Positions 1 through 64,000 of a stretch of 64,000 bases of DNA are shown here, piece after piece. The notes beneath the pieces were generated by a model, which saw only the letters and a program-made list of their open reading frames with translations, was not told the origin of the DNA and did not search any database. The DNA comes from Actinomycetota bacterium (GTDB lineage Bacteria > Actinomycetota > Acidimicrobiia > IMCC26256 > PALSA-555). The stretch is from NCBI GenBank assembly GCA_016870355.1, contig VGBR01000001.1, positions 250,989-314,988 of the forward strand. The letters are read 5' to 3'. The translations under genes were made by a program, and so were the position numbers. Within the stretch, counting starts at the first letter, position 1. Every line of letters starts with the position of its first letter.

Positions 1-771
1 CTCGTGCGCGCCCGCCTCGAAGGCGAGCTACGCGCCGCGGGTGACACGGAAGGTGCCGCCGAGCTCAAGCGCCGCCGCCGCCCGCATCTCGCAGCGTGGG
101 CGTGCAACCAGCTCACCCATCGCGATCCCGATCTGCTCGACGACTTGGCCGCGGTAACGGCAGAGGTCGCCGACGCACAGCGAGCCGCGTTGCGGGGTGA
201 AGACGCCGACCGTCTTCGCGCCGCGACGCGCGAGCGCCAAGAGGTGCTCGACCGCGCCACGAGTGTCGTGGTCGCGACGTTGAAGGGTGTCGCACCTGAC
301 CCATCGGCGTACGAGGCCAACATCGCCGCCACCCTCGACGCCGCGTCGCTTGATCCCGACGCGGCCACACAGCTCCGCACCGGCGTGCTCACCAAGCCCA
401 TGCGAGCGCCGGCAACATTCGAGCTCGTTGACGGCGCGTCACCACCCCCGGCACCGAAGTCCCCTGCGCGCGAGCGCCAACAGGCGCAGCGAGAAGTCGA
501 ACAGGCGCGCAAGGACGTCACCGACCTCTCGGCGAAGGCGGACGAGCTCGATGCCGAGCAGGCGAGCGCCGAGATGCACCTGCACAGCGCTGAGGTGCAC
601 CTCGCGGACATCGAGACCGCGCTCGGCCGCGCAAAGGACAACGCCAAGGCGGCGCAGCAGGCGCTCGCACAGGCCCGACAGCGCGACGAGGACAGCAAGA
701 AGGAGCTCCGCCAGGCATCCGAGCGACTGCGTCAGGCCGAAGCGCGCCTGGCCGCGCTCGCCGACGCCTGA
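1..771 (+). CDS. hypothetical protein with Ala/Gln/Glu-rich coiled-coil C-terminus; probably 5'-partial at the window edge
   Basis: ORF 4..771 has no stop upstream before the window edge. High GC3. The C-terminal ~100 aa are heptad-like (AEQASAEMHLHSAEVHLADIETALGRAKDNAKAAQQAL...). No family recognised. Confidence 0.5.
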   Translation, partial: LVRARLEGELRAAGDTEGAAELKRRRRPHLAAWACNQLTHRDPDLLDDLAAVTAEVADAQRAALRGEDADRLRAATRERQEVLDRATSVVVATLKGVAPDPSAYEANIAATLDAASLDPDAATQLRTGVLTKPMRAPATFELVDGASPPPAPKSPARERQQAQREVEQARKDVTDLSAKADELDAEQASAEMHLHSAEVHLADIETALGRAKDNAKAAQQALAQARQRDEDSKKELRQASERLRQAEARLAALADA

Positions 772-906
772 CCGACGCCGCGACGCGTGTTCGCTCGGCT
801 ACGCCCGGGTACGCCGAGTCGTCGAAGCCACGCAGGGAGGATGCTGTGAACAACAATCAACGTGCCGAAAAGCCCGCGGTGCGCGACGCGAGACTGAGAC
901 CTGCGG

Positions 907-2106
907 TCAGCGCGACGCGACGTTCTGGAACGCGGGGCTGCCGGATTCCTTCGGCACCGCGTCGAGCGGCACCTTCACCTCGTCGACGGTCGGACCGACC
1001 TTCTCCGCATGTTGCACAAGTGCGTCGACATCGAATCCGTAGATCTTCGCCGGGTTGTCGGTGACGACCTTGCGCACGTCGGCTTCGTCCCAGTCGGAGA
1101 ACGCGAGCCGCAGACCTTCGGTCGTGTACGGATACGTGCTCTCGTGATGCGGGTAGTCGCTGCCCCACATGCAATTCTCGATTCCGACCGTCTTCATCGC
1201 CGCAGCCTCGACCGGGTTCGGAAAGCTCACGCCGACGAAGCAGTTGCGCGCGAAGTACTCCGACGGCTTCATCGTGAGCTGGTCGTCAGCGTCGAACTTG
1301 ATCTCGCCCATCCGACCCGACGCCATCTGCGCATGGAAGCCGTCGAGCATCTTGAGCACGCTCGGGATCCACGCGCAGCCCTGCTCGGTCATGCAGAACA
1401 CAAGCTTCGGGTGCCGCTGGAACACCCCACCCATGATCAGGTGGTGAAGCGGTCGGTGCGAGAAGAACTGCGTCTCGCAGATCCACATCGTCCACGCCAC
1501 GCCGTACTTCCCGTAGTCGGGTGAGCCCTGACCGGAGTGGTGCGTGATCGGCACCTCGAGGTCCTCGCACGCGCTCCACAGTGGGTCGTAGTACCGGTCC
1601 CACAAGGGGAGGAGGTCGGTGTCGTCCGGCACCCCTGGGAGCAGCGCACCGCCGCGCAGCCCGTGCTCCTTGATGAAGTGGACGTCTTTCACGGCCTCGT
1701 CGACGTCGTTGAGGAAGATCTGACCGACGCCGGCGCGGCGCTCGGGCGCGATCGAGCAGAAGTCGGCGAGCCACCGGTTGTGGGCCCGGATGCCCGCGAG
1801 CCGGCGGGGGAACTCCTCGGAATTGGGCGGACGGGCGACGACGGCGCCGGTGGGGAAGAACGGCGGCACGGTGTTCGGAAAGATCACTTCGCCGACCACG
1901 CCGTCGGACTCGAGCTCGGAGAAGCGCCGCTCGTTGTCCCAGTTGCGGGTACGGAGATGGCCGTGCAGATCCTTGAAGGGGTTCTTGTAGCGGTTGCGCC
2001 ACGCGTCGAACTCGTCACGGAACTCCGGGTCGAGGTACTCCGCGTACTGCTCCATCGATCCGCCCGCGTGGGTATCCGCGGAGATGAGGACGTAGTTGCT
2101 GCTCAT
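907..2106 (-). CDS. amidohydrolase family protein (ACMSD/metal-dependent decarboxylase-hydrolase-like)
   Basis: Track ORF 907..2181 trimmed to ATG at 2106 (MSSNYVLISADTHAG...). The N-terminal ADTH metal-binding motif and overall amidohydrolase_2-like sequence support the call. Confidence 0.8.
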   Translation of the reverse strand: MSSNYVLISADTHAGGSMEQYAEYLDPEFRDEFDAWRNRYKNPFKDLHGHLRTRNWDNERRFSELESDGVVGEVIFPNTVPPFFPTGAVVARPPNSEEFPRRLAGIRAHNRWLADFCSIAPERRAGVGQIFLNDVDEAVKDVHFIKEHGLRGGALLPGVPDDTDLLPLWDRYYDPLWSACEDLEVPITHHSGQGSPDYGKYGVAWTMWICETQFFSHRPLHHLIMGGVFQRHPKLVFCMTEQGCAWIPSVLKMLDGFHAQMASGRMGEIKFDADDQLTMKPSEYFARNCFVGVSFPNPVEAAAMKTVGIENCMWGSDYPHHESTYPYTTEGLRLAFSDWDEADVRKVVTDNPAKIYGFDVDALVQHAEKVGPTVDEVKVPLDAVPKESGSPAFQNVASR

Positions 2107-2116
2107 TCGTCTGCTC

Positions 2117-2998
2117 TCACGTCGGGATCTTGAAGACCTCGAGCGCGTTCTCGCGCAGGAACTTCGGCCAGACGTGGTCACGGAACGGCACGTCGGGCAA
2201 CTCTTTGAAGATGCGCTCGAGTGACAGGCCCATCGGGTAGTAGCCCGCGTACATGATCTTGTCGGTACCGCGCGTGTTCGCGTAGTTCACGATCTCGGTT
2301 GGGTAGTACTTCGGCGCGAACGCCGATGTCATGTAGTAGAGGCCGGGCCACTTCAGCATGAGCTTGACCGCGAGGTCCTCCCACGGCTCCGCACCATGGC
2401 GCATCACGATGCGCAGCTCGGGGAAGTCGTAACAGACCTGATCGAAGCGCATCACGTTCTGACACTCCGACGGAAAGCGCGGTCCTGCGATGCCCGCGTT
2501 GGCGATGATCGGGATGTCGAGGTCGATGCACGTCGCGTAGATGGGATACACCTTCGCGTCGTCGATGTTCACCTGCGGGAGGCAGCCCGACGGGAAGAAC
2601 GTGACCGCGGTGAGGTCGTGCTCTTGCTTCGCCTTGCGGATCTTGCGGACGCAACCCATCGTGTCGTTGGGATCGATCTCTTGGGAGAACAGGAAGCGAC
2701 CGGGGTAGCGGCGCGCCGCCTCGATCGACTGCTTGCCCAAGCCCACCAGACCCTTTTCGACGCCGCATTTGTCCATCTCGGCGATCGTGACCTCGATGGG
2801 GTCGATGCCTTCGTCCGCGTCCTCGGGAACCTCCTTGAACATGTAGCCGGCGGGCATCGCCATCGACTCCGTCTCGGGGTCCTTGATCCCCTTCATCAAG
2901 TACTCGTAGACCTTGTGATGGTCGCGCATCGGAAAGCCGATCATCAGATCGATCGCGCCGATGTTCCCCGGGTACGGCATCGCCGCATTGTCGCCCAT
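2117..2998 (-). CDS. amidohydrolase family protein
   Basis: Track ORF 2117..3166 trimmed to ATG at 2998 (MGDNAAMPYPGNIGAIDLMIGFP...). Amidohydrolase_2-like. Lies 10 nt upstream of the paralogous gene on the same strand. Confidence 0.8.
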   Translation of the reverse strand: MGDNAAMPYPGNIGAIDLMIGFPMRDHHKVYEYLMKGIKDPETESMAMPAGYMFKEVPEDADEGIDPIEVTIAEMDKCGVEKGLVGLGKQSIEAARRYPGRFLFSQEIDPNDTMGCVRKIRKAKQEHDLTAVTFFPSGCLPQVNIDDAKVYPIYATCIDLDIPIIANAGIAGPRFPSECQNVMRFDQVCYDFPELRIVMRHGAEPWEDLAVKLMLKWPGLYYMTSAFAPKYYPTEIVNYANTRGTDKIMYAGYYPMGLSLERIFKELPDVPFRDHVWPKFLRENALEVFKIPT

Positions 2999-3016
2999 GA
3001 GCGTTGAATCCTGCAC

Positions 3017-3241
3017 ATGCAGGGGGAGGAGTTCTACCGGTTGGTCGTGCTCCCTGAGCACCGTCGGCGCGGGATCGCGGCTGCACTCGTGGCCGAAGGC
3101 GAGCGCCGGTTGAGTGCGCGCGGAGCACGGCGCGCCACGGCGTTGCTCGTCCGCGACCACGAGCACGCGGTCGGGTTCTGGCGCGCCGCCGGCTTCGAGC
3201 CGGACGAGAAGGTCGCGCGCTCTGTGAAGATGCTGAGCTGA
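3017..3241 (+). pseudogene. GNAT acetyltransferase C-terminal fragment (motif A onward only)
   Basis: The 74-aa ORF is YRLVVLPEHRRRGIAAALVAEGERRL...VGFWRAAGFEP. This is GNAT motif A (R-x-x-G-x-A) plus the C-terminal strands. The N-terminal half of the fold is absent, and the ORF starts 19 nt from the divergent amidohydrolase start. Confidence 0.5.
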
Positions 3242-3253
3242 AGAAGGGGCGCG

Positions 3254-3382
3254 CTAGGGGGTGTTGTCGCTCGCCGTCGGCGTGGTGCCTTTGCTGTCCT
3301 GCCGCTTGCGCCAGAAGAAGATGATGCCGCCGATCGCGGCGCCCAGCGCTGCGAGCCTGCCCAGCACTCGTCCTGCACCCAT
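3254..3382 (-). CDS. small membrane protein (42 aa), not in the ORF track
   Basis: ATG at 3382 is preceded by AGGAGG with 7-nt spacing (caggaggttcgtgATG). Product MGAGRVLGRLAALGAAIGGIIFFWRKRQDSKGTTPTASDNTP has one hydrophobic helix followed by a basic anchor. TAG stop at 3254-3256. Confidence 0.45.
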   Translation of the reverse strand: MGAGRVLGRLAALGAAIGGIIFFWRKRQDSKGTTPTASDNTP

Positions 3383-3448
3383 CACGAACCTCCTGATCGA
3401 TCCGACGGGGCCATGTGGCCGGTTGCGGCCCGGATCATAGGACCGGAC

Positions 3449-4486
3449 TCACGCCGTGGCCTTGGTCACCGCCGCGGTCACGTCCCGCCAGCGTTCGAGA
3501 GCGCCGGCGCCGAAGGTCCAGTTCGCTGACGCGTCGTACATGACGACCCGGTCCGCGATGCCGCCGTACTTCTCCACCAGCGCGTCGGCGAGGCCGTCCC
3601 AGGTCGACTCAAGGCTGTAGGCCTCGAGCATGTCGTCGGTGATGGTGTCGGCCATGCCCTTCAGGTCACCCGCGGCTTGGAGCTCGTGCAGCCGGTCGGA
3701 GGTGCCCTCCCAACCGTGCAGGTCGAACACGCCGCTGTAGGTGCGCGTCGAGCCGTAGAACGCGATCCGCAGCCGGGTGTCGTCGCGCGCCTTGATCAGC
3801 TCCTCTTCGGTGTCGCCGAGGATGGCCATCACTGGGCAGACGATCGAGATCTGGCTCGGATCGCGCCCCGCCGAGCGCGCACCATCGGCGGCGTTGGGCA
3901 GCACCACGTCCTGGAGGTAGCGCATCGAGTGGAAGGGGTGGACGTGGATGCCGTCGGCGACCTCGCCCGCCATGCGCGCCGACCATGGCCGCACGGCGGC
4001 GATGTACACGGGCACATTTGGGTGCTCGATGGGGCCGGGGCTCCACATCCTCGGCATCAGGTCGAACGACCAGAAGTCGCCGTGGAAGTCGAGCTTCTCC
4101 TCGCCCTGGAACGCCCGGAAGATCGCTTTGAGCGCCAGCACGCACTCCCGAAGCCGTGACCCCGGGTGGTCGAACGTGACCGAGTACCGCCGCTCGTTGT
4201 GTGCCTTCACCTGCGTGCCGAGCCCGAGGATGAACCGCCCCTCGGTCGTGTCGGCCAGCTCCCACGCGATCTGCGCGGTGACCATCGGGCTCCGGGCGAA
4301 CGCGAGTGCGATGGCCGTCCCAATGTCGAGATTCTGTGCAGTCAACGCGGCCGCGGTGCAGCCCGTGTACGCCGTGCGCCCGCTCTCGGTGAACCACAGG
4401 CCGCTGAACCCGCAGTCTTCGACCTCGCGTGTCAGTCCGGACACCTCACGCAGCGGTCGACCCATGACGATCGCGTCGATCTTCAC
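3449..4486 (-). CDS. LLM-class F420-dependent oxidoreductase (luciferase-like monooxygenase family)
   Basis: 345-aa ORF MKIDAIVMGRPLREVSGLTREVEDCGFSGLWFTESGRTAY...FILGLGTQVKAHNERRYS. Typical luciferase-like TIM-barrel sequence. Confidence 0.85.
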   Translation of the reverse strand: MKIDAIVMGRPLREVSGLTREVEDCGFSGLWFTESGRTAYTGCTAAALTAQNLDIGTAIALAFARSPMVTAQIAWELADTTEGRFILGLGTQVKAHNERRYSVTFDHPGSRLRECVLALKAIFRAFQGEEKLDFHGDFWSFDLMPRMWSPGPIEHPNVPVYIAAVRPWSARMAGEVADGIHVHPFHSMRYLQDVVLPNAADGARSAGRDPSQISIVCPVMAILGDTEEELIKARDDTRLRIAFYGSTRTYSGVFDLHGWEGTSDRLHELQAAGDLKGMADTITDDMLEAYSLESTWDGLADALVEKYGGIADRVVMYDASANWTFGAGALERWRDVTAAVTKATA

Positions 4487-4515
4487 GAAACCTCCTCAAT
4501 TCCGAGTCACACCGT

Positions 4516-5208
4516 ATGCCGAAATCAAAAGTTGGAAACCTTCGCGGTGGTGGCGGCCGCACGTTCGGCGGCATCCTTCACACCGCGGGCCTGGGCGCGA
4601 TTGCCATCGCGATCCTGCTTGTCGTTGGCGCAGTCACTGGACTCGTCGACCTCGGCGGCATCTTCGAGGGCGGCACGAAGACGAAGAGCTCCAAGGTGCT
4701 GCTCAAGGAGATCAAGAACCTTTCGACCTTCACTGCGGCGAAGGGCACTTACGTCGTCAATGTGACCCAGGACGAGAACATTCCGGTCGTTCCCGACTTC
4801 ATTGCAGCGGAGGACATCACTCTTCGCGGTGTCGGAACGGTTGACGCTGGTACCGACTTCTCGGTGCTGAGCACCGACGCAGTGCAAGTTGACGACGCCG
4901 GCGGAGTCACGATCACGCTGCCGCCACCAGTGCTCGGTGACGCGTTCGTCGATCCACAGCGCAGCGAGGTCGTCAATCGCAGCCGCGGTCTCATCAACCG
5001 CATTGGTGACGCCATAGATGGTGATAGCCCAACCGACGATCGGGAGTTGTACGCGCGTGCCGCGGTCAAGATCGAGAAGGCCGCGAAGGAGAGCAATCTC
5101 TCCGAACGCGCTGAGCGGAACACGATCGAAATGCTTGAAGGCTTCCTTGCCCGCCTTGGCTTCACCGACGTGAGGATCACGTTCGAGAAGCCCGCGCCAA
5201 AGAACTAA
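4516..5208 (+). CDS. DUF4230 domain-containing membrane-anchored protein
   Basis: 230-aa ORF with an N-terminal TM (GLGAIAIAILLVVGAV). The pattern that follows (EIKNLSTFTAAKGTYVVNV...DAGTDFS...VTITLPPP) resembles DUF4230 proteins. Confidence 0.7.
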   Translation: MPKSKVGNLRGGGGRTFGGILHTAGLGAIAIAILLVVGAVTGLVDLGGIFEGGTKTKSSKVLLKEIKNLSTFTAAKGTYVVNVTQDENIPVVPDFIAAEDITLRGVGTVDAGTDFSVLSTDAVQVDDAGGVTITLPPPVLGDAFVDPQRSEVVNRSRGLINRIGDAIDGDSPTDDRELYARAAVKIEKAAKESNLSERAERNTIEMLEGFLARLGFTDVRITFEKPAPKN

Positions 5209-5237
5209 CGCTCGCGGCTAGGGGCGACGAGATCCGG

Positions 5238-5270
5238 AGCGCGCCGGTGCGGTGACTACCCACCGGCGCG
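5238..5270. terminator. GC-rich hairpin between convergent genes (candidate bidirectional terminator)
   Basis: An 11-bp perfect inverted repeat, gcgcgccggtg (5238-5248) / caccggcgcgc (5260-5270), with an 11-nt loop. It lies between the stops at 5208 (+) and 5301 (-). Confidence 0.5.
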
Positions 5271-5300
5271 CCTCCGTTGGTCAGCTCCGGCGCTGCGCGC

Positions 5301-5951
5301 CTACGCCTCGTCCGACGCCGACCGTCCACGCCGCTCGGCGTCGGCGATCTCGGCAGTGAGCTCGGCCACCACTCGACCAAGCTCCCGCGTCACCACTGAG
5401 TCGCGGTGGCGCGTGTCGAGCACGCGCACGAGCTCCCGGTAGTACCAAGCCTGCTCGTCGCCGGCGGCGTTGAACCGCGACCACATGTCGGGTCCGTGGT
5501 CACGGAGGTCGGCGAGGATCGAGCGCGCGTTGTGCAGCTTGTCGGCCGCGGCGACGCGCAGAGTGCCGTCGGGCAGATCGTCGTTCTCCAGGTGTTCGAG
5601 GTAGCGCGCCTTGCGCTCCTTCCAATCGGTCGAGTCGCGCGGTCCGTCGACGCCATCGCTGCATGCGCGCACGACCGCAGCGATGTGCTCCCCGAATCGA
5701 GCCCGGATCTCGGCTTCCGCAACACCTCGGTCCTCGACCGCGTCGTGCAGCACCGCGGCGATCGCATCCTCTTCACTGCCGCCATCCTCGAGCACGAGCG
5801 ACGCCACACCGAGTAGGTGCGACGCGTAGGCGATCTGCGTGCCCTTGCGGCACTGGTCGGCGTGCAGCATTGATGCCCAGCGCACCGCCTCCGAGAACCG
5901 CGCACCAAGGACCGCGGTCGGAAGTTCTCCATTCGACGAAGGTGAGCTCAT
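5301..5951 (-). CDS. HD domain-containing phosphohydrolase (RelA/SpoT-hydrolase-like, possible small alarmone hydrolase)
   Basis: 216-aa ORF with YASHLLGVASLV...AVLHDAVED (HD..ED motif of the SpoT/Mesh1-type hydrolase domain). ATGA overlap with the upstream aldo/keto reductase stop. Confidence 0.8.
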   Translation of the reverse strand: MSSPSSNGELPTAVLGARFSEAVRWASMLHADQCRKGTQIAYASHLLGVASLVLEDGGSEEDAIAAVLHDAVEDRGVAEAEIRARFGEHIAAVVRACSDGVDGPRDSTDWKERKARYLEHLENDDLPDGTLRVAAADKLHNARSILADLRDHGPDMWSRFNAAGDEQAWYYRELVRVLDTRHRDSVVTRELGRVVAELTAEIADAERRGRSASDEA

Positions 5952-6949
5952 TTGTCGACCTTGCCCTTCATCCAGAACGACGTGTTGTGGTAGTCGGCGA
6001 CCGCGCTTCCGGGATGCACGAGCTCATCGCACGCGGCGCGGGTTTCGTCGTCGAGGTCCGTGTCGAGGATCCCGAGTGCGTCGTCGAGCTGCTCCAGCGT
6101 GCGCGGCCCGATGATCGGCGCGGTGATGCCGCGTTGGTCCTTGCACCACAGCAGCGCGAGCTGCGTGACGTTGAGGCCGCGGTCCGCGGCCAGCTTCGCG
6201 AGCGCCCGAGCCACGTCGACGCCACGATCGGTGATGCGATCCTTCACCTGCGGCCGCCGGTTGGCGCGTGCGTCCTCAGGGATCCCGTCGTTGTAGCGGC
6301 CGGCGAGCACGCCGCCACCGAGTGGCGACCACGGCAAGACGCCGACGCCGTACTTGAGACACAGCGGGATCAGCTCGTTCTCGATGCGTCGGTCGAGAAG
6401 GTTGTAGGGAGGTTGCTCGGTCTCGTAGCGCGTCAGGCTGTCGCGCTCAGCGATTGCGAGTGCCTCCATCAGCATCCACGCTGGGTGCGTCGAGCACCCG
6501 ATGGCGACGACCTTGCCCGACTGCACGAGCTCGTCGAACGCGGCGAGGGTCTCTTCCTGCGGAACGTTCGCGAACGTCGGACGGTGGAGCTGGTACAGGT
6601 CGATGCGATCCGTGCCAAGGCTTTCGAGTGATCGCTCGCACGACGACACGATGTGCTCGCGGCGGTGCCACTTGTCGGGATCGCCCTTGCCGTGTGGCAT
6701 CCCCACCTTGGTGGCGAGGACTACGTCGTCGCGCTTGCCGTTGGCCGCGAGCGCGGCTCCGAGGATCTTCTCGCTCTCGCCGCCTGCGTACACGTCCGCG
6801 ACGTCGATCATGTTGATCCCACCGTCGATGGCGCGGTCCACCATGCGCGCAGACTCGTCGGGATCGGTCGGGTCTCCGAAGTTCATCGCGCCGAGGCAGA
6901 GCGGCGCCACGGACAGGCCAGTGGAACCGAGCGGTCGTTGGTTGGTCAC
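5948..6949 (-). CDS. aldo/keto reductase
   Basis: Track ORF 5948..7177 trimmed to GTG at 6949 (VTNQRPLGSTGLSVAPLCLGAMNFG...IDVADVYAGGESE...). Classic AKR N-terminus and length (333 aa). Confidence 0.9.
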   Translation of the reverse strand: MTNQRPLGSTGLSVAPLCLGAMNFGDPTDPDESARMVDRAIDGGINMIDVADVYAGGESEKILGAALAANGKRDDVVLATKVGMPHGKGDPDKWHRREHIVSSCERSLESLGTDRIDLYQLHRPTFANVPQEETLAAFDELVQSGKVVAIGCSTHPAWMLMEALAIAERDSLTRYETEQPPYNLLDRRIENELIPLCLKYGVGVLPWSPLGGGVLAGRYNDGIPEDARANRRPQVKDRITDRGVDVARALAKLAADRGLNVTQLALLWCKDQRGITAPIIGPRTLEQLDDALGILDTDLDDETRAACDELVHPGSAVADYHNTSFWMKGKVDK

Positions 6950-6959
6950 GCCCGCGACC

Positions 6960-8237
6960 CTACGACAGCGCGATGGCGGGGTCTTCTGCGATGGCGACGT
7001 CGTCGACGTCCACCGCTGCCTCGGCGGGGGACTGGCGAGCCGTGGCGAACGCGACCAGGCCGGCCGCGACCGCGGCAACCGCACCCACTCCGAGCCCCGC
7101 GCGCGGTCCCAGTGCTTCGGAGAGGGCGCCGATGATGGGGGCGCCGATCGCGGTGCTGCCGAGGAAGGCCACGCCAAACAGACCCATCACCCGGCCGCGG
7201 AACTCCGGCGCGGTCGCCTCCTGGCACACCGCCGTTGCCATGGCGAGCATCACCATCGATGACACGCCGACGAAGGGCAGCACGGCGATCTCGGTGCCGA
7301 GCGTCGGGGCGAGCGCGGCCGCAGTCATCGCGGCGCCGAGCACCAGGGTCGTCAGCAGGGTGACGCGCAAGCTCGCCTTGCCGTAGTGCGCGACGCCCAG
7401 GGCACCGACGAACGAACCACACGCGAGCACCGCGAGCAACATCCCGAACGTCTCGGGGCCGCCGCCCAGCTCACGACGCACGAGGAGCGGGAGCACGACC
7501 TGGTAGTTGAACGTGAACGTCCCGATGATCGCCGTGAGCATCAGCGCGATCCGTACCGGACGGTTATCCCACGCATAGTGCAGTCCCTCGCGAAGCTGAC
7601 CACGTGCGTGTGCGATCGGAGGTGGCGTGCGCAGCTCGTCGGCGCGCATGGCCTGGAGCGACCAGATCACGGCACCGAATGTCGCCGCGTTGATGAGGAA
7701 GCACCAGCCAACGCCGACCCCGGCGATCACGAGGCCTCCGACCGCCGGGCCGATGATGCGAGCGATCGTGAACACCGAGCTGTTCAAGCCGATGGCGTTC
7801 GGGACGTCACCTCCCGGTACCAGCTCCGGCACGAACGCGCGACGGGTCGGGTTGTCGAGCGCGGTCACGACACCGAGCGCGGCGGCGAGCACATAGACCA
7901 TCCATACCTCGACGACGCCAACAAGCGTCACGATGCTGAGGACGAGCGCGACCAAGCCCGAAGCAAGGGATGTGCCGATCAGCAGCCGACGCTTGTCGAG
8001 TCGATCGATGAGAACGCCGGCCCATGCGCCCGCGATCAGCAGAGGTGCGAACAACAGGCCGATCGTGATGCCCACCGCGGCACCGCTGTCGGTGAGTCGC
8101 AGTACGAGCCAGGACTGCGCGGCGAACTGCATCCACGAGCCGGCGCTGGAGACGATCTGACCGATGAGGTAGAGCCGGAAGTTGCGTGTCCGCAACGAGT
8201 GAAAGGTCCGGCGCGCCGCGCGCTCGAGCGGCGTCAT
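6960..8237 (-). CDS. MFS transporter
   Basis: 425-aa ORF with ~12 hydrophobic segments. The N-terminus FRLYLIGQIVSSAGSWMQFAAQSWLVL is typical of the EntS/MFS_3-like subfamily. Confidence 0.85.
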   Translation of the reverse strand: MTPLERAARRTFHSLRTRNFRLYLIGQIVSSAGSWMQFAAQSWLVLRLTDSGAAVGITIGLLFAPLLIAGAWAGVLIDRLDKRRLLIGTSLASGLVALVLSIVTLVGVVEVWMVYVLAAALGVVTALDNPTRRAFVPELVPGGDVPNAIGLNSSVFTIARIIGPAVGGLVIAGVGVGWCFLINAATFGAVIWSLQAMRADELRTPPPIAHARGQLREGLHYAWDNRPVRIALMLTAIIGTFTFNYQVVLPLLVRRELGGGPETFGMLLAVLACGSFVGALGVAHYGKASLRVTLLTTLVLGAAMTAAALAPTLGTEIAVLPFVGVSSMVMLAMATAVCQEATAPEFRGRVMGLFGVAFLGSTAIGAPIIGALSEALGPRAGLGVGAVAAVAAGLVAFATARQSPAEAAVDVDDVAIAEDPAIALS

Positions 8238-8713
8238 CGAGCGACCTCCTGATCTTGCTGGAGCAGCCCGTCGAGGATCGTGGCGGCGTCGGCGAGCGTG
8301 GCGCGCTCGGCGCGGGTGAGGCCGTCGAGTCGCTGCGCGAGATATGCGGTCTTGCGGGACCGATGGCGCGCAAGCAGCTTCCGCCCCGCACCGGTCACCG
8401 CGACGCGCACGACGCGTCGGTCCGTGTCATCGGCGCGCCGGCGCACGAGATCCTGACCTTCGAGCCGGTCGATCGCGGCGGTGACCGTGGGGGGCTGCAC
8501 CCGTTCGATGGTGGCGAGCTCGCCCAGCGTGATCGGACCGCGTCGCTCGATCGTCGCCAGGATCGCCAGCTGCGTGGGGGAGGCGTCGGCGTCGCCCTGC
8601 TGGCGCAATCGGCGAGCCATCCGGGTGATCGCCGAGCGCAGCCGCTCGGCCAAGTCTTTGTCTGTCGAGGCTGGGGTGGTGGAGTTCGTCTTCGCTGTCG
8701 TCGTAGCGCTCAT
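8234..8713 (-). CDS. MarR family transcriptional regulator
   Basis: Winged-helix core LTPTQLAILATIERRGPITLGELATIERVQPPTVTAAIDRLEGQDLVRRRADDTDRRVV. ATGA overlap with the downstream MFS gene. ATG at 8713 preferred over TTG at 8731. Confidence 0.85.
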   Translation of the reverse strand: MSATTTAKTNSTTPASTDKDLAERLRSAITRMARRLRQQGDADASPTQLAILATIERRGPITLGELATIERVQPPTVTAAIDRLEGQDLVRRRADDTDRRVVRVAVTGAGRKLLARHRSRKTAYLAQRLDGLTRAERATLADAATILDGLLQQDQEVAR

Positions 8714-8732
8714 GTTCAACGATCTTTCCAAC

Positions 8733-8751
8733 TATTTAGTCAGCCTAAGTA
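8733..8751. promoter_or_regulatory. AT-rich imperfect palindrome upstream of marR (candidate operator / -10 region)
   Basis: tatttag-tcagc-ctaagta (6 of 7 arm positions complementary). It sits in an unusually AT-rich patch of the divergent intergenic region 8714..8856. Confidence 0.3.
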
Positions 8752-8856
8752 TTCCACAACGGCGAGATCTCGGCCACTGGAGTTCCTGCGATCAGTGCCG
8801 GTCGGGATTTCCCCGTATGATTGCTACGCCACCTTGGGGGGGCATCTGGAGGGACG

Positions 8857-10119
8857 ATGGGGCCTGCGAAGCGTCGCGATGATCTGGAGAAGCTCGACGG
8901 AACGTGGCGCTGGGCACTCGCCGCCCTCTCCGTCGGTGGAGCGTTCGTGCACTTCGCCGTCATGGGCGAGCACTTCGACGAGAGCACTTGGCACGGCGCC
9001 TTCTTCGCGGTGACCGCGTGGTTCCAGCTCGCGTTCGCGCTCATGGTGCTGCTTCGCCCGAGTCGTCCGCTGCTTCGCATCGGGATGATCGGCAGCGCTG
9101 CGATCATTGGCGCGTGGGTCGTGTCGCGCGCCTTCGGTGTCCCGGTCGGTACCGACCCGTGGACGCCCGAGCCGGCTGCGTTCGCTGACATCCTCGCCAC
9201 GACGTTCGAGGCGCTGACGGTGGCGGGCTGCGCGGCGTTGCTGTGGTCGCGCTCCGCAGTTCGCCGCGTGGCCCCGGCCGTCGCGCTGCCCGCGGTCGGT
9301 GCACTTGGCGCCGCCGTCATGATCCTGTCGACGCTGTCGCTCGTGCCCGCGGTTGCTGGTGAGGGGCACCACCACGGCGACTCGACCGAAGCGGCCGCCG
9401 ATCACGCCCACGAGGAAGCGACCACTGGTGGCGGAGGTGTTGCACCCGAAGACCTCGCCGCGGCGGATCACCACGCCGGCTCCGGCATCGAGGCGCTCGC
9501 AGGCACCTCTCCGTGTGAGGTGAGCGGACCGCCGGTTTCAAAGGCGCAGGCCGCGGGTGGTCACGGCGAGCGCGGCCCGTCACCGCAAGAAGCGATCGAC
9601 GACCCCGCCGTGCGTGAGCTGCTCGGTCAGCAGCTCACGCTCGCGCGCACGGCCGCGGAGAAGTACCCGACAGCGCAGGACGCGGCCGCTGCTGGTTACA
9701 TCCGCGTCACCCCGTACCTTCCGTGCATCGGCGCGCACTGGATCAAGCCGTCGCTGATGGACGACACGTTCGACGTGAACGAGCCCGAGATGCTGCTCTA
9801 CGACCGCAGTGGCGAGGACGGTGAGATGGTCGGCCTGAGCTACTGGGCGCGGACGGGACCCGACGCCCCGCCTGAGGGCTTCGCCGGACCGAACGATCTC
9901 TGGCACCAGCACATCGGTCTGTGCATCGGCGCCTCGGGCGTCGTCGGCAATGAAGAGACGACGAAGGAAGAGTGCGCGCGGCGTGGTGGTCAGAAGACCG
10001 ATGGCTCCGACGCGTGGATGGTGCACGCTTGGGTCGTCCCAGGGTGGGAGAGCGCCTGGGGCCTGTTCAGCGGCGAGCACCCCGAGCTCGGCGAGCACGT
10101 CCCGCACACCACCGACTGA
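8857..10119 (+). CDS. membrane protein: N-terminal multi-TM domain, His-rich linker, C-terminal soluble domain of unknown function
   Basis: Track ORF 8821..10119, with ATG at 8857 after GGAGGG. About five hydrophobic helices, then GEGHHHGDSTEAAADHAHEE...AADHHAGSG, then a ~190-aa Cys/Trp/His-containing domain. Confidence 0.7.
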   Translation: MGPAKRRDDLEKLDGTWRWALAALSVGGAFVHFAVMGEHFDESTWHGAFFAVTAWFQLAFALMVLLRPSRPLLRIGMIGSAAIIGAWVVSRAFGVPVGTDPWTPEPAAFADILATTFEALTVAGCAALLWSRSAVRRVAPAVALPAVGALGAAVMILSTLSLVPAVAGEGHHHGDSTEAAADHAHEEATTGGGGVAPEDLAAADHHAGSGIEALAGTSPCEVSGPPVSKAQAAGGHGERGPSPQEAIDDPAVRELLGQQLTLARTAAEKYPTAQDAAAAGYIRVTPYLPCIGAHWIKPSLMDDTFDVNEPEMLLYDRSGEDGEMVGLSYWARTGPDAPPEGFAGPNDLWHQHIGLCIGASGVVGNEETTKEECARRGGQKTDGSDAWMVHAWVVPGWESAWGLFSGEHPELGEHVPHTTD

Positions 10120-10147
10120 CCTCTTCTCGCGCAATGAAGGTCCGGCC

Positions 10148-10966
10148 ATGAGGTTCGGGCTCGATGTCGCGGCACAACGCATGCCGTTCTCCGAAGTCGT
10201 CGCGCGGGCGCAGCTCGCCGACCAGGTCGGCTTCGACGGCGTGTGGGGCTTCGACCACTTCCAGCCGATGTACGGCGAGGGACCGGGCGAATGCTTCGAG
10301 GGCAACACCACGTTGGCCGCGCTGAGCGGCGTCACCTCCAAGGTGCGGCTCGGATTGTTGGTGACGGGAATGACATATCGCCACCCTGGCGTGTTCGCGG
10401 CTGAAGCCATCACGATCGACCACGCGTCGAACGGCCGGTACGAGCTCTCGTATGGCGCGGCGTGGTTCGACAAGGAGCACCACGAGCTCGGCATCCCGTT
10501 CCCTGGCTTGAAGGACCGCATCGACGCCTTCGAGGAAGCGGTGCAGATCATTCGAGGTCTGCTCACGACCGACGGCTTCACGTTCGAGGGGAAGCACTTC
10601 CAGGTTCGCGACGCGACGTTGCACCCGCGGCCGGTGCAAGACCCCCACCCACCGATCTGGATCGGGGCATCCGGCGAGAAGCGCACCATGCCGATCACGG
10701 CTCGCTACGCCGATGTGTGGCACTGCTTCGGCCCGGTGAAGCACCTGGCCCCGAAGTCGGAGCGGCTCAGCGGCATGGCCGAGGCTGCGGGTCGCGACCC
10801 GTCCGAGATCACGCGCGCGGCGTCGCTGTCGCTCGAGGACGACTGGGACGAGATGCGCTCCACCGTCGACGCGTGGAGCGACGCCGGCTTCGGCTACCTC
10901 GTGTGCGGCTGGCCACCCCAAGGCGCCGACCGCGTCAAAGAGTTCGCCGACCGCTTCCTTGCGTAG
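10148..10966 (+). CDS. LLM-class F420-dependent oxidoreductase
   Basis: Track ORF 9950..10966 trimmed to ATG at 10148 (MRFGLDVAAQRMPFSEVVARAQLADQVGFDGVWGFDHF...). Luciferase-like family. Confidence 0.85.
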   Translation: MRFGLDVAAQRMPFSEVVARAQLADQVGFDGVWGFDHFQPMYGEGPGECFEGNTTLAALSGVTSKVRLGLLVTGMTYRHPGVFAAEAITIDHASNGRYELSYGAAWFDKEHHELGIPFPGLKDRIDAFEEAVQIIRGLLTTDGFTFEGKHFQVRDATLHPRPVQDPHPPIWIGASGEKRTMPITARYADVWHCFGPVKHLAPKSERLSGMAEAAGRDPSEITRAASLSLEDDWDEMRSTVDAWSDAGFGYLVCGWPPQGADRVKEFADRFLA

Positions 10967-11045
10967 CCCCCGAAAGGCCTGACGCGGGAGAAGCCCGACA
11001 CCGGCACCGAGTCGCGCGGGCCTGCGTGCCCGGGCGACGTCGCGG

Positions 11046-11747
11046 TTAGGAGAGCGGCGACCAACTGGTGGTGCGCAAGAGGCGGCTTTCCCAGTCGTCG
11101 CGGACTCGGAGTGCGTCGTGCATCCAGGTGCCAGGGGCGCGGTACTCGGGCGGCACTTCGGTGAGCAGCAGGTTCTTCAGCCGGTCGTGATCGCTGATGC
11201 GCTGCCAGAGCACGACTTCGGCGCGGCGGCCAGCTCCCCACGCAGTCTGGAACACGGTGAGGAGCTCGAGGATCCCGCGGCCCTTCCCGTCGGAGATGCT
11301 CGGCGCGTAGTGCGTGCGCGCGGCTTCGAGGTAGTCGTCGAGCATCCCCGCGTGCGGCCACGCGGTGTCCTCCATGAACAGCGTGAGCTCGTGGTGCTGC
11401 GGTGACGTCGGTGTCTCGTCGAAGTCGACGATCGGTGGTGCCCACGGCACGGTGAGGAGCACTTTGCCGTGCACGTTGTGGCGAACCTGATCGGTGTCAC
11501 GTGCGAGTGCTCGGAGGTCCCCGTCCTGCACGCGCGCGGCGAGTCGGTCGTATGCCGCGCCGTCGCGCACGGCAGTGACGGTCGTGACCTCGTACGCACG
11601 ACCCGAACCGTGCGCCAGGTGCAAGAAGTAGAGGAGACGGGCGTCGTCGCCCTTGGCGAGCTCTGGCAGCCACCCGTCACGGAAGCACGCTTCGAACTCG
11701 TCTTCCTTCGCACCACGGACCTTGTGAACCTCATGCAGGAGGAGCAT
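11046..11747 (-). CDS. NIPSNAP-like (tandem dimeric alpha-beta barrel) protein
   Basis: 233-aa ORF with two internally similar halves of NIPSNAP/ABM-like character. It starts 5 nt after the selenoprotein stop on the same strand. Confidence 0.55.
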   Translation of the reverse strand: MLLLHEVHKVRGAKEDEFEACFRDGWLPELAKGDDARLLYFLHLAHGSGRAYEVTTVTAVRDGAAYDRLAARVQDGDLRALARDTDQVRHNVHGKVLLTVPWAPPIVDFDETPTSPQHHELTLFMEDTAWPHAGMLDDYLEAARTHYAPSISDGKGRGILELLTVFQTAWGAGRRAEVVLWQRISDHDRLKNLLLTEVPPEYRAPGTWMHDALRVRDDWESRLLRTTSWSPLS

Positions 11748-11752
11748 TGGGG

Positions 11753-12277
11753 TCAGTCGATCAGATGCCCGAGGATCTCGTCCACCGCACTGTCGGCGAG
11801 GGCACGCATCTCGTCGTCGGTCCGATCCTGGATCGGGTGCGCGACGAACACGCGCGTGGGGTCAGCACCAAGGGCCTTGGCTTGGGCGTCCGCGCCCGTG
11901 ACGAATTCATCCGACGCGACGAACACCATCGGCACACCCATCGCTTCGAGGTTCACGGTGTCGTGCACACTGCACGACGTACAGGATCCTCAGTCGGCGA
12001 GCGCCTCGATCACCACATCGCACTTCGTGGAGATCTCGTGCCGGAGGTCGATCGGCGCCGGCTTGGTGAAGGTTGGCTTCTTGAACCGTTCGACTCTCAT
12101 GCCGCGCTGCTCGAGGTGCTCCTGCACGCGGTCGAGGAACACATCACCGCGCGCCTTGCTGATGTCGAGCAACCCGACGATCTTGCCTTCGAGTGATCCC
12201 GGTCTCTTGGCGAGCTCCCGCGTCGCTGCGGTGCGCTCCGCGGTCGGGTCGAGGAGGATCCGTCCCGTCTCCGTCAT
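11753..12277 (-). CDS. UGSC-family selenoprotein (174 aa; in-frame UGA at 11990-11992 read as selenocysteine)
   Basis: Track ORFs 11990..12277 and 11753..11968 are in the same phase, separated only by a TGA and 7 sense codons (...VVIEALAD-U-GSCTSCS-VHDTVNLEAMGVP...). A hairpin follows 11 nt downstream of the TGA. ATGA overlap with the upstream gene. Confidence 0.75.
11960..11978 (-). promoter_or_regulatory. candidate bacterial SECIS stem-loop
   Basis: The mRNA reads UGA-GGAUCCUGUAC-GUCGUGCA-GUG-UGCACGAC. This is an 8-bp perfect stem (or 6 bp with a 7-nt loop) with G/U in the apex. The apex lies about 20 nt from the UGA. Confidence 0.5.
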
Positions 12278-13707
12278 GCGACCACCTCCCTCGTGACCGG
12301 TTCGCTGCCGATCGCGCCACCGACCCAGCCCCCGATGATCTCGGAGAACAGGCCCGCGCCGCCACCAGCGTGCACGATCAGCAGCCCGCCGTCCCGGAAC
12401 TTCGGCAACACCGTGTCAGCGAAGCCTTCGGGCATGCCCTCGGTGATGCCGCCGGCGCCCCTGATGAGCTCGGTGCCTGGGATCTGGAGGAGTGTGCCGA
12501 GCTCCTCGTGAAGGCGGGCCCGTGACCATCCGGCCTGCCTGAACACCCGTGAGTGCTCCGGACCGATCACGAGCGTGGCGTCGATCGCGACCACCGTCTT
12601 GGGGTGCGCCACTGTGCGCAGGCACGCGGCGTACGTGCGGACCAAGGAATCGGCCTCGCGCGACAGCTGGTCGACGACGACCCGCGGTCCTTCGCCGGCG
12701 AACACCGTGACGGCGGACTGATCGGACGCGAAGCCGCGTGACACGTGCAGTGGCTCCCACGGCGACCCGGTCTCGTCTTCTGCGAAGCAGAACGTGAACT
12801 TGCCGGGGTTCCCGTGCGCGGCTCGGTCGACCTCTCCGGGCCGTCCGCCTCCCACGTTTCGGATGACGAGCTGAAGCGCGCGCCCAATGGTCGCGTTGGC
12901 GCGATTCCCTTGCCCGAGCACGTTGCCGCCGGAGTTCATGCCGATGGCCCGCGTGATCGGGCCGTTCACGATGACGACCGGGCCGACCGGCATCGTCGTC
13001 GCGAGCACACCGTGGATGTTGAACTCCTCGGTGCACGCGGCTTCGACCGCAGCAAGCACGACCGGTAGGTACTCGGGCCGACAGCCGGCCATGACCGCGT
13101 TGATCGCAACCTTCTCCACCGTGCACTCGGTGAGATCGGGAGGGACGACCGCGACGACGTCGTCAGGGTTGCGTGTCGTGCCCGTGAGGAGATGCGCGAC
13201 GCGTTCTGGTGTTGGTGGCACGAGCGGAAGCCCGTCGCTCCACCCTCGCTCGAACATTGCTTCCATTTCGTCCTCGTGCGCGCCCAGCTCGACGCGTCGC
13301 GAGCGGAGCTGCGCCGCGCCCAGCGCGGCTGCGCGCGCGGCGGCGATGTCGGGGTCCTGGGTCTTCGAGCCGCAGCCGGGGCGGTGAGACGGCAATCCCT
13401 CGCCGAGTCCCGATCGGCCGGTGAACGACTCCCACTCGTCGCGGCTCCATCCAACGATGCGCGCGACCTCCTTTCCTGACTCGACGCGCAGCACCGTCGG
13501 CACGGTGTCGAGATCGAGTGCGAACGACATCGTGAGCGACGTGTCGTCGACCGGGTCGAGGCCTTCGGGGAATGCGGCGTCGTCCTGGGTGTAGATCGTC
13601 AGCCGGTCCGACTCCGCGAGCTCTTCCAGTACGGGGACCACGAGCTGGCAGGTCGGGCAGTCACGCTTCACGACGGCAACCAGCCCGTCGGGAAGCGAGG
13701 GAGTCAC
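12274..13707 (-). CDS. thioredoxin-fold (CPTC) domain fused to a large uncharacterised conserved domain
   Basis: Track ORF 12274..14202 trimmed to GTG at 13707 (GTGA overlap with the serC stop). The N-terminus LVAVVKRDCPTCQLVVPVLEEL is Trx-like. The C-terminal ~340 aa carry motifs GWSDGLPLVPPT, AINAVMAGC and RANATIGRAL, with no function I can assign. Confidence 0.75.
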   Translation of the reverse strand: MTPSLPDGLVAVVKRDCPTCQLVVPVLEELAESDRLTIYTQDDAAFPEGLDPVDDTSLTMSFALDLDTVPTVLRVESGKEVARIVGWSRDEWESFTGRSGLGEGLPSHRPGCGSKTQDPDIAAARAAALGAAQLRSRRVELGAHEDEMEAMFERGWSDGLPLVPPTPERVAHLLTGTTRNPDDVVAVVPPDLTECTVEKVAINAVMAGCRPEYLPVVLAAVEAACTEEFNIHGVLATTMPVGPVVIVNGPITRAIGMNSGGNVLGQGNRANATIGRALQLVIRNVGGGRPGEVDRAAHGNPGKFTFCFAEDETGSPWEPLHVSRGFASDQSAVTVFAGEGPRVVVDQLSREADSLVRTYAACLRTVAHPKTVVAIDATLVIGPEHSRVFRQAGWSRARLHEELGTLLQIPGTELIRGAGGITEGMPEGFADTVLPKFRDGGLLIVHAGGGAGLFSEIIGGWVGGAIGSEPVTREVVA

Positions 13708-14831
13708 TTCTGGAGTGCCGCGACGATGTGATCGATCGCGCGCGTGAGGATCTCGAGGTCGCTGGTCTCGATCGCAGGGAACATCGCGATGCGCAGCTGG
13801 TTGCGACCGAGCTTGCGGTACGACTCGACATCGACGATGCCATTCGCGCGCAGCGCAGCCGCGAGGTCGTCGGCCTCGACGCCCTCGAAGTCGATCGTCG
13901 CCGTCACCGGGCTCCGCTCGGACGGCTTCTGCACGAAGGGCGTCGCAAACGCGCTGGCGTCGGCCCAGCCGTAGACGACGTTCGCAGATGCCGCGGTGCG
14001 CTTGGCCATGCCCGCGAGGCCGCCATTGGCGAGCATCCACTGGATCGTGTCCTCGAGCAGGAACAGGGTCGCCAGTGCCGGCGTGTTGTAGGTCTGATCT
14101 AGGCGTGAGTTCTCGAGCGCGATCAGGAGGCTGAGCGACGGTGGTTGCCAACGGTCCGTCGCGGCAATGCGTTCGATGCGCGCGATCGCCGCGGGTGAGC
14201 ACAACGCAAGCCAGAGGCCGCCCTCGCTCGCGAAGGCCTTCTGGGGCGCAAAGTAGTAGGTGTCGACCTGTGTGAGGTCAACCGCGATGCCGCCCGCCGC
14301 AGAGGTTGCATCAACGATCAGCAGGCGATCGGCTGACCGCCCGTCGGGTGCCTCGACGGGCATCGTGACGCCCGTCGACGTCTCGTTGTGCGCCATCGCG
14401 AACGTGTCGGCGTCCGATCCCTTCCACGCAGGGTGCGTGCCCGGTGGTGATTCCACGATGATCGGATCCTCGAGGTGCGGCGCGCCGCGGGTGACGGCGG
14501 CGAACTTGGCCGTGAACTCACCGAAGGAGAGGTGCTCGCTCTGGCGCTCGATGAGGCCGAACGCGGCGGCGTCCCAGAACGCGGTCGTGCCACCGTTGCC
14601 GAGGAGCACCTCGTATCCGTCGGGAAGCGAGTACAGATCGGCGAGCCCCTGCTTGATGCGACGGACCACCACGCGCACGCCCTCGCGACGATGGCTCGTG
14701 CCGAGGTAGGTGGGAGCCGCGGCAGCAAGTCGCTGCACTGCGTCGGTGCGCACCTTCGACGGGCCGGACCCGAAGCGCCCGTCGGACGGCCGCAGGTCGT
14801 CGGGGAGCTGGATCGCGGCGGGGTCGGGCAT
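13704..14831 (-). CDS. serC: phosphoserine aminotransferase
   Basis: 375-aa ORF of the actinobacterial SerC type (RFGSGPSKVR...LGTSHRREGV...YFAPQKAFASEGGLW). Confidence 0.9.
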   Translation of the reverse strand: MPDPAAIQLPDDLRPSDGRFGSGPSKVRTDAVQRLAAAAPTYLGTSHRREGVRVVVRRIKQGLADLYSLPDGYEVLLGNGGTTAFWDAAAFGLIERQSEHLSFGEFTAKFAAVTRGAPHLEDPIIVESPPGTHPAWKGSDADTFAMAHNETSTGVTMPVEAPDGRSADRLLIVDATSAAGGIAVDLTQVDTYYFAPQKAFASEGGLWLALCSPAAIARIERIAATDRWQPPSLSLLIALENSRLDQTYNTPALATLFLLEDTIQWMLANGGLAGMAKRTAASANVVYGWADASAFATPFVQKPSERSPVTATIDFEGVEADDLAAALRANGIVDVESYRKLGRNQLRIAMFPAIETSDLEILTRAIDHIVAALQK

Positions 14832-14856
14832 CGCTGTCGAGGCTACCGGGGCTACC

Positions 14857-15189
14857 TCACGAGGCCTCGACCGATTGCTTGAACCGGTCGGCCGGGCGGC
14901 CCGTCTCGTCCTCGTACCAGCGCGGGCGCATGGTGCGCGCCCAGCGCGCGGTCACCGTGCCTCGGCGCATGCCGTGCATAGCGTCGGGATCGCGGATTGC
15001 GAGGAACACGTGCGCGCCGACCGAGATCCAGATCAGGAGTGCGAACCAGTCGTGGACGAACGTTGCGCCGACGCGCCAGTCGAGCGGCACGATCGAGAAC
15101 CACTTGAGCATCACGCCGCTGCCGAGCATGACGACGATCGCGGCGCCGAGGAGCACTGCGTTGAGCTTCTGTCCTGGATTGAACTTGCC
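14857..15189 (-). pseudogene. cytochrome b (Ni_hydr_CYTB / b561-like) C-terminal fragment
   Basis: Only the last ~111 aa of track ORF 14857..15462 look protein-like (GKFNPGQKLNAVLLGAAIVVMLGSGVM...ATFVHDWFALLIWISVGAHVFLAIRDPDAMHGMRRG). That is two of the four expected helices. The upstream in-frame sequence is Arg/Pro-rich junk. Confidence 0.55.
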
Positions 15190-15512
15190 GCGCGCGCGGC
15201 GATCTCCATCGCCGCGCGCATCTTGCTGCCCTTCGGTAAGCGCACCCGCTTCACGTGGTGCGAGAGATCGAAGTCGGGATCCGCCGACCACGCCGGTGGA
15301 CCGACGCGCACCGCCGGTTCGACGACGCGCTGGCGCATGCGCGGGATGAGGCGGGTGCTGCGCTTGAGTCGTTCGAGCACGCGCTTCCACGACGGCGCTT
15401 TGTCGAGCACCAGGAGCACGACGATCGGCGACCGCAGGTGCGGATCGCGCTCGATGTTCCACATGAGCGTGTCCGCGTCGCCCATCGCGTGGTCGAAGGT
15501 GTCGTCCGCCAT
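15111..15512 (-). pseudogene. wax ester synthase/diacylglycerol acyltransferase (WS/DGAT) N-terminal fragment
   Basis: The first ~110 aa match the WS/DGAT N-terminal pattern (DTLMWNIERDP...IPRMRQRVV...GPPAWSADPDFDLSHHVKRVRLPKGS). The catalytic HHxxxDG region and the remaining ~350 aa are missing. The reading frame decays into the cytochrome b fragment near 15185. Confidence 0.55.
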
Positions 15513-15517
15513 GGCCG

Positions 15518-16216
15518 TCAGTTGCTCAGGTACCGGGAGCTCGTCGGCGAGAGATCCGCGTCGAGCTCGTAGACGAGTGGAACGCCGGTGGGGATGTTGA
15601 GCTCCAGCACCTCCTCCTCGGAGAGTCGGTCGAGATGCATCACGAGCGCGCGCAGCGAGTTCCCGTGCGCGACCACGAACACGGTCCGACCTTCACGGAG
15701 GTCACCAGCGATGTGGTCGTGCCAGTACGGGAGCATCCGCGCGACGACATCCTCGAGACTTTCGCAGTGAGGGAGCGCGTCATCGGGCACCTCGGCGTAC
15801 AGAGGCTCCTTGCGCTGGGCGACCCACGCGTCGTCGGTGATCGGGGGCGGGCGGGTGGCGTATGAGCGCCGCCACTGCTTGACCTGCTCGTCGCCGTACT
15901 TCGCCGCCGTCTCGGCCTTGTCGAGCCCCTGAAGCGCGCCGTAGTGGCGCTCGTTCAGGCGCCACGACCGCGTCACCGGCACGTCGCCGTTGCCGATCCG
16001 CATCTCCTTGAGCGCGAGCTCAACAGTCCGGATGGCGCGCTTCTGGAGCGAGGTGTGCACGAGGTCCGGCACGAGGCCCGCGTCACGGAGCCGTTGCCCG
16101 GCCGCGCTCGCCTCGGCCTCACCCTGGGGGCTCAGGTCGACGTCGACCCATCCAGTGAAGAGGTTCGCGAGGTTCCACTCGCTCTGCCCGTGACGCAGGA
16201 GCGCCAGCGTCGCCAT
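15518..16216 (-). CDS. gpmA: 2,3-bisphosphoglycerate-dependent phosphoglycerate mutase
   Basis: [29 protein letters not shown]...[12 protein letters not shown]. Canonical RHG and histidine-phosphatase motifs. Confidence 0.92.
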
Positions 16217-16247
16217 GGGGTGAGCCTCGCGGCCGCTGCCGCGGCGA

Positions 16248-17405
16248 TCAAGCCGGCGCGTCGGGCGTCGGGGCGATCATCGGACCGCGGGGCATGGGCG
16301 CGGTCGTGGTGGTGGTCGGTGGGAGGGTGGTCGACGTCGTGCTCGTCGACGTGGTGCTCGTCGTCGGCCCGGTGCGCTGCCACGACGTGAGGTCGAACGC
16401 CTCGTTCAGCGCCGCGAGCACTGCGTTGGCGATGATGTCGGCACCGGGCCGCTCGAAGTGGATGCCGTCGCCGGTACGCACCTTCACGAGCGATCCGCCC
16501 GGCCAGACCAAGAAGTCGGCGTAGCCGCCGTCGGGTCCAGCGAGCAGCGCGGCGGTGTCAACGTAGAACACGCGTCCCTCCCGCTTCGCGGCCTCCTGCT
16601 TCACGATGTCGTTGATCAGCTTGTAGCGCGTCTCGTAGCGAGTCACGTTCCGCATCTGCGGGATGCCGATCCAGAGGAGCGTGATGTCGCCGGTTCCGGT
16701 CATGGAGTCCATGAGACCGCCGACGCGTCGCCGGTACTCCTCGATCCACGCCGGACTCCCCAGCGATCCGACGCCACCAACACCCGTCAACGCCTGGTCA
16801 TCGTTCGACCCGATCGTCAGGACCATCACGTCGGGCGCGAAGCTCGCCACGACCGACTGGAGGTAGCCGGGCCAGTTGAACACCTCGGGGCGCGCGAGGC
16901 CCGTCGCCACGTGCCCGTCGACCGTGCGCACGTTGCCGATGACCTGCGTCGCCACTGCCTGGTTGATGACGGACTCGCCAGGTGTGACCGAGAGCGAGTC
17001 GCCGCCGACCCAGAGTCGTGCCGGCTGCGCGGGCGTGAACGCCAACTTCTTCTCGGGACTCGGGATCGTGGTGTCGGTCTCGATCGTCGGGCTCGGCAGC
17101 GTGAGATCGACGCCGTCGTCGTCACCGCGACCGATGAGCTCTTGGAGACCGAGGCGGATCCGATCGATGTACAACGCGTGGCTCACGTCGTAGAGCGGGT
17201 CGGCGAACGTCGTCGCGACGTCGCGCTCGGTGCCGACGTCCTGGCTGAGCGCCGTCTTGCGGATGCCCGGCGCGTTGAGCAGACCTCCGACGAGGAGGCA
17301 CACGAGTCCCACGATCCACACATGGCCGACCGACATCATGCGGCGATCGGGATCGTCGTGACGATCGGCCTGACGCGTGGCGCGGATGCGGGTGTCGTCC
17401 GGCAT
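16248..17405 (-). CDS. SGNH/GDSL hydrolase-type (DUF459-like) protein with an N-terminal TM and a Thr/Ser/Pro-rich C-terminal tail
   Basis: 385-aa ORF with LWVGGDSL (block I GDS), TIGSNDDQ and DGIHF blocks. Tail [30 protein letters not shown] overlap with the upstream MBOAT gene. Confidence 0.75.
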
Positions 17406-18835
17406 CAGAACTGGAAGTAGATGAACGGGGGAACACCGCTCCCGGCCAACGTGTCAGTGACGAGCAGCGCGAGCGCGAGCACAAGTCCCTGCGCGACCGG
17501 CGCCAGCCTCGAGAACCGCGCCATCGCGCGCTTCATCCGGACCTCAGGGATGTACTGCTCAGCGATGCCGACCGCGATCGCGAGCAACACGCCGAACGTC
17601 ACGAGCGGCGCGTGGTCGAACCAGTGCGACGGGTCGAAGAGACGACCGATGACGTCGCCGGCCCTCTCGAACGACTCGGCGCGGAAGAAGATCCACGCGA
17701 ACGCGACGATGTGGAACGTCACCAGTCGACGCACGAACCGGCGCCGCGGTGTGTCAAGGAGCTCGGGGAGCAGCTTCGCGATGCGACGGTTGTGCCGATG
17801 GTGATCGATGCACAGGAACAGCCCGTGGATGGCTCCCCACACGATGAACGTCCAGGCGGCGCCGTGCCACAACCCTCCGATGAGCATCGTCAGCATCAGG
17901 TTGCGATACATGCGGACGTTTCCACGGCGGTTCCCGCCCAGTGGCACGTACAAGTAGTCGCGCAGCCATCGCGACAGCGTCATGTGCCACCTACGCCAGA
18001 AGTCCTGGACCGACGTCGCGGTGTACGGGCTGTCGAAGTTCTGCGGGAAGCGGAAGCCGAGCAGCAGCGCGAGCCCGATCGCCATGTCGGTGTAGCCACT
18101 GAAGTCGGCGTAGATCTGGACCGAGAAGGCGTACACCGCGACGAGGACGGTCAGGCCGGAATGGCGGCCTGGTGATGCGAACACCGGGTCGACCATCTTG
18201 GCGAGCACGTCGGCGATCACGAGCTTCTTGAAGAGGCCCATGAAGATGAGGAAGAACGCCCGGCTCGCGTCGATCTGTTGCGGGTCGTGGGCCTCCTTCA
18301 GCTGGGGCATGAACTCCGCGGGGCGCACGATTGGTCCGGCAACGACGTGCGGGAAGAACGAGAGGAACACACCGAAGTCCCAGACCCGACCGGGCTGGAA
18401 CGTGCCCCGATAGACGTCCATCAGGTAGCTGATGGCTTGGAAGGTGAAGAACGAGATGCCCAGGGGCAGCGCGACCGTCGTGATGTCGGGCGAGATGTTG
18501 ATTCCGATGCGGTCGAGCAGGTTGGTCGCCTCGCTGACGAAGAAGTCGTAGTACTTGAAGTAGCCGAGCACGAGCAGGTTCCCGGCGAGACCCGCGACGA
18601 GCCAGCGGTGCTTCGTGCGTTGCTCGGTCGCGGCGTGGATCTTGCGCGCGACGAGCTGGTTCCCGACCGTCGACGCCGCGATCAGCACGCAGAACCACGG
18701 CTCGAGCCATCCGTAGAAGACGTACGACGCGCCCAGCATGAAGATCTTCCACCGACGTCGTCGCGGCATGAGCAACCACGACAACGGAAGGACGATCATG
18801 AAGAAGAGCGCGAACGTGATCGTCGGGAACAGCAT
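17405..18835 (-). CDS. MBOAT family O-acyltransferase (AlgI/DltB-like)
   Basis: Track ORF 17405..19012 trimmed to ATG at 18835 (MLFPTITFALFFMIVLPLSW...). Multi-TM, with the conserved FWRRWHMTLSRWLRDYLYVPLGGNR histidine motif. Confidence 0.88.
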   Translation of the reverse strand: MLFPTITFALFFMIVLPLSWLLMPRRRRWKIFMLGASYVFYGWLEPWFCVLIAASTVGNQLVARKIHAATEQRTKHRWLVAGLAGNLLVLGYFKYYDFFVSEATNLLDRIGINISPDITTVALPLGISFFTFQAISYLMDVYRGTFQPGRVWDFGVFLSFFPHVVAGPIVRPAEFMPQLKEAHDPQQIDASRAFFLIFMGLFKKLVIADVLAKMVDPVFASPGRHSGLTVLVAVYAFSVQIYADFSGYTDMAIGLALLLGFRFPQNFDSPYTATSVQDFWRRWHMTLSRWLRDYLYVPLGGNRRGNVRMYRNLMLTMLIGGLWHGAAWTFIVWGAIHGLFLCIDHHRHNRRIAKLLPELLDTPRRRFVRRLVTFHIVAFAWIFFRAESFERAGDVIGRLFDPSHWFDHAPLVTFGVLLAIAVGIAEQYIPEVRMKRAMARFSRLAPVAQGLVLALALLVTDTLAGSGVPPFIYFQF

Positions 18836-18885
18836 GGGGGCGGAGTCAGTCTCGCACGGCGCCGCGCGAGCGCAACGAACGGTCG

Positions 18886-19263
18886 CTAGGCGTTGGGAAG
18901 CAAGGGTGTACCCCACGGGACCGTGACCTGCACGATCGACATGCCCCGCGCCAGCTCGCGCGCGATGTGGTCGATCGCGCGCCGACTGGCGCGCCAGCCG
19001 ACGACGCCCCACTCGTGTCGCTCGTCGCCGCGTTCGGCTTCCACGAAGATTGCGACCAGGACGGCGATCACGATCACGCCGCCCACCTCACTGAAGTCCA
19101 AGCAACCGCTCGCGGCCTCGGACCAGTTGGCATCCTCGTCCTTCAGTTGTTCGTTCAAGTGCCACCCGCGCCAGCGCGGCGGTTGTGGCAACCAACGGAG
19201 GCTCACACGCCAGGGGGATCCGTCGGCTGCCACGACCGAGCGCGACAGCGGCTCCCACGACAC
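18886..19263 (-). CDS. hypothetical protein with one predicted TM helix
   Basis: 125-aa ORF with high GC3 in frame and the hydrophobic segment VGGVIVIAVLVAIFV. No family recognised. Confidence 0.45.
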   Translation of the reverse strand: MSWEPLSRSVVAADGSPWRVSLRWLPQPPRWRGWHLNEQLKDEDANWSEAASGCLDFSEVGGVIVIAVLVAIFVEAERGDERHEWGVVGWRASRRAIDHIARELARGMSIVQVTVPWGTPLLPNA

Positions 19264-19288
19264 GGCAGCGACCGTGCCGTGATGAGCG

Positions 19289-20020
19289 TTAGGTGATCTC
19301 GAAGACCAGCGTCACTGACACGCTGAGTGACTCGGAGCCGGGTTCGATCGGCGCGGCCGCCGACAGCTCGTCACCCGACGCGACCCGTTCGAAGTCGGCG
19401 TCGTCCAGCACCGGTCCGTAGGGAACGCTGTCCTCGGTCAGCTTGAGCAGGTCACCGAGGTCCACGCCCGCAGCATCCGCGAGCTGCTCGGCCTGCTCGC
19501 GCGCCCGGCGAACCGCGTCAGCGCGCGCCTTCGCGACCAGCTCGGTGTTGTCGTCGAAGGAGAAGTACACGCCCTCGACGACGATCTCGTCACCCGCGGC
19601 CTTCGTCGCGGCGTCGATGATTCCGCCAGCCTTCTCGAGGTCACGAATCGTCGCGTGCAGCGAGTTGTAGATCCCGTACCCCTGGAGATCGTCTCCCTCT
19701 TCGTCGTAGAACGGGGAGATCGAGAGGTTGGACGTCTGGAGGTCATCCTCCTCGACGCCCGCCTCGCGCAGGACATCGATCACCTTGCGCGCCAGCTCGC
19801 TGTTGCGACTCAGTGCTTCGGCCGCGGTGTTGGCCCGCGTCCTCACGCCGATCACCAGCTCCAGCACATCCGGAGTACCTCGCACGAGACCCGTTCCGTA
19901 CACCGTGATCGTGCGGGGATCACGTCCGCCGTCCTCGACTCCCGCGCTGGCCGGTCCCGGCCACATCGCCGTGACCCCAATCACCAGAGTCGTCATCATC
20001 AACCACCTGCGCGCCCGCAT
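19289..20020 (-). CDS. SIMPL (DUF541) domain-containing secreted protein
   Basis: Track ORF trimmed to ATG at 20020, with GGAGG 5 nt upstream. Signal peptide MRARRWLMMTTLVIGVTAMWPGPASA. Body TVYGTGLVRGTPDVLELVIGV...SLSVSVTLVFEI is typical of SIMPL. Confidence 0.8.
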   Translation of the reverse strand: MRARRWLMMTTLVIGVTAMWPGPASAGVEDGGRDPRTITVYGTGLVRGTPDVLELVIGVRTRANTAAEALSRNSELARKVIDVLREAGVEEDDLQTSNLSISPFYDEEGDDLQGYGIYNSLHATIRDLEKAGGIIDAATKAAGDEIVVEGVYFSFDDNTELVAKARADAVRRAREQAEQLADAAGVDLGDLLKLTEDSVPYGPVLDDADFERVASGDELSAAAPIEPGSESLSVSVTLVFEIT

Positions 20021-20119
20021 CGGAACCTCCATGTCGTCGGGTCGGCTACGTCGTCGGAGCATTGGACGCCCCGCGTGGCCCCCAAGTTCCCACGGCCGCG
20101 CCGCCCTTACGCTGCATTT

Positions 20120-20414
20120 GTGAGCGAGATACCCGACGCCGTGTTCCATGCCGACGGCGATCTGCTCGTGCCCACCGAGCTCGCGCGAGGACCGTGGTCG
20201 CCAGATGCACAGCACGGTGGCGGTCCCGCGGTACCTCTTCATCAACCCCGACCTGACGATCTACCTCCACGACACGCCCGAGGGTGAGTGGGTAGGGCTC
20301 GACGCCGTGAGCGCGATCGAGCCGAAGGGCATCGGTCTGGCCACGGGCATCCTCCGCGACGAGCGCGGCGTCGTCGGCCGCTCGCTCCAGGGGCTCCTCG
20401 TCGATCGCTTCTGA
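20120..20414 (+). pseudogene. thioesterase-family (4HBT_3-type acyl-CoA thioesterase-like) gene with a large internal deletion and frameshift
   Basis: The N-terminal ~37 aa (VSEIPDAVFHADGDLLVPTELARGPWSPDAQHGGGPA) are in one frame. The C-terminal ~60 aa (YLFINPDLTIYLHDTPEGEWVGLDAVSAIEPKGIGLATGILRDERGVVGRSLQGLLV) are in another, joined near 20230. About 170 aa of the family's middle region are absent. Confidence 0.5.
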
Positions 20415-20461
20415 GCGCTCGACGCGGTCCGGCAGGGGCGCGGGGCTGCAAGAGTGTCAAC

Positions 20462-21409
20462 GTGATCGTGCTGGTCACGGGGGGAACGGGGGCGATTGGC
20501 CGACCGGCCATCGACCGCCTGGTCGCGGCGGGACACGAAGTGCGCGCCGTGGCACGCGACGACGCCAAGGCCGCGCGCCTGCATGCTCAGGGTGCGGAAC
20601 CGGTGCGAGCCGACGTCTTCGATGCCGGGTCGGCTCGCAAAGTGGCCGGCGGTGTCGACGCGATCGCACATCTCGCCACGAACGTTCCGCCCATGGCGAA
20701 GATGGTGCTCCCCGCCGCATGGAAGACCCACAACCGCTTGCGTACCGAGGCGACCAGCGCGTTGCTCGAAGCCGCCCGCGCGCTCGGCATCGACCGGTTT
20801 GTCAAGGAGTCGATCACCTTCACGTACCCCGATCGTGGCGACCAGTGGATCGACGAGTCGGTCACGCCGGAGACCACGGCCAAGCTGCTCCAACCAACAC
20901 TCGATGGTGAACGGTTGGTGGCGCGCTTCGGCGCCGACGGCGGGAAGGGCGTCGTGCTGCGGTTCGGGCTCTTCTACGGCCCCGAGAGTCGTTCGGTCGA
21001 CGAGTCGCTGCGCCTAGCGAAGGTGCGAGCCGCGCCGATTCCGGGCGCCGCGGACGGGTACGTGTCGTCGATTCACGTCTCGGATGCGGGCGCGGCCGTC
21101 GTTGCCGCGCTCGACGCGCCGCCCGGCGTCTACAACGTCGTTGACGACGAACCGGTGACGCGCCGCGAGTACGCGGACGCGTTCGCCGCGGCGTTCGACC
21201 TCCCGCGGCTTCGGATCGCTCCTGGCGGTGTGGTGCGGGCCGTCGGCGGAAGTGTTTCGAGTGCCCTCACGGCCTCGCAACGGGTGTCGAACCGTCGCTT
21301 TCGCGACGCGACGGGTTGGGCCCCCGCGTACCCGAGCGTGCGCGAGGGATGGGTGGCCGTTGCCGCTGCGCGCGGTGGCGCGTACAAGGAGGATGCAGAT
21401 GACCGGTGA
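20462..21409 (+). CDS. NAD(P)-dependent epimerase/dehydratase family (SDR) protein
   Basis: Track ORF 20288..21409 trimmed to GTG at 20462 (VIVLVTGGTGAIGRPAIDRLVAAGHEVRAV...). Rossmann GxxGxxG motif. Confidence 0.8.
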   Translation: MIVLVTGGTGAIGRPAIDRLVAAGHEVRAVARDDAKAARLHAQGAEPVRADVFDAGSARKVAGGVDAIAHLATNVPPMAKMVLPAAWKTHNRLRTEATSALLEAARALGIDRFVKESITFTYPDRGDQWIDESVTPETTAKLLQPTLDGERLVARFGADGGKGVVLRFGLFYGPESRSVDESLRLAKVRAAPIPGAADGYVSSIHVSDAGAAVVAALDAPPGVYNVVDDEPVTRREYADAFAAAFDLPRLRIAPGGVVRAVGGSVSSALTASQRVSNRRFRDATGWAPAYPSVREGWVAVAAARGGAYKEDADDR

Positions 21410-21833
21410 AGCTGCACAGCGCACCACGCGCATCGGGTTGGCGCTGCTGTCGCTGACGTCGATCCCCCTCGGGTTGTGGGCGGTGATCGCGCCGCGCTCG
21501 TACTACGACGACTTCCCGGGCTTCGGCCGTCAGTGGATCTCGCCGGACGGGCCGTTCAACGAGCACCTGATGCGCGACTTTGGCGGGTTGAACCTCGCCA
21601 TCGGTGTGTTCACCGTGTGCGCGGCGATCTGGTTGCTACGCCCGATGGTGATCGGCGCGGCGCTCGCCTGGATCGTATGGCCGCTTCCGCACCTCACGTA
21701 CCACCTCTTGAACCTCCACCACTACGACACCACCGATCAGATCGGGATCATCGGCGGGTTGGTGGTCGGCCCGGTGGTGGCGGTGGTGCTGCTCGTGGTG
21801 TCGCGCTCGTTGCCGGCGCGCGCGGAGCAGTAG
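21399..21833 (+). CDS. hypothetical integral membrane protein (4 TM)
   Basis: Track ORF 21228..21833 trimmed to ATG at 21399, 6 nt after AAGGAGG. Four hydrophobic helices. Overlaps the SDR gene end by 11 nt. Confidence 0.6.
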   Translation: MTGEAAQRTTRIGLALLSLTSIPLGLWAVIAPRSYYDDFPGFGRQWISPDGPFNEHLMRDFGGLNLAIGVFTVCAAIWLLRPMVIGAALAWIVWPLPHLTYHLLNLHHYDTTDQIGIIGGLVVGPVVAVVLLVVSRSLPARAEQ

Positions 21834-21850
21834 GAGCGACCGAGGACGGT

Positions 21851-21937
21851 TCAGCGGCGCCCGGCGTTGGGCTTCTTACCGTGGTTCGCCTTGTTGCGGC
21901 GCGCCTTGAGCTTGCGCTTCTTCGTCTTCTTGGACAT
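21851..21937 (-). CDS. 50S ribosomal protein bL37 (28 aa), below the ORF-track size cutoff
   Basis: MSKKTKKRKLKARRNKANHGKKPNAGRR has the KANHGK(R/K)PN core of the actinobacterial bL37 mini-protein. It is the tail of shadow ORF 21851..22381. A GGAG lies 9 nt upstream of the ATG. Confidence 0.7.
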   Translation of the reverse strand: MSKKTKKRKLKARRNKANHGKKPNAGRR

Positions 21938-22066
21938 CTCGGCCACTCCGACCCAGTAGGGGACCTCAGAGGGTAGGCGGTGCCGGGGCGGCTGCGGGCA
22001 TCCGTGGCTACGCTCAAGTTTGCACGGGCGTTTGGCGACACATATGGCACGGAAGTGTGACCACGT

Positions 22067-23329
22067 GTGGGCGAACGGAGTGTAGTGAGAGCACACTGGC
22101 ATCGAGCGCTGGCGTTGATCGCATTGGCCGCGGTCGGCCTCGCCGCGTGCGTGCCGCCTCCGCCGCCACCTCCTCCCGCCCCGCCCGCCTCCACGGTCGG
22201 CTGCGGGAGCATGGCTGAGCCAACGCCCGCTGACCCGGTCGAGTATGTGGCTGTCGTCGACGAGCCGGGCCCCGGCGCGCCGGAGGTCGAGACGTTCACC
22301 GCGACGTCTGAGGCCGATCTTGAGGCGCAGATCGACGAGCTCGAGGCCGAAGGAACGGTCGTCGCCGTCGAACCCGAGCAACCGGTCGCGGCACTCGTCG
22401 ACGCCGATCCGCGCTCGGCTGAGCAGTGGGGACTCACGAACTCAGCGTTCAGCACCGCGTGGACGAACGGGTTCGACGGAACCGGCGTCCGCATCGCGAT
22501 CCTCGACACCGGCGTGCAGGCTGCACACGAAGACCTCGCGGGCAAGGTCGTCCAAGGCATCGACTACTACGCCGGCAGCAGTGGCGATCCCGCCGGTGAC
22601 AGCGACTACGGACGGGTCGACGCCAACGGCCATGGCACGCACGTCGCCGGCATCGCGGCGGCGGGTGACAATGCCGTCGGCGGGCTCGGCGGCGCGCCCG
22701 GAGCGACGATCGTGCCGGTGCGCGTGCTCGGCGCGGGCGGGTCGGGCTCGAGCTCGGACGTGTCGTCCGGGATCATCTGGGCTGCCGACCCGACCAAGGG
22801 CAACGCCGACGTGATCAACCTCAGCCTTGGCGGGTCGAGCTGCTCGTCGAGCCAGCAAGCGGCGGTCGACTACGCCGAATCTCAAGGTGTGGTCGTCGTC
22901 GCGGCGGCAGGGAACGACGACGTGAACGTGCCGATCTACCCGGCCGGCTTCGAGGGCGAGGTGATCGCCGTAGGTTCGACCACCTCGGCCAACGCGAAGT
23001 CCTCGTTCTCGAACTATGGAACACCGTTCGTGGACATCGGCGCACCGGGCTCCGCGATCCTCTCTTCGTACAAGGACAGCCCGGGTCAACCGCCCAACGG
23101 CGCGTACCTAGTGAAGAGCGGCACCTCGATGGCAACGCCGTACACAGCAGCCGCAGTGGCGCTCTTGCTCCAGCACTGCCCGGCGATCACCAATGGATCG
23201 GCCGCGGGCGGAAGCGTCGCCGACAAGGTGCTCGCCACGCTCCAGGCGACCGCGAGCCCCGAAATTGCTGGGCTTGGGGCCAGCCTTGTGCAGGCGGGGG
23301 CGCTGACCACGGTGACCTGTCCGACTTGA
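22067..23329 (+). CDS. S8 family (subtilisin-like) serine peptidase, predicted lipoprotein
   Basis: Catalytic motifs ILDTGV (Asp), HGTHVAG (His) and SGTSMATP (Ser). Signal plus lipobox LAAVGLAAC, followed by a poly-Pro linker. The start may be the GTG at 22085. Confidence 0.88.
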   Translation: MGERSVVRAHWHRALALIALAAVGLAACVPPPPPPPPAPPASTVGCGSMAEPTPADPVEYVAVVDEPGPGAPEVETFTATSEADLEAQIDELEAEGTVVAVEPEQPVAALVDADPRSAEQWGLTNSAFSTAWTNGFDGTGVRIAILDTGVQAAHEDLAGKVVQGIDYYAGSSGDPAGDSDYGRVDANGHGTHVAGIAAAGDNAVGGLGGAPGATIVPVRVLGAGGSGSSSDVSSGIIWAADPTKGNADVINLSLGGSSCSSSQQAAVDYAESQGVVVVAAAGNDDVNVPIYPAGFEGEVIAVGSTTSANAKSSFSNYGTPFVDIGAPGSAILSSYKDSPGQPPNGAYLVKSGTSMATPYTAAAVALLLQHCPAITNGSAAGGSVADKVLATLQATASPEIAGLGASLVQAGALTTVTCPT

Positions 23330-23537
23330 GCCGGCGCGCGGACCGACCGAGAGCCTTCGGGAGCGTCACTACGCTCGCATGACTTGTCCTCACCTCGACC
23401 CCTCCGAGGTGCACCGCATGCCCAGAGCACGACCGACACTCGCCACCGTGGCGCGAGCGTCGGTCGTCGCGGCCTGCACTCCGGTCACCCAGCAAGCGGT
23501 GTCACCACCGCCAGCAGGCTGTCCGACGGAGTACCGG

Positions 23538-23990
23538 TCAGGCCGGCGGAGCCGCCGGGACGTTGCCGTCGGTCCAGACCGACTTCTCGATCCGCTCGGT
23601 GATGCGCCACCCCTTGTCGGTACGCGTGAGCTTGTCGTGGTACTCGCCGCCCACGAAGAACAAGCTCACACCGCCGCCGTCGGCGGCTTGCGCCATCGGG
23701 TTGTAGAACGCGGAACGACTCGTCGCCGTGTCGCCGTCGACGTCGATGTCCTTGTTGGTCACGAAGTGCTGGTACGCGGGAAAGTGCGGCAGCACCGAAG
23801 CCAGCCACGCCTTCACCTCGGGGTAGTCACCCTTGATGCCGCCGGCGCTCGTGTAGTCGACGAACGCGTCGGGCGCGAACACGTCGTCGAGTCCGTCGAA
23901 GGTCTTGCTGTCGATCGCCCACGCGTACCGAGTGAGCACCGCCTCGATCTCGAGTCGGTCAGAGAGCGCTCGCAACGCTTGGTCATCCAT
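23538..23990 (-). CDS. nuclear transport factor 2 / SnoaL-like family protein
   Basis: 150-aa ORF LEIEAVLTRYAWAIDSKTFDGLDDVFAPDA...YHDKLTRTDKGWRITER. SnoaL_4-like pattern. Confidence 0.8.
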   Translation of the reverse strand: MDDQALRALSDRLEIEAVLTRYAWAIDSKTFDGLDDVFAPDAFVDYTSAGGIKGDYPEVKAWLASVLPHFPAYQHFVTNKDIDVDGDTATSRSAFYNPMAQAADGGGVSLFFVGGEYHDKLTRTDKGWRITERIEKSVWTDGNVPAAPPA

Positions 23991-24161
23991 GACGGCAAGT
24001 TAGTCATCATCCCCGCTCTCGGCGCTGCGCGCCGGGCCGCTCTGGCCCCGGCTACCTGCGCCGCCGTAGACACCGGGCTCGCTTGCTTGCAGTCGTTGGA
24101 GCGGTCGGCAAAGCCGCCGCTCCCACCCGACGTCGGCGGCGCGGTCGGTAGCCTCGGCCAC

Positions 24162-25184
24162 ATGGAGCACCTGGGGCTCGTCGGGCTCCCTGATTCGGGC
24201 CACGGCGCGCTGTTCACGGCGTTGACCGGAATCGACGTCACGAACGCATCCGACCGTGTGTTGGGTGTCGTGCACCTTCCTGATGAGCGGGTCGACCGGC
24301 TCGCCGAGATGTCGAAGTCGAAGAAGGTCGTCGCGGCGACGTTCCAGATTGCGTTCCTCCCTGGCCTGTCGACCGAAGCCGGCAAGGGCTTGGGCAGCCG
24401 ACTGCTCGGCACTTTGCGCGACTCCGACGCCCTCATGCTGGTGGTGCGGGCCGACGAGGGTCACGACGCGCGCCGTGAGCTCGCGGCGCTCGAAGAGGAG
24501 CTGATCCTCGCCGACCTGGGCTCGGTCGAGCAGCGACTCGACAAGCAACGGCGTGCCTTGAAAGGCGACAAGACGCTCGGTCCTGAGATCGAAGCGCTCG
24601 AGCGCGCCGAGGCCGTGTTGAGCGACGGCGTCCCCATCTATCGGAGCGATGTGAGCGCCGACGAACGAGAGCTGCTCGGCCCGGTGTTCCTGCTCACCAA
24701 CAAGCTCGCCTTGATCGTCGCCAACATCGGGATCGATCAGCTCGAGGAAGCCGACGCCGTGGCGGCGCCATTCGGCGACCAAGCGCTCGCCGTGTGTGTC
24801 GAGCTCGAAGCTGATCCTGACGTGGTGGCCGCTGAAGGCGCGGAACGTGCCGCGCTGCTGGACGACCTCGGCATCCCCGAGAGCGTCGTGCCGCGGCTGG
24901 CGCGCAACGCGCTTCATCTGCTCGGCCGCAACACCTTCCTCACCACCGGTGAGGACGAGACGCGCGCGTGGACCTACCGAGCAGGAGCGAAGGCCCCCGA
25001 GTGTGCCGGCGCGATCCACTCCGACCTCCAACGCGGGTTCATCCGCGCCGAGGTGATTCCGTGGGACGAGCTGCTCGAGCTCGGCGCGTGGGCAAAGGCG
25101 AAGGAGGTCGGGAAGCTCCGCGTCGAGGGCAAGGACTACGTCGTGCAGGACGGCGATGTCCTCGAGATCCGTTTCAACGTGTGA
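24162..25184 (+). CDS. YchF-like protein with degenerate P-loop (DUF933 / TGS-like C-terminus)
   Basis: Track ORF 23379..25184 trimmed to ATG at 24162. YchF architecture, with the C-terminus FLTTGEDETRAWTYRAGAKAPECAGAIHSDLQRGFIRAEV...KDYVVQDGDVLEIRFNV. The G1 motif reads GLPDSGHGALF instead of GLPNVGKSTLF. Confidence 0.8.
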   Translation: MEHLGLVGLPDSGHGALFTALTGIDVTNASDRVLGVVHLPDERVDRLAEMSKSKKVVAATFQIAFLPGLSTEAGKGLGSRLLGTLRDSDALMLVVRADEGHDARRELAALEEELILADLGSVEQRLDKQRRALKGDKTLGPEIEALERAEAVLSDGVPIYRSDVSADERELLGPVFLLTNKLALIVANIGIDQLEEADAVAAPFGDQALAVCVELEADPDVVAAEGAERAALLDDLGIPESVVPRLARNALHLLGRNTFLTTGEDETRAWTYRAGAKAPECAGAIHSDLQRGFIRAEVIPWDELLELGAWAKAKEVGKLRVEGKDYVVQDGDVLEIRFNV

Positions 25185-25191
25185 GGCGTCG

Positions 25192-25533
25192 GTGACGCCC
25201 CGGTTGTTGCGCAATGGCAACATCGTGGCTTCGGCGGAGCTCGCGGCCACACGCGCCGCGCGTCGACGAGGGTTGCTCGGTCGTACCGGGGTGGACGGTG
25301 TGCTGGTGCTCGAGCCGTGTCGCCAGGTCCACTCCTTCGGCATGCAGTTCCCGATTGACGTCATGTTCTGCGACCGTCACGACCGGGTGCTGCGCGTCCA
25401 GACGCTCAAGCCCGGCCGGGTCACGCGGCCGGTCATTCGCGCCCGTCGCGTGCTCGAAGCCGACGGTGGCGCAGCAGCCCGATGGGGGATCGCGGTTGGT
25501 GATCTCCTCGAGGTGCTGGAAGTTCCCGCGTGA
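25192..25533 (+). CDS. DUF192 domain-containing protein
   Basis: Track ORF trimmed to GTG at 25192. ARRRGLLGRTGVDGVLVLEPCRQVHSFGMQFPIDVMFCD is the characteristic DUF192 core. GTGA overlap with rsmI. Confidence 0.75.
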   Translation: MTPRLLRNGNIVASAELAATRAARRRGLLGRTGVDGVLVLEPCRQVHSFGMQFPIDVMFCDRHDRVLRVQTLKPGRVTRPVIRARRVLEADGGAAARWGIAVGDLLEVLEVPA

Positions 25534-26375
25534 GCGAGCCGGGATCGCTCGTCCTCGTCGCCACGCCGATCGGCAACTTGGGCGACCTCTCACCCCGGGC
25601 CGTAGAGGTGCTGCGCACAGCGGACGTCATCGCCGCCGAGGACACGCGCCGCACTCGCGCGCTCCTCACGCACGCGGGCGTATCGGCGGGTCGGAGGCTG
25701 CGGGCTGTGCACGGCCACAACGAGCGGGCCCGTGCGACCGCGATCGTCGACGAGATCCGGAGTGGAAAGCGCGTCGCGTACGTCACCGACGCGGGGATGC
25801 CGGGCATCTCCGACCCCGGTGAGCGGCTCGTTGCCGCGTGCGTGAGTGCGGGGCTGCCCGTCGAGGTGGTGCCGGGCCCGAGTGCCGCGCTCACCGCTTT
25901 GGTGCTGTCGGGGCTTCCCACGGAGAGGTTCGCGTTCGAAGGCTTCTTGCCTCGGAAGGGACGCGAGCGCACCGAGCGGCTTGCGATCATCGCGGCCGAG
26001 CAGCGAACGACGGTGCTGTTCGAGTCACCGCAGCGCTTGGGTGCCACGCTGGCCGACCTCGCCGCGGCGTGTGGTGACGACCGCCGCATCGCCGTGGCGC
26101 GCGAGCTCACGAAGCTGCACGAAGAGGTATGGCGCGGACCGATCAGCGAGGCGCAACGACACTTCGCGAATGCACCGCGAGGAGAGGTGGCGGTCGTGAT
26201 CGAACCCGCTCCCGCGGCAGCAGAGATCGACGACGACGAGCTCGCTCGTCAGGCGGCGAAGCTGGTCGAGCAAGGTCTCCCGACACGTGATGCCGCCGAT
26301 GAGCTCGCGGCGCGGTCTGGCGTATCTCGACGGCGCGCCTACGACGCGGTCATTGCGCAGCGTCGAGCGCGCTGA
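25530..26375 (+). CDS. rsmI: 16S rRNA (cytidine1402-2'-O)-methyltransferase
   Basis: LVLVATPIGNLGDLSPRAVEVLRTADVIAAEDTRRT...YVTDAGMPGISDPG...FEGFLP. Canonical RsmI tetrapyrrole-methylase fold motifs. Confidence 0.9.
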   Translation: MSEPGSLVLVATPIGNLGDLSPRAVEVLRTADVIAAEDTRRTRALLTHAGVSAGRRLRAVHGHNERARATAIVDEIRSGKRVAYVTDAGMPGISDPGERLVAACVSAGLPVEVVPGPSAALTALVLSGLPTERFAFEGFLPRKGRERTERLAIIAAEQRTTVLFESPQRLGATLADLAAACGDDRRIAVARELTKLHEEVWRGPISEAQRHFANAPRGEVAVVIEPAPAAAEIDDDELARQAAKLVEQGLPTRDAADELAARSGVSRRRAYDAVIAQRRAR

Positions 26376-26595
26376 CGCACGCCCCACACGCGTGGCGTCC
26401 GGATCGCTCACGTAGATCGTCACGCGTGCCGCAGAAGACGCACTTCGGCTCGTGACGGGAGAGGACGAGCTGTCCGTCGTTCACGGCGACGTCGAGCACG
26501 TCACCTTCTCGGATCCCGAGTGCATGGCGGAGGTCGGCGGGGAGCACCACCCGTCCGAGCGAGTCGACGCGGCGTGTTCGGTCCTGCGTGGTCAT
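26350..26595 (-). CDS. AbrB/MazE/SpoVT-family DNA-binding protein with a C-terminal CxxC...CxxC zinc-ribbon-like tail
   Basis: 81-aa tail of shadow ORF 26350..27168: RRVDSLGRVVLPADLRHALGIREGDVLDVAVNDGQLVL (swapped-hairpin AbrB motif), then CVFCG...CGAC. ATG at 26595. Confidence 0.7.
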   Translation of the reverse strand: MTTQDRTRRVDSLGRVVLPADLRHALGIREGDVLDVAVNDGQLVLSRHEPKCVFCGTRDDLRERSGRHACGACVSALDAAQ

Positions 26596-26709
26596 ATCCC
26601 TTTTGATCGGGCCAAAGGAGACAGGGCGGGCGACATGGCGTCGGTACTGTAAACCCGGATGAGAGTTTTTCGGGTGGCTTCGCCGCCCGGAAAATCGAGG
26701 AGACGAAGC

Positions 26710-28245
26710 TTGCGGAGTCGACCAGGAGAGGCGCAACCCTTTTACGTCACGACGCCGATCTACTACCCGAACGACGTGCCGCACATCGGGCACGCGTACA
26801 CGTCGGTCGCGGCGGACGCGTTGGCGCGCTGGCGACGCCTCTGGGGCGACGACGTCATGTTCCTCACCGGCACCGACGAGCACGGCCTGAAGATGCAGCG
26901 CACGGCCGAAGCCGAGGGGATCACGCCGCAGGAGCTCGTCGACCGCACGAGTCCAACGTTCCGCGAGCTCGCGACATCGCTCGACATCACCAACTCCGAC
27001 TTCATTCGCACCACTGAGCCGCGGCACCACGCCGCGGTGCAGCAGTTTCTCCAGAAGATCTACGACAACGGCTACATCGAGCTCGGCACCTACGAAGGTC
27101 TCTACTGCGTGTCGTGTGAGGCCTATTACACCGAGGACGAGTTGATGGACGGGAACTGCCCGATCCATGCGCGACCGGTCGAGCGAGTCACCGAGGACAA
27201 CTACTTCTTCCAGCTCTCACGCTTCGAGGACCGCTTGCTCGAACACTACGACGCGCGTCCTGAAGCGGTGCAGCCCGAGACTCGGCGCAATGAGGTGCTC
27301 GGCTTCATCAAACAGGGGTTGCGCGACTTCTCGGTCAGTCGCACGTCGATCACGTGGGGCGTGCCGCTGCCATGGGATCCGAAGCACGTCGCGTACGTAT
27401 GGGCCGACGCGCTCTTCAACTACTGCTCGGCAATCGGATACGCGACCGATCGCGAACGCTTCGACCGCTACTGGCCTGTCGACTACCACCTCATCGGCAA
27501 AGACATCCTACGGTTCCATGCCGTGTACTGGCCCGCGATGCTCTTCGCAGCCGACGAAGCGCCACCGAAGTGCGTCTTCGCCCACGGGTGGCTCCAGATC
27601 GGCGGCGACAAGATGAGCAAGACGCAGGGCAACGTGATCCGGCCCGCGGATCTCATCGAGGAGTTCGGCGTCGACGGTTACCGCTACCACTTCCTTGCGG
27701 ACCAGCGGTTCGGGCCGGATGGTGAGTTCAGCTACGAGAACATGCTGGCGCGCTACAACGCTGATCTCGCCAACAACTTCGGCAACCTTGCCAACCGGGT
27801 GTTGAACATGGCGGTGAGCTACTGCGAAGGCGTGGCTCCCGAAGCGCGCGCCGAGGGACCGTTGGTCGAGGCCAGTCGAGTCGCGTTCGACGGGGTGCAA
27901 GCAGCGATGGAGCACCTCGACTTCGCGCGTGCGTTCGGCGCGGTGTGGGACCTGATCCGCGCCGCGAACTCGTTCATCGAGGACCAGGAGCCGTGGAAGC
28001 TGCACAAGGCCGGTGACACGGCCGCAACTGCGGCCGTGCTGGGCGATTGCTTGGAGGCGCTGCGCATCGTCGCGTTGCTCGCGTCGCCGGTGATCCCGCG
28101 CGCCGCGGCCGAGCTGTGGACCCGGCTAGGGCTGGAAGGCGGGCCCGAAGATCAACGGCTGCCTGACGCGGCCGCGTGGGGGCTCGGTCCGAGCGGGACC
28201 AAGCTCGACAAGGGCGCACCGCTCTTCCCGCGCATCGAGTCCTGA
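26710..28245 (+). CDS. metG: methionine--tRNA ligase
   Basis: FYVTTPIYYPNDVPHIGHAYT (HIGH motif) and KMSKTQGN (KMSKS motif). The start is uncertain: TTG at 26710 lies 7 nt after GAGGAG, and the track start at 26659 is also possible. Confidence 0.9.
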   Translation: MRSRPGEAQPFYVTTPIYYPNDVPHIGHAYTSVAADALARWRRLWGDDVMFLTGTDEHGLKMQRTAEAEGITPQELVDRTSPTFRELATSLDITNSDFIRTTEPRHHAAVQQFLQKIYDNGYIELGTYEGLYCVSCEAYYTEDELMDGNCPIHARPVERVTEDNYFFQLSRFEDRLLEHYDARPEAVQPETRRNEVLGFIKQGLRDFSVSRTSITWGVPLPWDPKHVAYVWADALFNYCSAIGYATDRERFDRYWPVDYHLIGKDILRFHAVYWPAMLFAADEAPPKCVFAHGWLQIGGDKMSKTQGNVIRPADLIEEFGVDGYRYHFLADQRFGPDGEFSYENMLARYNADLANNFGNLANRVLNMAVSYCEGVAPEARAEGPLVEASRVAFDGVQAAMEHLDFARAFGAVWDLIRAANSFIEDQEPWKLHKAGDTAATAAVLGDCLEALRIVALLASPVIPRAAAELWTRLGLEGGPEDQRLPDAAAWGLGPSGTKLDKGAPLFPRIES

Positions 28246-29006
28246 TGTGGTTCGACAGCCACTGCCATGTGCAGTGGTCCGAGGGCGTCGACGCCACGAT
28301 CGAGCGCGCCCGTCAGGAGGGTGTCGTGGCCATGATCGTGGTGGGCACCGACGGTGCCACCTCGCGTGCCGCGGTCGATCTCGCCGCCCGTCACCCCGAT
28401 GTGTGGGCGACCGTCGGACTCCATCCTCATGACGCGTCGGCGTTCGTCGAGCAGTGGCCAGAGCTCGAGCAGCTCACCCGCGCGGATCGTGTCGTCGCCG
28501 TGGGTGAAGCTGGCTTCGACCTCCACTACCGGCACTCGGAGCCCGACGCGCAGGAGGCCGCGTTCCGTGCGCAGATCCGCTCGGCGCACGAGCTCGACCA
28601 CGCGCTCGTGATCCACTCGCGCGAGGCGTGGGACGAGACCTTCCGGGTGCTCGCCGACGAGGGCCCGCCCCCGCGCACCGTGTTCCATTGCTTCACCGGC
28701 GGACCTGAGGAAGCTCGACGCGCGCTCGACCTCGGCGCGCACCTCTCCTTCAGCGGCATCGTCTCGTTCCCGAACGCCGACGATGTGCGGGCCGCGGCCG
28801 CGATCTGCCCGGCCGATCGAGTCCTCGTGGAGACCGACGCGCCCTATCTCACTCCCGTTCCGCACCGGGGCAAGGAGAACGAGCCGGCGTACGTGGTCCA
28901 CGTCGGCGAAGCATTGGCCGAAGCAAGGGGCGAGCCTGCCGACGAGGTCGCACGCGCCACGACGGCGAACGCACGTAACGTGTTTGGGCTGGTCAGCGGG
29001 CCCTAG
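28245..29006 (+). CDS. tatD: TatD family metal-dependent DNase/hydrolase
   Basis: MWFDSHCHV...AVGEAGFDLHY...LVIHSREA...FHCFTG...LVETDAPYL. The ATG overlaps the metG stop by 1 nt. Confidence 0.9.
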   Translation: MWFDSHCHVQWSEGVDATIERARQEGVVAMIVVGTDGATSRAAVDLAARHPDVWATVGLHPHDASAFVEQWPELEQLTRADRVVAVGEAGFDLHYRHSEPDAQEAAFRAQIRSAHELDHALVIHSREAWDETFRVLADEGPPPRTVFHCFTGGPEEARRALDLGAHLSFSGIVSFPNADDVRAAAAICPADRVLVETDAPYLTPVPHRGKENEPAYVVHVGEALAEARGEPADEVARATTANARNVFGLVSGP

Positions 29007-29210
29007 AAAGGGCAGCCCGCCACCTGCCCGCCGTGACTGCGGTAGGTTCTCTCGAACCCCACGAGTCGTCTCGATCCGTCGCGGGCGCGTCGGCTCGGCA
29101 ACTGGAGGGCGGAGAGCATCAGCGAGTCCGAACCGCGCCGCGGACGTTTCCTGCATCGTCACGTCCGACGGCGAGCAACTCGTCCATCGAGCGCGCACGT
29201 TGCCGACGCC

Positions 29211-30848
29211 GTGCGTGAGTCCCCCGCGCGAGCTGAGCCGCATGACGCCACCGCGTGGCTCCCGCTGCCTGACTTCGCCGCGCTTCCCCCGCTCGACCGT
29301 CTGCTGATCCCGGATCCCGAGGTCGAGCACGCCGCTCCGCGCGACACGCCGGTGGGTGTGCCTTCGCCGGCGCGGGCTGAGCCGCACGACGCGACGGCGT
29401 GGCTCCCGCTGCCCGAGCTCGAGGAGCTCCCGTCGGTCGACGCGCTGCTTGAGCCCGACCCAACCGTCGAGCCGTCCGTTCCCCGCGAAGTACCGGTTGG
29501 TGTGCCGTCGCCGGCGCGGGCTGAGCCGCATGACGCGACGACATGGCTCCCGCTTCCCGAGTTGGATCCCGTGCCGGTCGGCGACGGGAACGGCGGAGGA
29601 CCACCGACTCGCTGGCATCGGCGCACCCGCCGCTTCCACATCCCGTACCGCGCGCTGCTCACGCTGACGGCAGTCGCGGGCACGTGCGCGGCGATCTACC
29701 TCGGGGTCACGGTCCTGCTCGACAAGGGCGCCGACGTCACGATCCGGGTGGATGGTCAGAGGATCTCGACCGAGACCAAGGTCGCGAAAGTCGCCGACGT
29801 GCTCGAGGACGAGGGCGTGCAGCTCGGCGAGTACGACCGCACCGTGCCCGACCCTTCCACGCCGATCGAGAACAAGCTCTCCGTGAAGGTCCTTCGTTCC
29901 TTCGCCGTGCCGGTGGCGTTCGACGGCACACCGACGACGATTCAGACCACCTATCGCGAGGCCGGCCAAGGCTTCATCGACGACGCGGCTGAGCAGCTCA
30001 GCCCGGGCGGGCGCATCGGCTTCCTTGATCCTCCGAATCGCATCACCGACTCGACTCCCGTGGTCGTGAACACCTTCAAGAGCGGAGTGCTTCTCGTCGA
30101 CGGCCAGACCATCGAGTACGACAGCCCTGCGCACACGGTGCGGGAGATGCTCGCGGACAATGGCATCACGCCCGGCGCGGGTGATGTGACCCGCCCACCC
30201 GGGCTCGATGATGTGCTCATGCCGATGAACTCCGACGGATCGCGGGTCGTGATCGCATTGATCCGCGTGCAGAACGAGACGATCGAAGTCGTCGAGCCGT
30301 ACACGTTGCCCGACGAGTTCCAACCGGACGCGAACATGGACGTCACCGCCCCGTACCGGTTCGTGGCCGGGAAGGGTGGGACGCAATTAGTCACGTACGT
30401 GCTGACGAACGAGAACGGCGTCGTGACCGGTCAGGCGCGCGTTGCATGGGCGCCGATCGACGTGGCGGTCGCGAACGTCACGTACTACGGCACGAAGTAC
30501 AACGAGCGGTGGGACAAGATCGCTCAGTGCGAGACCGGCAACGACAAGGACGGACTACCCTACGGACCGATGGGCAACTGGGATCACACCGGCTCCGGCA
30601 ACCGCGGCCCGAACACCTACCAGGGTGGTACCGGGATCTGGTCGGGCAACTGGGACGCGTATCGGAACGAGATCATCGCCGAGGGTCAATGGGGCGTCGC
30701 CGAAGCGTGGCCCAAGGACGCCAACCAAGCAACGAAGTGGCAGCAGATCATCGTGGCCGAGCGCATCAAGGACGACCACGGATGGGGCGCGTGGGGCTGC
30801 GGCAAGACCCTCGGGTACGCGAAGGAAGACGGCAAGCGGATCGTCTAG
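29211..30848 (+). CDS. rpfB: resuscitation-promoting factor RpfB-like protein (repeat-rich N-terminus, TM, DUF348 repeats, G5, divergent Rpf lysozyme-like domain)
   Basis: Synteny tatD-rpfB-rsmA-ispE. One TM (ALLTLTAVAGTCAAIYLGVTVLL). DUF348-like segments (VTIRVDGQRISTETKVAKVADVLEDEGV...). C-terminus WDKIAQCETG...GWGAWGCG matches the Rpf catalytic core. Confidence 0.8.
   Translation: MRESPARAEPHDATAWLPLPDFAALPPLDRLLIPDPEVEHAAPRDTPVGVPSPARAEPHDATAWLPLPELEELPSVDALLEPDPTVEPSVPREVPVGVPSPARAEPHDATTWLPLPELDPVPVGDGNGGGPPTRWHRRTRRFHIPYRALLTLTAVAGTCAAIYLGVTVLLDKGADVTIRVDGQRISTETKVAKVADVLEDEGVQLGEYDRTVPDPSTPIENKLSVKVLRSFAVPVAFDGTPTTIQTTYREAGQGFIDDAAEQLSPGGRIGFLDPPNRITDSTPVVVNTFKSGVLLVDGQTIEYDSPAHTVREMLADNGITPGAGDVTRPPGLDDVLMPMNSDGSRVVIALIRVQNETIEVVEPYTLPDEFQPDANMDVTAPYRFVAGKGGTQLVTYVLTNENGVVTGQARVAWAPIDVAVANVTYYGTKYNERWDKIAQCETGNDKDGLPYGPMGNWDHTGSGNRGPNTYQGGTGIWSGNWDAYRNEIIAEGQWGVAEAWPKDANQATKWQQIIVAERIKDDHGWGAWGCGKTLGYAKEDGKRIV
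29226..29585 (+). repeat. 144-nt tandem repeat (2.5 copies) inside the rpfB 5' coding region
   Basis: Units start at 29226, 29370 and 29514 (gcgcg[a/g]gctgagccgca[t/c]gacgc...). Each encodes PARAEPHDATAWLPLPE...VGVPSP with a 48-aa period. The third copy is partial. Confidence 0.85.
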
Positions 30849-30875
30849 TTCCGCTACCTACGTTTCATCCCGACG

Positions 30876-31697
30876 TTGCTGAGCCCTGCTGACATCTCCG
30901 CGTGCTTGCGCGCGCACGGTATCCGGCCGAGTCGGGCGTTAGGTCAGCACTTCCTTGCCGACCCGAACACCGCGCGCCGCATCGTGCGGCTCGCTGGTGT
31001 GACGGAAGGCGACCGAGTCCTGGAGATCGGACCTGGCGTCGGTTCCCTCACGCTCGCGCTGGCTGACGCGGGCGCACACGTCCACGCCTTGGAGATCGAC
31101 CGGCACCTGATTCCCGTGCTCGAGGAGATGTTGGAGGGGCGCGAACGCGTCGCCGTCGAGCAAGGCGACGCCCTCACGTGGGACTTCTTCACGCTGCGTG
31201 ACGCTCCTTGGTCGTGCGTGTCCAACCTCCCGTACAACATCGCGACGCCCGTGGTGCTGCGGGTGTTGGAGGAAGCGCACGCCGTGACGCGGATGATGGT
31301 GATGGTGCAACAAGAAGTCGGTGAGCGCCTGGCGGCCGCCCCTCGTACCAAAGCCTACGGAGCAGTAACCCTGAAGGTGGAATACCGAGCCACGGCGCGT
31401 ATCGTCGGGTCGGTGCCCCCCACCGTGTTCGTGCCGCGACCGAAGGTCGACTCCGCGCTCGTGATGCTCGAGCGTCGAACGACGCCGCCAGTCGACGTGC
31501 CTTCATCGGAAGGACTCTTCGCGTTGGTGAACGCCGGCTTTTCGCATCGCCGCAAGATGCTGCGCCGCGCGCTGACGCCGGTGCTCGGTGATCGGACGGC
31601 CGACGTGCTCGTATCCGCGGGAATCGCGCCGAGCGCGAGGGCAGAAGAGCTCGATCTGGGGGCGTGGGCAGCTGTGGCGCGGGCGGTCGCTGGGTGA
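30876..31697 (+). CDS. rsmA: 16S rRNA (adenine1518-N6/adenine1519-N6)-dimethyltransferase
   Basis: LGQHFLADPNTARRIV...VLEIGPGVGSLT...SNLPYNIATP. KsgA/RsmA motifs. TTG start. Confidence 0.9.
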   Translation: MLSPADISACLRAHGIRPSRALGQHFLADPNTARRIVRLAGVTEGDRVLEIGPGVGSLTLALADAGAHVHALEIDRHLIPVLEEMLEGRERVAVEQGDALTWDFFTLRDAPWSCVSNLPYNIATPVVLRVLEEAHAVTRMMVMVQQEVGERLAAAPRTKAYGAVTLKVEYRATARIVGSVPPTVFVPRPKVDSALVMLERRTTPPVDVPSSEGLFALVNAGFSHRRKMLRRALTPVLGDRTADVLVSAGIAPSARAEELDLGAWAAVARAVAG

Positions 31698-32605
31698 ACG
31701 AGCTCACCACGGCAAGCCGCCTCGGTCGAGTGCGCGCGACGGCGTACGCGAAGCTCACGCTCTCGCTTCGCGTCGAGTCACTCCGCGACGACGGCTTCCA
31801 CGACATCGAGGCGTTCGCGGTGTCGATCAGCGATCCCCACGACGTTGTCGAGGTGCAGGCGGTGCCGCACCCCGGGGGTGTCACGTTCGAGATGCGCGGT
31901 GAGACCGACGGGGTATTCGACGGGATGAAGAACCTCGCGGCGCGTGCGGCCGATGAGCTGCTCGTGCACGCAGGGCGTTCCGGGCACGGAGTCAAGCTGA
32001 TCCTGAGCAAGAAGATCCCCGCTGGTGCCGGGTTGGGCGGCGGCTCCGCTGACGCGGCCGCGACGCTCGTCGCACTCCGCAAGATGCTCGAGATCGACGT
32101 CGACGATGCCGGCCTCCAGAAGGTCGGGACGCGCTTGGGTTCCGACGTGGTGTTCTGCCTTGCGGGTGGCGCCGCGTGGATGCGAGGCCGGGGCGAGCGA
32201 CTCGAAGCGGTGTCCATGCCGATCGGCATCCCGTTCCTGGTGGCGCTCCCGCCCTTCCGACTCCAGACCGCGGACGTGTACCGAGCGTGGGACGACCTCG
32301 GTCGACCGAGCGCGACCCGTCGCGTCGAAGCGGCGCGTGAGGTCGCAACCGTGCTCCCTGAGCTGGCGAACGATCTCGAGCCCGCGGCGGAAGCCGTCGA
32401 GCCGCGCCTCGCTCCGTTCCGCGAAGCGCTCGAAGCTGCCGCGCAAGCACCCGCGTTGATGGCGGGCAGCGGGTCGGCCTACGTGGTCCAGGTCGGGCCG
32501 GACAGGGATCTCGCGTCGTACGCGCGCAGCGTCCGACGCAAGCTGCGAGTGCCAGTCACCGCCGCGTCCACGGTCTCGCGAGGCGTCCGCCTCGGCACCG
32601 GCTGA
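31694..32605 (+). CDS. ispE: 4-(cytidine 5'-diphospho)-2-C-methyl-D-erythritol kinase
   Basis: AYAKLTLSLRV...KKIPAGAGLGGGSADAAA (GHMP kinase motif). GTG at 31694 overlaps the rsmA stop (GTGA). Confidence 0.9.
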   Translation: MNELTTASRLGRVRATAYAKLTLSLRVESLRDDGFHDIEAFAVSISDPHDVVEVQAVPHPGGVTFEMRGETDGVFDGMKNLAARAADELLVHAGRSGHGVKLILSKKIPAGAGLGGGSADAAATLVALRKMLEIDVDDAGLQKVGTRLGSDVVFCLAGGAAWMRGRGERLEAVSMPIGIPFLVALPPFRLQTADVYRAWDDLGRPSATRRVEAAREVATVLPELANDLEPAAEAVEPRLAPFREALEAAAQAPALMAGSGSAYVVQVGPDRDLASYARSVRRKLRVPVTAASTVSRGVRLGTG

Positions 32606-32613
32606 CCCAGAGC

Positions 32614-32666
32614 GGGTTTTCGGCACGCTGAACAACACAGAGTTGGGTTGAACGTGCCGAAAACCC
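32614..32666. terminator. long perfect hairpin between convergent ispE and the bS22 gene
   Basis: 14-bp perfect inverted repeat gggttttcggcacg (32614-32627) / cgtgccgaaaaccc (32653-32666) with a 25-nt loop. Confidence 0.55.
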
Positions 32667-32701
32667 GGAGCGACGGGCTGGCGAAGACGCGGAGGTGTGC
32701 G

Positions 32702-32803
32702 CTAGCGACCCTGCTGGCGACGCTGCCAGCGGGTCTTCTTCAGAAGCTTCTTGTGCTTCTTCTTGCGCATGCGCTTGCGGCGCTTCTTGATGAGAGAGCC
32801 CAT
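32702..32803 (-). CDS. 30S ribosomal protein bS22 (33 aa), below the ORF-track size cutoff
   Basis: MGSLIKKRRKRMRKKKHKKLLKKTRWQRRQQGR matches the actinobacterial bS22 (AURKAIP1/COX24-like) mini-protein pattern MGSVIKKRRKRM.KKKHRKLL. It is the tail of shadow ORF 32702..33178. Confidence 0.75.
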   Translation of the reverse strand: MGSLIKKRRKRMRKKKHKKLLKKTRWQRRQQGR

Positions 32804-32881
32804 GTCGGCCAAGCAACCTACATCACGCATCGGAACGTCGCCGAAATCGCGTCGGTCGACGGGTAGGGTCGAGTCAACCGG

Positions 32882-32952
32882 TCGGGGGTGGTGTAACGGA
32901 AGCACGGGGTCCTTTGGAGTCCCAAGTCGAGGTTCGAAACCTCGCCCCCGAG
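32882..32952 (+). tRNA. tRNA-Gln (anticodon UUG)
   Basis: Manual cloverleaf. Acceptor tcggggg/cccccga. D arm gtgt-aacggaa-gcac. Anticodon arm gggtc-cTTTGga-gtccc with one U-U mismatch. T arm cgagg-ttcgaaa-cctcg. No encoded CCA. Confidence 0.8.
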
Positions 32953-33053
32953 CGCCGAACGAGTGAGGTGGCCGTGAGCGAAGCGAACAGGGGAGTGAAC
33001 GGCCCGAAGGGCGGCCGCAGGTACCCTGCGGCCGAGCGAGCGAGCCGATAGAG

Positions 33054-34478
33054 ATGGCGTACCGGCCGTTGTCGGCGGTGGTGTTGGCCGCGGGTGAGGG
33101 CACCCGCATGAAGTCGGCCACGCCGAAGCTCCTCCACCCGCTGTGTGGGCGGCCGATGCTGCTGCACGTGCTCGACACGCTCGTGGCGCTGCCACTCGAG
33201 CGGATCGTCGTCGTCGTCGGTCACGGCGCCGAAAGCGTCACCAAGACCGTGCAAGAGCTGCTCGCCACTGAGATTCCGATCGAGTTCGTCGAGCAACGCG
33301 TGCAACGCGGCACGGGCGATGCCGCGAGCGTCGGGCTCACCGCGTTCGCCGACACGCTCGACGCCGAGGACGACGTGCTCGTGCTCGCCGGCGACGTTCC
33401 TCTCCTTCGTTCCGAGTCGCTCGCCGAGCTCGCCACCGAGCACCGGTTGGCCGATTCCGCCGCGACGATGCTCACCGCGCACCTCGACGACCCCACCGGT
33501 TATGGCCGAGTGATCCGTGACGCGCGCGATGCCGTCGAGCGCATCGTCGAGCAGCCGGACGCCAATGACGCCGAGCTCGAGATCACCGAGATCAATCCTT
33601 CGATCTACTGCTTCCGCCGCGCGTTCCTCGCGCCGGCGCTGCGGCGGCTCAGCCCCGAGAACGCGCAGGGCGAGTACTACCTCACCGACGTGATCGCGGT
33701 GCTGCGCCAGGCCGGTCACCTCGTGACGGGTGTCCCGTCAGTCGACGCGACTGAGACGCTCGGCGTCAACGATCGCGCCCAGCTCGCAGCGGCTGAGACG
33801 ATCCTGCGTGCGCGCATCAACGAGAGGTGGATGCGTGAGGGCGTCTCGATGGTCGACCCCGCGCGCACGTACATCGAAGCCATGGTGGAGCTCGAGCCTG
33901 AAGTGCAGCTCCTCCCTGGCACGATCCTGGAAGGGCGGTCGGTCGTGGGCCGCGGCACTGTCATCGGTCCCGATTGTCGGCTCGTCGACACGATCGTCGG
34001 CTCCGATGCCACTGTCACGTACACGGTGGCGCGGGAGAGCGAGATCGGTGACCGCGCGACCGTCGGCCCGTACGCCTCCTTGCGGGCCGGTTCGCACATC
34101 GCCGCCGACGCGCATGTCGGCACGTTCGTCGAGATCAAGAACGCGGAGATCGCCGAGGGTGCGAAGGTTCCGCACCTCGCGTACATCGGTGACGCAGAGA
34201 TCGGCGCGCGCGCCAACATCGGTGCTGGCACCATCACGGCCAACTACGACGGTCGCGACAAGCACCGCACGGTCGTCGGTGCTGACGCGCGCATCGGGTC
34301 GAACACGGTGTTGGTCGCGCCGGTTGAGGTGGGCGACGGCGCGTACACGGGCGCCGGCGCTGTCGTCACTGGCGATGTGCCCGCGGGTGCGTTGGCCAAG
34401 GGTGTGCCGGCGCGCATCGAAGAAGGTTGGGCGAACCAGAAGGTGTCCGACGTAGATCTCGACGACGGCGAGGAGTAA
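33054..34478 (+). CDS. glmU: bifunctional UDP-N-acetylglucosamine diphosphorylase / glucosamine-1-phosphate N-acetyltransferase
   Basis: AVVLAAGEGTRMKSATPKLLHPLCGRPML N-terminus and C-terminal left-handed beta-helix hexapeptide repeats. Confidence 0.93.
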   Translation: MAYRPLSAVVLAAGEGTRMKSATPKLLHPLCGRPMLLHVLDTLVALPLERIVVVVGHGAESVTKTVQELLATEIPIEFVEQRVQRGTGDAASVGLTAFADTLDAEDDVLVLAGDVPLLRSESLAELATEHRLADSAATMLTAHLDDPTGYGRVIRDARDAVERIVEQPDANDAELEITEINPSIYCFRRAFLAPALRRLSPENAQGEYYLTDVIAVLRQAGHLVTGVPSVDATETLGVNDRAQLAAAETILRARINERWMREGVSMVDPARTYIEAMVELEPEVQLLPGTILEGRSVVGRGTVIGPDCRLVDTIVGSDATVTYTVARESEIGDRATVGPYASLRAGSHIAADAHVGTFVEIKNAEIAEGAKVPHLAYIGDAEIGARANIGAGTITANYDGRDKHRTVVGADARIGSNTVLVAPVEVGDGAYTGAGAVVTGDVPAGALAKGVPARIEEGWANQKVSDVDLDDGEE

Positions 34479-34483
34479 GCCGC

Positions 34484-35467
34484 ATGGAGCTGGTCACCCG
34501 GAAGAAGGCGATGGTCTTCGCCGGTCGTGGGAACGAAGCGCTCTCGTCGGAGATCGCCTCGTGCCTCGGGATCCCGCTGGGCAAGGTCGAGCTCTCGAAC
34601 TTCGCCAACGGTGAGATCTACGGCCGATATGCCGAGAGCATCCGCGGTGCCGACCTCTTCGTGATCCAGAGCCACTGCCCGCCGGTGAACAACCAGATCA
34701 TGGAGCAGCTGATCCTGCTCGACGCCGCCAAGCGCGCGTCAGCGAAGCGGATCACCGCGGTGATCCCGTTCTACGCGTATGCACGCCAGGATCGAAAGGC
34801 CGAGGGACGCGAGCCCATCACCGCGCGCCTGCTCGCCGATCTGCTCACTGCCGCGGGCGCAGATCGCGTCGTGAGCGTCGATCTTCACACCGGGCAGATC
34901 CAGGGCTTCTTCGACATCCCCGTCGACCACCTCACCGCGGTGCCGCTCATCGCCGAGCACCTCTCGGAGTCGGTCGGCAAAGACGTCACCGTGGTGGCAC
35001 CGGACGCGGGCGGCGGCAAGCTCGCCCGCCGCTTCGCCGATCGCCTCGGTGAGCACGGCGTCGAGACGGATCTCGCGTTCATCGACAAGCGTCGCCCGAA
35101 GGGGACGCACAACATCGCCCAGGCGGTCGAGGTGGTCGGTGAGGTGGCCGACCGCAGGTGTGTGCTGGTCGACGACATCATCGACACCGGCGGCACGATC
35201 GCCTCTGCGGCAAACCTCCTGATGGAGCGCGGCGCCGCCGACGTGACGATCGCAGCCACGCACCCGGTGTTGTCCGGTGAGGCGGTCGATCGGCTCGCGA
35301 GCTCCGAGGCGCGCGAGGTGGTCGTCACCAACACGCTGCCGATCGGCGACGACAAGGTGTTCGAGAAGCTCACCGTGCTCTCGATCGCGCCGATCATCGC
35401 CGAAGCCATCAAAGCCGTCTTCGAAGACACCAGCGTCTCTGAGATCTTCCGCGGCGACAACGTGTAA
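34484..35467 (+). CDS. prs: ribose-phosphate diphosphokinase
   Basis: Track ORF trimmed to ATG at 34484. FANGEIYGRYAESIRGADLFVIQS...YARQDRK...VLVDDIIDTGGT. PRPP synthetase motifs. Confidence 0.93.
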   Translation: MELVTRKKAMVFAGRGNEALSSEIASCLGIPLGKVELSNFANGEIYGRYAESIRGADLFVIQSHCPPVNNQIMEQLILLDAAKRASAKRITAVIPFYAYARQDRKAEGREPITARLLADLLTAAGADRVVSVDLHTGQIQGFFDIPVDHLTAVPLIAEHLSESVGKDVTVVAPDAGGGKLARRFADRLGEHGVETDLAFIDKRRPKGTHNIAQAVEVVGEVADRRCVLVDDIIDTGGTIASAANLLMERGAADVTIAATHPVLSGEAVDRLASSEAREVVVTNTLPIGDDKVFEKLTVLSIAPIIAEAIKAVFEDTSVSEIFRGDNV

Positions 35468-35469
35468 TT

Positions 35470-35495
35470 GGCGGGGAGGGCAGGCCCTCCCCGCC
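35470..35495 (+). terminator. GC-rich hairpin immediately after the prs stop
   Basis: ggcggggaggg-cagg-ccctccccgcc: 11-bp perfect stem with a 4-nt loop, 3 nt after the TAA. No U-tract, as is common in high-GC actinobacteria. Confidence 0.55.
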
Positions 35496-35638
35496 TGCCC
35501 CTCCCGGCGCGACCTCGTTCACGAAAGCGGTTGCTGCCGGGCGGCGAAGCCACCCGGCGGCGCACCGAGGGCGTCCACTTCACGTCAGAGAAGTGCGGTT
35601 TGGTCGTCTGCGCGTCGAACGGCAAGAATGGGCGGCTC

Positions 35639-36319
35639 ATGGCTGACGAGATCACTCTGGTTGCTGAGGCGCGCACGGATGCCCGTGGGTCGCGTCCGGC
35701 CGGGCGGCTTCGGCGCTCCGGGCGGGTGCCTGCTGTGGTCTACGGCCTCGAGACCGACACGATGGAGGTCTCGGTCCCCGCGCGGGAGCTGAACCACATC
35801 CTCGCTGGCGGCGCGAACGTCCTCATCACGCTCAAGGTCGGCGGCGACGACGCGCTCACGCTCGCCCGCCAGGTGCAGCGCCACCCGACCAAGGGCGAGC
35901 TGCTGCACGTCGACTTCATCCGCGTGCGAACCGACGTCGCCGTGTCGGCCGAAGTGCCGCTGCACCTCACGGGTGAGCCCGCGGGTGTGAAGGACGGCGG
36001 CGTCCTCGAGCAGCTCGTCTTCCAGGTGCCGATCGAGGCCAAGCCGCAAGACATCCCGCACGAGCTCGAGGCCGACATCTCGCACCTCGAGATCGGCAGC
36101 CAGCTCCGCTTCGAAGAGATCACGCTGCCGCCAGGTGTCGAAGCCACGCTCGAGCCGGACACGCTGGTCGCGCAAGTCGCCGCGCCACGCGTCGCCGAAG
36201 AGCCCGAAGCCGTCGAGGGCGAAGAGGGTGTCGAGGGCGAGGCACCGGCCGAGGGTGAGGCACCTGCCGCCGAGGGTGGCGACGCGCCTGCTGCCGAGTC
36301 CGGCGGCGCGGAGACGTAG
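35639..36319 (+). CDS. rplY: 50S ribosomal protein L25 / general stress protein Ctc
   Basis: Track ORF trimmed to ATG at 35639. RGSRPAGRLRRSGRVPAVVYG...LHVDFIRV. Acidic Ala/Glu-rich C-terminal tail. Confidence 0.9.
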   Translation: MADEITLVAEARTDARGSRPAGRLRRSGRVPAVVYGLETDTMEVSVPARELNHILAGGANVLITLKVGGDDALTLARQVQRHPTKGELLHVDFIRVRTDVAVSAEVPLHLTGEPAGVKDGGVLEQLVFQVPIEAKPQDIPHELEADISHLEIGSQLRFEEITLPPGVEATLEPDTLVAQVAAPRVAEEPEAVEGEEGVEGEAPAEGEAPAAEGGDAPAAESGGAET

Positions 36320-36382
36320 CGGAGTCCTGGTCGGATGACCGGGAGGACGCAGCGGAGTCGACCAGGCGTGGGGGAGTAACCC

Positions 36383-36994
36383 GTGCTGCGGCGGCGTCGC
36401 GCGCCGTCGGCAGAGCGCACCGGCACCGCCGCCGACCTGTTGGTCGTGGGGCTCGGCAACCCGGGTGATGAATACGCGCACACCAAGCACAACGTCGGTG
36501 CCGATGTCATCGCGCTGCTCGCGGATCGACATGGTGCGCGCATGCGTCGGGGCAAGGAGCGGGCGCTCGTCGACGAAGTGCACATCAGCGGGAAGCGCGT
36601 CGCGCTCGCGGTGCCGCTCACGTGGATGAACGACTCGGGCGAGTCCGTGCGATTGCTCGTCCGCCGCTACGGCGTCACGCCGGAGCAGCTCGTCGTGGTT
36701 CACGACGAGCTTGATCTTCCGGTGGCGGCGCTGCGGGTGAAGTCGGGTGGTGGGCTCGCCGGCCACAACGGTCTGCGCTCCATCAAGAACCACCTCCACT
36801 CCGACGACTTCCAGCGCATCCGCATCGGTGTGGGGAAGCCGACCAGCAAGGAGCAAGGCGCGGACCACGTGCTGAGCCGCTTCTCCAAGCGCGAGCGCGC
36901 CGAGATCGACGTCACCATCGAGCAAGCCGCCGACGCTGTCGAGCGGATCCTCACCGACGGCGTCGACGATGCGATGAACCGCTACAACTCTTAG
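36383..36994 (+). CDS. pth: aminoacyl-tRNA hydrolase (peptidyl-tRNA hydrolase)
   Basis: LLVVGLGNPGDEYAHTKHNVG...MNDSGESV...GHNGLRS. Canonical Pth motifs. Confidence 0.92.
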   Translation: MLRRRRAPSAERTGTAADLLVVGLGNPGDEYAHTKHNVGADVIALLADRHGARMRRGKERALVDEVHISGKRVALAVPLTWMNDSGESVRLLVRRYGVTPEQLVVVHDELDLPVAALRVKSGGGLAGHNGLRSIKNHLHSDDFQRIRIGVGKPTSKEQGADHVLSRFSKRERAEIDVTIEQAADAVERILTDGVDDAMNRYNS

Positions 36995-37148
36995 CGGTCG
37001 CTCTCTGCGACGCAGGTTACCTTCGCCGCGGCCGTTCGCTCCCTGGCGAGCACCTCCGCTTCCTTCGGTCGCTGCGGTGCCGCGCTGTCGTACGCTGGGC
37101 CGTGACACCCGGGGACGCGCGTTGCGTGCCCGGCGCCGTCGCGCGCCC

Positions 37149-40100
37149 ATGACTGCTTCCGACATCCCATCCTCCCCGCCGCTCGCAGGGATTCCGAAGC
37201 TCCTCGCCGAGGAGCCGGCCGTGCGCGCGGTCATCGCCCGGGAGCCGGTCATCGCCGTGCCCGACGCTGCGCGTGCGGTGTTCACGGCTGCCGTCGCGGC
37301 CCTCACCACCCGGCGACCGATCGTCATCGCGGTCCCCACTGGCGCTGAGGCCGAGCGATTGGCCCACGACCTCGCGGCGTTCCTCTCGGCCGACGAGATC
37401 GAGATGTTCCCGGCGTGGGAGACGCTTCCGTTCGAACGCGTGTCGCCTGCCCTCGAGACGATGGGTCGCCGCCTCCGGGTGATGTGGAGGTTGCGGTCGG
37501 GCACGCCGCCACTGGCGCTCGTAGCTCCGGTGCGCGCGCTCGTGCAGCGACTCGGGCCCCACGTCGAGGAGACGGAGCCGGTGGTCGTCCGGCCGGGGGA
37601 TCGGATCGATCGTGACGAGCTCGTCGCCACACTGATCGCGGCGGGCTATCGCCGCGAGTACCAGGTCGAAGGCCGCGGCGAGGTTGCGGTGCGCGGCTCG
37701 ATCGTCGACGTGTACCCCGTCAACGACGACCATCCGGTGCGCATCGACCTCTGGGGTGACGAGGTCGACCGGCTGAGTGCGTTCACCGTGGCCGACCAGC
37801 GCTCCACGCACGATGTGGAGACCGCGCACATCTTCCCGGCCCGCGAGCTGCTTCCAACTGCGGAGGTGCGGGCGCGCGCGGCCTCGCTCGTTCAATCCGA
37901 GACGTGGGGGGCCGAGAGCTGGGAGCGACTCGCCGACGGGCATGTGTTCGACGGCATGGAGTCGTGGTTGCCATGGCTCACGGTTGACGAGCATCTGCTG
38001 CCCGATCTCTTGCCCGACGACGCGCTCGTGCTGCTCTGCGAGCCCCGACGCATGCGCGACCGCGCCCGAGAGCTGCTCGACGAGGAGGCCGCGCTCGCTT
38101 CAACGCTGGCCACAACGTGGGGAGCAAAGGGCCGCGACTTTCCGCGCCTGTCACTGCCGTTCGACCGGTTGCTCGCGCACACGCGTGCTGACACGACCAA
38201 TGTGCTGCTCACACCGGAAGGTCCCGACACGCCGCACCTCGCGGCGACGGCGTTCGATCCCGTCGCCGGTGGGAGCGACACGCTCGCCGATCGTCTCCGA
38301 CGACTGACCGCCGAGCGCTTCCGCGTCGTGCTCACGGCCGACGGCGAAGGTTCTGCCACCCGCCTTGGTCAAGTGCTCGCGGACGAGGGAGTCGAAGTCG
38401 TTCGCAACGCGGTCGAGCCAGGCATCATCGGCACCGTCGTCGCGCCGCTCGATCGCGGCTTCGTCGTCCCGGGCGCGCAGCTCGCCGTCGTCGCGGAAGC
38501 CGATCTCACCGGACGGCGGCGCGTGCACCGTCGACCGCGTGGTGCCCGGCGCGGTGGCGCGGACCTGTACGACGCGCTCACGGCCGGCGACTTCGTCGTG
38601 CACCAGGTGCACGGCGTCGCTCGATACACCGGCATGGTGCAGCGCGCCATCGGCGGCACCGCACGCGACTACCTCCTCCTCGAGTACCGCGGCGACGACA
38701 AGCTCTACGTCCCGACCGATCAGGTCCACACCGTCCGCCGCTACACCGGTGGCGAGACGCCCACGCTCAACAAGATGGGTGGCGCCGATTTCGAGAAGGC
38801 GAAGGCTCGAGTTCGCTCCGCGGTCAGGGAGATCGCGCAGGAGCTCGTCGTGCTCTACCGCCGCCGGCTCGCCAGCTCGGGGCACGCCTTTGCTCCCGAC
38901 ACGCCGTGGCAGCACGAGGTCGAGGAGGCGTTCCCGTACGAGGAGACGCCCGATCAGATGCAGGCGATCACCGAGGTCAAAGGCGACATGGAGCGAGCGG
39001 TGCCGATGGACCGACTCGTCTGCGGCGACGTTGGCTTCGGCAAGACCGAGGTTGCCGTGCGCGCAGCGTTCAAGGCGGTGCAGGACGGCAAGCAGGTGGC
39101 CGTGCTCGTCCCCACGACACTGCTCGCCAGTCAGCACGGCCAGACGTTCCGTGATCGATTCGCGAACTACCCGATCCGCGTCGATGTGCTGTCACGCTTC
39201 CTTGCGCCCAAAGACCAGGCGGCGACAGTCGCGGCAGTCAAGAGTGGTGAGGTCGACGTCGTGATCGGTACGCACCGCCTGCTGTCGGATGACATCGCCT
39301 TCAAGGACCTCGGGCTGCTCGTCATCGACGAGGAGCAGCGCTTCGGTGTGCAACACAAGGAGCGCATCAAGGCACTGAGGACGAGCGTCGACGTGCTGAC
39401 GATCTCGGCCACGCCGATCCCGCGCACGCTCGAGTTGTCGCTCACTGGGATCCGCGACCTGTCGATGGTGAACACGCCACCCGAGGAGCGCCAGCCGATC
39501 CTCACCTACGTCGGCGAGTACGACGACCGTGCTGTGGCGGAGGCCATCCGACGCGAGCTCTTGCGCGAAGGCCAGGTGTTCTACGTCCACAATCAGGTGA
39601 AGGACATCGATTTCGTCGCCGAGCACATCCACGACCTCGTGCCCGAAGCGCGGATCGCAATCGCGCACGGTCAGATGGACGAGGCGCGCCTTGAGCGTGT
39701 CGTTCAAGACTTCTGGGAGCGCGAGTCCGACGTGCTGGTGTGCACGACGATCGTCGAGAGCGGGCTCGACATCCCGAACGTGAACACGCTCGTCGTCGAT
39801 CGTGCCGACCGGTTGGGGCTCGCGCAGATGTACCAGCTCCGTGGCCGCGTTGGGCGCCGCGGGCAGCGGGCGTACGCGTACCTCCTGCATCCTCCGGACC
39901 GAGCGCTCTCCGAAGAGGCGTACGAGCGATTGAAGACGATCGGCGAGCTCACCGACCTCGGCTCAGGCTTCAAGATCGCGATGCGCGACCTCGAGATTCG
40001 CGGCGCCGGCAACCTGCTCGGCGGCGAGCAGTCCGGTCACATCGCCGCAGTCGGGTTCGATCTCTACTGCCAGATGGTGACCGAAGCTGTCAGCGAGCTG

Positions 40101-40559
40101 ACCGGCGAGCTGCCGCCCGAGCCGATCGAGGTGACGCTCGACCTCCCCGTCGACGCGAACCTGCCACGCGACTACGTGACGCGCGACGACGTGCGCATGG
40201 AGGCATACCGACGGCTCGCGGCGGTCACTGATCCCGTCGACGTCGACGACATCCGCCGCGAATGGGAGGACCGCTACGGACCACCGCCGCCTGCCGCTGA
40301 GGCGCTGCTCGACGCAGCGCGATTGCGGGCGGAGTGCGTGCGCGTTGGTGTCCGCAGCCTCGTTGTCGCTGGCGGCGCGGCGCGCATCCGAGGTTTGGAG
40401 CTCAAGGATTCCCAGAAGGTGCGTCTCAACCGGCTGGCACCAGGTGCCAAGGCGAGTAGCGAGGAGCTGCTGGTTCCGGTGCAGGTCGACAAGAGCGAGG
40501 TGGCGCTGACGCTGACCAACCTGATCAGTGAGCTGATCCCCGTCGAGACCGCGGCCTGA
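37149..40559 (+). CDS. mfd: transcription-repair coupling factor
   Basis: 1136 aa from ATG at 37149. CarD-like region (VVHQVHGVARYTGM), DEAD/H helicase motifs (VCGDVGFGKTEVA, LVIDEEQRFG) and a TRCF C-terminal domain. Confidence 0.93.
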   Translation: MTASDIPSSPPLAGIPKLLAEEPAVRAVIAREPVIAVPDAARAVFTAAVAALTTRRPIVIAVPTGAEAERLAHDLAAFLSADEIEMFPAWETLPFERVSPALETMGRRLRVMWRLRSGTPPLALVAPVRALVQRLGPHVEETEPVVVRPGDRIDRDELVATLIAAGYRREYQVEGRGEVAVRGSIVDVYPVNDDHPVRIDLWGDEVDRLSAFTVADQRSTHDVETAHIFPARELLPTAEVRARAASLVQSETWGAESWERLADGHVFDGMESWLPWLTVDEHLLPDLLPDDALVLLCEPRRMRDRARELLDEEAALASTLATTWGAKGRDFPRLSLPFDRLLAHTRADTTNVLLTPEGPDTPHLAATAFDPVAGGSDTLADRLRRLTAERFRVVLTADGEGSATRLGQVLADEGVEVVRNAVEPGIIGTVVAPLDRGFVVPGAQLAVVAEADLTGRRRVHRRPRGARRGGADLYDALTAGDFVVHQVHGVARYTGMVQRAIGGTARDYLLLEYRGDDKLYVPTDQVHTVRRYTGGETPTLNKMGGADFEKAKARVRSAVREIAQELVVLYRRRLASSGHAFAPDTPWQHEVEEAFPYEETPDQMQAITEVKGDMERAVPMDRLVCGDVGFGKTEVAVRAAFKAVQDGKQVAVLVPTTLLASQHGQTFRDRFANYPIRVDVLSRFLAPKDQAATVAAVKSGEVDVVIGTHRLLSDDIAFKDLGLLVIDEEQRFGVQHKERIKALRTSVDVLTISATPIPRTLELSLTGIRDLSMVNTPPEERQPILTYVGEYDDRAVAEAIRRELLREGQVFYVHNQVKDIDFVAEHIHDLVPEARIAIAHGQMDEARLERVVQDFWERESDVLVCTTIVESGLDIPNVNTLVVDRADRLGLAQMYQLRGRVGRRGQRAYAYLLHPPDRALSEEAYERLKTIGELTDLGSGFKIAMRDLEIRGAGNLLGGEQSGHIAAVGFDLYCQMVTEAVSELTGELPPEPIEVTLDLPVDANLPRDYVTRDDVRMEAYRRLAAVTDPVDVDDIRREWEDRYGPPPPAAEALLDAARLRAECVRVGVRSLVVAGGAARIRGLELKDSQKVRLNRLAPGAKASSEELLVPVQVDKSEVALTLTNLISELIPVETAA

Positions 40560-40594
40560 GGAAGACAGGCGACCCCGCCTAGAGTCAGCCGGTC

Positions 40595-41500
40595 ATGCGG
40601 CGCTTCCTCCCCATGTTCGGCGCGGCCCTGGCCGGGGTCCTGATCGTCGGTGGAGCCGTCGCGCTCGCCGTCAGCGACGGCGCCGCCGCCTTCAAGGTGG
40701 ATGGGCACTCGGTCTCGCAATCAACGATCGATGACGAGCTCGGCATCCTGGCCGACCACCCTGACTTCGCCGCGGGACTCGTCGGGACCGAAGTGGTGTC
40801 GGGGACCGGCTCGTTGCCGGCTGACGTGTCCGCCAGCTGGGTGACGATCCGTGTAGTGACGACCTACGCCAAGGACGAGCTCAAGCGGCTCGGGGAGCGC
40901 GTGACCGACGCGGACCGAACATCCACCGGTCTTCAAGACTTCGCCGCGTTCCAGGGTCTCCCCGCTGACCTGCGCGCGGATGTGCTCGACGACCTTGCCT
41001 CGTTGGGCGCGCTTCAGCGCGTCATCGCTGAGGATCCGGACAGTGGCGTCGCCGACGCGGCCCTCGCCGCGTGTCCTTCGCAACGCTTCGTCGCGCACAT
41101 TCTGGTGGAGACGGAAGCAGAAGCAGTTGCCGCGGCCGGCGAGCTCGCGGCTGGTGCCGAATTCGCTGCCGTCGCGCAAGAGCGGTCGACCGATCCAGGA
41201 TCTGCCGCGTTGGGCGGGCAGCTCGGGTGCCTGGATGAGCTCGGTGACGCAGTGGCACCGTTCCTTGCTGCGGTCGACGCCGCCACGATCGACGTGGTGA
41301 CTGATCCCGTCCAGACGGAGTTCGGGTTCCATCTCATCCTCGTCACCGACACGCCCTCGGCCGGCGACCTCGACGCCGCGTCGATCGCGACGGTGCTCGA
41401 AGACCTCGGGAAGCTCCGTGTCGACGTCGATCCCCGCTACGGCCGCTGGGACGCCGCGCGCGCACAGGTGGTCCCGCGCACGCCTGCATCGAGCGGCTGA
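40595..41500 (+). CDS. membrane-anchored peptidylprolyl isomerase (PpiC/parvulin-type, SurA/PrsA-like)
   Basis: N-terminal TM. C-terminal parvulin-like core RFVAHILVETEAEAVAAAGELAAGAEFAAVAQERSTDPGSAALGGQLG...EFGFHLILV. Confidence 0.7.
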   Translation: MRRFLPMFGAALAGVLIVGGAVALAVSDGAAAFKVDGHSVSQSTIDDELGILADHPDFAAGLVGTEVVSGTGSLPADVSASWVTIRVVTTYAKDELKRLGERVTDADRTSTGLQDFAAFQGLPADLRADVLDDLASLGALQRVIAEDPDSGVADAALAACPSQRFVAHILVETEAEAVAAAGELAAGAEFAAVAQERSTDPGSAALGGQLGCLDELGDAVAPFLAAVDAATIDVVTDPVQTEFGFHLILVTDTPSAGDLDAASIATVLEDLGKLRVDVDPRYGRWDAARAQVVPRTPASSG

Positions 41501-41505
41501 CCCAA

Positions 41506-42972
41506 GTGACCGAGCCAGGCCGCGTCGTGGTCGTGGGGCTCGGGCCGGCGGGGGCCGAGCTCCTCACCGCGGCGGCGCGCACCGCGCTGGAAGCGTGTCC
41601 GCGTCGCTACGTGCGCACCGCGCGCCATCCTGCGGTCGACGATCTCCACGCCGACGGACTGACGTTCGAGTCGTTCGACGGCCGCTACGACACCACTGAT
41701 GATCTCGCGTCGGTGTACGCGAGCATCGTTCGCACGCTCGTCGACGATGCGCGTAAGCACGGTGAGGTTGCCTATGCAGTACCAGGAAGTCCGGGTGTCG
41801 CCGAGCGCACCGTGGTCTTGTTGCAGGAAGCGGCTCGACGCGACGAGATCGAGCTCGCGGTCGTACCTGGCCTGTCGTTTGCCGACCTCGCATGGGCACG
41901 TCTCGGTGTCGACCCGATGGCAAGCAGCGCTCGCCTCGCCGATGGCCGGGACGTCGACAGCATCACGTTCGATGCCGGGCCGCTGCTCATCGCACAATGC
42001 GACCATGCACTGCTCCTGTCTGACCTGAAGCTCGCGCTCCTGGAGCATCTCGATCCGGCGACGCCCGTCACCGTCCTGCACCACCTCGGCGCCCCCGACG
42101 AAGAGGTGCGAGAGGTGGCGCTCGAGGATCTGGACCGCAAGGTCGATCCCGATCACCTCACGTCGGTGTACGTACCGATCGCCGCGAACGCAGCGGCGCG
42201 AGAGCTCGCGCGGCTGCTCGAGCTCGCGACCCGTCTTCGACGTCCGGGCGGATGCCCGTGGGACGCGGAGCAGACGCACCACTCACTCAGCCGGTACCTG
42301 CTCGAAGAGTCGTACGAGGTCGTCGAAGCGGTTGAACGGCTCCCGGCCGACGCGCCAGCGTCGGTGGATGAAGCGGCCTACAGCGCGCTCGTCGACGAGC
42401 TCGGCGACCTCCTCTATCAGGTGATCTTCCACGCGGTGCTGGCCGAAGAGGCGGGCGCGTTCGGCATGGCGGAGGTGGCGCGCGGCATCCACGACAAGCT
42501 CGTACACCGCCACCCGCATGTGTTCGGCGATGTGGATGCCGGCACGAGCGACGCGGTGATGGCCAACTGGGAGCAGATCAAGAAGGAAGAGAAGGGCGTC
42601 GAGTCGATCGTCGAGGGCATCACGCCCGGACTCCCGTCACTGCTCTACACGCACAAGCTCATGCGCAAGGCCGCGTCGGTCGGGCTCGATCCTGGCGACG
42701 TGCAGGCGTCGCTGGCGCGCATCGACACGGCGACCAACGCATTGCGAGGGGGCAACGGCGACGCCGAAGCCACACTCGGCGAGCTGCTCGCGGCAACGGT
42801 CGCGCTCGCCCGCGGCCTCGGCGCCGACACGGAGTCGGCGTTGCGCGGTTGGTCCGCGCACTTCAAGGAGCGCTTCGAGACGATGGAGCGAGCCGCCATC
42901 GAACAAGGCCTCGACCTCCACACCATGACCCCCCAAGAGGTCAAAGCCCTCTGGTCCGAGACCCCGTCTTGA
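41506..42972 (+). CDS. mazG: MazG nucleoside triphosphate pyrophosphohydrolase with an N-terminal tetrapyrrole-methylase-like domain (YabN-type)
   Basis: N-terminus VVVVGLGPAGAELLT...YAVPGSPGVAERTV. The C-terminal half LRRPGGCPWDAEQTHHSLSRYLLEESYEVVEAVE...ELGDLLYQV is the MazG EExxE core. Confidence 0.85.
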   Translation: MTEPGRVVVVGLGPAGAELLTAAARTALEACPRRYVRTARHPAVDDLHADGLTFESFDGRYDTTDDLASVYASIVRTLVDDARKHGEVAYAVPGSPGVAERTVVLLQEAARRDEIELAVVPGLSFADLAWARLGVDPMASSARLADGRDVDSITFDAGPLLIAQCDHALLLSDLKLALLEHLDPATPVTVLHHLGAPDEEVREVALEDLDRKVDPDHLTSVYVPIAANAAARELARLLELATRLRRPGGCPWDAEQTHHSLSRYLLEESYEVVEAVERLPADAPASVDEAAYSALVDELGDLLYQVIFHAVLAEEAGAFGMAEVARGIHDKLVHRHPHVFGDVDAGTSDAVMANWEQIKKEEKGVESIVEGITPGLPSLLYTHKLMRKAASVGLDPGDVQASLARIDTATNALRGGNGDAEATLGELLAATVALARGLGADTESALRGWSAHFKERFETMERAAIEQGLDLHTMTPQEVKALWSETPS

Positions 42973-43031
42973 ACTTTGGGATCTACAGCTAGAGCGACCA
43001 GATCCGTCCCCAAAGTGCGTGGCGGGGGTCG

Positions 43032-44252
43032 TTAGAGCGTGACCGGGAGGGAGTCCAGGCCGCGGAGGACGAGGCGGCCGTTCCACGCAGGCGTGTCGTT
43101 CGCGGGCGCGAGGTCGGGGAAGCGTGCTGCGAGCGTGCCGATCGCCGCGCGTGCTTCTGCCCGCGCGAGCACTGCGCCGAGGCAGTGGTGGATGCCGCCA
43201 CCAAACGAGAGATGATGGGGCGCGTCCCGTCGGCGAAGGTCGAGCTCGTCGGCGTCGGGACCGAAGTGCTCGGGGTCGTGGTTCGCGGCGCCGAGGATCG
43301 TGAACACGAACGAACCTGGCTCGATCTGGTTCCCATCGACCTCGATCGGCTGGAGTGCGATCCGGCGTGAGAACTGCACGGGCGAGTCGTAGCGCAGCAG
43401 CTCGTCGATCGCGTTGGCGATGAGTGACGGATCGGCCCGCAGCTCCGCAAGCTGCGCGGGGTTGCGCAACAACGCGAGCGTGCCGTTGCCAATCAGGTTG
43501 ACGGTCGTCTCGTGGCCGGCCACGAAGAGCAGCACGACTTGCGCCACGAGCTCCTCGGTGGAGAGCCGGTCACCCTCTTCCTCGGCGGCGACCATCGCCG
43601 AGAGCAGATCGTCGGATGGAGTTGCGCGCTTCCACTCGATCGCCGCGGTGACGTGCTCGATCATCGAGTCGCTCGCAGCCATCAGCTCGGGCACGTCCTC
43701 GACAGTGAGCAACGGCTCGAGCGTCTTCACGAGCGTGTGCGACCACCCGCGCAGCTGATCGCGGTCAGCCTCGGGCATGCCGAGCATCTCCGAGATCACT
43801 GCGAACGGCAGCGGGAACGCGAGATCGGCGATCACGTCCATCCGGCCGTTCGACGCGACGGACTCGAGCATCTCGTCCACCAGCGACTGCACGCGCGGGA
43901 GGAGCGTCTCGATGCGACGGGGCGTGAACGCCTTGCTCACGAGGCGCCGGATCCGGGTGTGATCGGGCGGATCCAGGTTGAGGATCGCCAGCGATCCGCG
44001 CCGGCGCCGCTCCGGGTCGTCGGGGAAGAGGCCCTCGTGGCGGTCGGTCGCGGCGTTGTCGTCCTGCACGGAGAGCGACGGGTCCCTCAGCAGCCGGGAC
44101 ACGTCCTCGTACCGGGTCAGGGTCCAGGGCCCGAGCGGGCTCTGGTGGACCGGTCGCGCCTCTCGGAGCCGCCGGTATTGGTCGTAGGGGTTGTCGAAGA
44201 ACCCCGGCTCGAACGGGTTGAGGGTCAGCTCTTCCTCAGGGGCCATCGCCAC
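43032..44252 (-). CDS. cytochrome P450
   Basis: 406 aa. I-helix FVAGHETT, EXXR (ELLRYDSP) and heme-binding loop FGGGIHHCLGAVLAR. Confidence 0.92.
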   Translation of the reverse strand: MAMAPEEELTLNPFEPGFFDNPYDQYRRLREARPVHQSPLGPWTLTRYEDVSRLLRDPSLSVQDDNAATDRHEGLFPDDPERRRRGSLAILNLDPPDHTRIRRLVSKAFTPRRIETLLPRVQSLVDEMLESVASNGRMDVIADLAFPLPFAVISEMLGMPEADRDQLRGWSHTLVKTLEPLLTVEDVPELMAASDSMIEHVTAAIEWKRATPSDDLLSAMVAAEEEGDRLSTEELVAQVVLLFVAGHETTVNLIGNGTLALLRNPAQLAELRADPSLIANAIDELLRYDSPVQFSRRIALQPIEVDGNQIEPGSFVFTILGAANHDPEHFGPDADELDLRRRDAPHHLSFGGGIHHCLGAVLARAEARAAIGTLAARFPDLAPANDTPAWNGRLVLRGLDSLPVTL

Positions 44253-44320
44253 GGGGGCGAGTGTACGGACCGGATTGGTGGGGAGAGCCTTCCCCCGACG
44301 GGGGCAGCCCGCTACTCTGA

Positions 44321-46106
<1,786 letters not shown>

Positions 46107-46116
46107 CCTCGGAGTC

Positions 46117-46569
46117 ATGACAGGCCGCGATGCCGACGTGGACGCGGTGCGCGAGCGCCTAGGTCGCGATCCGCAAGCGGACTACGACGTGGTCGTGCGC
46201 GATCAGCATGGTGAACCCGTCGTGATTCGCAACGCGCCGTTCACTCGTGACGGCACGCCGATGCCGACGTGCTACTGGCTCGTCGATCCCGACATCGTGC
46301 GTGCAGTCTCGCAGCTCGAAGCCGACGGCGGCGTGCGCGCCGCCGAGCGCGCGGTCGATCCGGCAGCCCTGGCGGCTGCACATGTGGCCTACGCCGACGC
46401 GCGTGACACGGACATCCCGCCCGACCACGCTGGTCCCGGTCCCAGCGGCGGCGTGGGCGGCACCCGCACGGGCGTGAAGTGCCTGCACGCGCACTACGCC
46501 TGGTTCCTCGCCGGCGGGGACGACCCGGTGGGCGCCTGGGTCGCCGAGCACCTGGGAGCTGACCGATGA
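46117..46569 (+). CDS. DUF501 domain-containing protein
   Basis: Track ORF trimmed to ATG at 46117. GTPMPTCYWLVDP...GVKCLHAHYAWFLAGGDDPVG is the DUF501 signature. Conserved eno-ftsB-DUF501-ppx synteny. Confidence 0.8.
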   Translation: MTGRDADVDAVRERLGRDPQADYDVVVRDQHGEPVVIRNAPFTRDGTPMPTCYWLVDPDIVRAVSQLEADGGVRAAERAVDPAALAAAHVAYADARDTDIPPDHAGPGPSGGVGGTRTGVKCLHAHYAWFLAGGDDPVGAWVAEHLGADR

Positions 46570-47492
46570 CCCGTCTCGCGGCCATCGACATCGGCACCAA
46601 CTCGACGCGCCTCCTCGTGGCCGACGTCGACGGCTCTGGCGCCGACGCGTCGGTCAGGACGATCGAGCGCAGGATGACCATCACCCGACTCGGCCAAGGC
46701 GTCGACGCGACCCGAGCGCTGGCACCGGAGGCCATCGACCGGACGATCGCCGCGCTGCGTGAGTACCGCGGGGTGATCGACGACCTGGGGGCTGAGCGGG
46801 TGCGGGCCACGGCCACGAGCGCGGCGCGCGACGCAACCAACCGCGAGGACTTCTTCACGCCCGCGAACGACGCGCTTGGAGTCGCACCTGAGCTCCTCTC
46901 GGGAGAAGAGGAAGCCCGCTTGTCGTTCCTCGGCGCGACCGCCGGACTCGACGCGCCGGCCCCGTTCTTGGTGGTCGACATCGGAGGCGGTTCGACGGAG
47001 TTCGTGGTCGGTACCGACGCACCCACCGCGCTCTGCTCGGTCGACATCGGATGCGTGCGCATCAGCGAGCAGTTCCTCCACAGCGACCCACCCGCGCCCG
47101 AGGAGCTGTCGGCCGCAGTGTCAGTGGTGCGTGATCACGTCGCCGACGTCGCGCGGGCAATCCCCGACGTGCGTCACGCCAAGACCTTGGTCGGGTTGGC
47201 GGGAACGGTCGCGACCGTCGCGGCGATCGAGATGGGCCTCCCTGAGTACGACGGTGGCGTGCTGCACCACTTCCGGCTCACCCGTGACGCGGCCGAGGAC
47301 GTGTTCCGCACGCTGGCTGTCGAGTCGGCGGCGCAGCGCCGTCACAATCCAGGGTTGGAGGAAGGCCGGGTCGACGTGATCGTCGGCGGGGTGCTCGTGC
47401 TCGTGACGATCCTGCGCGTCCTCGAGCACGACGAGGTGCTGGTCAGCGAAGCCGACATCCTCGACGGTCTCGTCCGCTCGTTGGCCATCTGA
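46566..47492 (+). CDS. ppx: Ppx/GppA family exopolyphosphatase
   Basis: AAIDIGTNSTRLLVA...ATSAARDATN...VVDIGGGSTEF. ASKHA-fold phosphatase motifs. ATGA overlap with the upstream gene. Confidence 0.88.
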   Translation: MTRLAAIDIGTNSTRLLVADVDGSGADASVRTIERRMTITRLGQGVDATRALAPEAIDRTIAALREYRGVIDDLGAERVRATATSAARDATNREDFFTPANDALGVAPELLSGEEEARLSFLGATAGLDAPAPFLVVDIGGGSTEFVVGTDAPTALCSVDIGCVRISEQFLHSDPPAPEELSAAVSVVRDHVADVARAIPDVRHAKTLVGLAGTVATVAAIEMGLPEYDGGVLHHFRLTRDAAEDVFRTLAVESAAQRRHNPGLEEGRVDVIVGGVLVLVTILRVLEHDEVLVSEADILDGLVRSLAI

Positions 47493-47527
47493 GCTCCATC
47501 GCTCATCCACACGGTCTTCGCGCGATA

Positions 47528-47546
47528 TCCACCACTTTCGGTGGTG
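47528..47546 (+). terminator. short hairpin downstream of ppx
   Basis: ccaccac-tttcg-gtggtgg: 7-bp stem, 36 nt after the ppx stop. Confidence 0.35.
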
Positions 47547-47565
47547 GGGCGCAGAGAATCCCCGG

Positions 47566-47940
47566 ATGGGGGAGATCGGTGTCGGGCAGTTCCTTCACGC
47601 GCTCCAAGCGCTGAACGAGGCGGACGTGCGCCGCATCGCCCAATCGCTGGAGTCAGAGACACTCACTGACGAGGTCGACTGGTGGCGGGCCACCATCGCC
47701 ATCGACAAGGTGCTTCGGCACACACGCTGCACCCGTCGTGCTGCCCGAGCCGCCAACGACGCGACGCGAGCGGTGCAGGAGTCGGCGGTGCGCGTCGGCA
47801 TCCCGCTGCCCGACCAAGACGTCACCCGGGTGGCGCGTGCGGCGGCGGACGTCGCCCGCGGCCTAGCCGCTGGCGCTCCAGCCCGTCCGATCGTTCGCTT
47901 GCTGCTCGAGCACTGGGAGCCCGCGCACGCCGAGGCCTAG
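47566..47940 (+). CDS. hypothetical protein
   Basis: 124-aa ORF with fairly high GC3. No recognisable domain. Confidence 0.45.
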   Translation: MGEIGVGQFLHALQALNEADVRRIAQSLESETLTDEVDWWRATIAIDKVLRHTRCTRRAARAANDATRAVQESAVRVGIPLPDQDVTRVARAAADVARGLAAGAPARPIVRLLLEHWEPAHAEA

Positions 47941-47949
47941 CCCGACCGG

Positions 47950-48513
47950 TCAGCCCGCGGGCTTGAGCATCACCTCTCGGTAGTACTTCAGCTCGTTGAT
48001 CGACTCGCGCACGTCATCGAGCGCGCGGTGCTTCTCGGTCTTCGACGGCCGACCCTTGTAGGCGTCGGGGTACCAACGCCGGCACAGCTCCTTCAACGAG
48101 GACACGTCGATGCTGCGGTAATGGATGTACGCGTCGAGCTCGGGAAGCTGCCGGTCGAGAAAGCGGCGATCCACCCCGATCGAGTTCCCGCACAACGGTG
48201 ACTCGCCCGCCTTGACGTGTGACTGCACGTACTCGAGCGTGCGCGCGCCGGCGTCGGCGAGCGTCACGTCGGACGCTTCGATCGCCGCGAGCAGCCCCGA
48301 CTTGGTGTGCATCTTGCGCACGAAGTCATCCATCGCATCGAGTGCCTCCGGTGGTTGGTGCACGACTAGGTCGATGCCGTCGTCGAGCGGTTCGAGCTCG
48401 GTGTCGGTGACGAGGGCTGCAATCTCGACGATCACGTGCCGGCTCACGTCGAGTCCCGTCATCTCGAGGTCGAGCCAGACGAGCCGGTCGGCGGCAGGGG
48501 CGTCAGCAGCCAT
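47950..48513 (-). CDS. orn: oligoribonuclease
   Basis: LVWLDLEMTGLD...IVEIAALVTD...GNSIGVDRRFL...HRALDD. DEDDh exonuclease motifs. Confidence 0.92.
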   Translation of the reverse strand: MAADAPAADRLVWLDLEMTGLDVSRHVIVEIAALVTDTELEPLDDGIDLVVHQPPEALDAMDDFVRKMHTKSGLLAAIEASDVTLADAGARTLEYVQSHVKAGESPLCGNSIGVDRRFLDRQLPELDAYIHYRSIDVSSLKELCRRWYPDAYKGRPSKTEKHRALDDVRESINELKYYREVMLKPAG

Positions 48514-48561
48514 GCGGCGACGCTAGGGCACGTTGCCGCGACCGATCGGTACGCTCCGGGT

Positions 48562-49194
48562 GTGCGTCGGCAGCAAGTGCTGGTCGGGCCGCGGGTCGAG
48601 CTCCGCGCCCTCAAGTCGAGCGATTGGGACCAGTGGCGCGAGGTGCGCGTGCGCAGCCGGGACTGGCTCGAGCCGTGGGAGCCGCACGCAGAGCCGGGTG
48701 CCGCCGACCCCGTCACCGATGCCGAGGCGTTCAAGGCGCGCTGCAGCGTGTGGGAGCGCCAGCGCCACTTCGACGCCGCGTACGGGTTCGGCATCTTCCT
48801 GCGCAAGGGTCGGTTCGTCGGCGAGGTGAGCCTCGGCAGCCTTCAGCGTGGCCCGTTCCAGTCGGCGAACGTCGGCTACTGGATCGACGAGTCGCACGCC
48901 GGGTTGGGATTGATGCCCGAAGCCGTCGCGCTGGTGATCCGGTTCGCGTTCGAGGATCTCAACCTGCACCGAGTGGAGGCGGCGATCGTGCCTCGCAACA
49001 AGGCGAGTCGACGGGTCGCCGAGAAGCTCGGGCTACGCGAAGAGGGCACGTCGGATCGCCTCCTCCAGATCCGCGGCGTCTGGGAAGACCACGTCCGCTA
49101 CGCGATCACCACCGAAGACTGGGCAGTCCGCAAGCAAGAGATCGAGTCCGACTTCCTCACCCTGATGCATTCTGGGGACGCTCAGGGTCGCTAG
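48562..49194 (+). CDS. GNAT family N-acetyltransferase (RimJ/RimL-like)
   Basis: Track ORF trimmed to GTG at 48562. VELRALKSSDWDQW...GYWIDESHAGLGLMPEAVALVIRFAFEDLNLHRVEAAIVPRNKASRRVAEKLG. Confidence 0.8.
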   Translation: MRRQQVLVGPRVELRALKSSDWDQWREVRVRSRDWLEPWEPHAEPGAADPVTDAEAFKARCSVWERQRHFDAAYGFGIFLRKGRFVGEVSLGSLQRGPFQSANVGYWIDESHAGLGLMPEAVALVIRFAFEDLNLHRVEAAIVPRNKASRRVAEKLGLREEGTSDRLLQIRGVWEDHVRYAITTEDWAVRKQEIESDFLTLMHSGDAQGR

Positions 49195-49256
49195 AGCGAC
49201 CTGAGCGTCACAAGAACGCGAGATCGCATCGGACGAGCCTCCGAGCTCCTCGGTAC

Positions 49257-49550
49257 GTGCCGTGTCAGCCGGTGGACGCCGCGGTCACGGTGCGCCTCAT
49301 CGGAACCACCTACGTTGCGACGCCCGAGACCGTGCCCGCGGGTTGTGTGAGCGTGACACTCATCGGGCCCGGCACCGCCTTGGTGATCGACGACGTACCG
49401 GGTCTCATCGTGACGGGTGGTGAATCGAGAGCCGCGTGTCTGACCCGCGGTCGGCACGCGATGTATGCGCCGATCCCCGGCCACAGAGCTCAGGGCTTGG
49501 AAACAGCAATCCGAGTGGCGCGCAACCCGCAGTCGACCTGTGGGGGTTAG
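49257..49550 (+). pseudogene. cupredoxin-like domain remnant lacking the copper ligands and any signal peptide
   Basis: 97 aa in the tail of shadow ORF 48624..49550: AAVTVRLIGTTYVATPETVPAGCVSVTL...RHAMYAPIPGHRAQGLETAIRV. This follows the cupredoxin pattern ..Y.CpiPGH..GM...V, but Cys is replaced by Ala and Met by Leu. Codon quality decays toward the 3' end. Confidence 0.4.
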
Positions 49551-50263
49551 CCGCCGAAGGACTTCTTCTGTCGTGTCAGCTCGGTTTGGACTGCGGACTC
49601 GAAGTTCGGTTGCCAGGGGATCTCGCGCAGCGTCTGCTTGAGGTCGATCGCGAGGTCGCGAGGTAGCTGCGCAACCCGATCGGCCATCGCGACTGCTTCG
49701 TCGAGCAATGCGTCGTCGGCCACGCAGCGCCACGCGAGCCCGAGCTCCACAGCGCGCGTGCCGTCGAGGATCTCGCCGAACAGCGCGATCGCCGCGGCGG
49801 TGTGCGGACCAAGTGCGCGCTCGAGCATCCAGGTGTGGCCGCCGCCGGGATGGATGCCGATCTTGGTGAATCCCGGCGCGAAGCGGGCGGACTCGCCCGC
49901 GAGGATCACGTCACAGCACAACGCCAAGTTGAAGCCTGCACCGACGGCAGCACCGTTGACGGCGGCAACGGTCGGGAGCGAGCAGTCGCGTACCGACAGG
50001 AAGCCGTCATAGATGTTCCGAACCTCGTCCGGGTCGCCGCCAGCGCTGGTCTGCAGGCTGTCGAGGTTCCCGCGGTCGGCGCCCGAGCAGAACGCAGGCG
50101 CCGCGCCCGTCACGACCAGCGCGCCCACTTCGTCATCTGCCTCGGCGGCGTGGACCGCAGCGATGATCTGCTCGACCATCTCGGCGCCGAGCGCGTTGCG
50201 CTTCGAAGGTTCATCGAGCGTCAGGAGCGCCACTGGCCCGCGTTGTTCGACTCGGAGTGGCAT
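49547..50263 (-). CDS. enoyl-CoA hydratase/isomerase family protein
   Basis: VALLTLDEPSKRNALG...VVTGAAPAFCSGAD...VAAVNGAAVGAGFNLALCCD. Crotonase fold motifs. Confidence 0.88.
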   Translation of the reverse strand: MPLRVEQRGPVALLTLDEPSKRNALGAEMVEQIIAAVHAAEADDEVGALVVTGAAPAFCSGADRGNLDSLQTSAGGDPDEVRNIYDGFLSVRDCSLPTVAAVNGAAVGAGFNLALCCDVILAGESARFAPGFTKIGIHPGGGHTWMLERALGPHTAAAIALFGEILDGTRAVELGLAWRCVADDALLDEAVAMADRVAQLPRDLAIDLKQTLREIPWQPNFESAVQTELTRQKKSFGG

Positions 50264-50267
50264 CGGG

Positions 50268-51299
50268 TCAGTCTCGCACTACCGATGGCGAGCGCCTCAG
50301 GAACGACTCGGTGTCGTGGTCGTAGGTGTACTCGGGTTCGGTGTCGCCCACCGCGGCATGCAGCCGAACCCATTCGGCGAAGTCGTCGACGGTGGACGCG
50401 GTCGTGTGCGTGAACCGGTAGCCGGCCGCACGGAACGCTGACGCGTCGACCGCCCGGCCATAGCGGATCACCCTGAGGAGCTCATCCGGTAGCGGCGCGC
50501 CCAGTCGGCGCAGCGCGGCGGCGGCCCAGCCCGTCATCAGCGGTGGCAGCGGTGCACGCCGCTTGCCGACGATCGCGCACACCTCGCTCCACGGCAGCAC
50601 CCCATCGCCGGCGACGTTGAACACACCGGGGATCTGGTTGAGCGTCGCGTGCAGCACCGCGGCGACGGCGTCCACCTCGTGCACGAGCTGGATGCGGGGA
50701 TCGAAGCCGAGCACCTCGGGAACGATGGGGAGCTGGAGCAACCGGCCGAACGGTGACTCGAGCTCACCACTGAGCACGTCAACGAAGCGCAGCCGCGTGA
50801 CCTGCACCCGGCGGTTCTCGTCACCGAGCTCGCGCACGATGTCGTCCGCTTCGATGAGCGACCGCTCCAGCGGATCGGTCGGCGGGTGCTTGCGCGCCGT
50901 CTGCTCGTAGAACCAATACGGATCGTCGTAGCTCGATCCGTAGAGGTGCGTGGAGCCCTTGACGACCAGCTTGCGCACCATGTCGTTCGACGCGGCCGCG
51001 ACCACGTTGGTGGTGCCGATCACGTTGCGGTCGTGCAGCGCCTGCTTGCTCACGTGCAGCGTGTCGGTGGCCAGGTGCAGGGCCAGGATCGTGTCCACCT
51101 GCGTTGCCCGCGCGATGCGGGGCACGATCGAGAGCTCTTCGTCGGCCCGCACGAACTCCGTGGTGTCCAGCTCGACCTTCGGTTCTTCGGTGTCGACGCC
51201 GATGATCGCCTCAGTCGACCCCAAGTCCTCGAGTGCGCGCGCCACGCGCGACCCCCACACAGAGCCGATGCCGGTGATGAGCACCCTCATCCGCGCCAC
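50268..51299 (-). CDS. NAD-dependent epimerase/dehydratase family protein
   Basis: MRVLITGIGSVWGSRVARAL Rossmann N-terminus. 343 aa. Overlaps the upstream acyltransferase gene end by 13 nt. Confidence 0.8.
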   Translation of the reverse strand: MARMRVLITGIGSVWGSRVARALEDLGSTEAIIGVDTEEPKVELDTTEFVRADEELSIVPRIARATQVDTILALHLATDTLHVSKQALHDRNVIGTTNVVAAASNDMVRKLVVKGSTHLYGSSYDDPYWFYEQTARKHPPTDPLERSLIEADDIVRELGDENRRVQVTRLRFVDVLSGELESPFGRLLQLPIVPEVLGFDPRIQLVHEVDAVAAVLHATLNQIPGVFNVAGDGVLPWSEVCAIVGKRRAPLPPLMTGWAAAALRRLGAPLPDELLRVIRYGRAVDASAFRAAGYRFTHTTASTVDDFAEWVRLHAAVGDTEPEYTYDHDTESFLRRSPSVVRD

Positions 51300-52192
51300 A
51301 CGCTCTTTCGCTGTCGCAACATGTCATGCACACCGTGCTGGATCGATGCACGGATCGCCTCGGCGTGCTCCAGGATGAGTGCGCGCTCGTAGTGCTCCTG
51401 GTTGCTGGCCACGTCGAACGTCACTGGCGGCAGCACGCGGATTCGGATCTTCGCGGGCAGCGGCACGATCAACCCGAGCAGAGGACCGAAGAGGAACATG
51501 TTGGCGGTGACAGGCACGTAGGGCACACCGATGGCCTTCGCGAGCCGCGGGCTCTTCCACACGATGGGCATCGTCTCGTCGTTGCCCATGATCGCGAGAG
51601 GGACGATCGGCACGCCCGATCGCATGGCGATCTCCACGAACCCGCCCCGGCCGAAGCGCTGGAGCTGGTAGCGCTCACGCAGGTGCTTGCCCGTTCCCTT
51701 CGTGCCCTCCGGGAACACCAGGACAAGCTGTTGCTCGTCGTGCAAGAGCCGGTACGCGTTGTCAGGGTTGGCCGGCACGCCACCCGTGCGTGACCACAGC
51801 GTCCCGATCACAGGCACCGAGCGGAACAGGTTGTCGGCGAGCCCGTAGAGCGGTCGCCCGAGCTCCGACTCGATCCCGTGCATGATCACCGGCGCGTCGG
51901 ACGGGATCGCGCCCCCATGGTTCGCGACGAGCAACGCACCACCTTCGCGGGGGATGTGCTCGAGCCCTTCCCATTCGACGCGGAACCATGTGTCGTACAC
52001 GGGTTGGTAGAGCCGCCGCGCGAGCGCACGCATCCGCTCACTGCGACCCCATCCGTCGACATCACCGCGACGCTCCGGGCGACCCTGGGCGCCCGCCGGA
52101 GCTTCGAGCGGCACGAGATCAGCTCCACAGGATGGAGGGTTCAACATGTCGGCCCAGGCCGCGGTGTCGGTCTCGTCCGGCGCGTCGGCCAC
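51287..52192 (-). CDS. lysophospholipid (1-acyl-sn-glycerol-3-phosphate) acyltransferase family protein
   Basis: LLVANHGGAIPSD (the NHxxxxD-type motif, here NHGGAIPSD), FPEGTKG and PIVPLAIMG blocks of PlsC-like acyltransferases. Confidence 0.85.
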   Translation of the reverse strand: MADAPDETDTAAWADMLNPPSCGADLVPLEAPAGAQGRPERRGDVDGWGRSERMRALARRLYQPVYDTWFRVEWEGLEHIPREGGALLVANHGGAIPSDAPVIMHGIESELGRPLYGLADNLFRSVPVIGTLWSRTGGVPANPDNAYRLLHDEQQLVLVFPEGTKGTGKHLRERYQLQRFGRGGFVEIAMRSGVPIVPLAIMGNDETMPIVWKSPRLAKAIGVPYVPVTANMFLFGPLLGLIVPLPAKIRIRVLPPVTFDVASNQEHYERALILEHAEAIRASIQHGVHDMLRQRKSVWRG

Positions 52193-52243
52193 CCGGAAAG
52201 TGTGGCCTCTTGGCGTCCGAGGCGCGGAACCGAACCCTCACCG

Positions 52244-53566
52244 TCATTGCCGGTCGGCACCGATCACCTGCCAGCGCGGGCCCGAGTAGCGCGCAACGAG
52301 CGCGACGGCACGCGCGGCGAACCAGCCGGCGAGTGCACCCCAGAGCGCCACGACCCCGCCGTCGACCGCGCTGACGAGGACGGCCAGCGGCACGAAGACC
52401 CCGAAGGTCGCGACGATCATCGCGAGCGCGAGGTAGCGCTGATCCCCGGCGCCGATGAGCACGCCGTCGAGCACGAAGACCACGGCATTGAGCGGTTGGA
52501 GCACCGCCACGACGAGCAGGAGCTGGATCGCGAGGTCACGGATGTCGGTGCTGTCACTGAAGCCGCGAACCAACCAGGTGGCCGTGGTGGCCACGAGGAT
52601 GGCGAGCGCGATGCCGATCAGAATCCCCAGCTCCATGAGGCGGCGCGCCACCTCGCGGGCGCGCACGGCATCCGCCGCGCCGAGGAACCGACCAATCATC
52701 GCTTGGCCCGCGATCGCGAGGGCGTCGACCGACAGCGCGAGGAACAGGAAGATCTGGAACGCGATCTGGTGGGCGGCGACATCGTCGTCACCGATGCGCG
52801 CCGCGAGATTGGTCGTGACGATGAACGTGACCAACAAGGAGGCGGTCCGGACCACGAGCGGCCCGCCAACCACCAGCGCGGCGCGCATGCCTGCGAGGTC
52901 GGGTCGCAGCGAGAGGTCGTGCGCACGGGCCGAGCGTCGAACGATGAACGCGTAGGCGCACGCCGCAGCGAGCTGCGCAGTCACCGTTCCCCATGCCGAC
53001 CCTTCGATGCCCCAGTCGAAGCCGAACACGAACAGGATCTCCAACAAGAGGTTGACCACGTTCGACGACACTGCGATCACGAGCGTGGTGCGCGTGTCTT
53101 GAAGGCCGCGCAGGTAGCCGGCGGCAGCGAGCGACAACAGCAGCGCCGGTGCGCCGATCATGCTGATGCGCAGATACGAGATCGCGAACGGGCGAACCCG
53201 CGACGAAGCACCCATGGCGTCCACTATCTGGGGGGCGAGCGTCACGCCGACGACGAGCAGGACCAGTCCCAGCGCGAGTGCGAGCCAGAGCCCGTCGATG
53301 CCGTGCTGAGCGGCCCGGCGACGGTCGCCGGCGCCGACCTGGCGGGCCACCTTCGCGGTGGTGGCGTAGGCGAGGAAGTTGAACACGCCGAACGCCGCGG
53401 TCAGCACGGTGCCCGCCACGGCGAGCCCGGCCAGCGGCCTGGTGCCGAGCTGGCCGACGATCGCCGTGTCGGCGAGGAGGTAGAGGGGCTCGGCGGCCAG
53501 CGCCCCCAACGCCGGCACGGCCAGGCGCACGATCTCCCGGTCGTGGGGGCTCCGCCGGAACGCCAT
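52244..53566 (-). CDS. MATE family efflux transporter
   Basis: Track ORF trimmed to ATG at 53566 (MAFRRSPHDREIVRLAVPALGALAAEPLYLLADTAIVGQLG). 12 TM, typical MATE/DinF N-terminus. Confidence 0.88.
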   Translation of the reverse strand: MAFRRSPHDREIVRLAVPALGALAAEPLYLLADTAIVGQLGTRPLAGLAVAGTVLTAAFGVFNFLAYATTAKVARQVGAGDRRRAAQHGIDGLWLALALGLVLLVVGVTLAPQIVDAMGASSRVRPFAISYLRISMIGAPALLLSLAAAGYLRGLQDTRTTLVIAVSSNVVNLLLEILFVFGFDWGIEGSAWGTVTAQLAAACAYAFIVRRSARAHDLSLRPDLAGMRAALVVGGPLVVRTASLLVTFIVTTNLAARIGDDDVAAHQIAFQIFLFLALSVDALAIAGQAMIGRFLGAADAVRAREVARRLMELGILIGIALAILVATTATWLVRGFSDSTDIRDLAIQLLLVVAVLQPLNAVVFVLDGVLIGAGDQRYLALAMIVATFGVFVPLAVLVSAVDGGVVALWGALAGWFAARAVALVARYSGPRWQVIGADRQ

Positions 53567-53602
53567 CGCACGAGTGTCACACCCTGGTGCGATGGTGGAC
53601 CC

Positions 53603-53962
53603 ATGGGCGGAGAACCCATCACCCCCCAACGGGGGGCTCCGGTGCTGCGTTTCGCCGACACGGCGAGGCGCCTAGGGGCGGCGGCGCGCGCCGCCGGACT
53701 CGTCGTGCCCGCCTTCCGGTGCCCGCCACGAGTGCCGGGCGTGCGCCGTACCGTGCGTCGATTCCCTGGCGGATCGGTCATCTCGGTCGTGCTCGACGGC
53801 CGAGAGTTCGGCGAGGTCGCTACCGACATGGTCGAAGGCGTGCTGGTGGTCAATCAGCTCGAAGGCGAAGCGGCCCATCGCTTCCGTGACGCGCTCAGAT
53901 CTGCTGCGGGCCTACCCTCGAACGAAGCCCGGATGGCGGAACGGCAGACGCGAGCGGCTTAA
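53603..53962 (+). CDS. hypothetical protein; its 3' end overlaps tRNA-Leu by 36 nt
   Basis: The last 119 codons of shadow ORF 51878..53962, from ATG at 53603 (MGGEPITPQRGAPVLRFADTARRLGAAARAAGLVVPAFRCPP...). Protein-like composition, divergent from the MATE gene. Confidence 0.45.
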   Translation: MGGEPITPQRGAPVLRFADTARRLGAAARAAGLVVPAFRCPPRVPGVRRTVRRFPGGSVISVVLDGREFGEVATDMVEGVLVVNQLEGEAAHRFRDALRSAAGLPSNEARMAERQTRAA

Positions 53963-54011
53963 ACCCGCTTATCCCCTCGGGGGTGTGCAGGTTCAAATCC
54001 TGCTCCGGGCA
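53927..54011 (+). tRNA. tRNA-Leu (anticodon UAA), class II with long variable arm
   Basis: Manual cloverleaf. Acceptor gcccgga/tccgggc plus discriminator A. Anticodon arm agcgg-cTTAAac-ccgct. Variable stem cccc-tcg-gggg. T arm gcagg-ttcaaat-cctgc. Confidence 0.9.
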
Positions 54012-54045
54012 CGATCCCAAATACCTCGAGCGACATGATGCTTGC

Positions 54046-54183
54046 GTGCCGGGGTGCTCTCTCTCTTGAGGAGGAGCGAGTCGGCGAGCGGACTGTTTGG
54101 TGGGTCAGCTCGCCTTGAGGTGGCGGCGGAGTGCTTTGCGAATCACTTCCGAAACGGGAACGCCTTCATCTTCGGCGCGATGA
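54046..54183. repeat. direct repeat copy A (3' end of an RHH-type gene plus downstream DNA)
   Basis: 54103..54183 matches 60642..60722 at 80 of 81 nt. 54046..54102 aligns imperfectly to 60588..60641. Read on the minus strand it encodes only ...HRAEDEGVPVSEVIRKALRRHLKAS-stop. Confidence 0.85.
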
Positions 54184-54321
54184 GGCGCCGATTGCGGCCC
54201 ACGAGTGCCCCCCACCTGCAACTCGGAGAGCCACAGCAGCGGATTGCGCTGTGCTGGCACTCCAGAATGACCCTCACCGGCGAAGCGGATCGCGCCGGCT
54301 CGTGTCGTTGCTACGCGCCAG

Positions 54322-55377
54322 CTACTGCGCCGATCGGTCGCCGGTGCGTAGATCGCCGATCGACGCACCTTCGAGCTGCGGCCCGCTCGTGTGCAGATGA
54401 CAGAACACCGTCGTGCCATCCGGCGTGAGGAACGGCGGCGGATCCTCTGCTCGGCAGACGTCCAACACGTACGGACAGCGGGTGTGGAAGCGACACCCCG
54501 CGGGCGGGTTCGCCGGCGACGGGATGTCACCCTCGAGAATGATGCGACGGCGCTCGCGCTGGCGCACCGGGTTCGGCACCGGGATCGCCGACAGGAGCGC
54601 CTCGGTGTAGGGGTGCTTGGGCTGGTCGTAGACGGCTGCGGCCGGGCCGTCCTCCACGATCCGCCCGAGGTACATCACCGCGATCCTCTCGCTCACGTGA
54701 CGGACGATCGAGAGGTCGTGCGCGATGAACAGCATCGCGACGTGCAGGCGGTCCTGGAGCTGTGCGAACAGGTTGATGACCTGTGCCTGCGTCGAGACGT
54801 CGAGAGAGCTCACTGGTTCGTCGAGGATCAGCAGCTTCGGGTCGACGGTCAGCGCCCGCGCGACTCCGGCGCGCTGGAGCTGGCCGCCAGAGAGCTCGTA
54901 CGGGTAGCGCGTCAGATACTCCGGTGACATGCCGACGATCTCGAGCAGCTCGGCAGCGCGAGCCGTCTGCTGGGCAGCGTCGAGCTCGAGGTGTGCACGC
55001 ATCGGTTCGCGCAGGCTGTCGAGCATGGTCGCCGTGGCGTCGAAGGACGAGTACGGGTCCTGGAACACGATCTGGAAGTTCCTTCGCAGCTCGCGCAGCT
55101 CCCGACCGTGGAGGGTGGTGATGTCGTTGCCTTCGAAGCAGACTTGTCCGGAGGTTGGTTCGATCAGCCGCAGCACGAGTCGTCCCAGCGTCGACTTGCC
55201 CGAGCCGCTCTCGCCGACGAGGCCGACTGTCGTGGCGCGTGGCACGACGAGATCGACGCCGTCGACGGCGCGCACGTGTCCGTGCACGCGACGACGCAGC
55301 CCTCGTTCGATGGGGAAGAGCTTGCGCACTTGCCGGGTCTCGAGCAGCGCGGGCCCCGCGGAGGTGATCGCCGTCAC
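54322..55377 (-). CDS. ABC transporter ATP-binding protein (oligopeptide/dipeptide, OppF/DppF-like)
   Basis: Track ORF trimmed to GTG at 55377 (GTGA overlap). Walker A GESGSGKST, signature LSGGQLQR, Walker B LLILDEP, and the C-terminal oligopeptide-ABC Cys-rich tail. Confidence 0.9.
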   Translation of the reverse strand: MTAITSAGPALLETRQVRKLFPIERGLRRRVHGHVRAVDGVDLVVPRATTVGLVGESGSGKSTLGRLVLRLIEPTSGQVCFEGNDITTLHGRELRELRRNFQIVFQDPYSSFDATATMLDSLREPMRAHLELDAAQQTARAAELLEIVGMSPEYLTRYPYELSGGQLQRAGVARALTVDPKLLILDEPVSSLDVSTQAQVINLFAQLQDRLHVAMLFIAHDLSIVRHVSERIAVMYLGRIVEDGPAAAVYDQPKHPYTEALLSAIPVPNPVRQRERRRIILEGDIPSPANPPAGCRFHTRCPYVLDVCRAEDPPPFLTPDGTTVFCHLHTSGPQLEGASIGDLRTGDRSAQ

Positions 55378-57422
55378 TGTGAGCCTCGGAGGTCGAGTTC
55401 GCCCGAGCGCAGGCAGCGGACGTCGTGCGGGGTAGGGCCAGCCGCCCCGTTGGGTCCGGCGGTGAGCGAGACCCGCTCGCTGCGGCATGCGTCGATGACG
55501 TACGCGCACCGCGGGTGGAACCGGCAGCCTCCGGGCCACGCCCGTGGATGGGGCACCTGTCCCGGGATCACGTACAGCGCGTCTCCGGCGCGTCCGGTCT
55601 GAGGCATCGCGGCGAGCAAGCCCTCGGTGTACGGCTGCTGCGGGCGTGTGAACACCTCGCCCACGGTGCCCTGCTCGACGATCTGCCCCGAGTACATCAC
55701 CGCGACGCGGTCACAGATGTCGGCGACGACACCGAGGTCGTGCGTCACGAAGATGACGGAGAGATCGAGCTCGCGCTGCAGCGAGCGGAGCAGGTCGAGC
55801 ATCTGCGCCTGGATGGTGACGTCGAGCGCAGTCGTCGGCTCGTCGGCGATGAGCAGCTTCGGTCGGCACATGAGCGCGATCGCCAGCATCACGCGTTGGC
55901 GCATACCGCCCGAGAGCTGGTGGGGATACTCGTGGAGTCGCTGCTCGGGCGCCGGGATCTGGACGAGATCGAGCATCTCGCGGGCGCGTGCGCGCGCGGT
56001 CGCGCGGTCGACGTGCTCGTGGAGACGCAGTGCTTCCCGCAGCTGGTCGCCGATCGTGTAGGCAGGGTTGAGGCTCGTCATCGGGTCCTGGAACACCATC
56101 GACAGCTCCGCGCCCCGGATTGCGCGCATCTCGTCGAAGGACAAGGCGAAGAGATCCCGTCCCTCGAAGTACACCGCGCCTTCGGCGATCCGGGCCGGGG
56201 GCGACCCGAGCAGGCGCATGATGGCGAGGGAAGTGACGGTCTTGCCCGAGCCGCTCTCACCGACCAGACCGAGCACCTCGCCGGACGCGACGGAGAAGCT
56301 GACGTCATCGACCACCCGGACGCGTCCTTGCTCGGTGTCGAACTCCAGGCTGAGGTGCTCGACCGCGAGCAGCGGTGCGGGATCCGGTGCCGCGGGCACC
56401 TCGATGCGCGTCACGGCGGTGAGGCCACGGCGCGTCTTGCGCTGGCGCTGCTGCCAGGCCTGAAGCACGTTCCATGCCTGCCATGGCTTGCGGTGATGGT
56501 CGCGGGTAGGAACCCACTGCGACGCGCTCAGCGCGTCGCGCAGCGCGTCGCCCAGCGTGTTGTAGGCGAGGACCATCAACGCGATCACGGCCCCGGGAAA
56601 CCACAGCTGCCACGGATGTGTGTACAGCGAATGGTCGTAGGCGCGCCGGAGCATGTTGCCCCAGCTCGCGTTCGGTGGCTGCTGTGAGAGGCCCAGGAAG
56701 CTGAGCCCGGCCTCGGCGAGGATCGCGGCACCGAAGGCGAGCGACATGCCCACGATCAGGGGTGACCGCACGTTGGGGAGGATCCGATGGGAGAGGATGC
56801 GTCTCGTACGTGTGCCGATCGAGCGTGACGCCTCGACGAAGGTCTCCTCCTTGACGGCGAGCGTCGACGCCCGCACCAGCCGCGCGAAACCGGGAACCAT
56901 GACGATCGTGATGGCCAGCGCGACGTTGCCCACGCCCTTTCCGAGCAGCCCCGCCACCGCGATCGCGAGCACGAGGGGCGGGAAGGCGAGCATGGCGTCG
57001 ACGATCCGCATGAGCAGGTTGTCGAGGCGACCACCGATGTACCCGGAGACGAGCCCGATCGGCAGGGCGATCAGCCCGGCGAGCAGCACGGTCTGGAGGC
57101 TGATCCGCACCGAGATGCGGGCGCCCACGATGAGACGGCTGAGGATGTCGCGCCCCAGGTCGTCGGTGCCGAAGGGGTGGCTCCACGACGGCACATCGTT
57201 GGAGTTGAGGATGTCCTGAGCGTTGGGGTCGTGGGGGGCCACCGCCGTGCCGAAGATCGCCGCGATCGCGACGAGCATGAGGAACGCGATGGCCAGCACC
57301 GTGCCCCGCTTGCGGAGCAGCCGGCGAACGAGGCGGAGCCGCGGACTCGTCGAGCGCGCTGTCGCCACTGTCTCGACGGCAGCGACCGGTGCCAACCCGG
57401 TCGTGTCGGGCCGGAGGCTCAC
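55374..57422 (-). CDS. fused ABC transporter permease / ATP-binding protein (OppC/DppC-like permease plus OppD/DppD-like ATPase)
   Basis: Continuous 682-aa frame from GTG at 57422. N-terminal BPD permease (LAFPPLVLAIAVAGLLG...EASRSIGT), then GESGSGKTV, LSGGMRQR and LLIADEP. Confidence 0.85.
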   Translation of the reverse strand: MSLRPDTTGLAPVAAVETVATARSTSPRLRLVRRLLRKRGTVLAIAFLMLVAIAAIFGTAVAPHDPNAQDILNSNDVPSWSHPFGTDDLGRDILSRLIVGARISVRISLQTVLLAGLIALPIGLVSGYIGGRLDNLLMRIVDAMLAFPPLVLAIAVAGLLGKGVGNVALAITIVMVPGFARLVRASTLAVKEETFVEASRSIGTRTRRILSHRILPNVRSPLIVGMSLAFGAAILAEAGLSFLGLSQQPPNASWGNMLRRAYDHSLYTHPWQLWFPGAVIALMVLAYNTLGDALRDALSASQWVPTRDHHRKPWQAWNVLQAWQQRQRKTRRGLTAVTRIEVPAAPDPAPLLAVEHLSLEFDTEQGRVRVVDDVSFSVASGEVLGLVGESGSGKTVTSLAIMRLLGSPPARIAEGAVYFEGRDLFALSFDEMRAIRGAELSMVFQDPMTSLNPAYTIGDQLREALRLHEHVDRATARARAREMLDLVQIPAPEQRLHEYPHQLSGGMRQRVMLAIALMCRPKLLIADEPTTALDVTIQAQMLDLLRSLQRELDLSVIFVTHDLGVVADICDRVAVMYSGQIVEQGTVGEVFTRPQQPYTEGLLAAMPQTGRAGDALYVIPGQVPHPRAWPGGCRFHPRCAYVIDACRSERVSLTAGPNGAAGPTPHDVRCLRSGELDLRGSQ

Positions 57423-58417
57423 GAGACCCGCACCTTGGGGTTGAGGAACCCGTAGGTGATGTCGGCGAGCGTGCTGAGGATCAACGCGGCGAGCACGAAG
57501 ATGAGCACCACACCCTGGATCACCGGTACGTCGAAGCTGACCACGGCGCGCAGGAAGTACGGGCCCATCCCCGGGATCGTGAAGATCTCCTCGACGATCA
57601 CCGTGCTGCCGATCAGGTAGCCGGTCTGGAGTGCCAGGATCGTGACGACCGGTATCGCCGCGTTCTTCAGCGCGTGCTTGACGACGATCAATCGCGTGCT
57701 GCCGCCCTTGGCCCACGCGCTACGCACGTAGTTGGTGTCGAGCACGTCGATGAGCGCTGCCCGCAGCTGGCGCGAGAGCGAGGCCGCGGACCAGGTCCCG
57801 AGCGCGATGGCCGGCAGCGCGATGTGCTCGAGCCAGCGGAGCGGGTTCTCGAAGAACGGCACGTACCCCGACGGGGGGAGCAACCGCAGGTCGACCGCGA
57901 ACAGCACCACGAGGATGATCGCCAGCCAGTACCCCGGGATCGAGATCCCCAGCGTGGTGCCGAAGCGGGAAAGCTTGTCGATGGCGCCCGCGGGCCGCAT
58001 CGCCGACAGGACCCCGAGCGGCACGCCGACCAGGAGGCCGACGAACAGCGCGGCACCGGCCAGGCCAAGGGTGATCGGCAGCCGCTCGGCGATGTCGCTG
58101 GTCACCGCGGTCCGCGCGAAGAGGGAGTCGCCGAGGTCACCCTGGACCGCGCCGCCGAGCCAGCGCCCGTACTGCTGGAAGATCGACTCGTCGAGGTGCA
58201 GCTCCTCGCGCACCTCGGCGATCCGCTCGGGAGTTGCGTTCTCGCCGCCGGCGAGCGTGACGGACGCATCGCCCGGGACCAGCGCGATGAGGATGAACAC
58301 GAAGAACGAGACGAGAACGAGCAGGGGGACCAGCGCCAGCAAGCGGCGTGCAATCAGCGTGCCCAAGGCGCGCAGCCCCCTTCTCGGCGTGGCCTCGTCG
58401 GAACCGCCGGAGTCCAC
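57419..58417 (-). CDS. ABC transporter permease (OppB/DppB-like)
   Basis: 332-aa ORF, 6 TM, with the EAA-type loop (NYVRSAWAKGGSTRLIVVKHALKNA). The exact start is uncertain. Confidence 0.85.
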   Translation of the reverse strand: MDSGGSDEATPRRGLRALGTLIARRLLALVPLLVLVSFFVFILIALVPGDASVTLAGGENATPERIAEVREELHLDESIFQQYGRWLGGAVQGDLGDSLFARTAVTSDIAERLPITLGLAGAALFVGLLVGVPLGVLSAMRPAGAIDKLSRFGTTLGISIPGYWLAIILVVLFAVDLRLLPPSGYVPFFENPLRWLEHIALPAIALGTWSAASLSRQLRAALIDVLDTNYVRSAWAKGGSTRLIVVKHALKNAAIPVVTILALQTGYLIGSTVIVEEIFTIPGMGPYFLRAVVSFDVPVIQGVVLIFVLAALILSTLADITYGFLNPKVRVS

Positions 58418-58528
58418 TCGCTTCTGACGTGAACGTCAATCTCGGAGCGTCGGGGTGGCCGCGCGCCGGGACCCTGGTCGATCGCCCGACTATGTTCGCG
58501 GCTGCCAGCGGTCATCCGGGGGGAAGCC

Positions 58529-60127
58529 ATGAAGCGCAATGACACGCGTCGGTCCGTACGTCGCCTCGTCGGTGTGTGCACCATCGTGGTGCTGGCCGGC
58601 ACGAGCCTCGTCGCCTCGAGTGCCAACGCGGTCAGTCCGTCCGGGAAGAAGTCGGCGATCGACCCGAACGGGACCCTGAGGTTCGGGGTCGAGCTCAACA
58701 ATCGCTCGCCCCAGCTGGTGGCGTTCGACCCGGCAACCTCGACGACGACGAACGACGTCTGGAACCTCGCGTTCATCTACGACACGCTCCTCTACCCGCC
58801 GCTCAAGACGGGCAAGTACGAGCCCGGCTTGGCGCGCTCGTTCGAAGTCGTCGATGACCAGACCATCGAGGTGGAGCTGCGCCCGAACCTGACGTTCCAC
58901 GACGGGGAGACGCTCGATGCCGACGCCGCCAGTGCGAGCATCATGCGCAACTTCGAGACGGTGAACTCGTCATGGAACCCCGCGTTCGCGAATCTCGACT
59001 CGATCGAGGTGCTTTCCCCGACCACATTCCGCATCAACCTCACCGAACCTGGTGCGTACGCGTTCCTCCCACTCCTGGCTGCGCGCGAGACGATGGTCGT
59101 GTCGCCTACGGCCGCGGCGGCTGGAACTCTCGAGGAGCTCCCGATTGGCGCCGGACCGTTCGAGTTCGGGGAGTACGACACCGAGCAGCTGCTCTCGTTG
59201 ACGAAGTTCAAGGACTACTGGAACGCCAAGAAGGTGAGGATCGGCCAGCTCGATCTGGTCAGCTCGGTGGCCGGCGCACCGCGGGTCGCGGCACTGCTCG
59301 CGCCCACCATCGACGTCGGCGGCATCAGTGTCTCCGATGTCGGTGGTGTCGACGGCCGTGATGACCTGAAGGTCGCGACCAAGCCGTCGGACGGGTTCCT
59401 CTACACGCAGCTGTGCAAGAGCGAGCCGCCCTTCGACAACCTGAAGGTGAGGCAGGCGTTCTCTCACGCGATCAACCGCGACGAGCTCAACCAGGCCGTG
59501 TACGACGGGCTGGGAGCGCCGGCGTACATGGCGTGGTCGGAGGGAACGCCTTTCTACGAGCCGTCCATCGCCAAACAGCAGAAGTACAACCCGAAGCTCG
59601 CGCGCAAGCTGCTCGCCGAGGCTGGCTTCGAGGACGGCGTCTCCTTCAGCACGATGATCGTCGCGGGCTTCCCGGCGACGGAGACACTCACCACCGTCCT
59701 GGAGCAGCAGCTCGCCGAGGTCGGTATCGAGATCACCATCGAGCAAAGTGCCAACTACGCGCAGGACGTGTGGGTCGATCGCAAGACCGACACCGGTACC
59801 GTGCCGTGGATCCGCTCCGGTGTGGAGAACACCATCATGTTCGACCCTGGGTTCCAGGCCAACCTCTGCGGCTACGACGACCCGGAGCTCAACGATCTGC
59901 GCACCGCGGTGCTCGATGCTGTCCCAGGTTCGCCCGCGCAGCACGATGCGTGGACCGCATGGATGAAGCACGTCGCCGACAACATGCTCGTCATCTACCA
60001 CCTCTATCCGGCGTCGGTCATCGGCTTCCACTCCGACCGGGTCGATGCGAGCAAGTTCGACTCGCTCTACTCGGGTCCGAGCGCGCAGTTCTTGGACTGG
60101 ACGGCGATGACGGTCAAGAAGGGCTAA
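58529..60127 (+). CDS. ABC transporter substrate-binding protein (family 5, peptide/nickel)
   Basis: 532-aa ORF with a signal peptide (RRLVGVCTIVVLAGTSLVASSANA) and SBP_bac_5-like body. Divergent from the permease/ATPase genes. Confidence 0.88.
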   Translation: MKRNDTRRSVRRLVGVCTIVVLAGTSLVASSANAVSPSGKKSAIDPNGTLRFGVELNNRSPQLVAFDPATSTTTNDVWNLAFIYDTLLYPPLKTGKYEPGLARSFEVVDDQTIEVELRPNLTFHDGETLDADAASASIMRNFETVNSSWNPAFANLDSIEVLSPTTFRINLTEPGAYAFLPLLAARETMVVSPTAAAAGTLEELPIGAGPFEFGEYDTEQLLSLTKFKDYWNAKKVRIGQLDLVSSVAGAPRVAALLAPTIDVGGISVSDVGGVDGRDDLKVATKPSDGFLYTQLCKSEPPFDNLKVRQAFSHAINRDELNQAVYDGLGAPAYMAWSEGTPFYEPSIAKQQKYNPKLARKLLAEAGFEDGVSFSTMIVAGFPATETLTTVLEQQLAEVGIEITIEQSANYAQDVWVDRKTDTGTVPWIRSGVENTIMFDPGFQANLCGYDDPELNDLRTAVLDAVPGSPAQHDAWTAWMKHVADNMLVIYHLYPASVIGFHSDRVDASKFDSLYSGPSAQFLDWTAMTVKKG

Positions 60128-60331
60128 CGCTTCGGTCGGGTCCCGGACGGATGGGGGGCGCACACCCCTCAACCCCAAGAGCCGGTCCCATGCCGAGCCG
60201 AGAAGTCCGGCCACGCTCCGGCTCGAGGAACGATGTGCAACGGTGCCCTGCGCTGAGGCCTTCGAGCCGGCTTTTGCGTTTGGACGGAACGGTGCCGGGC
60301 CTCGTTGCCCGCCAGGAGATCGTGGTTCCTA

Positions 60332-60369
60332 TGAGTAGGACGCTGCGGCGTGAGTAGGACGCTGCGGGG
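60332..60369. repeat. 19-nt tandem duplication (2 copies)
   Basis: tgagtaggacgctgcggcg / tgagtaggacgctgcgggg, with one mismatch. It lies inside a 516-nt apparently non-coding stretch. Confidence 0.7.
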
Positions 60370-60587
60370 GATGGCGACGAGACCCTCAGCCAGTACTTGC
60401 GGTGGCCCAGCCCAGTGCTTCTCCGGCGCGAAGCATCCCCGCGTTCAGTGATCGCGCAATCACGGAGTACCTCGAGCGAAAAACCCGCGTCTGAAGCTCG
60501 CATTGCCGGGACGGTCGCCCAGGCTTCTCGCAGTTCGGTCGGCCCGTGGTGACAGTCCAACCTCGGGGAGCAATTTGTGGCGCTGCG

Positions 60588-60722
60588 GTGCCGAGGTGCT
60601 CTCTCCCGGGGAAGGCGAGTCGGCGAGCAGAGTGTGTCGTCGGTCAGCTCGCCTTGAGGTAGCGGCGGAGTGCTTTGCGAATCACTTCCGAAACGGGAAC
60701 GCCTTCATCTTCGGCGCGATGA
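60588..60722. repeat. direct repeat copy B (partner of 54046..54183)
   Basis: See copy A. Here the repeat is continuous with the remainder of the RHH reading frame. A shared 12-mer tacctcgagcga also occurs at 54022 and 60468. Confidence 0.85.
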
Positions 60723-60808
60723 ACCAGGAACTGCTTGAGTTCGGGATCGAGGCGAACGGACTCGTCTGCAAGTTCCCATCGAGCCCGACCTTCATCGCAG
60801 TGCCTGAG
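60644..60808 (-). CDS. ribbon-helix-helix (CopG-family) antitoxin-like protein; no canonical start codon found, possibly disrupted
   Basis: The frame read by hand gives ...ESVRLDPELKQFLVHRAEDEGVPVSEVIRKALRRYLKAS-stop, a full RHH strand-helix-helix. An in-frame TGA sits at 60809-60811 and there is no ATG/GTG/TTG between it and the beta-strand. Local GC is lower than the surroundings. Confidence 0.45.
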   Translation of the reverse strand, partial: LRHCDEGRARWELADESVRLDPELKQFLVHRAEDEGVPVSEVIRKALRRYLKAS

Positions 60809-60926
60809 TCAACGGTCGACTTCCCGAGCCTCAACGTTCTCTTGGAGGAGGTCCTCGTGGTGAATGCGACGATGCAGCAACAAGGCACCGCGTCGACACT
60901 CGATCATGCAGACCAGTACTGCAAGC

Positions 60927-61454
60927 TCAAGAGGGCTCCGAAGTAGCGGGTCGGTCGATGCCGTAGACGCGGGTGTCTCGGCCGCGGAAGTCGATGGTTC
61001 GCTCGAACTTCTCACCTAGGCGGTGAGCGACGGCAATCGAGCGCGTGTTCTCGGGGTTGATGAGGCTGATGACGCGGGTCGCGTCGAGCTCGTTCCACGC
61101 GTGCTCGAGCGCGACGCGCGCGGCCTCGGTGGCATAGCCACGGCCCCACACCGTTCGGTCGAGTGCCCATCCCACTTCGAGGCCGGGCCAGCCGACCGGG
61201 CGGTGAAGGCCGACGCGCCCGACCATGGTCTCAGAGTCGCGCACTTCGACGGCCCACGTACCGAAGCCGCGCAGCGCCCAGTGCCCGGTGAACATGGCCA
61301 TGCTGCGCCACGCGTCCTCTCGACTGAGCGTGTTGCCATCGCCGATATAACGCATCACCTCGGGGTCCGAGCACATGCGCGCGTACGCGTCGAGGTCCTC
61401 GTCGCGCCACGCGCGCAGCACGAGGCGATCAGTGTGGATCGTCGGGGCAGCCAC
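60927..61454 (-). CDS. GNAT family N-acetyltransferase (Acetyltransf_3 / RimJ-RimL-like)
   Basis: Tail of shadow ORF 60927..62219 from GTG at 61454: TIHTDRLVLRAWRDEDLDAYARMCSDPEVMRYIG...GWALDRTVWGRGYATEAARVALEHAW. Confidence 0.8.
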   Translation of the reverse strand: MAAPTIHTDRLVLRAWRDEDLDAYARMCSDPEVMRYIGDGNTLSREDAWRSMAMFTGHWALRGFGTWAVEVRDSETMVGRVGLHRPVGWPGLEVGWALDRTVWGRGYATEAARVALEHAWNELDATRVISLINPENTRSIAVAHRLGEKFERTIDFRGRDTRVYGIDRPATSEPS

Positions 61455-61468
61455 GGCGCTGCCGTTCG

Positions 61469-63019
61469 TCAGTCCGGGTCGGGGACGGGTTGCGGCGGGG
61501 GCGGCCCGACGTAGCTCGCGCTCGGGCGGATCAGTCGGTTGTCGGCAGCTTGTTCGAGGATGTGCGCGGTCCAACCGATCACCCGGCTCGACGCGAACGT
61601 CGGCGTGAACATCTCCGCGGGCACTCCACAGGCGTCCATGACGATGCCGGCGTAGAACTCCACGTTCGTGTAGAGCTTGCGACCGGGCTTGAGCTCGGCG
61701 AGCAGATCGATCGCCTTCTGCTCGACCTGCTTGGCGAACTCGACGTTCGGTCCACCGAGCCGTTCGGCCACGCTGCGCAACATCACCGAGCGGGGATCGT
61801 CGGTCTTGTAGACGCGGTGACCGAACCCCATCAGGCGGTCGCCGCGCTCGATCGCGTCGCGGATCCACGGTTCGGCCTTGTCGATCGTGCCGATGTCTTC
61901 GATCATCGTGAGTGCCCGGCTCGGTGCGCCGCCGTGCAACGGGCCCGACAGCGCGCCGATCCCACCTACGACGGCGGCGGCGAGGTCGGCGCCGGTCGAC
62001 GTGATCACGCGCGCCGTGAAGGTCGACGCATTGAACCCGTGGTCGATCGTGGAGATGAGGTAGTGCTCGACCGCCCGTGCGTGCTCGGGCTTCTGGGTCT
62101 CGCCCAGCATCATCTTCAGGTAGTTGGCGGCGTACGGGAGATCGGGATCGGGCTCGACAACTGGCAGCTGGTGCTTCAGCCGGTAGAGGGCGCACAGCAG
62201 GCTCGGCACCACGGCACACACGCGCAACGCCTGCTGCCGGAGCTCGGTCGCGCTCAGGTCGAGCGACGGACCGAAGCCCAGGCTGGCACCGAGCAACGAC
62301 ACCGCGGTTCGCAGCTGTTCGAGGGGCGGTGCGTCGGGGGCGGCGATGATGATCTGCGGCAGCGCCTCGAGCAATGCCGGTGGGATCACGCGCAGCGGCG
62401 CGATCTCGCGCATGAACGCCTCACGCTCAGCGCGGTTGGGGAGCTCGCCTTCGTAGAGCAAGTGCCAGACGTCTTCGATCGATCGCGTCTCGGCGAGCTC
62501 GACCGCGTCGTACTGGCGGTAGTGGTAGAAGCCTTCGAGACCGCGGACGTCACCGATGGCCGTCTCGGCGACCACCACACCTTCGAGGCCACGCGGCACG
62601 TCGAGCGCGAGGTGATCCGCCGGCTGGATCTGGGCGATGCGCATGAGATCGCGCATCGACACGATGCCCACGAGCTTGCCGCCGTCGACGACGGGGATGT
62701 GGCGATAGCCGTGCTCGGCGAGGCTGGCGAACGCCGACGTCGCCTCGGCATCCGGCGCGACCGAATCGGGGTCAGGCGTCATCCAGTCGCGGACGAGGTC
62801 GCTGCCGGCGGCGCGGGCGGCGGCGAGGCGCACGAGGTCCCGTTCGGTGAGGATCCCTACGGGGCGGTCGCCGTCCACGACGACGACGGACCCCACGCGC
62901 TGCTCGCGCATGCGCTCGGCGGCGGCCCCGACGGTCTCGTCAGCAGTGGCGGTGACGACCGGGTGGCTCATGATGTCGGCCACGGTTCGCGTCGTGCCCG
63001 CGCCGGTGACCGCCATCAA
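61469..63019 (-). CDS. CBS-domain pair fused to citrate synthase (type I / CitA-like)
   Basis: The N-terminal ~135 aa contain two CBS motifs (VADIMSHPVVTA...GILTERDLVR; VRDWMTPDPDSV...GIVSMRDLMR). The rest is citrate synthase (GPLHGGAPS, GFGHRVYKTDDPR, catalytic His/Asp context). Confidence 0.88.
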   Translation of the reverse strand: MMAVTGAGTTRTVADIMSHPVVTATADETVGAAAERMREQRVGSVVVVDGDRPVGILTERDLVRLAAARAAGSDLVRDWMTPDPDSVAPDAEATSAFASLAEHGYRHIPVVDGGKLVGIVSMRDLMRIAQIQPADHLALDVPRGLEGVVVAETAIGDVRGLEGFYHYRQYDAVELAETRSIEDVWHLLYEGELPNRAEREAFMREIAPLRVIPPALLEALPQIIIAAPDAPPLEQLRTAVSLLGASLGFGPSLDLSATELRQQALRVCAVVPSLLCALYRLKHQLPVVEPDPDLPYAANYLKMMLGETQKPEHARAVEHYLISTIDHGFNASTFTARVITSTGADLAAAVVGGIGALSGPLHGGAPSRALTMIEDIGTIDKAEPWIRDAIERGDRLMGFGHRVYKTDDPRSVMLRSVAERLGGPNVEFAKQVEQKAIDLLAELKPGRKLYTNVEFYAGIVMDACGVPAEMFTPTFASSRVIGWTAHILEQAADNRLIRPSASYVGPPPPQPVPDPD

Positions 63020-63044
63020 TGATGCAGGCTACCGCGTCCGCTCA

Positions 63045-63359
63045 TCATGCCGACTCTCCGTGCCTTCCCGCGCCGGCTGAATACTTCGCGACTCCCTCGC
63101 GGAACTCAGTGCCGTTGAGCACCTCGATGCCGTGCTCGTGCTCGTTGCGGAACGTGTCGACGAGCGGCATGCCCCATTGCTCATAGGTCGACGTACGGTC
63201 GGAGCGCATGCACTGCTGCGGCAGCCGGGCGAGCTCCTGTGCGAGCTCGATGGCGCCAGCGAGCGCGCCGCCGGGCTCGGTGAGTCGGTTCGCCAGCCCC
63301 ATTCGCAGTGCTTCGTCGCCGGACACGCCGCGCCCAGTGAGCGTGCCGGTGGTGTTCAT
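63045..63359 (-). pseudogene. enoyl-CoA hydratase (crotonase) C-terminal fragment
   Basis: Only ...LTGRGVSGDEALRMGLANRLTEPGGALAGAIELAQELARLPQQCMRSDR... is protein-like (helical C-terminal third of the crotonase fold). The upstream part of track ORF 63045..63593 is junk. Confidence 0.5.
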
Positions 63360-63747
63360 CCTCGTGAGCGCGCTCACCGGTTGGATCGCCAACCTGCTGG
63401 GGCCCCTCAGCGGTGCCGTCGCCGCCCTGCTCGGCACGGCGCTCTTCGCCGGCCTCATCGTTCTTGGCTTCGCGTGGCTTCCCTCGAAGCCCGTGCCCCT
63501 TCGCGCGCACCTGCCCGGAGCCATCACCCTCGCGGTGGGAATCCAGGCGCTCGGCATGGTCGGTGAGTTCTTCGTGGCCGGGGAGCTCACCAATGCCGAG
63601 CAGCTCTACGGCGTGCTGGAACTCGCGGCCACGCTGCTGTTCGTGCTTTACCTCATCGGCCGCATCACGGTGTGGTCGTGCGAGCTGAACGCGGTGTCAT
63701 GGGAGGTCTGGCACGGCGGTGATCCGGACGCCTCACCCTCGTCCTGA
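63337..63747 (+). pseudogene. YihY/BrkB-family membrane protein C-terminal fragment
   Basis: Tail of track ORF 63208..63747: LPGAITLAVGIQALGMVGEFFVAG...QLYGVLELAATLLFVLYLIGRITVWSCELNAV matches the YihY family C-terminus. The N-terminal ~150 aa of the family are absent. Confidence 0.5.
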
Positions 63748-63810
63748 GGGGAGTATGGTCAGGCAAACCCCCCGTGTGCCCACCACGACAAAGGAACAGC
63801 CGTGGCGACA

Positions 63811-64000
63811 ATGGAGCAGATCAGGGCCGATCTCGAGGCGAAGGTGCCGGCGCCGATCGAGCACCTCGGCTTCTTCATGACGAAGGGGTCGTTTTCCAAG
63901 GGCCCGGCCGGAGCCACCAGTGACCTCGGCAAGATGGTCGGCGGCTTCCTGCGCAAGAAGAAGGGCGGCGACCTCACCGGGGCCACCACCGGGAAGTCGG
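63811..64000 (+). CDS. hypothetical protein, 3'-partial at the window edge
   Basis: ATG at 63811 (GTG at 63802 also possible) opens a frame to the window end: MEQIRADLEAKVPAPIEHLGFFMTKGSFSKGPAGATSDLGKMVGGFLRKKKGG... Not in the track because no stop is reached. Confidence 0.35.
   Translation, partial: MEQIRADLEAKVPAPIEHLGFFMTKGSFSKGPAGATSDLGKMVGGFLRKKKGGDLTGATTGKS

Follow-up and report, generated by a model that had tools for sequence, protein, structure and literature searches.

Selenoprotein B is the selenocysteine (Sec)-bearing component of the Stickland systems of amino-acid-fermenting anaerobes, with GrdB, GrdF and GrdH belonging to glycine, sarcosine and betaine reductase and PrdB to D-proline reductase; glycine reductase is thioredoxin-dependent. 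In the mechanism described for PrdB, Sec attacks the substrate held by PrdA, and the oxidized form of PrdAB is recycled by a dithiol/thioredoxin-type system, with PrdC (PMC11229817). Another selenoprotein family, called "UGSC-containing protein" by Zhang and Gladyshev and exemplified by ABI76733.1 from Hyphomonas neptunium, is a major selenoprotein of the GOS metagenome and is abundant in oxic surface waters (PMC2398784); the literature lists its function as unknown and its fold as "likely Trx-like" (PMC2398784; PMC13188914). In 2008 the GOS data also yielded a fusion protein designated UGSC/Unknown_1 (PMC2398784, Figure S1A).

The 64,000-nt stretch of an Actinomycetota genome analyzed here (the window) encodes a full-length, 174-aa member of the UGSC family (PF24696; NF041046), with the U-G-S-C motif, a strong SECIS hairpin and no difference at the protein level. 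The family itself had already been named; what the present sequence comparisons add is its obligate partner, a large domain (LD), together with a link to the thioredoxin system and a distant kinship with selenoprotein B. The pairing with LD makes UGSC, among the commonest aquatic selenoproteins, open to experimental test. An earlier note on this DNA had stated that no pathway of this composition was described, which holds for the function, although the selenoprotein family and its 2008 fusion were on record.

Gene layout and the selenocysteine codon

The UGSC gene is the third in a chain of four minus-strand genes joined by a GTGA overlap, an ATGA overlap and a 5-nt gap, with the following features:

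13704..14831, minus strand: serC, phosphoserine aminotransferase of the actinobacterial type (TIGR01366, 513 bits against a cut-off of 401.65)
12274..13707, minus strand: Trx-LD, 477 aa, GTG start; thioredoxin-fold domain, Cys-containing linker and LD of ~340 aa
13408..13707, minus strand: thioredoxin-fold domain, about aa 1-100 (AF2 model and profile against PDB thioredoxins)
13648..13659, minus strand: CPTC redox motif, aa 17-20, with C17 and C20 invariant
13372..13374, minus strand: invariant linker Cys C112, in HRPGCGS between the Trx domain and LD
12277..13305, minus strand: LD, about aa 135-477, an orphan enzyme-like family
13081..13083, minus strand: codon of LD C209, in the conserved element NAVMAGC
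12787..12789, minus strand: codon of LD C307, in the conserved element PGKxxFCxAE[DN]E
11753..12277, minus strand: UGSC-family selenoprotein, 174 aa including Sec96 (joined protein: PF24696, 159.5 bits; NF041046, 160.4 bits)
11990..11992, minus strand: in-frame UGA, putative Sec codon U96, in ALAD-U-GSCTSCSVHD
11981..11983, minus strand: codon of the putative resolving Cys99 of the UxxCxxC motif
11972..11974, minus strand: codon of Cys102 of the same motif
11960..11978, minus strand: SECIS-type hairpin GUCGUGCA-GUG-UGCACGAC, 8-bp stem
11046..11747, minus strand: 233-aa hypothetical protein, a lineage-specific downstream neighbor

The gene coordinates and junctions reported earlier were confirmed: the 3' end of serC (...CAG AAG TGA) is overlapped, as GTGA, by the GTG of the 477-aa ORF, the stop of which overlaps the UGSC ATG in ATGA at 12274-12277, and the UGSC stop (11753-11755) is followed by CCCCA and the ATG of the 233-aa ORF. 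The identification of the third gene as a UxxCxxC selenoprotein is likewise borne out. Each of the ORF halves flanking the UGA hits the UGSC profile, at E=7.7e-34 and 1.2e-35, TGA occupies the Sec codon in 73 of 74 homologous loci, and the motif LAD-U-GSCTSCSV is present in 68. The hairpin, which begins 14 nt after the U of the UGA and overlaps the codons for T-S-C-S-V-H-D, folds in every homologous locus shown; it is letter-identical in 60 of the 74 loci and carries a compensatory change of a G-C to an A-U pair in 4, with synonymous sites frozen within the stem and free outside it. In Sec genes of the UGSCTSW type, a further compensatory change preserves the hairpin. Cys-type UGSC genes, in which there is no need for Sec insertion, occur in haloarchaea and bacteria, and the hairpin is absent from two of three of them, the third having a weaker, 6-bp stem. 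The in-frame UGA appears, on these comparisons, to be a genuine recoding site and not a chance stop. In some loci, the genes for tRNA-Sec and SelB adjoin the LD/UGSC pair.

The Trx-LD protein and its pairing with UGSC

Trx-LD is identical to a database protein (P0001) named "thioredoxin family protein," with at least 8000 homologues, and was found in 568 genome loci, with 61-77% identity across phyla. As in thioredoxin (TIGR01068), the secondary structure of its N-terminal 100 residues follows the order beta-alpha-beta-alpha-beta-beta-alpha, and CxxC opens helix 1; in the AF2 model, pLDDT is >90 over residues 1-130, and the family profile matches PDB thioredoxins at E=6e-4, in agreement with the thioredoxin fold that the earlier note had proposed for this end of the protein. 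The match to TIGR01068 (E=0.0016, 18.5 bits) is far under the cut-off of 96.8, and, unlike in thioredoxin, the motif is CPTC instead of WCGPC and an invariant-Cys linker joins the domain to LD. R109, P110, G111, C112 and S114 of this linker do not vary among 23 sequences of 70-88% identity, and the HRPGCGS segment is missing from stand-alone LD proteins.

The LD family comprises 6207 clusters at 50% identity and is marked by an invariant Cys, by conserved Asp, Arg, Lys, Asn and Glu residues, and by the elements GWxDGLPxVPPT, NAVMAGC, RANATIGRA, PGKxxFCxAE[DN]E, PEH and AGG. The motifs singled out previously (CPTC, AINAVMAGC, RANATIGRAL and GNPGKFTFCFAEDE) are all present in Trx-LD, and at most of their positions homologues show no variation or almost none. 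The ~340-aa domain, to which the earlier note assigned no function, matched no Pfam family, no NCBIfam family and no PDB sequence, and when a UGSC-LD relative with a confident AF2 model was run through Foldseek against the PDB, LD had no match at E<=1e-3.

The pairing of LD with UGSC is obligate in the loci compared. In 73 of 80 loci, UGSC is encoded directly downstream of Trx-LD and in the same orientation, with four of the seven exceptions ending at a contig edge; the loci span Actinomycetota, Myxococcota/"Deltaproteobacteria," Spirochaetes, Chloroflexota, Acidobacteria, Nitrospirales, Hydrogenedentota and Alphaproteobacteria and, apart from UGSC, contain no conserved neighbor of Trx-LD. UGSC was adjacent or fused in all 12 further LD loci examined, an LD match adjoined the UGSC match in 12 of 12 plasmid records, and adjacent LD and UGSC genes are maintained in about eight bacterial phyla and in haloarchaea. 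The 150 LD cluster representatives include 45 Trx-LD, 19 UGSC-LD, 4 LD-UGSC and 5 LD-LD proteins, along with 71 consisting of LD alone. For one UGSC-LD fusion, the AF2 model reached a pLDDT of 94.7 and a pTM of 0.94, and confident domain packing is therefore predicted. The UGSC-LD fusions, which are common, are probably the UGSC/Unknown_1 fusion of 2008; that paper described neither the two as separate neighboring genes nor a Trx-LD protein nor the linkage to trxB/trxA (PMC2398784). The functional unit would seem to be the gene pair Trx-LD (12274..13707) and UGSC (11753..12277), and not the four-gene string.

Relation to selenoprotein B

The sole recurrent foreign family matches of UGSC were the GrdB, GrdF, GrdH and PrdB models (PF07355, TIGR01917, TIGR01918 and TIGR04483). 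Three of seven UGSC members matched selenoprotein B models (best E=1.5e-4), as did 10 of 73 in a second set (TIGR01917). Residues 82-122 of the UGSC protein in the window align to positions 333-372 of the GrdB model, and hhalign of 101 UGSC against 11 PrdB/GrdB-like GOS sequences (P=8e-5, 59 columns) places Sec on Sec, aligns the GIPTV strand and sets HP(I/L) on YPLG. Common to both families are a U-x-x-C at a strand end and helix start, with a G(I/V)P(T)V strand and then an (H/Y)P(L/I)G element after it, and a separate partner subunit (substrate-binding in selenoprotein B) encoded alongside. Recycling of the oxidized form by a dithiol/thioredoxin-type system would be a further shared trait. 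The similarity is short (40-59 columns; 11.8 bits against a family cut-off of 602), and part of it could reflect convergence on the strand-UxxC-helix unit; UGSC is probably a distant relative, through weak homology, of the Sec core of selenoprotein B.

UGSC does not have the 150-330-residue N-terminal part of GrdB/PrdB, its partner is LD instead of the PrdA/GrdE pyruvoyl proprotein, and its loci are devoid of GrdA, GrdC and GrdD genes. In hhalign comparisons LD resembled neither PrdA/GrdE nor the N-terminal region of GrdB (E=0.7-0.8), and no pyruvoyl-type processing site is evident in it. In contrast to the fermenting anaerobes that harbor the Stickland systems, the hosts of UGSC and LD are largely aerobic aquatic and soil bacteria as well as haloarchaea. 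Unlike the published "likely Trx-like" assignment, the AF2 model of the UGSC-LD fusion predicts for UGSC a flavodoxin-like alpha/beta fold, neither Trx nor Prx, with the best PDB structure matches (TM about 0.5) being flavodoxin-like domains and lumazine synthase.

Thioredoxin linkage, candidate function and alternatives

Linkage to the thioredoxin system recurs among relatives. Arthrobacter sp. ERGS1:01 has a trxB-trxA-LD-UGSC cluster in which trxA overlaps LD, and a canonical WCGPC TrxA, encoded by this separate gene, occupies the position of the fused Trx domain; in Roseovarius sp. THAF8 the order is LD-UGSC-trxB, and in Variovorax sp. SRS16 it is trxB, TTT binding protein, SDR and then LD-UGSC. 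Directly downstream of one Sec-type fusion lies a gene for a ferredoxin-thioredoxin-reductase beta-like protein (PF02943, FeThRed_B). The previously suggested dedicated relay from the Trx domain to the selenoprotein, serving LD, gains strong comparative support from these neighbors, from gene adjacency and from the UGSC-LD fusions. The genes around unfused and fused relatives encode family III CoA-transferases, MmgE/PrpD, Iso_dh, aconitase X and enoyl-CoA hydratase, in addition to TRAP, TTT and MFS carboxylate transporters and LysR/IclR regulators, and these contexts suggest a small carboxylic acid as the substrate. Because the 80 Trx-LD loci contain no conserved catabolic neighbors and in none of them does trxB lie within 6 kb, this hint comes solely from distant relatives (31-54% identity). 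Other surroundings were also observed: the pair in Paracoccus ferrooxidans is near genes for DsrE, TusA and cysteine desulfurase and selB, and that in a deltaproteobacterial MAG is downstream of two molybdenum hydroxylase gene sets.

With little better than even confidence, we propose that Trx-LD and UGSC together form one thioredoxin-driven, Sec-dependent two-component oxidoreductase, acting as a reductase. LD would bind the substrate, and Sec96 of UGSC, in the U-x-x-C at a helix start, would serve as nucleophile or reductant, ending in a Se-S bond with Cys99; the fused Trx domain would reduce this bond through its CPTC dithiol and would itself be recharged by cellular thioredoxin reductase and NADPH. 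Such a design would parallel protein B of the glycine and D-proline reductases (GrdB, PrdB), with an unrelated partner replacing the pyruvoyl subunit.

The Trx, TrxB and FTR-like linkage would fit equally well if LD were a Cys-dependent carboxylate enzyme, such as an isomerase, hydratase or lyase, with UGSC and Trx serving, much as for thioredoxin-regulated enzymes, only as its own activation or repair relay that keeps the catalytic Cys209 reduced, and the substrate not being reduced. This is compatible with the invariant Cys and acid/base residues of LD and with the wealth of non-redox carboxylate enzymes (MmgE/PrpD, aconitase X, enoyl-CoA hydratase, CoA-transferases) near the relatives, but we consider it unlikely, as it would be costly to maintain, for the sake of one thiol, a Sec protein that is stoichiometric, always inherited with LD and in many cases fused to it; moreover, Sec is kept in 73 of 74 loci and its surroundings resemble the catalytic Sec core of GrdB/PrdB, and a catalytic role of Sec is therefore indicated. 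Less probable still is an antioxidant or thiol-repair system in which UGSC would be peroxidase-like or disulfide-reductase-like and recycled by Trx, with LD as a scaffold or protein-substrate recognition domain. Most prokaryotic UxxC selenoproteins are indeed thiol oxidoreductase-like (PMC2398784; PMC13188914), UGSC proteins abound in oxic surface waters (PMC2398784), and the conservation of Trx-LD across phyla outside any fixed metabolic neighborhood is expected of a housekeeping function; however, the predicted fold of UGSC, its foreign matches to selenoprotein B only, and the look of a small-molecule enzyme that LD has, from its conserved polar residues and from the catabolic islands in which relatives lie, speak against it. 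We give a very low probability to a relay of persulfide or perselenide through LD and UGSC, for example for cofactor or tRNA modification, without transformation of a metabolite. Some molybdenum hydroxylase-class enzymes carry labile selenium, and the Paracoccus and MAG contexts would suit such a role, but each is a single observation, no sulfurtransferase or cysteine desulfurase neighbor recurs among the 80 loci, and the Cys-type versions in haloarchaea and bacteria count against it.

Least probable of all is the model of the earlier note, that serC, Trx-LD, UGSC and the 233-aa gene constitute one Se-dependent redox module; such a module might be tied to serine/phosphoserine metabolism. The overlaps and the 5-nt gap permit co-transcription and translational coupling, and no promoter-like or terminator-like sites were predicted within the gene string; however, close packing is not peculiar to these four genes, because they are the last four of nine unrelated co-directional genes, from 19012 down to 11046, that are packed alike (gaps <=31 nt). 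The neighborhood comparison across the 80 Trx-LD loci upheld the co-localization of Trx-LD and UGSC but not that of the outer genes: serC is the immediate upstream neighbor in 3 and lies no more than about 2.5 kb away in 4 others, the 233-aa gene occurs in 5, and neither is present in any non-actinobacterial locus. The 233-aa protein, named "hypothetical protein" in public records, had been labeled NIPSNAP-like, an identity that no profile supports; the protein gave no Pfam, NCBIfam or PDB match even at E<=1, no structure match and no internal repeat. The comparative data thus appear to have largely refuted the four-gene module already, with serC probably a translationally coupled upstream neighbor outside the conserved module and both outer genes local neighbors only. 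All loci with serC or the 233-aa gene nearby are from Actinomycetota, mostly close Acidimicrobiia relatives, and the four-gene arrangement is retained in the closest of these (L001-L004, L011).

Gene string in the window and the conserved gene pair

An ORF and junction check confirmed the coordinates and overlaps of four minus-strand ORFs that the earlier note had described as a tightly coupled operon encoding SerC, a thioredoxin (Trx) fusion, a selenoprotein and a NIPSNAP-like protein:

13704..14831 (-), serC; 513.4 bits with TIGR01366 (cut-off 401.65), identifying the product as an actinobacterial-type SerC equivalog
12274..13707 (-), 477-aa protein, denoted Trx-LD, consisting of a Trx domain and a large domain of ~340 aa (LD, about residues 135-477); the GTG start shares GTGA with the serC stop
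ATG at 12277, end at 11753-11755 (-), selenoprotein of the UGSC family; ATGA overlap with the preceding stop, in-frame TGA at 11990-11992
11046..11747 (-), 233-aa protein; begins 5 nt past the UGSC stop

The same gene order is found on other public contigs encoding an identical 477-aa protein, where the selenoprotein is split into calls of 95 aa and 71 aa. The four ORFs close a string of nine genes that share one orientation (window 11046-19012, minus strand) and are separated by gaps of at most 31 nt, the upstream members being MBOAT, DUF459/GDSL, a phosphoglycerate-mutase-like His_Phos_1 protein, a WS_DGAT fragment and a 99-aa ORF. The tight chaining is a property of this part of the genome and, taken alone, does not argue for a shared function. 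A promoter and terminator scan of positions 10800-15600 returned 0 sites, a result that says little for an actinobacterium, given the contig GC content of 68% (Acidimicrobiia/Actinomycetota MAG).

Several minor features of the region were recorded as well. Within the string, the MBOAT and DUF459-GDSL genes overlap by 1 nt, and the 133-aa fragment at 15111..15512 (-) covers no more of a WS/DGAT acyltransferase domain than its N-terminal part. A 97-nt tRNA-Arg(tcg) predicted by ARAGORN at 18667-18763 (-) is not recovered by Rfam at the gathering score, lies inside the MBOAT ORF (17405..19012) and is probably a false positive. Just outside the string, a 432-aa ORF at 8821-10119 (+), which public records call as 420 aa, adjoins a luciferase-like monooxygenase gene (9950..10966); the product of the ORF has hydrophobic segments near its N-terminus and a His-rich stretch, and matches no Pfam family.

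To assess which of the four genes travel together, one genome per species was scanned, yielding 568 confirmed Trx-LD loci, of which the best 80 (61-77% identity) were analyzed; these span Actinomycetota, Myxococcota/'Deltaproteobacteria', Spirochaetes, Chloroflexota, Acidobacteria, Nitrospirales, Hydrogenedentota and Alphaproteobacteria. In 73 of the 80, a UGSC gene in the same orientation immediately follows Trx-LD. Among the seven exceptions, four lie at a contig edge, one ends 0.1 kb past the Trx-LD match, one has UGSC 3.9 kb away and one lacks UGSC within 1 kb. The other two genes of the supposed four-gene module behave differently: serC directly precedes Trx-LD in 3 of the 80 loci and lies within about 2.5 kb in four more, the 233-aa gene is present in five, and all loci with either gene belong to Actinomycetota, mostly close relatives within Acidimicrobiia. 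This poor co-occurrence, together with the extension of the same tight string over nine unrelated genes, led us to reject the module, which is highly unlikely as a functional unit. Clustering of flanking ORFs from the 80 loci identified no other widely shared neighbor, the best real candidate being a family III CoA-transferase (10 loci), and no recurrent partner other than LD.

The assignment of the 233-aa protein to NIPSNAP (PF07978), also proposed in the earlier note, could not be upheld. The protein has no Pfam match at E≤1 and no NCBIfam match, its sole PDB match by sequence (E=1.3) is attributable to chance, public records name it 'hypothetical protein', and cluster names and an internal-repeat test were equally unsupportive. 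These comparisons were made at the sequence level, and a remote resemblance to an alpha+beta-barrel may exist.

The association of LD with UGSC extends beyond the Trx-fused form. UGSC is adjacent or fused to LD in 12 of 12 further LD loci and, in the reverse test on a plasmid collection, all 12 UGSC-matching records carry an adjoining LD match, including those of the haloarchaea Halalkalicoccus, Natrinema, Halorientalis and Haloterrigena. LD and UGSC thus form an obligate pair, with UGSC always accompanied by LD in the sets examined. Among 150 cluster representatives, LD occurs alone in 71, as Trx-LD in 45, as UGSC-LD in 19, as LD-UGSC in 4 and as LD-LD in 5. The numerous UGSC-LD fusions very probably correspond to the 'UGSC/Unknown_1 fusion' of the 2008 GOS metagenome survey (PMC2398784), and database entries of 414 aa, of which there are many, look like Sec-type UGSC-LD fusions cut short at TGA. 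LD and UGSC sets are often multiplied, with three in one 7.5-kb stretch (L100, 196-7641), two UGSC-LD fusions 8 kb apart in Actinophytocola (L081, 1-9638), an LD-UGSC-LD arrangement in Halalkalicoccus (L086, 5327-8026), and, in several loci from Myxococcota and Spirochaetes (L027, L030, L033, L037, L045 and L077), tandem LD paralogs that precede Trx-LD; LD-LD proteins reach about 713 aa.

Both the UGSC family and its fusion to an unknown domain (noted in 2008) are already known. In the literature searched, by contrast, the near-universal LD-UGSC two-gene unit, the nature of Trx-LD as a fusion of trxA with LD, the TrxB/FTR-like linkage, the link of UGSC to Stickland selenoprotein B and the absence of a solved LD fold are unreported.

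Selenocysteine recoding and a plausible distant relation to selenoprotein B

On the evidence of profile matches, the window UGSC gene belongs to a known, functionally uncharacterized family, of which it is a typical representative. When its U is treated as C, the 174-aa protein reaches 159.5 bits with PF24696 (cut-off 25; residues 8-172) and 160.4 bits with NF041046, 'UGSC family (seleno)protein' (cut-off 125); reviews from 2022 and 2026 still assign UGSC no function. Sec insertion is predicted from the motif ALAD-U-GSCTSC, with UGA at 11990-11992, and from a SECIS hairpin, GUCGUGCA-GUG-UGCACGAC, beginning 14 nt past the U of UGA. In 74 homologous loci, the motif LAD-U-GSCTSCSV is near-invariant, the Sec codon is TGA in 73 and TAG in one, and the hairpin is identical in 60. 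Synonymous sites within the stem are frozen (Ser TCG in 68/74, Ser AGT in 72/74 and Cys TGC in 74/74), whereas five codons are in use for the Ser immediately upstream of the stem. The compensatory pair TCA...CAT is present in four loci, and in distant Sec-type genes, which encode U-G-S-C-T-S-W, the stem is preserved by a second compensatory change, from UGC/GUG to UGG/GUC. Of three Cys-type UGSC genes, two lack the hairpin and the third has a weaker, 6-bp stem.

Neither tRNA-Sec nor a selB homolog was found within the window. Two Acidimicrobiaceae MAGs carry tRNA-Sec genes 1-4 kb downstream of the Trx-LD/UGSC pair, and the second of them, L075, also has a selB homolog nearby (L026, 11473-11566 (-); L075, 8342-8437 (-) and 10328-11407 (-)); these are two of only seven tRNA genes across the 80 loci. 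In addition, selB lies close to a Paracoccus UGSC copy. The single TAG (GAT TAG GGC), in Candidatus Blastococcus massiliensis AP3 (L050, NZ_HG931175.1; UGSC ~7395-7886), is followed by a retained hairpin with one G-U pair; the gene may be a pseudogene, the TAG may stem from a dinucleotide sequencing error, or a different recoding event may be involved.

The only recurrent matches of UGSC sequences outside their own family were to selenoprotein B models (GrdB, GrdF, GrdH, PrdB and TIGR01918), which cover glycine, sarcosine, betaine and D-proline reductases. Three of seven members matched the selenoprotein B NCBIfam models (best E=1.5e-4), and 10 of 73 sequences matched TIGR01917. Residues 82-122 of the window UGSC align to positions 333-372 of the GrdB model, so that the match is confined to the Sec segment. 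Consistently, hhalign comparison of a 101-sequence UGSC alignment with 11 PrdB/GrdB-like sequences from Dataset S1 of the GOS survey gave P=8e-5 over 59 columns, superimposing Sec on Sec, aligning the G(I/V)P(T)V strand and placing HP(I/L) on YPLG; the UxxC motif is given for both families in Table 2 of that survey (PMC2398784).

The similarity stops short of family membership. The window UGSC scores 11.8 bits with TIGR01917 (cut-off 602.2) and 12.2 bits with NF040794 (cut-off 800), has no PF07355 match, and is devoid of the N-terminal region of GrdB and PrdB. GrdB/PrdB systems further include the pyruvoyl partner PrdA/GrdE and, in the Grd case, GrdA, GrdC and GrdD, whereas no genes for these proteins turned up in the window, nor in those loci for which gene annotations or Pfam labels were available. 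Taken together, the sub-cut-off scores, the missing N-terminal region and the lack of a PrdA/GrdE partner place UGSC outside the GRDB family. A distant kinship with the selenoprotein B Sec core, in which UGSC would be a minimal relative, is plausible. LD was also considered as a homolog of PrdA/GrdE or of the GrdB N-terminal region and rejected, with hhalign E values of 0.7-0.8 in a comparison restricted to the PrdB/GrdB-like sequences of the GOS survey. We regard the LD-UGSC pair as a selenoprotein B-like Sec module with an unrelated partner, the mechanistic steps of which are inferred.

The Trx domain, the large domain and linkage to the thioredoxin system

The thioredoxin-fold CPTC domain recognized in the earlier note is borne out by both structure prediction and profile comparison. 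AF2 models residues 1-130 of the 477-aa protein with pLDDT >90 and in the Trx-fold order (strands at 8-13, 36-40, 71-76 and 79-85; helices at 18-33, 59-64 and 89-96), with CPTC at the beginning of helix 1 (C17 and C20 at the start of helix 18-22), and a Trx-LD family profile matches thioredoxins in the PDB (E=6e-4). The domain is not a thioredoxin proper, scoring 18.5 bits with the equivalog model TIGR01068 (cut-off 96.8) and carrying DCPTC instead of the expected WCGPC. In the linker that follows, the motif HRPGCGS, with Cys112 (window 13372-13374, minus strand), shows no variation across Trx-LD proteins and is missing where LD stands alone; the C-G-S within this motif resembles the U-G-S-C of UGSC.

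LD itself could not be equated with any known enzyme. Searches of Pfam and NCBIfam with the window protein, 10 distant representatives, 19 stand-alone LD sequences and a 92-member alignment gave nothing recurrent; the PDB profile search with Trx-LD retrieved thioredoxins only, matching the N-terminal domain; and Foldseek comparison of a UGSC-LD relative with the PDB returned nothing at E≤1e-3, the weak matches being flavodoxin-like and located on the UGSC domain. The LD model used was the AF2 prediction for a fusion relative, built with 92 sequences, rather than that for the window protein, for which AF2 with 23 close homologs gave a mean pLDDT of 66 over the LD part. The family is large, comprising 6207 clusters at 50% identity (E≤1e-3), with at least 8000 close homologs of the 477-aa protein. 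Its conserved elements are GWxDGLPxVPPT, NAVMAGC (with an invariant Cys), RANATIGRA, PGKxxFCxAE[DN]E, PEH and AGG, and its conserved polar residues include Arg, Lys, Asp and Glu.

The relay from Trx to the selenoprotein suggested in the earlier note gains comparative support from genes of the thioredoxin system located beside pairs whose LD is not fused to Trx. Arthrobacter sp. ERGS1:01 has the order trxB-trxA-LD-UGSC, with trxA (WCGPC) overlapping the LD start, so that the window Trx-LD is the fused form of this trxA + LD arrangement. Roseovarius sp. THAF8 has LD-UGSC-trxB; in Variovorax sp. SRS16, trxB, a TTT binding protein and an SDR precede LD and UGSC; and one Sec-type fusion is directly followed by a ferredoxin-thioredoxin-reductase (FTR) beta-like gene. 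Among the 80 Trx-LD loci, trxB is absent within 6 kb in all (0/80); the fused type presumably draws on the housekeeping reductase.

Candidate chemistry, substrate and significance

Catalysis by PrdAB involves attack of the PrdB Sec on the PrdA-held substrate, followed by re-reduction of the enzyme (PMC11229817). The LD-UGSC pair, Sec recoding with a SECIS element, a fused or adjacent CxxC Trx and recurrent TrxB/FTR-like genes are combined in our favored scheme, whereby LD and UGSC would make up one enzyme and LD would bind the substrate. Sec96 would serve as nucleophile or reductant, giving rise to a Se-S bond with Cys99; this bond would be reduced by the CPTC dithiol of Trx, which in turn would be recharged by TrxB and NADPH. 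We tentatively suggest, as a possibility rather than a probability, that LD adopts a fold absent from the PDB and provides the catalytic subunit of an unrecognized class of Trx-dependent Sec/Cys reductases sharing the ancestral Sec module of Stickland selenoprotein B, in which Sec attacks an LD-held small carboxylate, effecting reductive C-X cleavage or ene-reduction, and the fused or adjacent Trx recycles the Se-S bond; the hosts, as part of the same tentative reading, would be aerobic and abundant freshwater, marine and soil bacteria as well as haloarchaea. Among the rivals of the favored scheme, a redox-maintenance relay, with Trx and UGSC keeping a non-redox Cys enzyme in order, is less probable. 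A general antioxidant or repair function seems unlikely, and a role in sulfur or selenium trafficking highly unlikely.

The main value of these observations is that a long-standing selenoprotein of 'unknown function' becomes directly testable in cultured organisms. Cys-type versions, which can be expressed without Sec machinery, are encoded by the cultured, tractable Arthrobacter sp. ERGS1:01, Roseovarius sp. THAF8, Variovorax sp. SRS16 and Halalkalicoccus jeotgali B3, and Sec-type versions by Pseudonocardia bannensis DSM 45300 and Paracoccus. If the tentative reading of LD holds, a biochemical role would be gained for a selenoprotein family that ranks among the most abundant in the environment; were the proposed chemistry correct, catalysis of the selenoprotein B type would reach well beyond anaerobic amino-acid fermentation, and part of the selenium demand of the abundant freshwater Actinobacteria would be explained.

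As to the substrate, the islands of relatives encode carboxylate transporters (TRAP, TTT and MFS), family III CoA-transferases, MmgE/PrpD, Iso_dh, aconitase X with DUF126, enoyl-CoA hydratase, SDRs and LysR/IclR regulators. Such carboxylate-type surroundings, along with the conserved Arg, Lys, Asp and Glu of LD, hint weakly at a small di- or tricarboxylic acid. Such neighbors are missing for the Trx-fused type of the window, which may have a housekeeping role. Two unrelated bacteria share a context in which a divergent UGSC-LD fusion lies beside aconitase X and DUF126, namely, Sporomusa termitida (plasmid pSPTER; 574 aa; L088, 2902-8056) and Vibrio europaeus (pVEu; 561 aa; L090, 4040-8047). 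In deltaproteobacterial MAGs (L084/L085, 664-9068), a Sec-type UGSC and a stand-alone LD are located at the end of an operon containing two complete gene sets for CoxLMS-type molybdenum hydroxylases, with MFS and EamA transporters following.

Follow-up and report, generated by a model that had tools for sequence, protein, structure and literature searches.

Truncated antitoxin relics bracket an ABC importer operon beside tRNA-Leu in an uncultured freshwater member of the Acidimicrobiia

Two direct repeats enclose a peptide-type ABC importer operon next to a tRNA-Leu(UAA) gene in the window, a 64-kb stretch of DNA that was analysed as a whole. The question raised by this locus is how the operon and the two repeats came to lie there. 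Phages and integrative elements are known to enter the 3' end of a gene, classically a tRNA or tmRNA gene, while carrying a replacement 3' end. The original prediction recognized this geometry at the 3' end of a ribbon-helix-helix (RHH) gene and named an ancient island with lost mobility genes as an alternative.

The repeats and the genes between them

Comparison of the window with itself by blastn aligned 54046-54183 (copy A) with 60588-60722 (copy B) at 90.6% identity over 138 columns (E 2e-49), in the same orientation and 6.5 kb apart. The repeat search alone gave a shorter pair, 54076-54183 and 60615-60722 (108 nt, 94%). The predicted core of 81 nt (54103-54183 and 60642-60722, identical at 80 of 81 positions) and its imperfect extension were thereby confirmed. 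The identity was uneven, with 78/79 positions identical in the coding part (54105-54183) versus 47/59 in the part following the stop codon (54046-54104; Fisher p = 1.6e-4). Beyond the stop codon the two copies remain similar across the spacer, up to about 10 nt from the tRNA gene, as expected if they represent the same type of island end. On the right the similarity stops abruptly at 54183/60722, and the sequences that follow are unrelated. A third copy was not found in the 64-kb window as DNA (blastn) or as protein (tblastn), and among 199 fetched loci an 18-nt motif of the repeat was seen outside this locus only in the same species. The 12-mer TACCTCGAGCGA, also part of the original prediction, was found at 54022-54033 on the forward strand and as an exact second copy at 60468-60479, a recurrence barely beyond chance by our own estimate (p about 0.02). 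A degenerate version, ACCTCGGGGAGCA, is located at 60560-60572. The 12-mer is a possible remnant of a junction or att core, as a candidate only.

Both copies were found to be 5'-truncated relics of a 94-residue RHH antitoxin, and neither is a gene. Copy A (54046..54183, reverse strand) consists of 58 nt of post-stop sequence, the stop codon at 54105-54107 and the final 24 codons of the antitoxin family. It corresponds to residues 71-94, is 96% identical to the same residues of P0002 (tblastn) and contains only the second half of the RHH domain. As had been predicted for a 3' end close after tRNA-Leu, it begins 33 nt past the tRNA-Leu(UAA) gene (53927..54012, forward strand; ARAGORN, Rfam tRNA 55.5 bits), whose 3' end points towards the inserted block. 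Copy B (60588..60722, reverse strand) holds downstream sequence, the stop codon at 60644-60646 and the last 25 codons, and belongs to a longer relic (60644..60763, reverse strand) with a complete RHH_1 domain (Pfam positions 3-38 of 39, E 3.8e-7). This relic B is 87% identical to P0002. Residues 56-94 of the 94-residue family were all that tblastn could detect, and profile comparison detected columns 40-94. Copy B had been read as the end of a complete RHH reading frame. That reading failed, as no ATG, GTG or TTG is present between an in-frame TGA at 60809-60811 and the RHH domain. The truncation points differ, codon 71 in copy A and about codon 56 in copy B. The full-length antitoxin was absent from the window, where tblastn and profile comparison detected fragments only, and small-ORF queries for the toxin gene upstream of the antitoxin gave no tblastn match in the window. 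Neither "RHH gene" at this locus should be annotated as a gene.

The four enclosed genes encode a peptide/nickel-type ABC importer, as judged from their Pfam domains. Three of them are on the reverse strand: an OppF-like ATPase (54322..55377; ABC_tran and oligo_HPY, also a gene call in L092), a fused OppC-type permease and OppD-type ATPase of 682 residues (55374..57422; OppC_N, BPD_transp_1, ABC_tran and oligo_HPY) and an OppB-type permease (57419..58366; BPD_transp_1_N and BPD_transp_1). The gene for the family-5 solute-binding protein (58529..60127, forward strand; SBP_bac_5, E 8e-69) is divergent from these. Its product has few homologues, with identities of 88, 83, 76, 72 and 63% followed by a drop to 39%. 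The 138 nt between relic A and the operon end (54184..54321) have no assignable feature by sequence comparison and showed no similarity to the right flank of copy B or to the operon flank in L198. The 460 nt on the other side (60128..60587), which hold the 12-mer and its degenerate copy, contain no recognizable gene; no Pfam match for a 148-residue ORF, no Rfam match, no integrase similarity and no likeness to other loci were found. The prediction that the repeats enclose the four-gene cluster plus about 0.5 kb of non-coding DNA was therefore correct. Sequence comparisons assigned no feature to the 163 nt between relic B and the stop codon of the next gene (60764..60926), and neither the N-terminal half of the antitoxin nor the toxin gene had a detectable homologue there. 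Beyond follow genes for a GNAT acetyltransferase (60927..61454, reverse strand; Acetyltransf_3) and a CBS-domain citrate synthase (61469..63016, reverse strand; Pfam), the latter a conserved right-hand anchor of a variable interval.

Comparison with relatives

The whole block 54013-60926 (6.9 kb), both relics included, is inserted DNA because in the nearest relatives (L193, L194, L196 and L197) no more than 9-12 nt separate the tRNA-Leu gene from the stop codon of GNAT. No RHH or ABC genes were present between tRNA-Leu and GNAT in these four. Their flanking proteins are 78% (MATE), 87-89% (citrate synthase, in L193, L196 and L197) and 80% (GNAT) identical to those of the window, the GNAT value referring to the syntenic orthologue in L196. 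The GNAT gene is thus the resident gene abutting tRNA-Leu in these relatives, and the insert begins 0-12 nt from the tRNA 3' end. In three more distant relatives (L004, L010 and L013), which share the citrate synthase gene, 4-6 kb of unrelated genes occupy the interval between tRNA-Leu and citrate synthase. Given this different gene content, the tRNA-Leu interval is a hot spot.

An RHH gene was absent from the orthologous place in L001-L030, and an empty site with tRNA-Leu directly followed by an RHH gene was not found in the relatives examined. As the nearest relatives lack any RHH gene at tRNA-Leu/GNAT, both copies belong to the inserted 6.9 kb, and the RHH gene was rejected as a resident chromosomal target. 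The original prediction accordingly stands in part: direct copies of a 3' end do surround DNA that is foreign by comparison with the relatives, next to a tRNA gene, but the RHH gene was not the resident target. The operon itself is a portable block: L198 carries it alone, at 87.8% nucleotide identity over window positions 54323-60141 only, among unrelated genes. At the left edge, two independent assemblies stop at 54048, and contig L107 diverges into unrelated sequence from about 54053-54065, a hint that this edge may vary within the population.

The usual signals of mobility were missing. No integrase, toxin gene or remnants of these were found anywhere in the window by tblastn, which included two recombinase queries from loci of the antitoxin family, and no Pfam integrase matched the insert ORFs examined. 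These results agree with the prediction that no integrase, transposase or other mobility gene lies between the repeats. The 3' end of tRNA-Leu was not found again at an internal or distal junction, matches outside the tRNA being 12-mers or shorter, so the locus lacks the hallmark that insertions targeted to a tRNA gene classically leave. Nor was a foreign composition observed: GC was 0.65-0.71 throughout and matched the host flanks, and GC3 was 0.86-0.94 in the operon compared to 0.77-0.90 in neighbouring genes. A composite transposon was rejected, since the repeats are only 135-138 nt long and encode an antitoxin C-terminus, and Pfam scans gave no transposase. An intact element combining recombinase, toxin, RHH antitoxin and ABC operon was not found among the loci examined.

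In other Acidimicrobiia the antitoxin family travels with a toxin gene and recombinases. A conserved ORF of 79 residues is located directly upstream of the 94-residue RHH gene in 72/80 metagenome loci, the toxin gene first and the antitoxin second with a 4-nt overlap. This is also the order of BrnT-BrnA type II systems, in which the overlapping toxin gene precedes the antitoxin gene. The ORF matches Pfam BrnT_toxin weakly and, at E 1.9e-13, the RelS toxin of M. tuberculosis (PDB 9SDC chain C; PMC13284704), which suggests a RelS/BrnT-like partner toxin. The relatives thereby resemble RelS-RelI (Rv2663-Rv2664). RelI has been described as an HTH protein that has no structural homologues (PMC13284704), unlike the present 94-residue family with its C-terminal RHH (CopG) domain. 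The window also differs from both systems in having antitoxin fragments only and no toxin gene. A Xer-like recombinase lies directly upstream in 7/36 loci with enough upstream sequence, and also in L081-L084; in the relatives the module is often located beside tyrosine recombinases. In L118 it is inside a 5.6-kb island flanked on both sides by 48-nt copies of the 3' end of tRNA-Arg, with an integrase adjoining the tRNA gene and a second island following in tandem. In L136 a tRNA-Met gene is convergent with the RHH gene at a distance of 205 nt, the same geometry as in copy A. A duplicated 3' fragment was seen in none of about 90 loci with intact antitoxin homologues, and targeting of the 3' end of this gene is therefore not a habit of the family.

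Origin of the repeats

The locus is a decayed genomic island of ordinary kind, and the predicted alternative of an ancient island stripped of its mobility genes was judged the best fit. Our leading explanation, held tentatively and at somewhat less than an even chance, is that serial insertions at the tRNA-Leu hot spot were followed by decay that left tRNA-proximal relics. Each repeat would be a scar, namely the tRNA-facing end of a mobile island with a RelS/BrnT-like toxin and the 94-residue RHH antitoxin. More than once, DNA would have been inserted into the short gap that separates tRNA-Leu(UAA) from the convergent GNAT gene. An older insert may have decayed to relic B, after which a related insert, carrying or later acquiring the ABC operon, would have entered the space between the tRNA gene and relic B and decayed to relic A plus operon. 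On each occasion the recombinase and toxin genes and the 5' portion of the antitoxin gene would have been deleted. Because such deletions could not enter the tRNA gene, the antitoxin 3' end and the sequence downstream of it would have survived twice in the same orientation. The contrast of 78/79 coding with 47/59 downstream positions requires an added assumption. Later gene conversion between the copies, or stronger past constraint on the coding part, would best explain why the 79-nt core is nearly identical and the downstream sequence 80% identical. With 78% amino-acid identity the nearest relatives are far removed from the window, and we infer rather than observe the order of events, as we do the serial-insertion mechanism and the gene conversion.

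A single crossover of the Campbell type, to which the geometry of the original prediction corresponds, is a possible but doubtful alternative. A circle with the operon and a related RHH 3' fragment would have recombined into an RHH relic already present beside tRNA-Leu. An exchange within the identical 81 nt, catalysed by RecA or by a recombinase supplied in trans, would leave one hybrid copy at each end. Direct repeats at both ends of a portable operon, the sharp boundary at 54183/60722 and a near-perfect core where the crossover is expected all agree with this alternative, and such a circle could be released from the present arrangement. The solo site that it predicts was not found, however, in nearest relatives that have no RHH gene at all; copy B is not a reconstituted gene and the window holds no recombinase. 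The donor circle would already need the same spacer, downstream sequence and RHH fragment, so that the structure presupposes itself, and a crossover alone does not make copies identical. Contigs carrying the solute-binding protein gene showed no circle junction, although short-read contigs break at the repeat, and the absence of 3'-fragment duplication in the family weighs against it as well. Improbable, in our view, is a local duplication, in which one relic, made up of spacer, downstream sequence and RHH 3' end, was doubled as the operon arrived and gene conversion kept the coding core alike while the non-coding part diverged. The presence of just two copies, so placed and oriented, and the extension of their similarity into the non-coding spacer would suit it. 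It demands about 20% non-coding divergence and a 3-nt indel beside 79 nt of dead coding sequence at 78/79, the unequal truncation requires an extra deletion, and no known insertion mechanism doubles about 160 nt of target.

Still less credible is the reading that the RHH 3' end and about 60-100 nt after it, including GTGCCGNNGTGCTCTCTC and TACCTCGAGCGA, form a true recombination site, the operon being a non-autonomous cassette and the recombinase encoded elsewhere. If it were true, the cassette would move in and out next to tRNA-Leu, for instance by means of the Xer-like enzyme that accompanies this toxin-antitoxin module in other genomes, and the population break at 54048-54065 would reflect ongoing cassette exchange. 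Chance similarity, or a dispersed REP- or MITE-like family unrelated to the locus, is hardly conceivable and is effectively refuted for the 64-kb window. Only the short length of the repeat speaks for it, against the E value of the pair, the two copies in 64 kb, the confinement of the 18-nt motif to the same species and a sequence recognizable as the 3' end of a conserved protein family.

The decayed island shares with tRNA-associated islands such as the tandem in L118 its position 3' of a tRNA gene, its absence from the nearest relatives at an interval variable in distant ones, and an accessory cargo (the nutrient importer) with pieces of the toxin-antitoxin module seen in L118. It differs in having no integrase, no direct repeats of the tRNA 3' end and a composition equal to the host, its repeats being antitoxin gene fragments and not att sites. 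Elements that integrate into 3' ends are similar in the two direct 3'-end copies that bracket the insert, with the longer copy at one end, and in an identity block that stops sharply inside the gene with a displaced fragment, copy A, at the far end. Here, by contrast, the supposed target is neither functional nor resident, the longer copy is truncated without a start codon or a reconstituted reading frame, no integrase adjoins, and no empty site in a relative holds the gene.

Meaning of the locus

Current ideas on how islands work are unchanged by this locus. Programs that find islands from an integrase, tRNA-derived repeats or composition should be used with caution, as all three signals are missing here. 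The repeats are functionless today, but RecA-dependent recombination between them could still delete the operon. The locus shows how a nutrient-uptake operon came to lie next to a tRNA gene in a freshwater Acidimicrobiia lineage without cultured members, and what an island looks like after the loss of its mobility and toxin genes, when only the antitoxin 3' ends nearest to the tRNA survive, in this case twice.

Structure and coding content of the repeats

The direct repeats around the ABC importer operon were confirmed by self-comparison of the window. Positions 54046-54183 (copy A) and 60588-60722 (copy B) were 90.6% identical over 138 columns (E 2e-49). Identity was 94% in the gap-free section (54076-54183 versus 60615-60722) and 80 of 81 nucleotides in the core (54103-54183 versus 60642-60722), as originally predicted. 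The 64-kb window contained no third copy, either as DNA or as protein. The geometry described in the original prediction, direct 3'-end copies around the operon beside tRNA-Leu, was also right; tRNA-Leu(UAA) is located at 53927-54012 and copy A starts 33 nt beyond it. The 12-mer reported at both 54022 and 60468 exists, with an estimated chance probability of only p ~0.02. An 11/19 similarity between the 12-mer region and the bases directly ahead of the GNAT acetyltransferase stop codon was judged non-significant.

Both copies are read on the minus strand and terminate in ...EDEGVPVSEVIRKALRR(H/Y)LKAS followed by a stop codon. Copy B matched the Pfam family RHH_1 (ribbon-helix-helix) with an E value of 3.8e-7. 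In a large protein collection, 416 relatives were found, nearly all of 94 aa, with a mean full-length identity of 85% and the RHH domain within the C-terminal 40 residues. Copy A corresponds to residues 71-94 of this family, and copy B to residues 56-94 by tblastn and at most to columns 40-94 by profile comparison. Upstream of the domain, the frame of copy B contained no ATG, GTG or TTG, and a TGA was present at 60809-60811. Copy B had been taken for a complete RHH reading frame; the missing start, the in-frame TGA and the partial coverage of the family instead make it a second, longer relic. The idea that copy B is a full-length decayed gene, suggested by aligning 60764-60907 by eye with the N-terminus of the family, was rejected since the profile comparison aligned columns 40-94 only.

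The coding part was identical at 78 of 79 positions, versus 47 of 59 columns in the 58 nt after the stop codon, where a 3-nt indel was present (Fisher p = 1.6e-4). In the spacer the similarity was weaker (17/28) and reached to about 10 nt from the tRNA. The sole coding difference is non-synonymous (His/Tyr), with no synonymous differences. As the coding core is near-identical and the adjoining sequence less so, the core has a more recent common history, for which either gene conversion, a crossover within the core or stronger coding constraint in the past needs to be invoked.

The insertion site and the operon

The window, from an uncultured lineage of Acidimicrobiia, showed about 99.95% identity to a JGI contig of 134 kb, and the arrangement recurs in several other samples. 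The species is present in JGI samples 3300020214, 3300020198, 3300020084 and 3300020603, in ENA ERZ27247963 and in runs SRR16108666-75, SRR7990525/6 and SRR7053297. Its nearest other lineages were located by means of the neighbouring MATE transporter gene (78% identity). In these four loci (L193, L194, L196 and L197) the gene order is acyltransferase, MATE, small protein, tRNA-Leu(UAA), GNAT and citrate synthase, and only 9-12 nt separate the 3' end of the tRNA from the GNAT stop codon. Their GNAT was 80% identical to that of the window (60927-61454, minus strand) and their citrate synthase 87-89%. No RHH or ABC genes were found at the tRNA-Leu/GNAT junction in any of the four. Given this gap of 9-12 nt, all of 54013-60926 was inserted, including both repeats. 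It had been proposed that the DNA integrated at the 3' end of an RHH gene already resident there and supplied a replacement 3' end; the gene was not reconstituted, and the relatives lack any such gene at this position. In three more distant loci (L004, L010 and L013), tRNA-Leu and citrate synthase are separated by 4-6 kb of unrelated genes and GNAT is absent, which identifies this interval as a recurrent site of change.

The conserved small protein between MATE and tRNA-Leu (53660-53926) was 87% identical in the relatives and had no Pfam match; it is uncalled in the source contig, and the call in the relatives overruns the tRNA. The citrate synthase (61469-63016) has an N-terminal pair of CBS domains that is conserved in L196 and L197; in L193 the called gene has only 391 aa and lacks CBS domains. 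Elsewhere in the window, ARAGORN reported an unusually long tRNA-Arg(TCG) of 97 nt at 18667-18763, with the anticodon at position 37, which may be insertion-bearing or a miscall.

The site also varies within the species. Contigs assembled with short k break at 60691/60693, as predicted by the 61-nt exact repeat. Two contigs from independent assemblies with different k (L105, 305 kb, and L108) both end at 54048, which the repeat does not predict. In another contig of the species, L107, the shared tRNA and spacer give way, from 54053-54065 onward, to about 52 nt of unrelated sequence. This tail had no match elsewhere in the sequences compared; as a third variant of the sequence downstream of RHH, or as a GNAT end, it scored within shuffles against every candidate. 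The contig ends together with the divergence of L107 indicate that some cells of the species carry another allele to the right of tRNA-Leu.

The operon consists of genes for an OppF-like ATPase (54322-55377), a fused OppC-OppD protein (55374-57422), OppB (57419-58366) and a divergently transcribed family-5 binding protein (58529-60127), after which 460 nt of non-coding sequence contain no recognisable gene or RNA. The fused protein joins an OppC-type permease to an OppD-type ATPase in 682 aa, and the fusion is kept in L198 and in the contig encoding protein P0242. The binding protein had very few relatives (88, 83, 76, 72 and 63% identity, the next 39%), and the gene order in a 72% relative is different. 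In L198 (GCA_945889545.1, CAMDCC010000019.1) the same four genes are found at 5789-11616, with 87.8% DNA identity to 54323-60141 of the window. The match starts exactly at one terminal stop codon and ends 14 nt beyond the other; by Smith-Waterman comparison, the flanks of the two operons were not more similar than shuffles. Aminotransferase, PhyH dioxygenase, short-chain dehydrogenase and amidohydrolase genes adjoin the operon in L198, which hints at the substrate pathway that the importer may serve. GC and GC3 of the operon were the same as in the surrounding genes, so either the donor was compositionally alike or the insertion is old.

The antitoxin family in other loci

A conserved 79-aa ORF immediately precedes the RHH gene in 72 of 80 metagenome loci and in every locus fetched via two homologues; where genes had been called, the ORF and the RHH start overlap by 4 nt. 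The ORF profile matched the toxin chain of PDB 9SDC (chain C) with an E value of 1.9e-13, and a few members gave weak matches to Pfam BrnT_toxin. The toxin chain, RelS (Rv2663) from M. tuberculosis, is a BrnT-like RNase and cleaves 16S rRNA (PMC13284704). The partner of RelS in M. tuberculosis, RelI, is an HTH protein, whereas that in the Acidimicrobiia-type contigs is a 94-aa protein with a C-terminal RHH domain. The module looks like the same toxin family with a different antitoxin partner. It is widespread and highly conserved in Acidimicrobiia-type metagenome contigs (L081 6497-6969; L086 6140-6615; L113-L192, e.g. L136 1024-1541). Antitoxin relatives were absent from the viral contigs searched.

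A Xer-like tyrosine recombinase often adjoins the module, as in L081-L084 and in 7 of the 36 loci whose upstream sequence was long enough. L118 has the module within a 5.6-kb island bordered by 48-nt repeats of a tRNA-Arg 3' end, with a 382-aa integrase adjoining the tRNA and another island following in tandem. The two islands, of about 5.5 kb each, are delimited by three copies of the tRNA-Arg(ACG) 3' end, 43-48 nt long (2-44, 5596-5643 and 11288-11335). One contains the integrase, the RelS-like/RHH module, a methyltransferase and a Xer-like recombinase; the other a 974-aa BTAD/AAA regulator and a DUF1326 protein. The RHH gene of L136 and a tRNA-Met gene converge at a distance of 205 nt, the geometry of copy A. 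None of about 90 family loci contained a duplicated RHH 3' fragment, and the family thus has no duplication habit of the kind that the proposed 3'-end targeting implied. L157 and L177 each have two full modules and no fragments.

Many loci that are not otherwise related (L113-L192; e.g. L142, L148, L086, L133 and L188) share a conserved motif of the form ACGACTGCCCC..AACGCCGGG in the 25-30 nt that follow the RHH stop codon, and diverge completely beyond it. The motif could act as a terminator or an operator, or mark where a mobile unit ends. From the gene tables L086 and L087 seemed to differ after the RHH gene; their DNA is in fact colinear. Downstream of the recombinase-toxin-RHH module in L081 (7116-16503), small accessory genes lie on both strands, including seven GNAT acetyltransferases, two methyltransferases, PhyH, a chloramphenicol-phosphotransferase-like gene, a deaminase and a nucleotidyltransferase, an arrangement reminiscent of a cassette array.

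Origin of the arrangement

In the window, tblastn detected no remnant of the toxin gene or of the two recombinase types. The gaps 54184-54321, 60128-60600 and 60764-60926 gave no Pfam or tblastn matches to integrase, toxin or other relics; against all loci, tblastx returned only high-GC noise and blastn nothing. Apart from the gene itself, no stretch of the window matched tRNA-Leu beyond 12-mers, and scans of 53000-62000 for Rfam families (E up to 1), promoters and terminators returned the tRNA only. An exact-match scan of metagenome contigs with the tRNA-to-repeat spacer gave no matches, the collection evidently being without the source samples.

The history we tentatively favour is serial insertion followed by decay. 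Inserts would have entered repeatedly at a tRNA-Leu hot spot, and the toxin gene, the 5' part of the antitoxin gene and the recombinase would later have been deleted. The tRNA-proximal end of each insert (spacer, downstream sequence and antitoxin 3' end) would have survived, twice and in the same orientation, because deletions cannot enter the tRNA gene. Such a history would explain why the similarity of the copies runs through non-coding DNA almost to the tRNA, and why the two relics are truncated at different points. On its own it leaves the near-identical core unexplained; for this reason, and because classical tRNA-derived repeats are absent, our confidence in it is limited. The arrangement could instead have arisen by one crossover, between a relic already at the site and a DNA circle that carried the operon and a related fragment. 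This appears rather unlikely; it presupposes the same structure in a donor. Local duplication followed by conversion is less likely still.

Of the original interpretation, the geometry and the alternative of an ancient island that has lost its mobility genes hold, the latter being closest to the evidence; the leading idea of 3'-end integration does not. With serial insertion as the favoured history, the feature is a real, decayed composite island at a tRNA gene, of an ordinary kind and in an unusual state of preservation.
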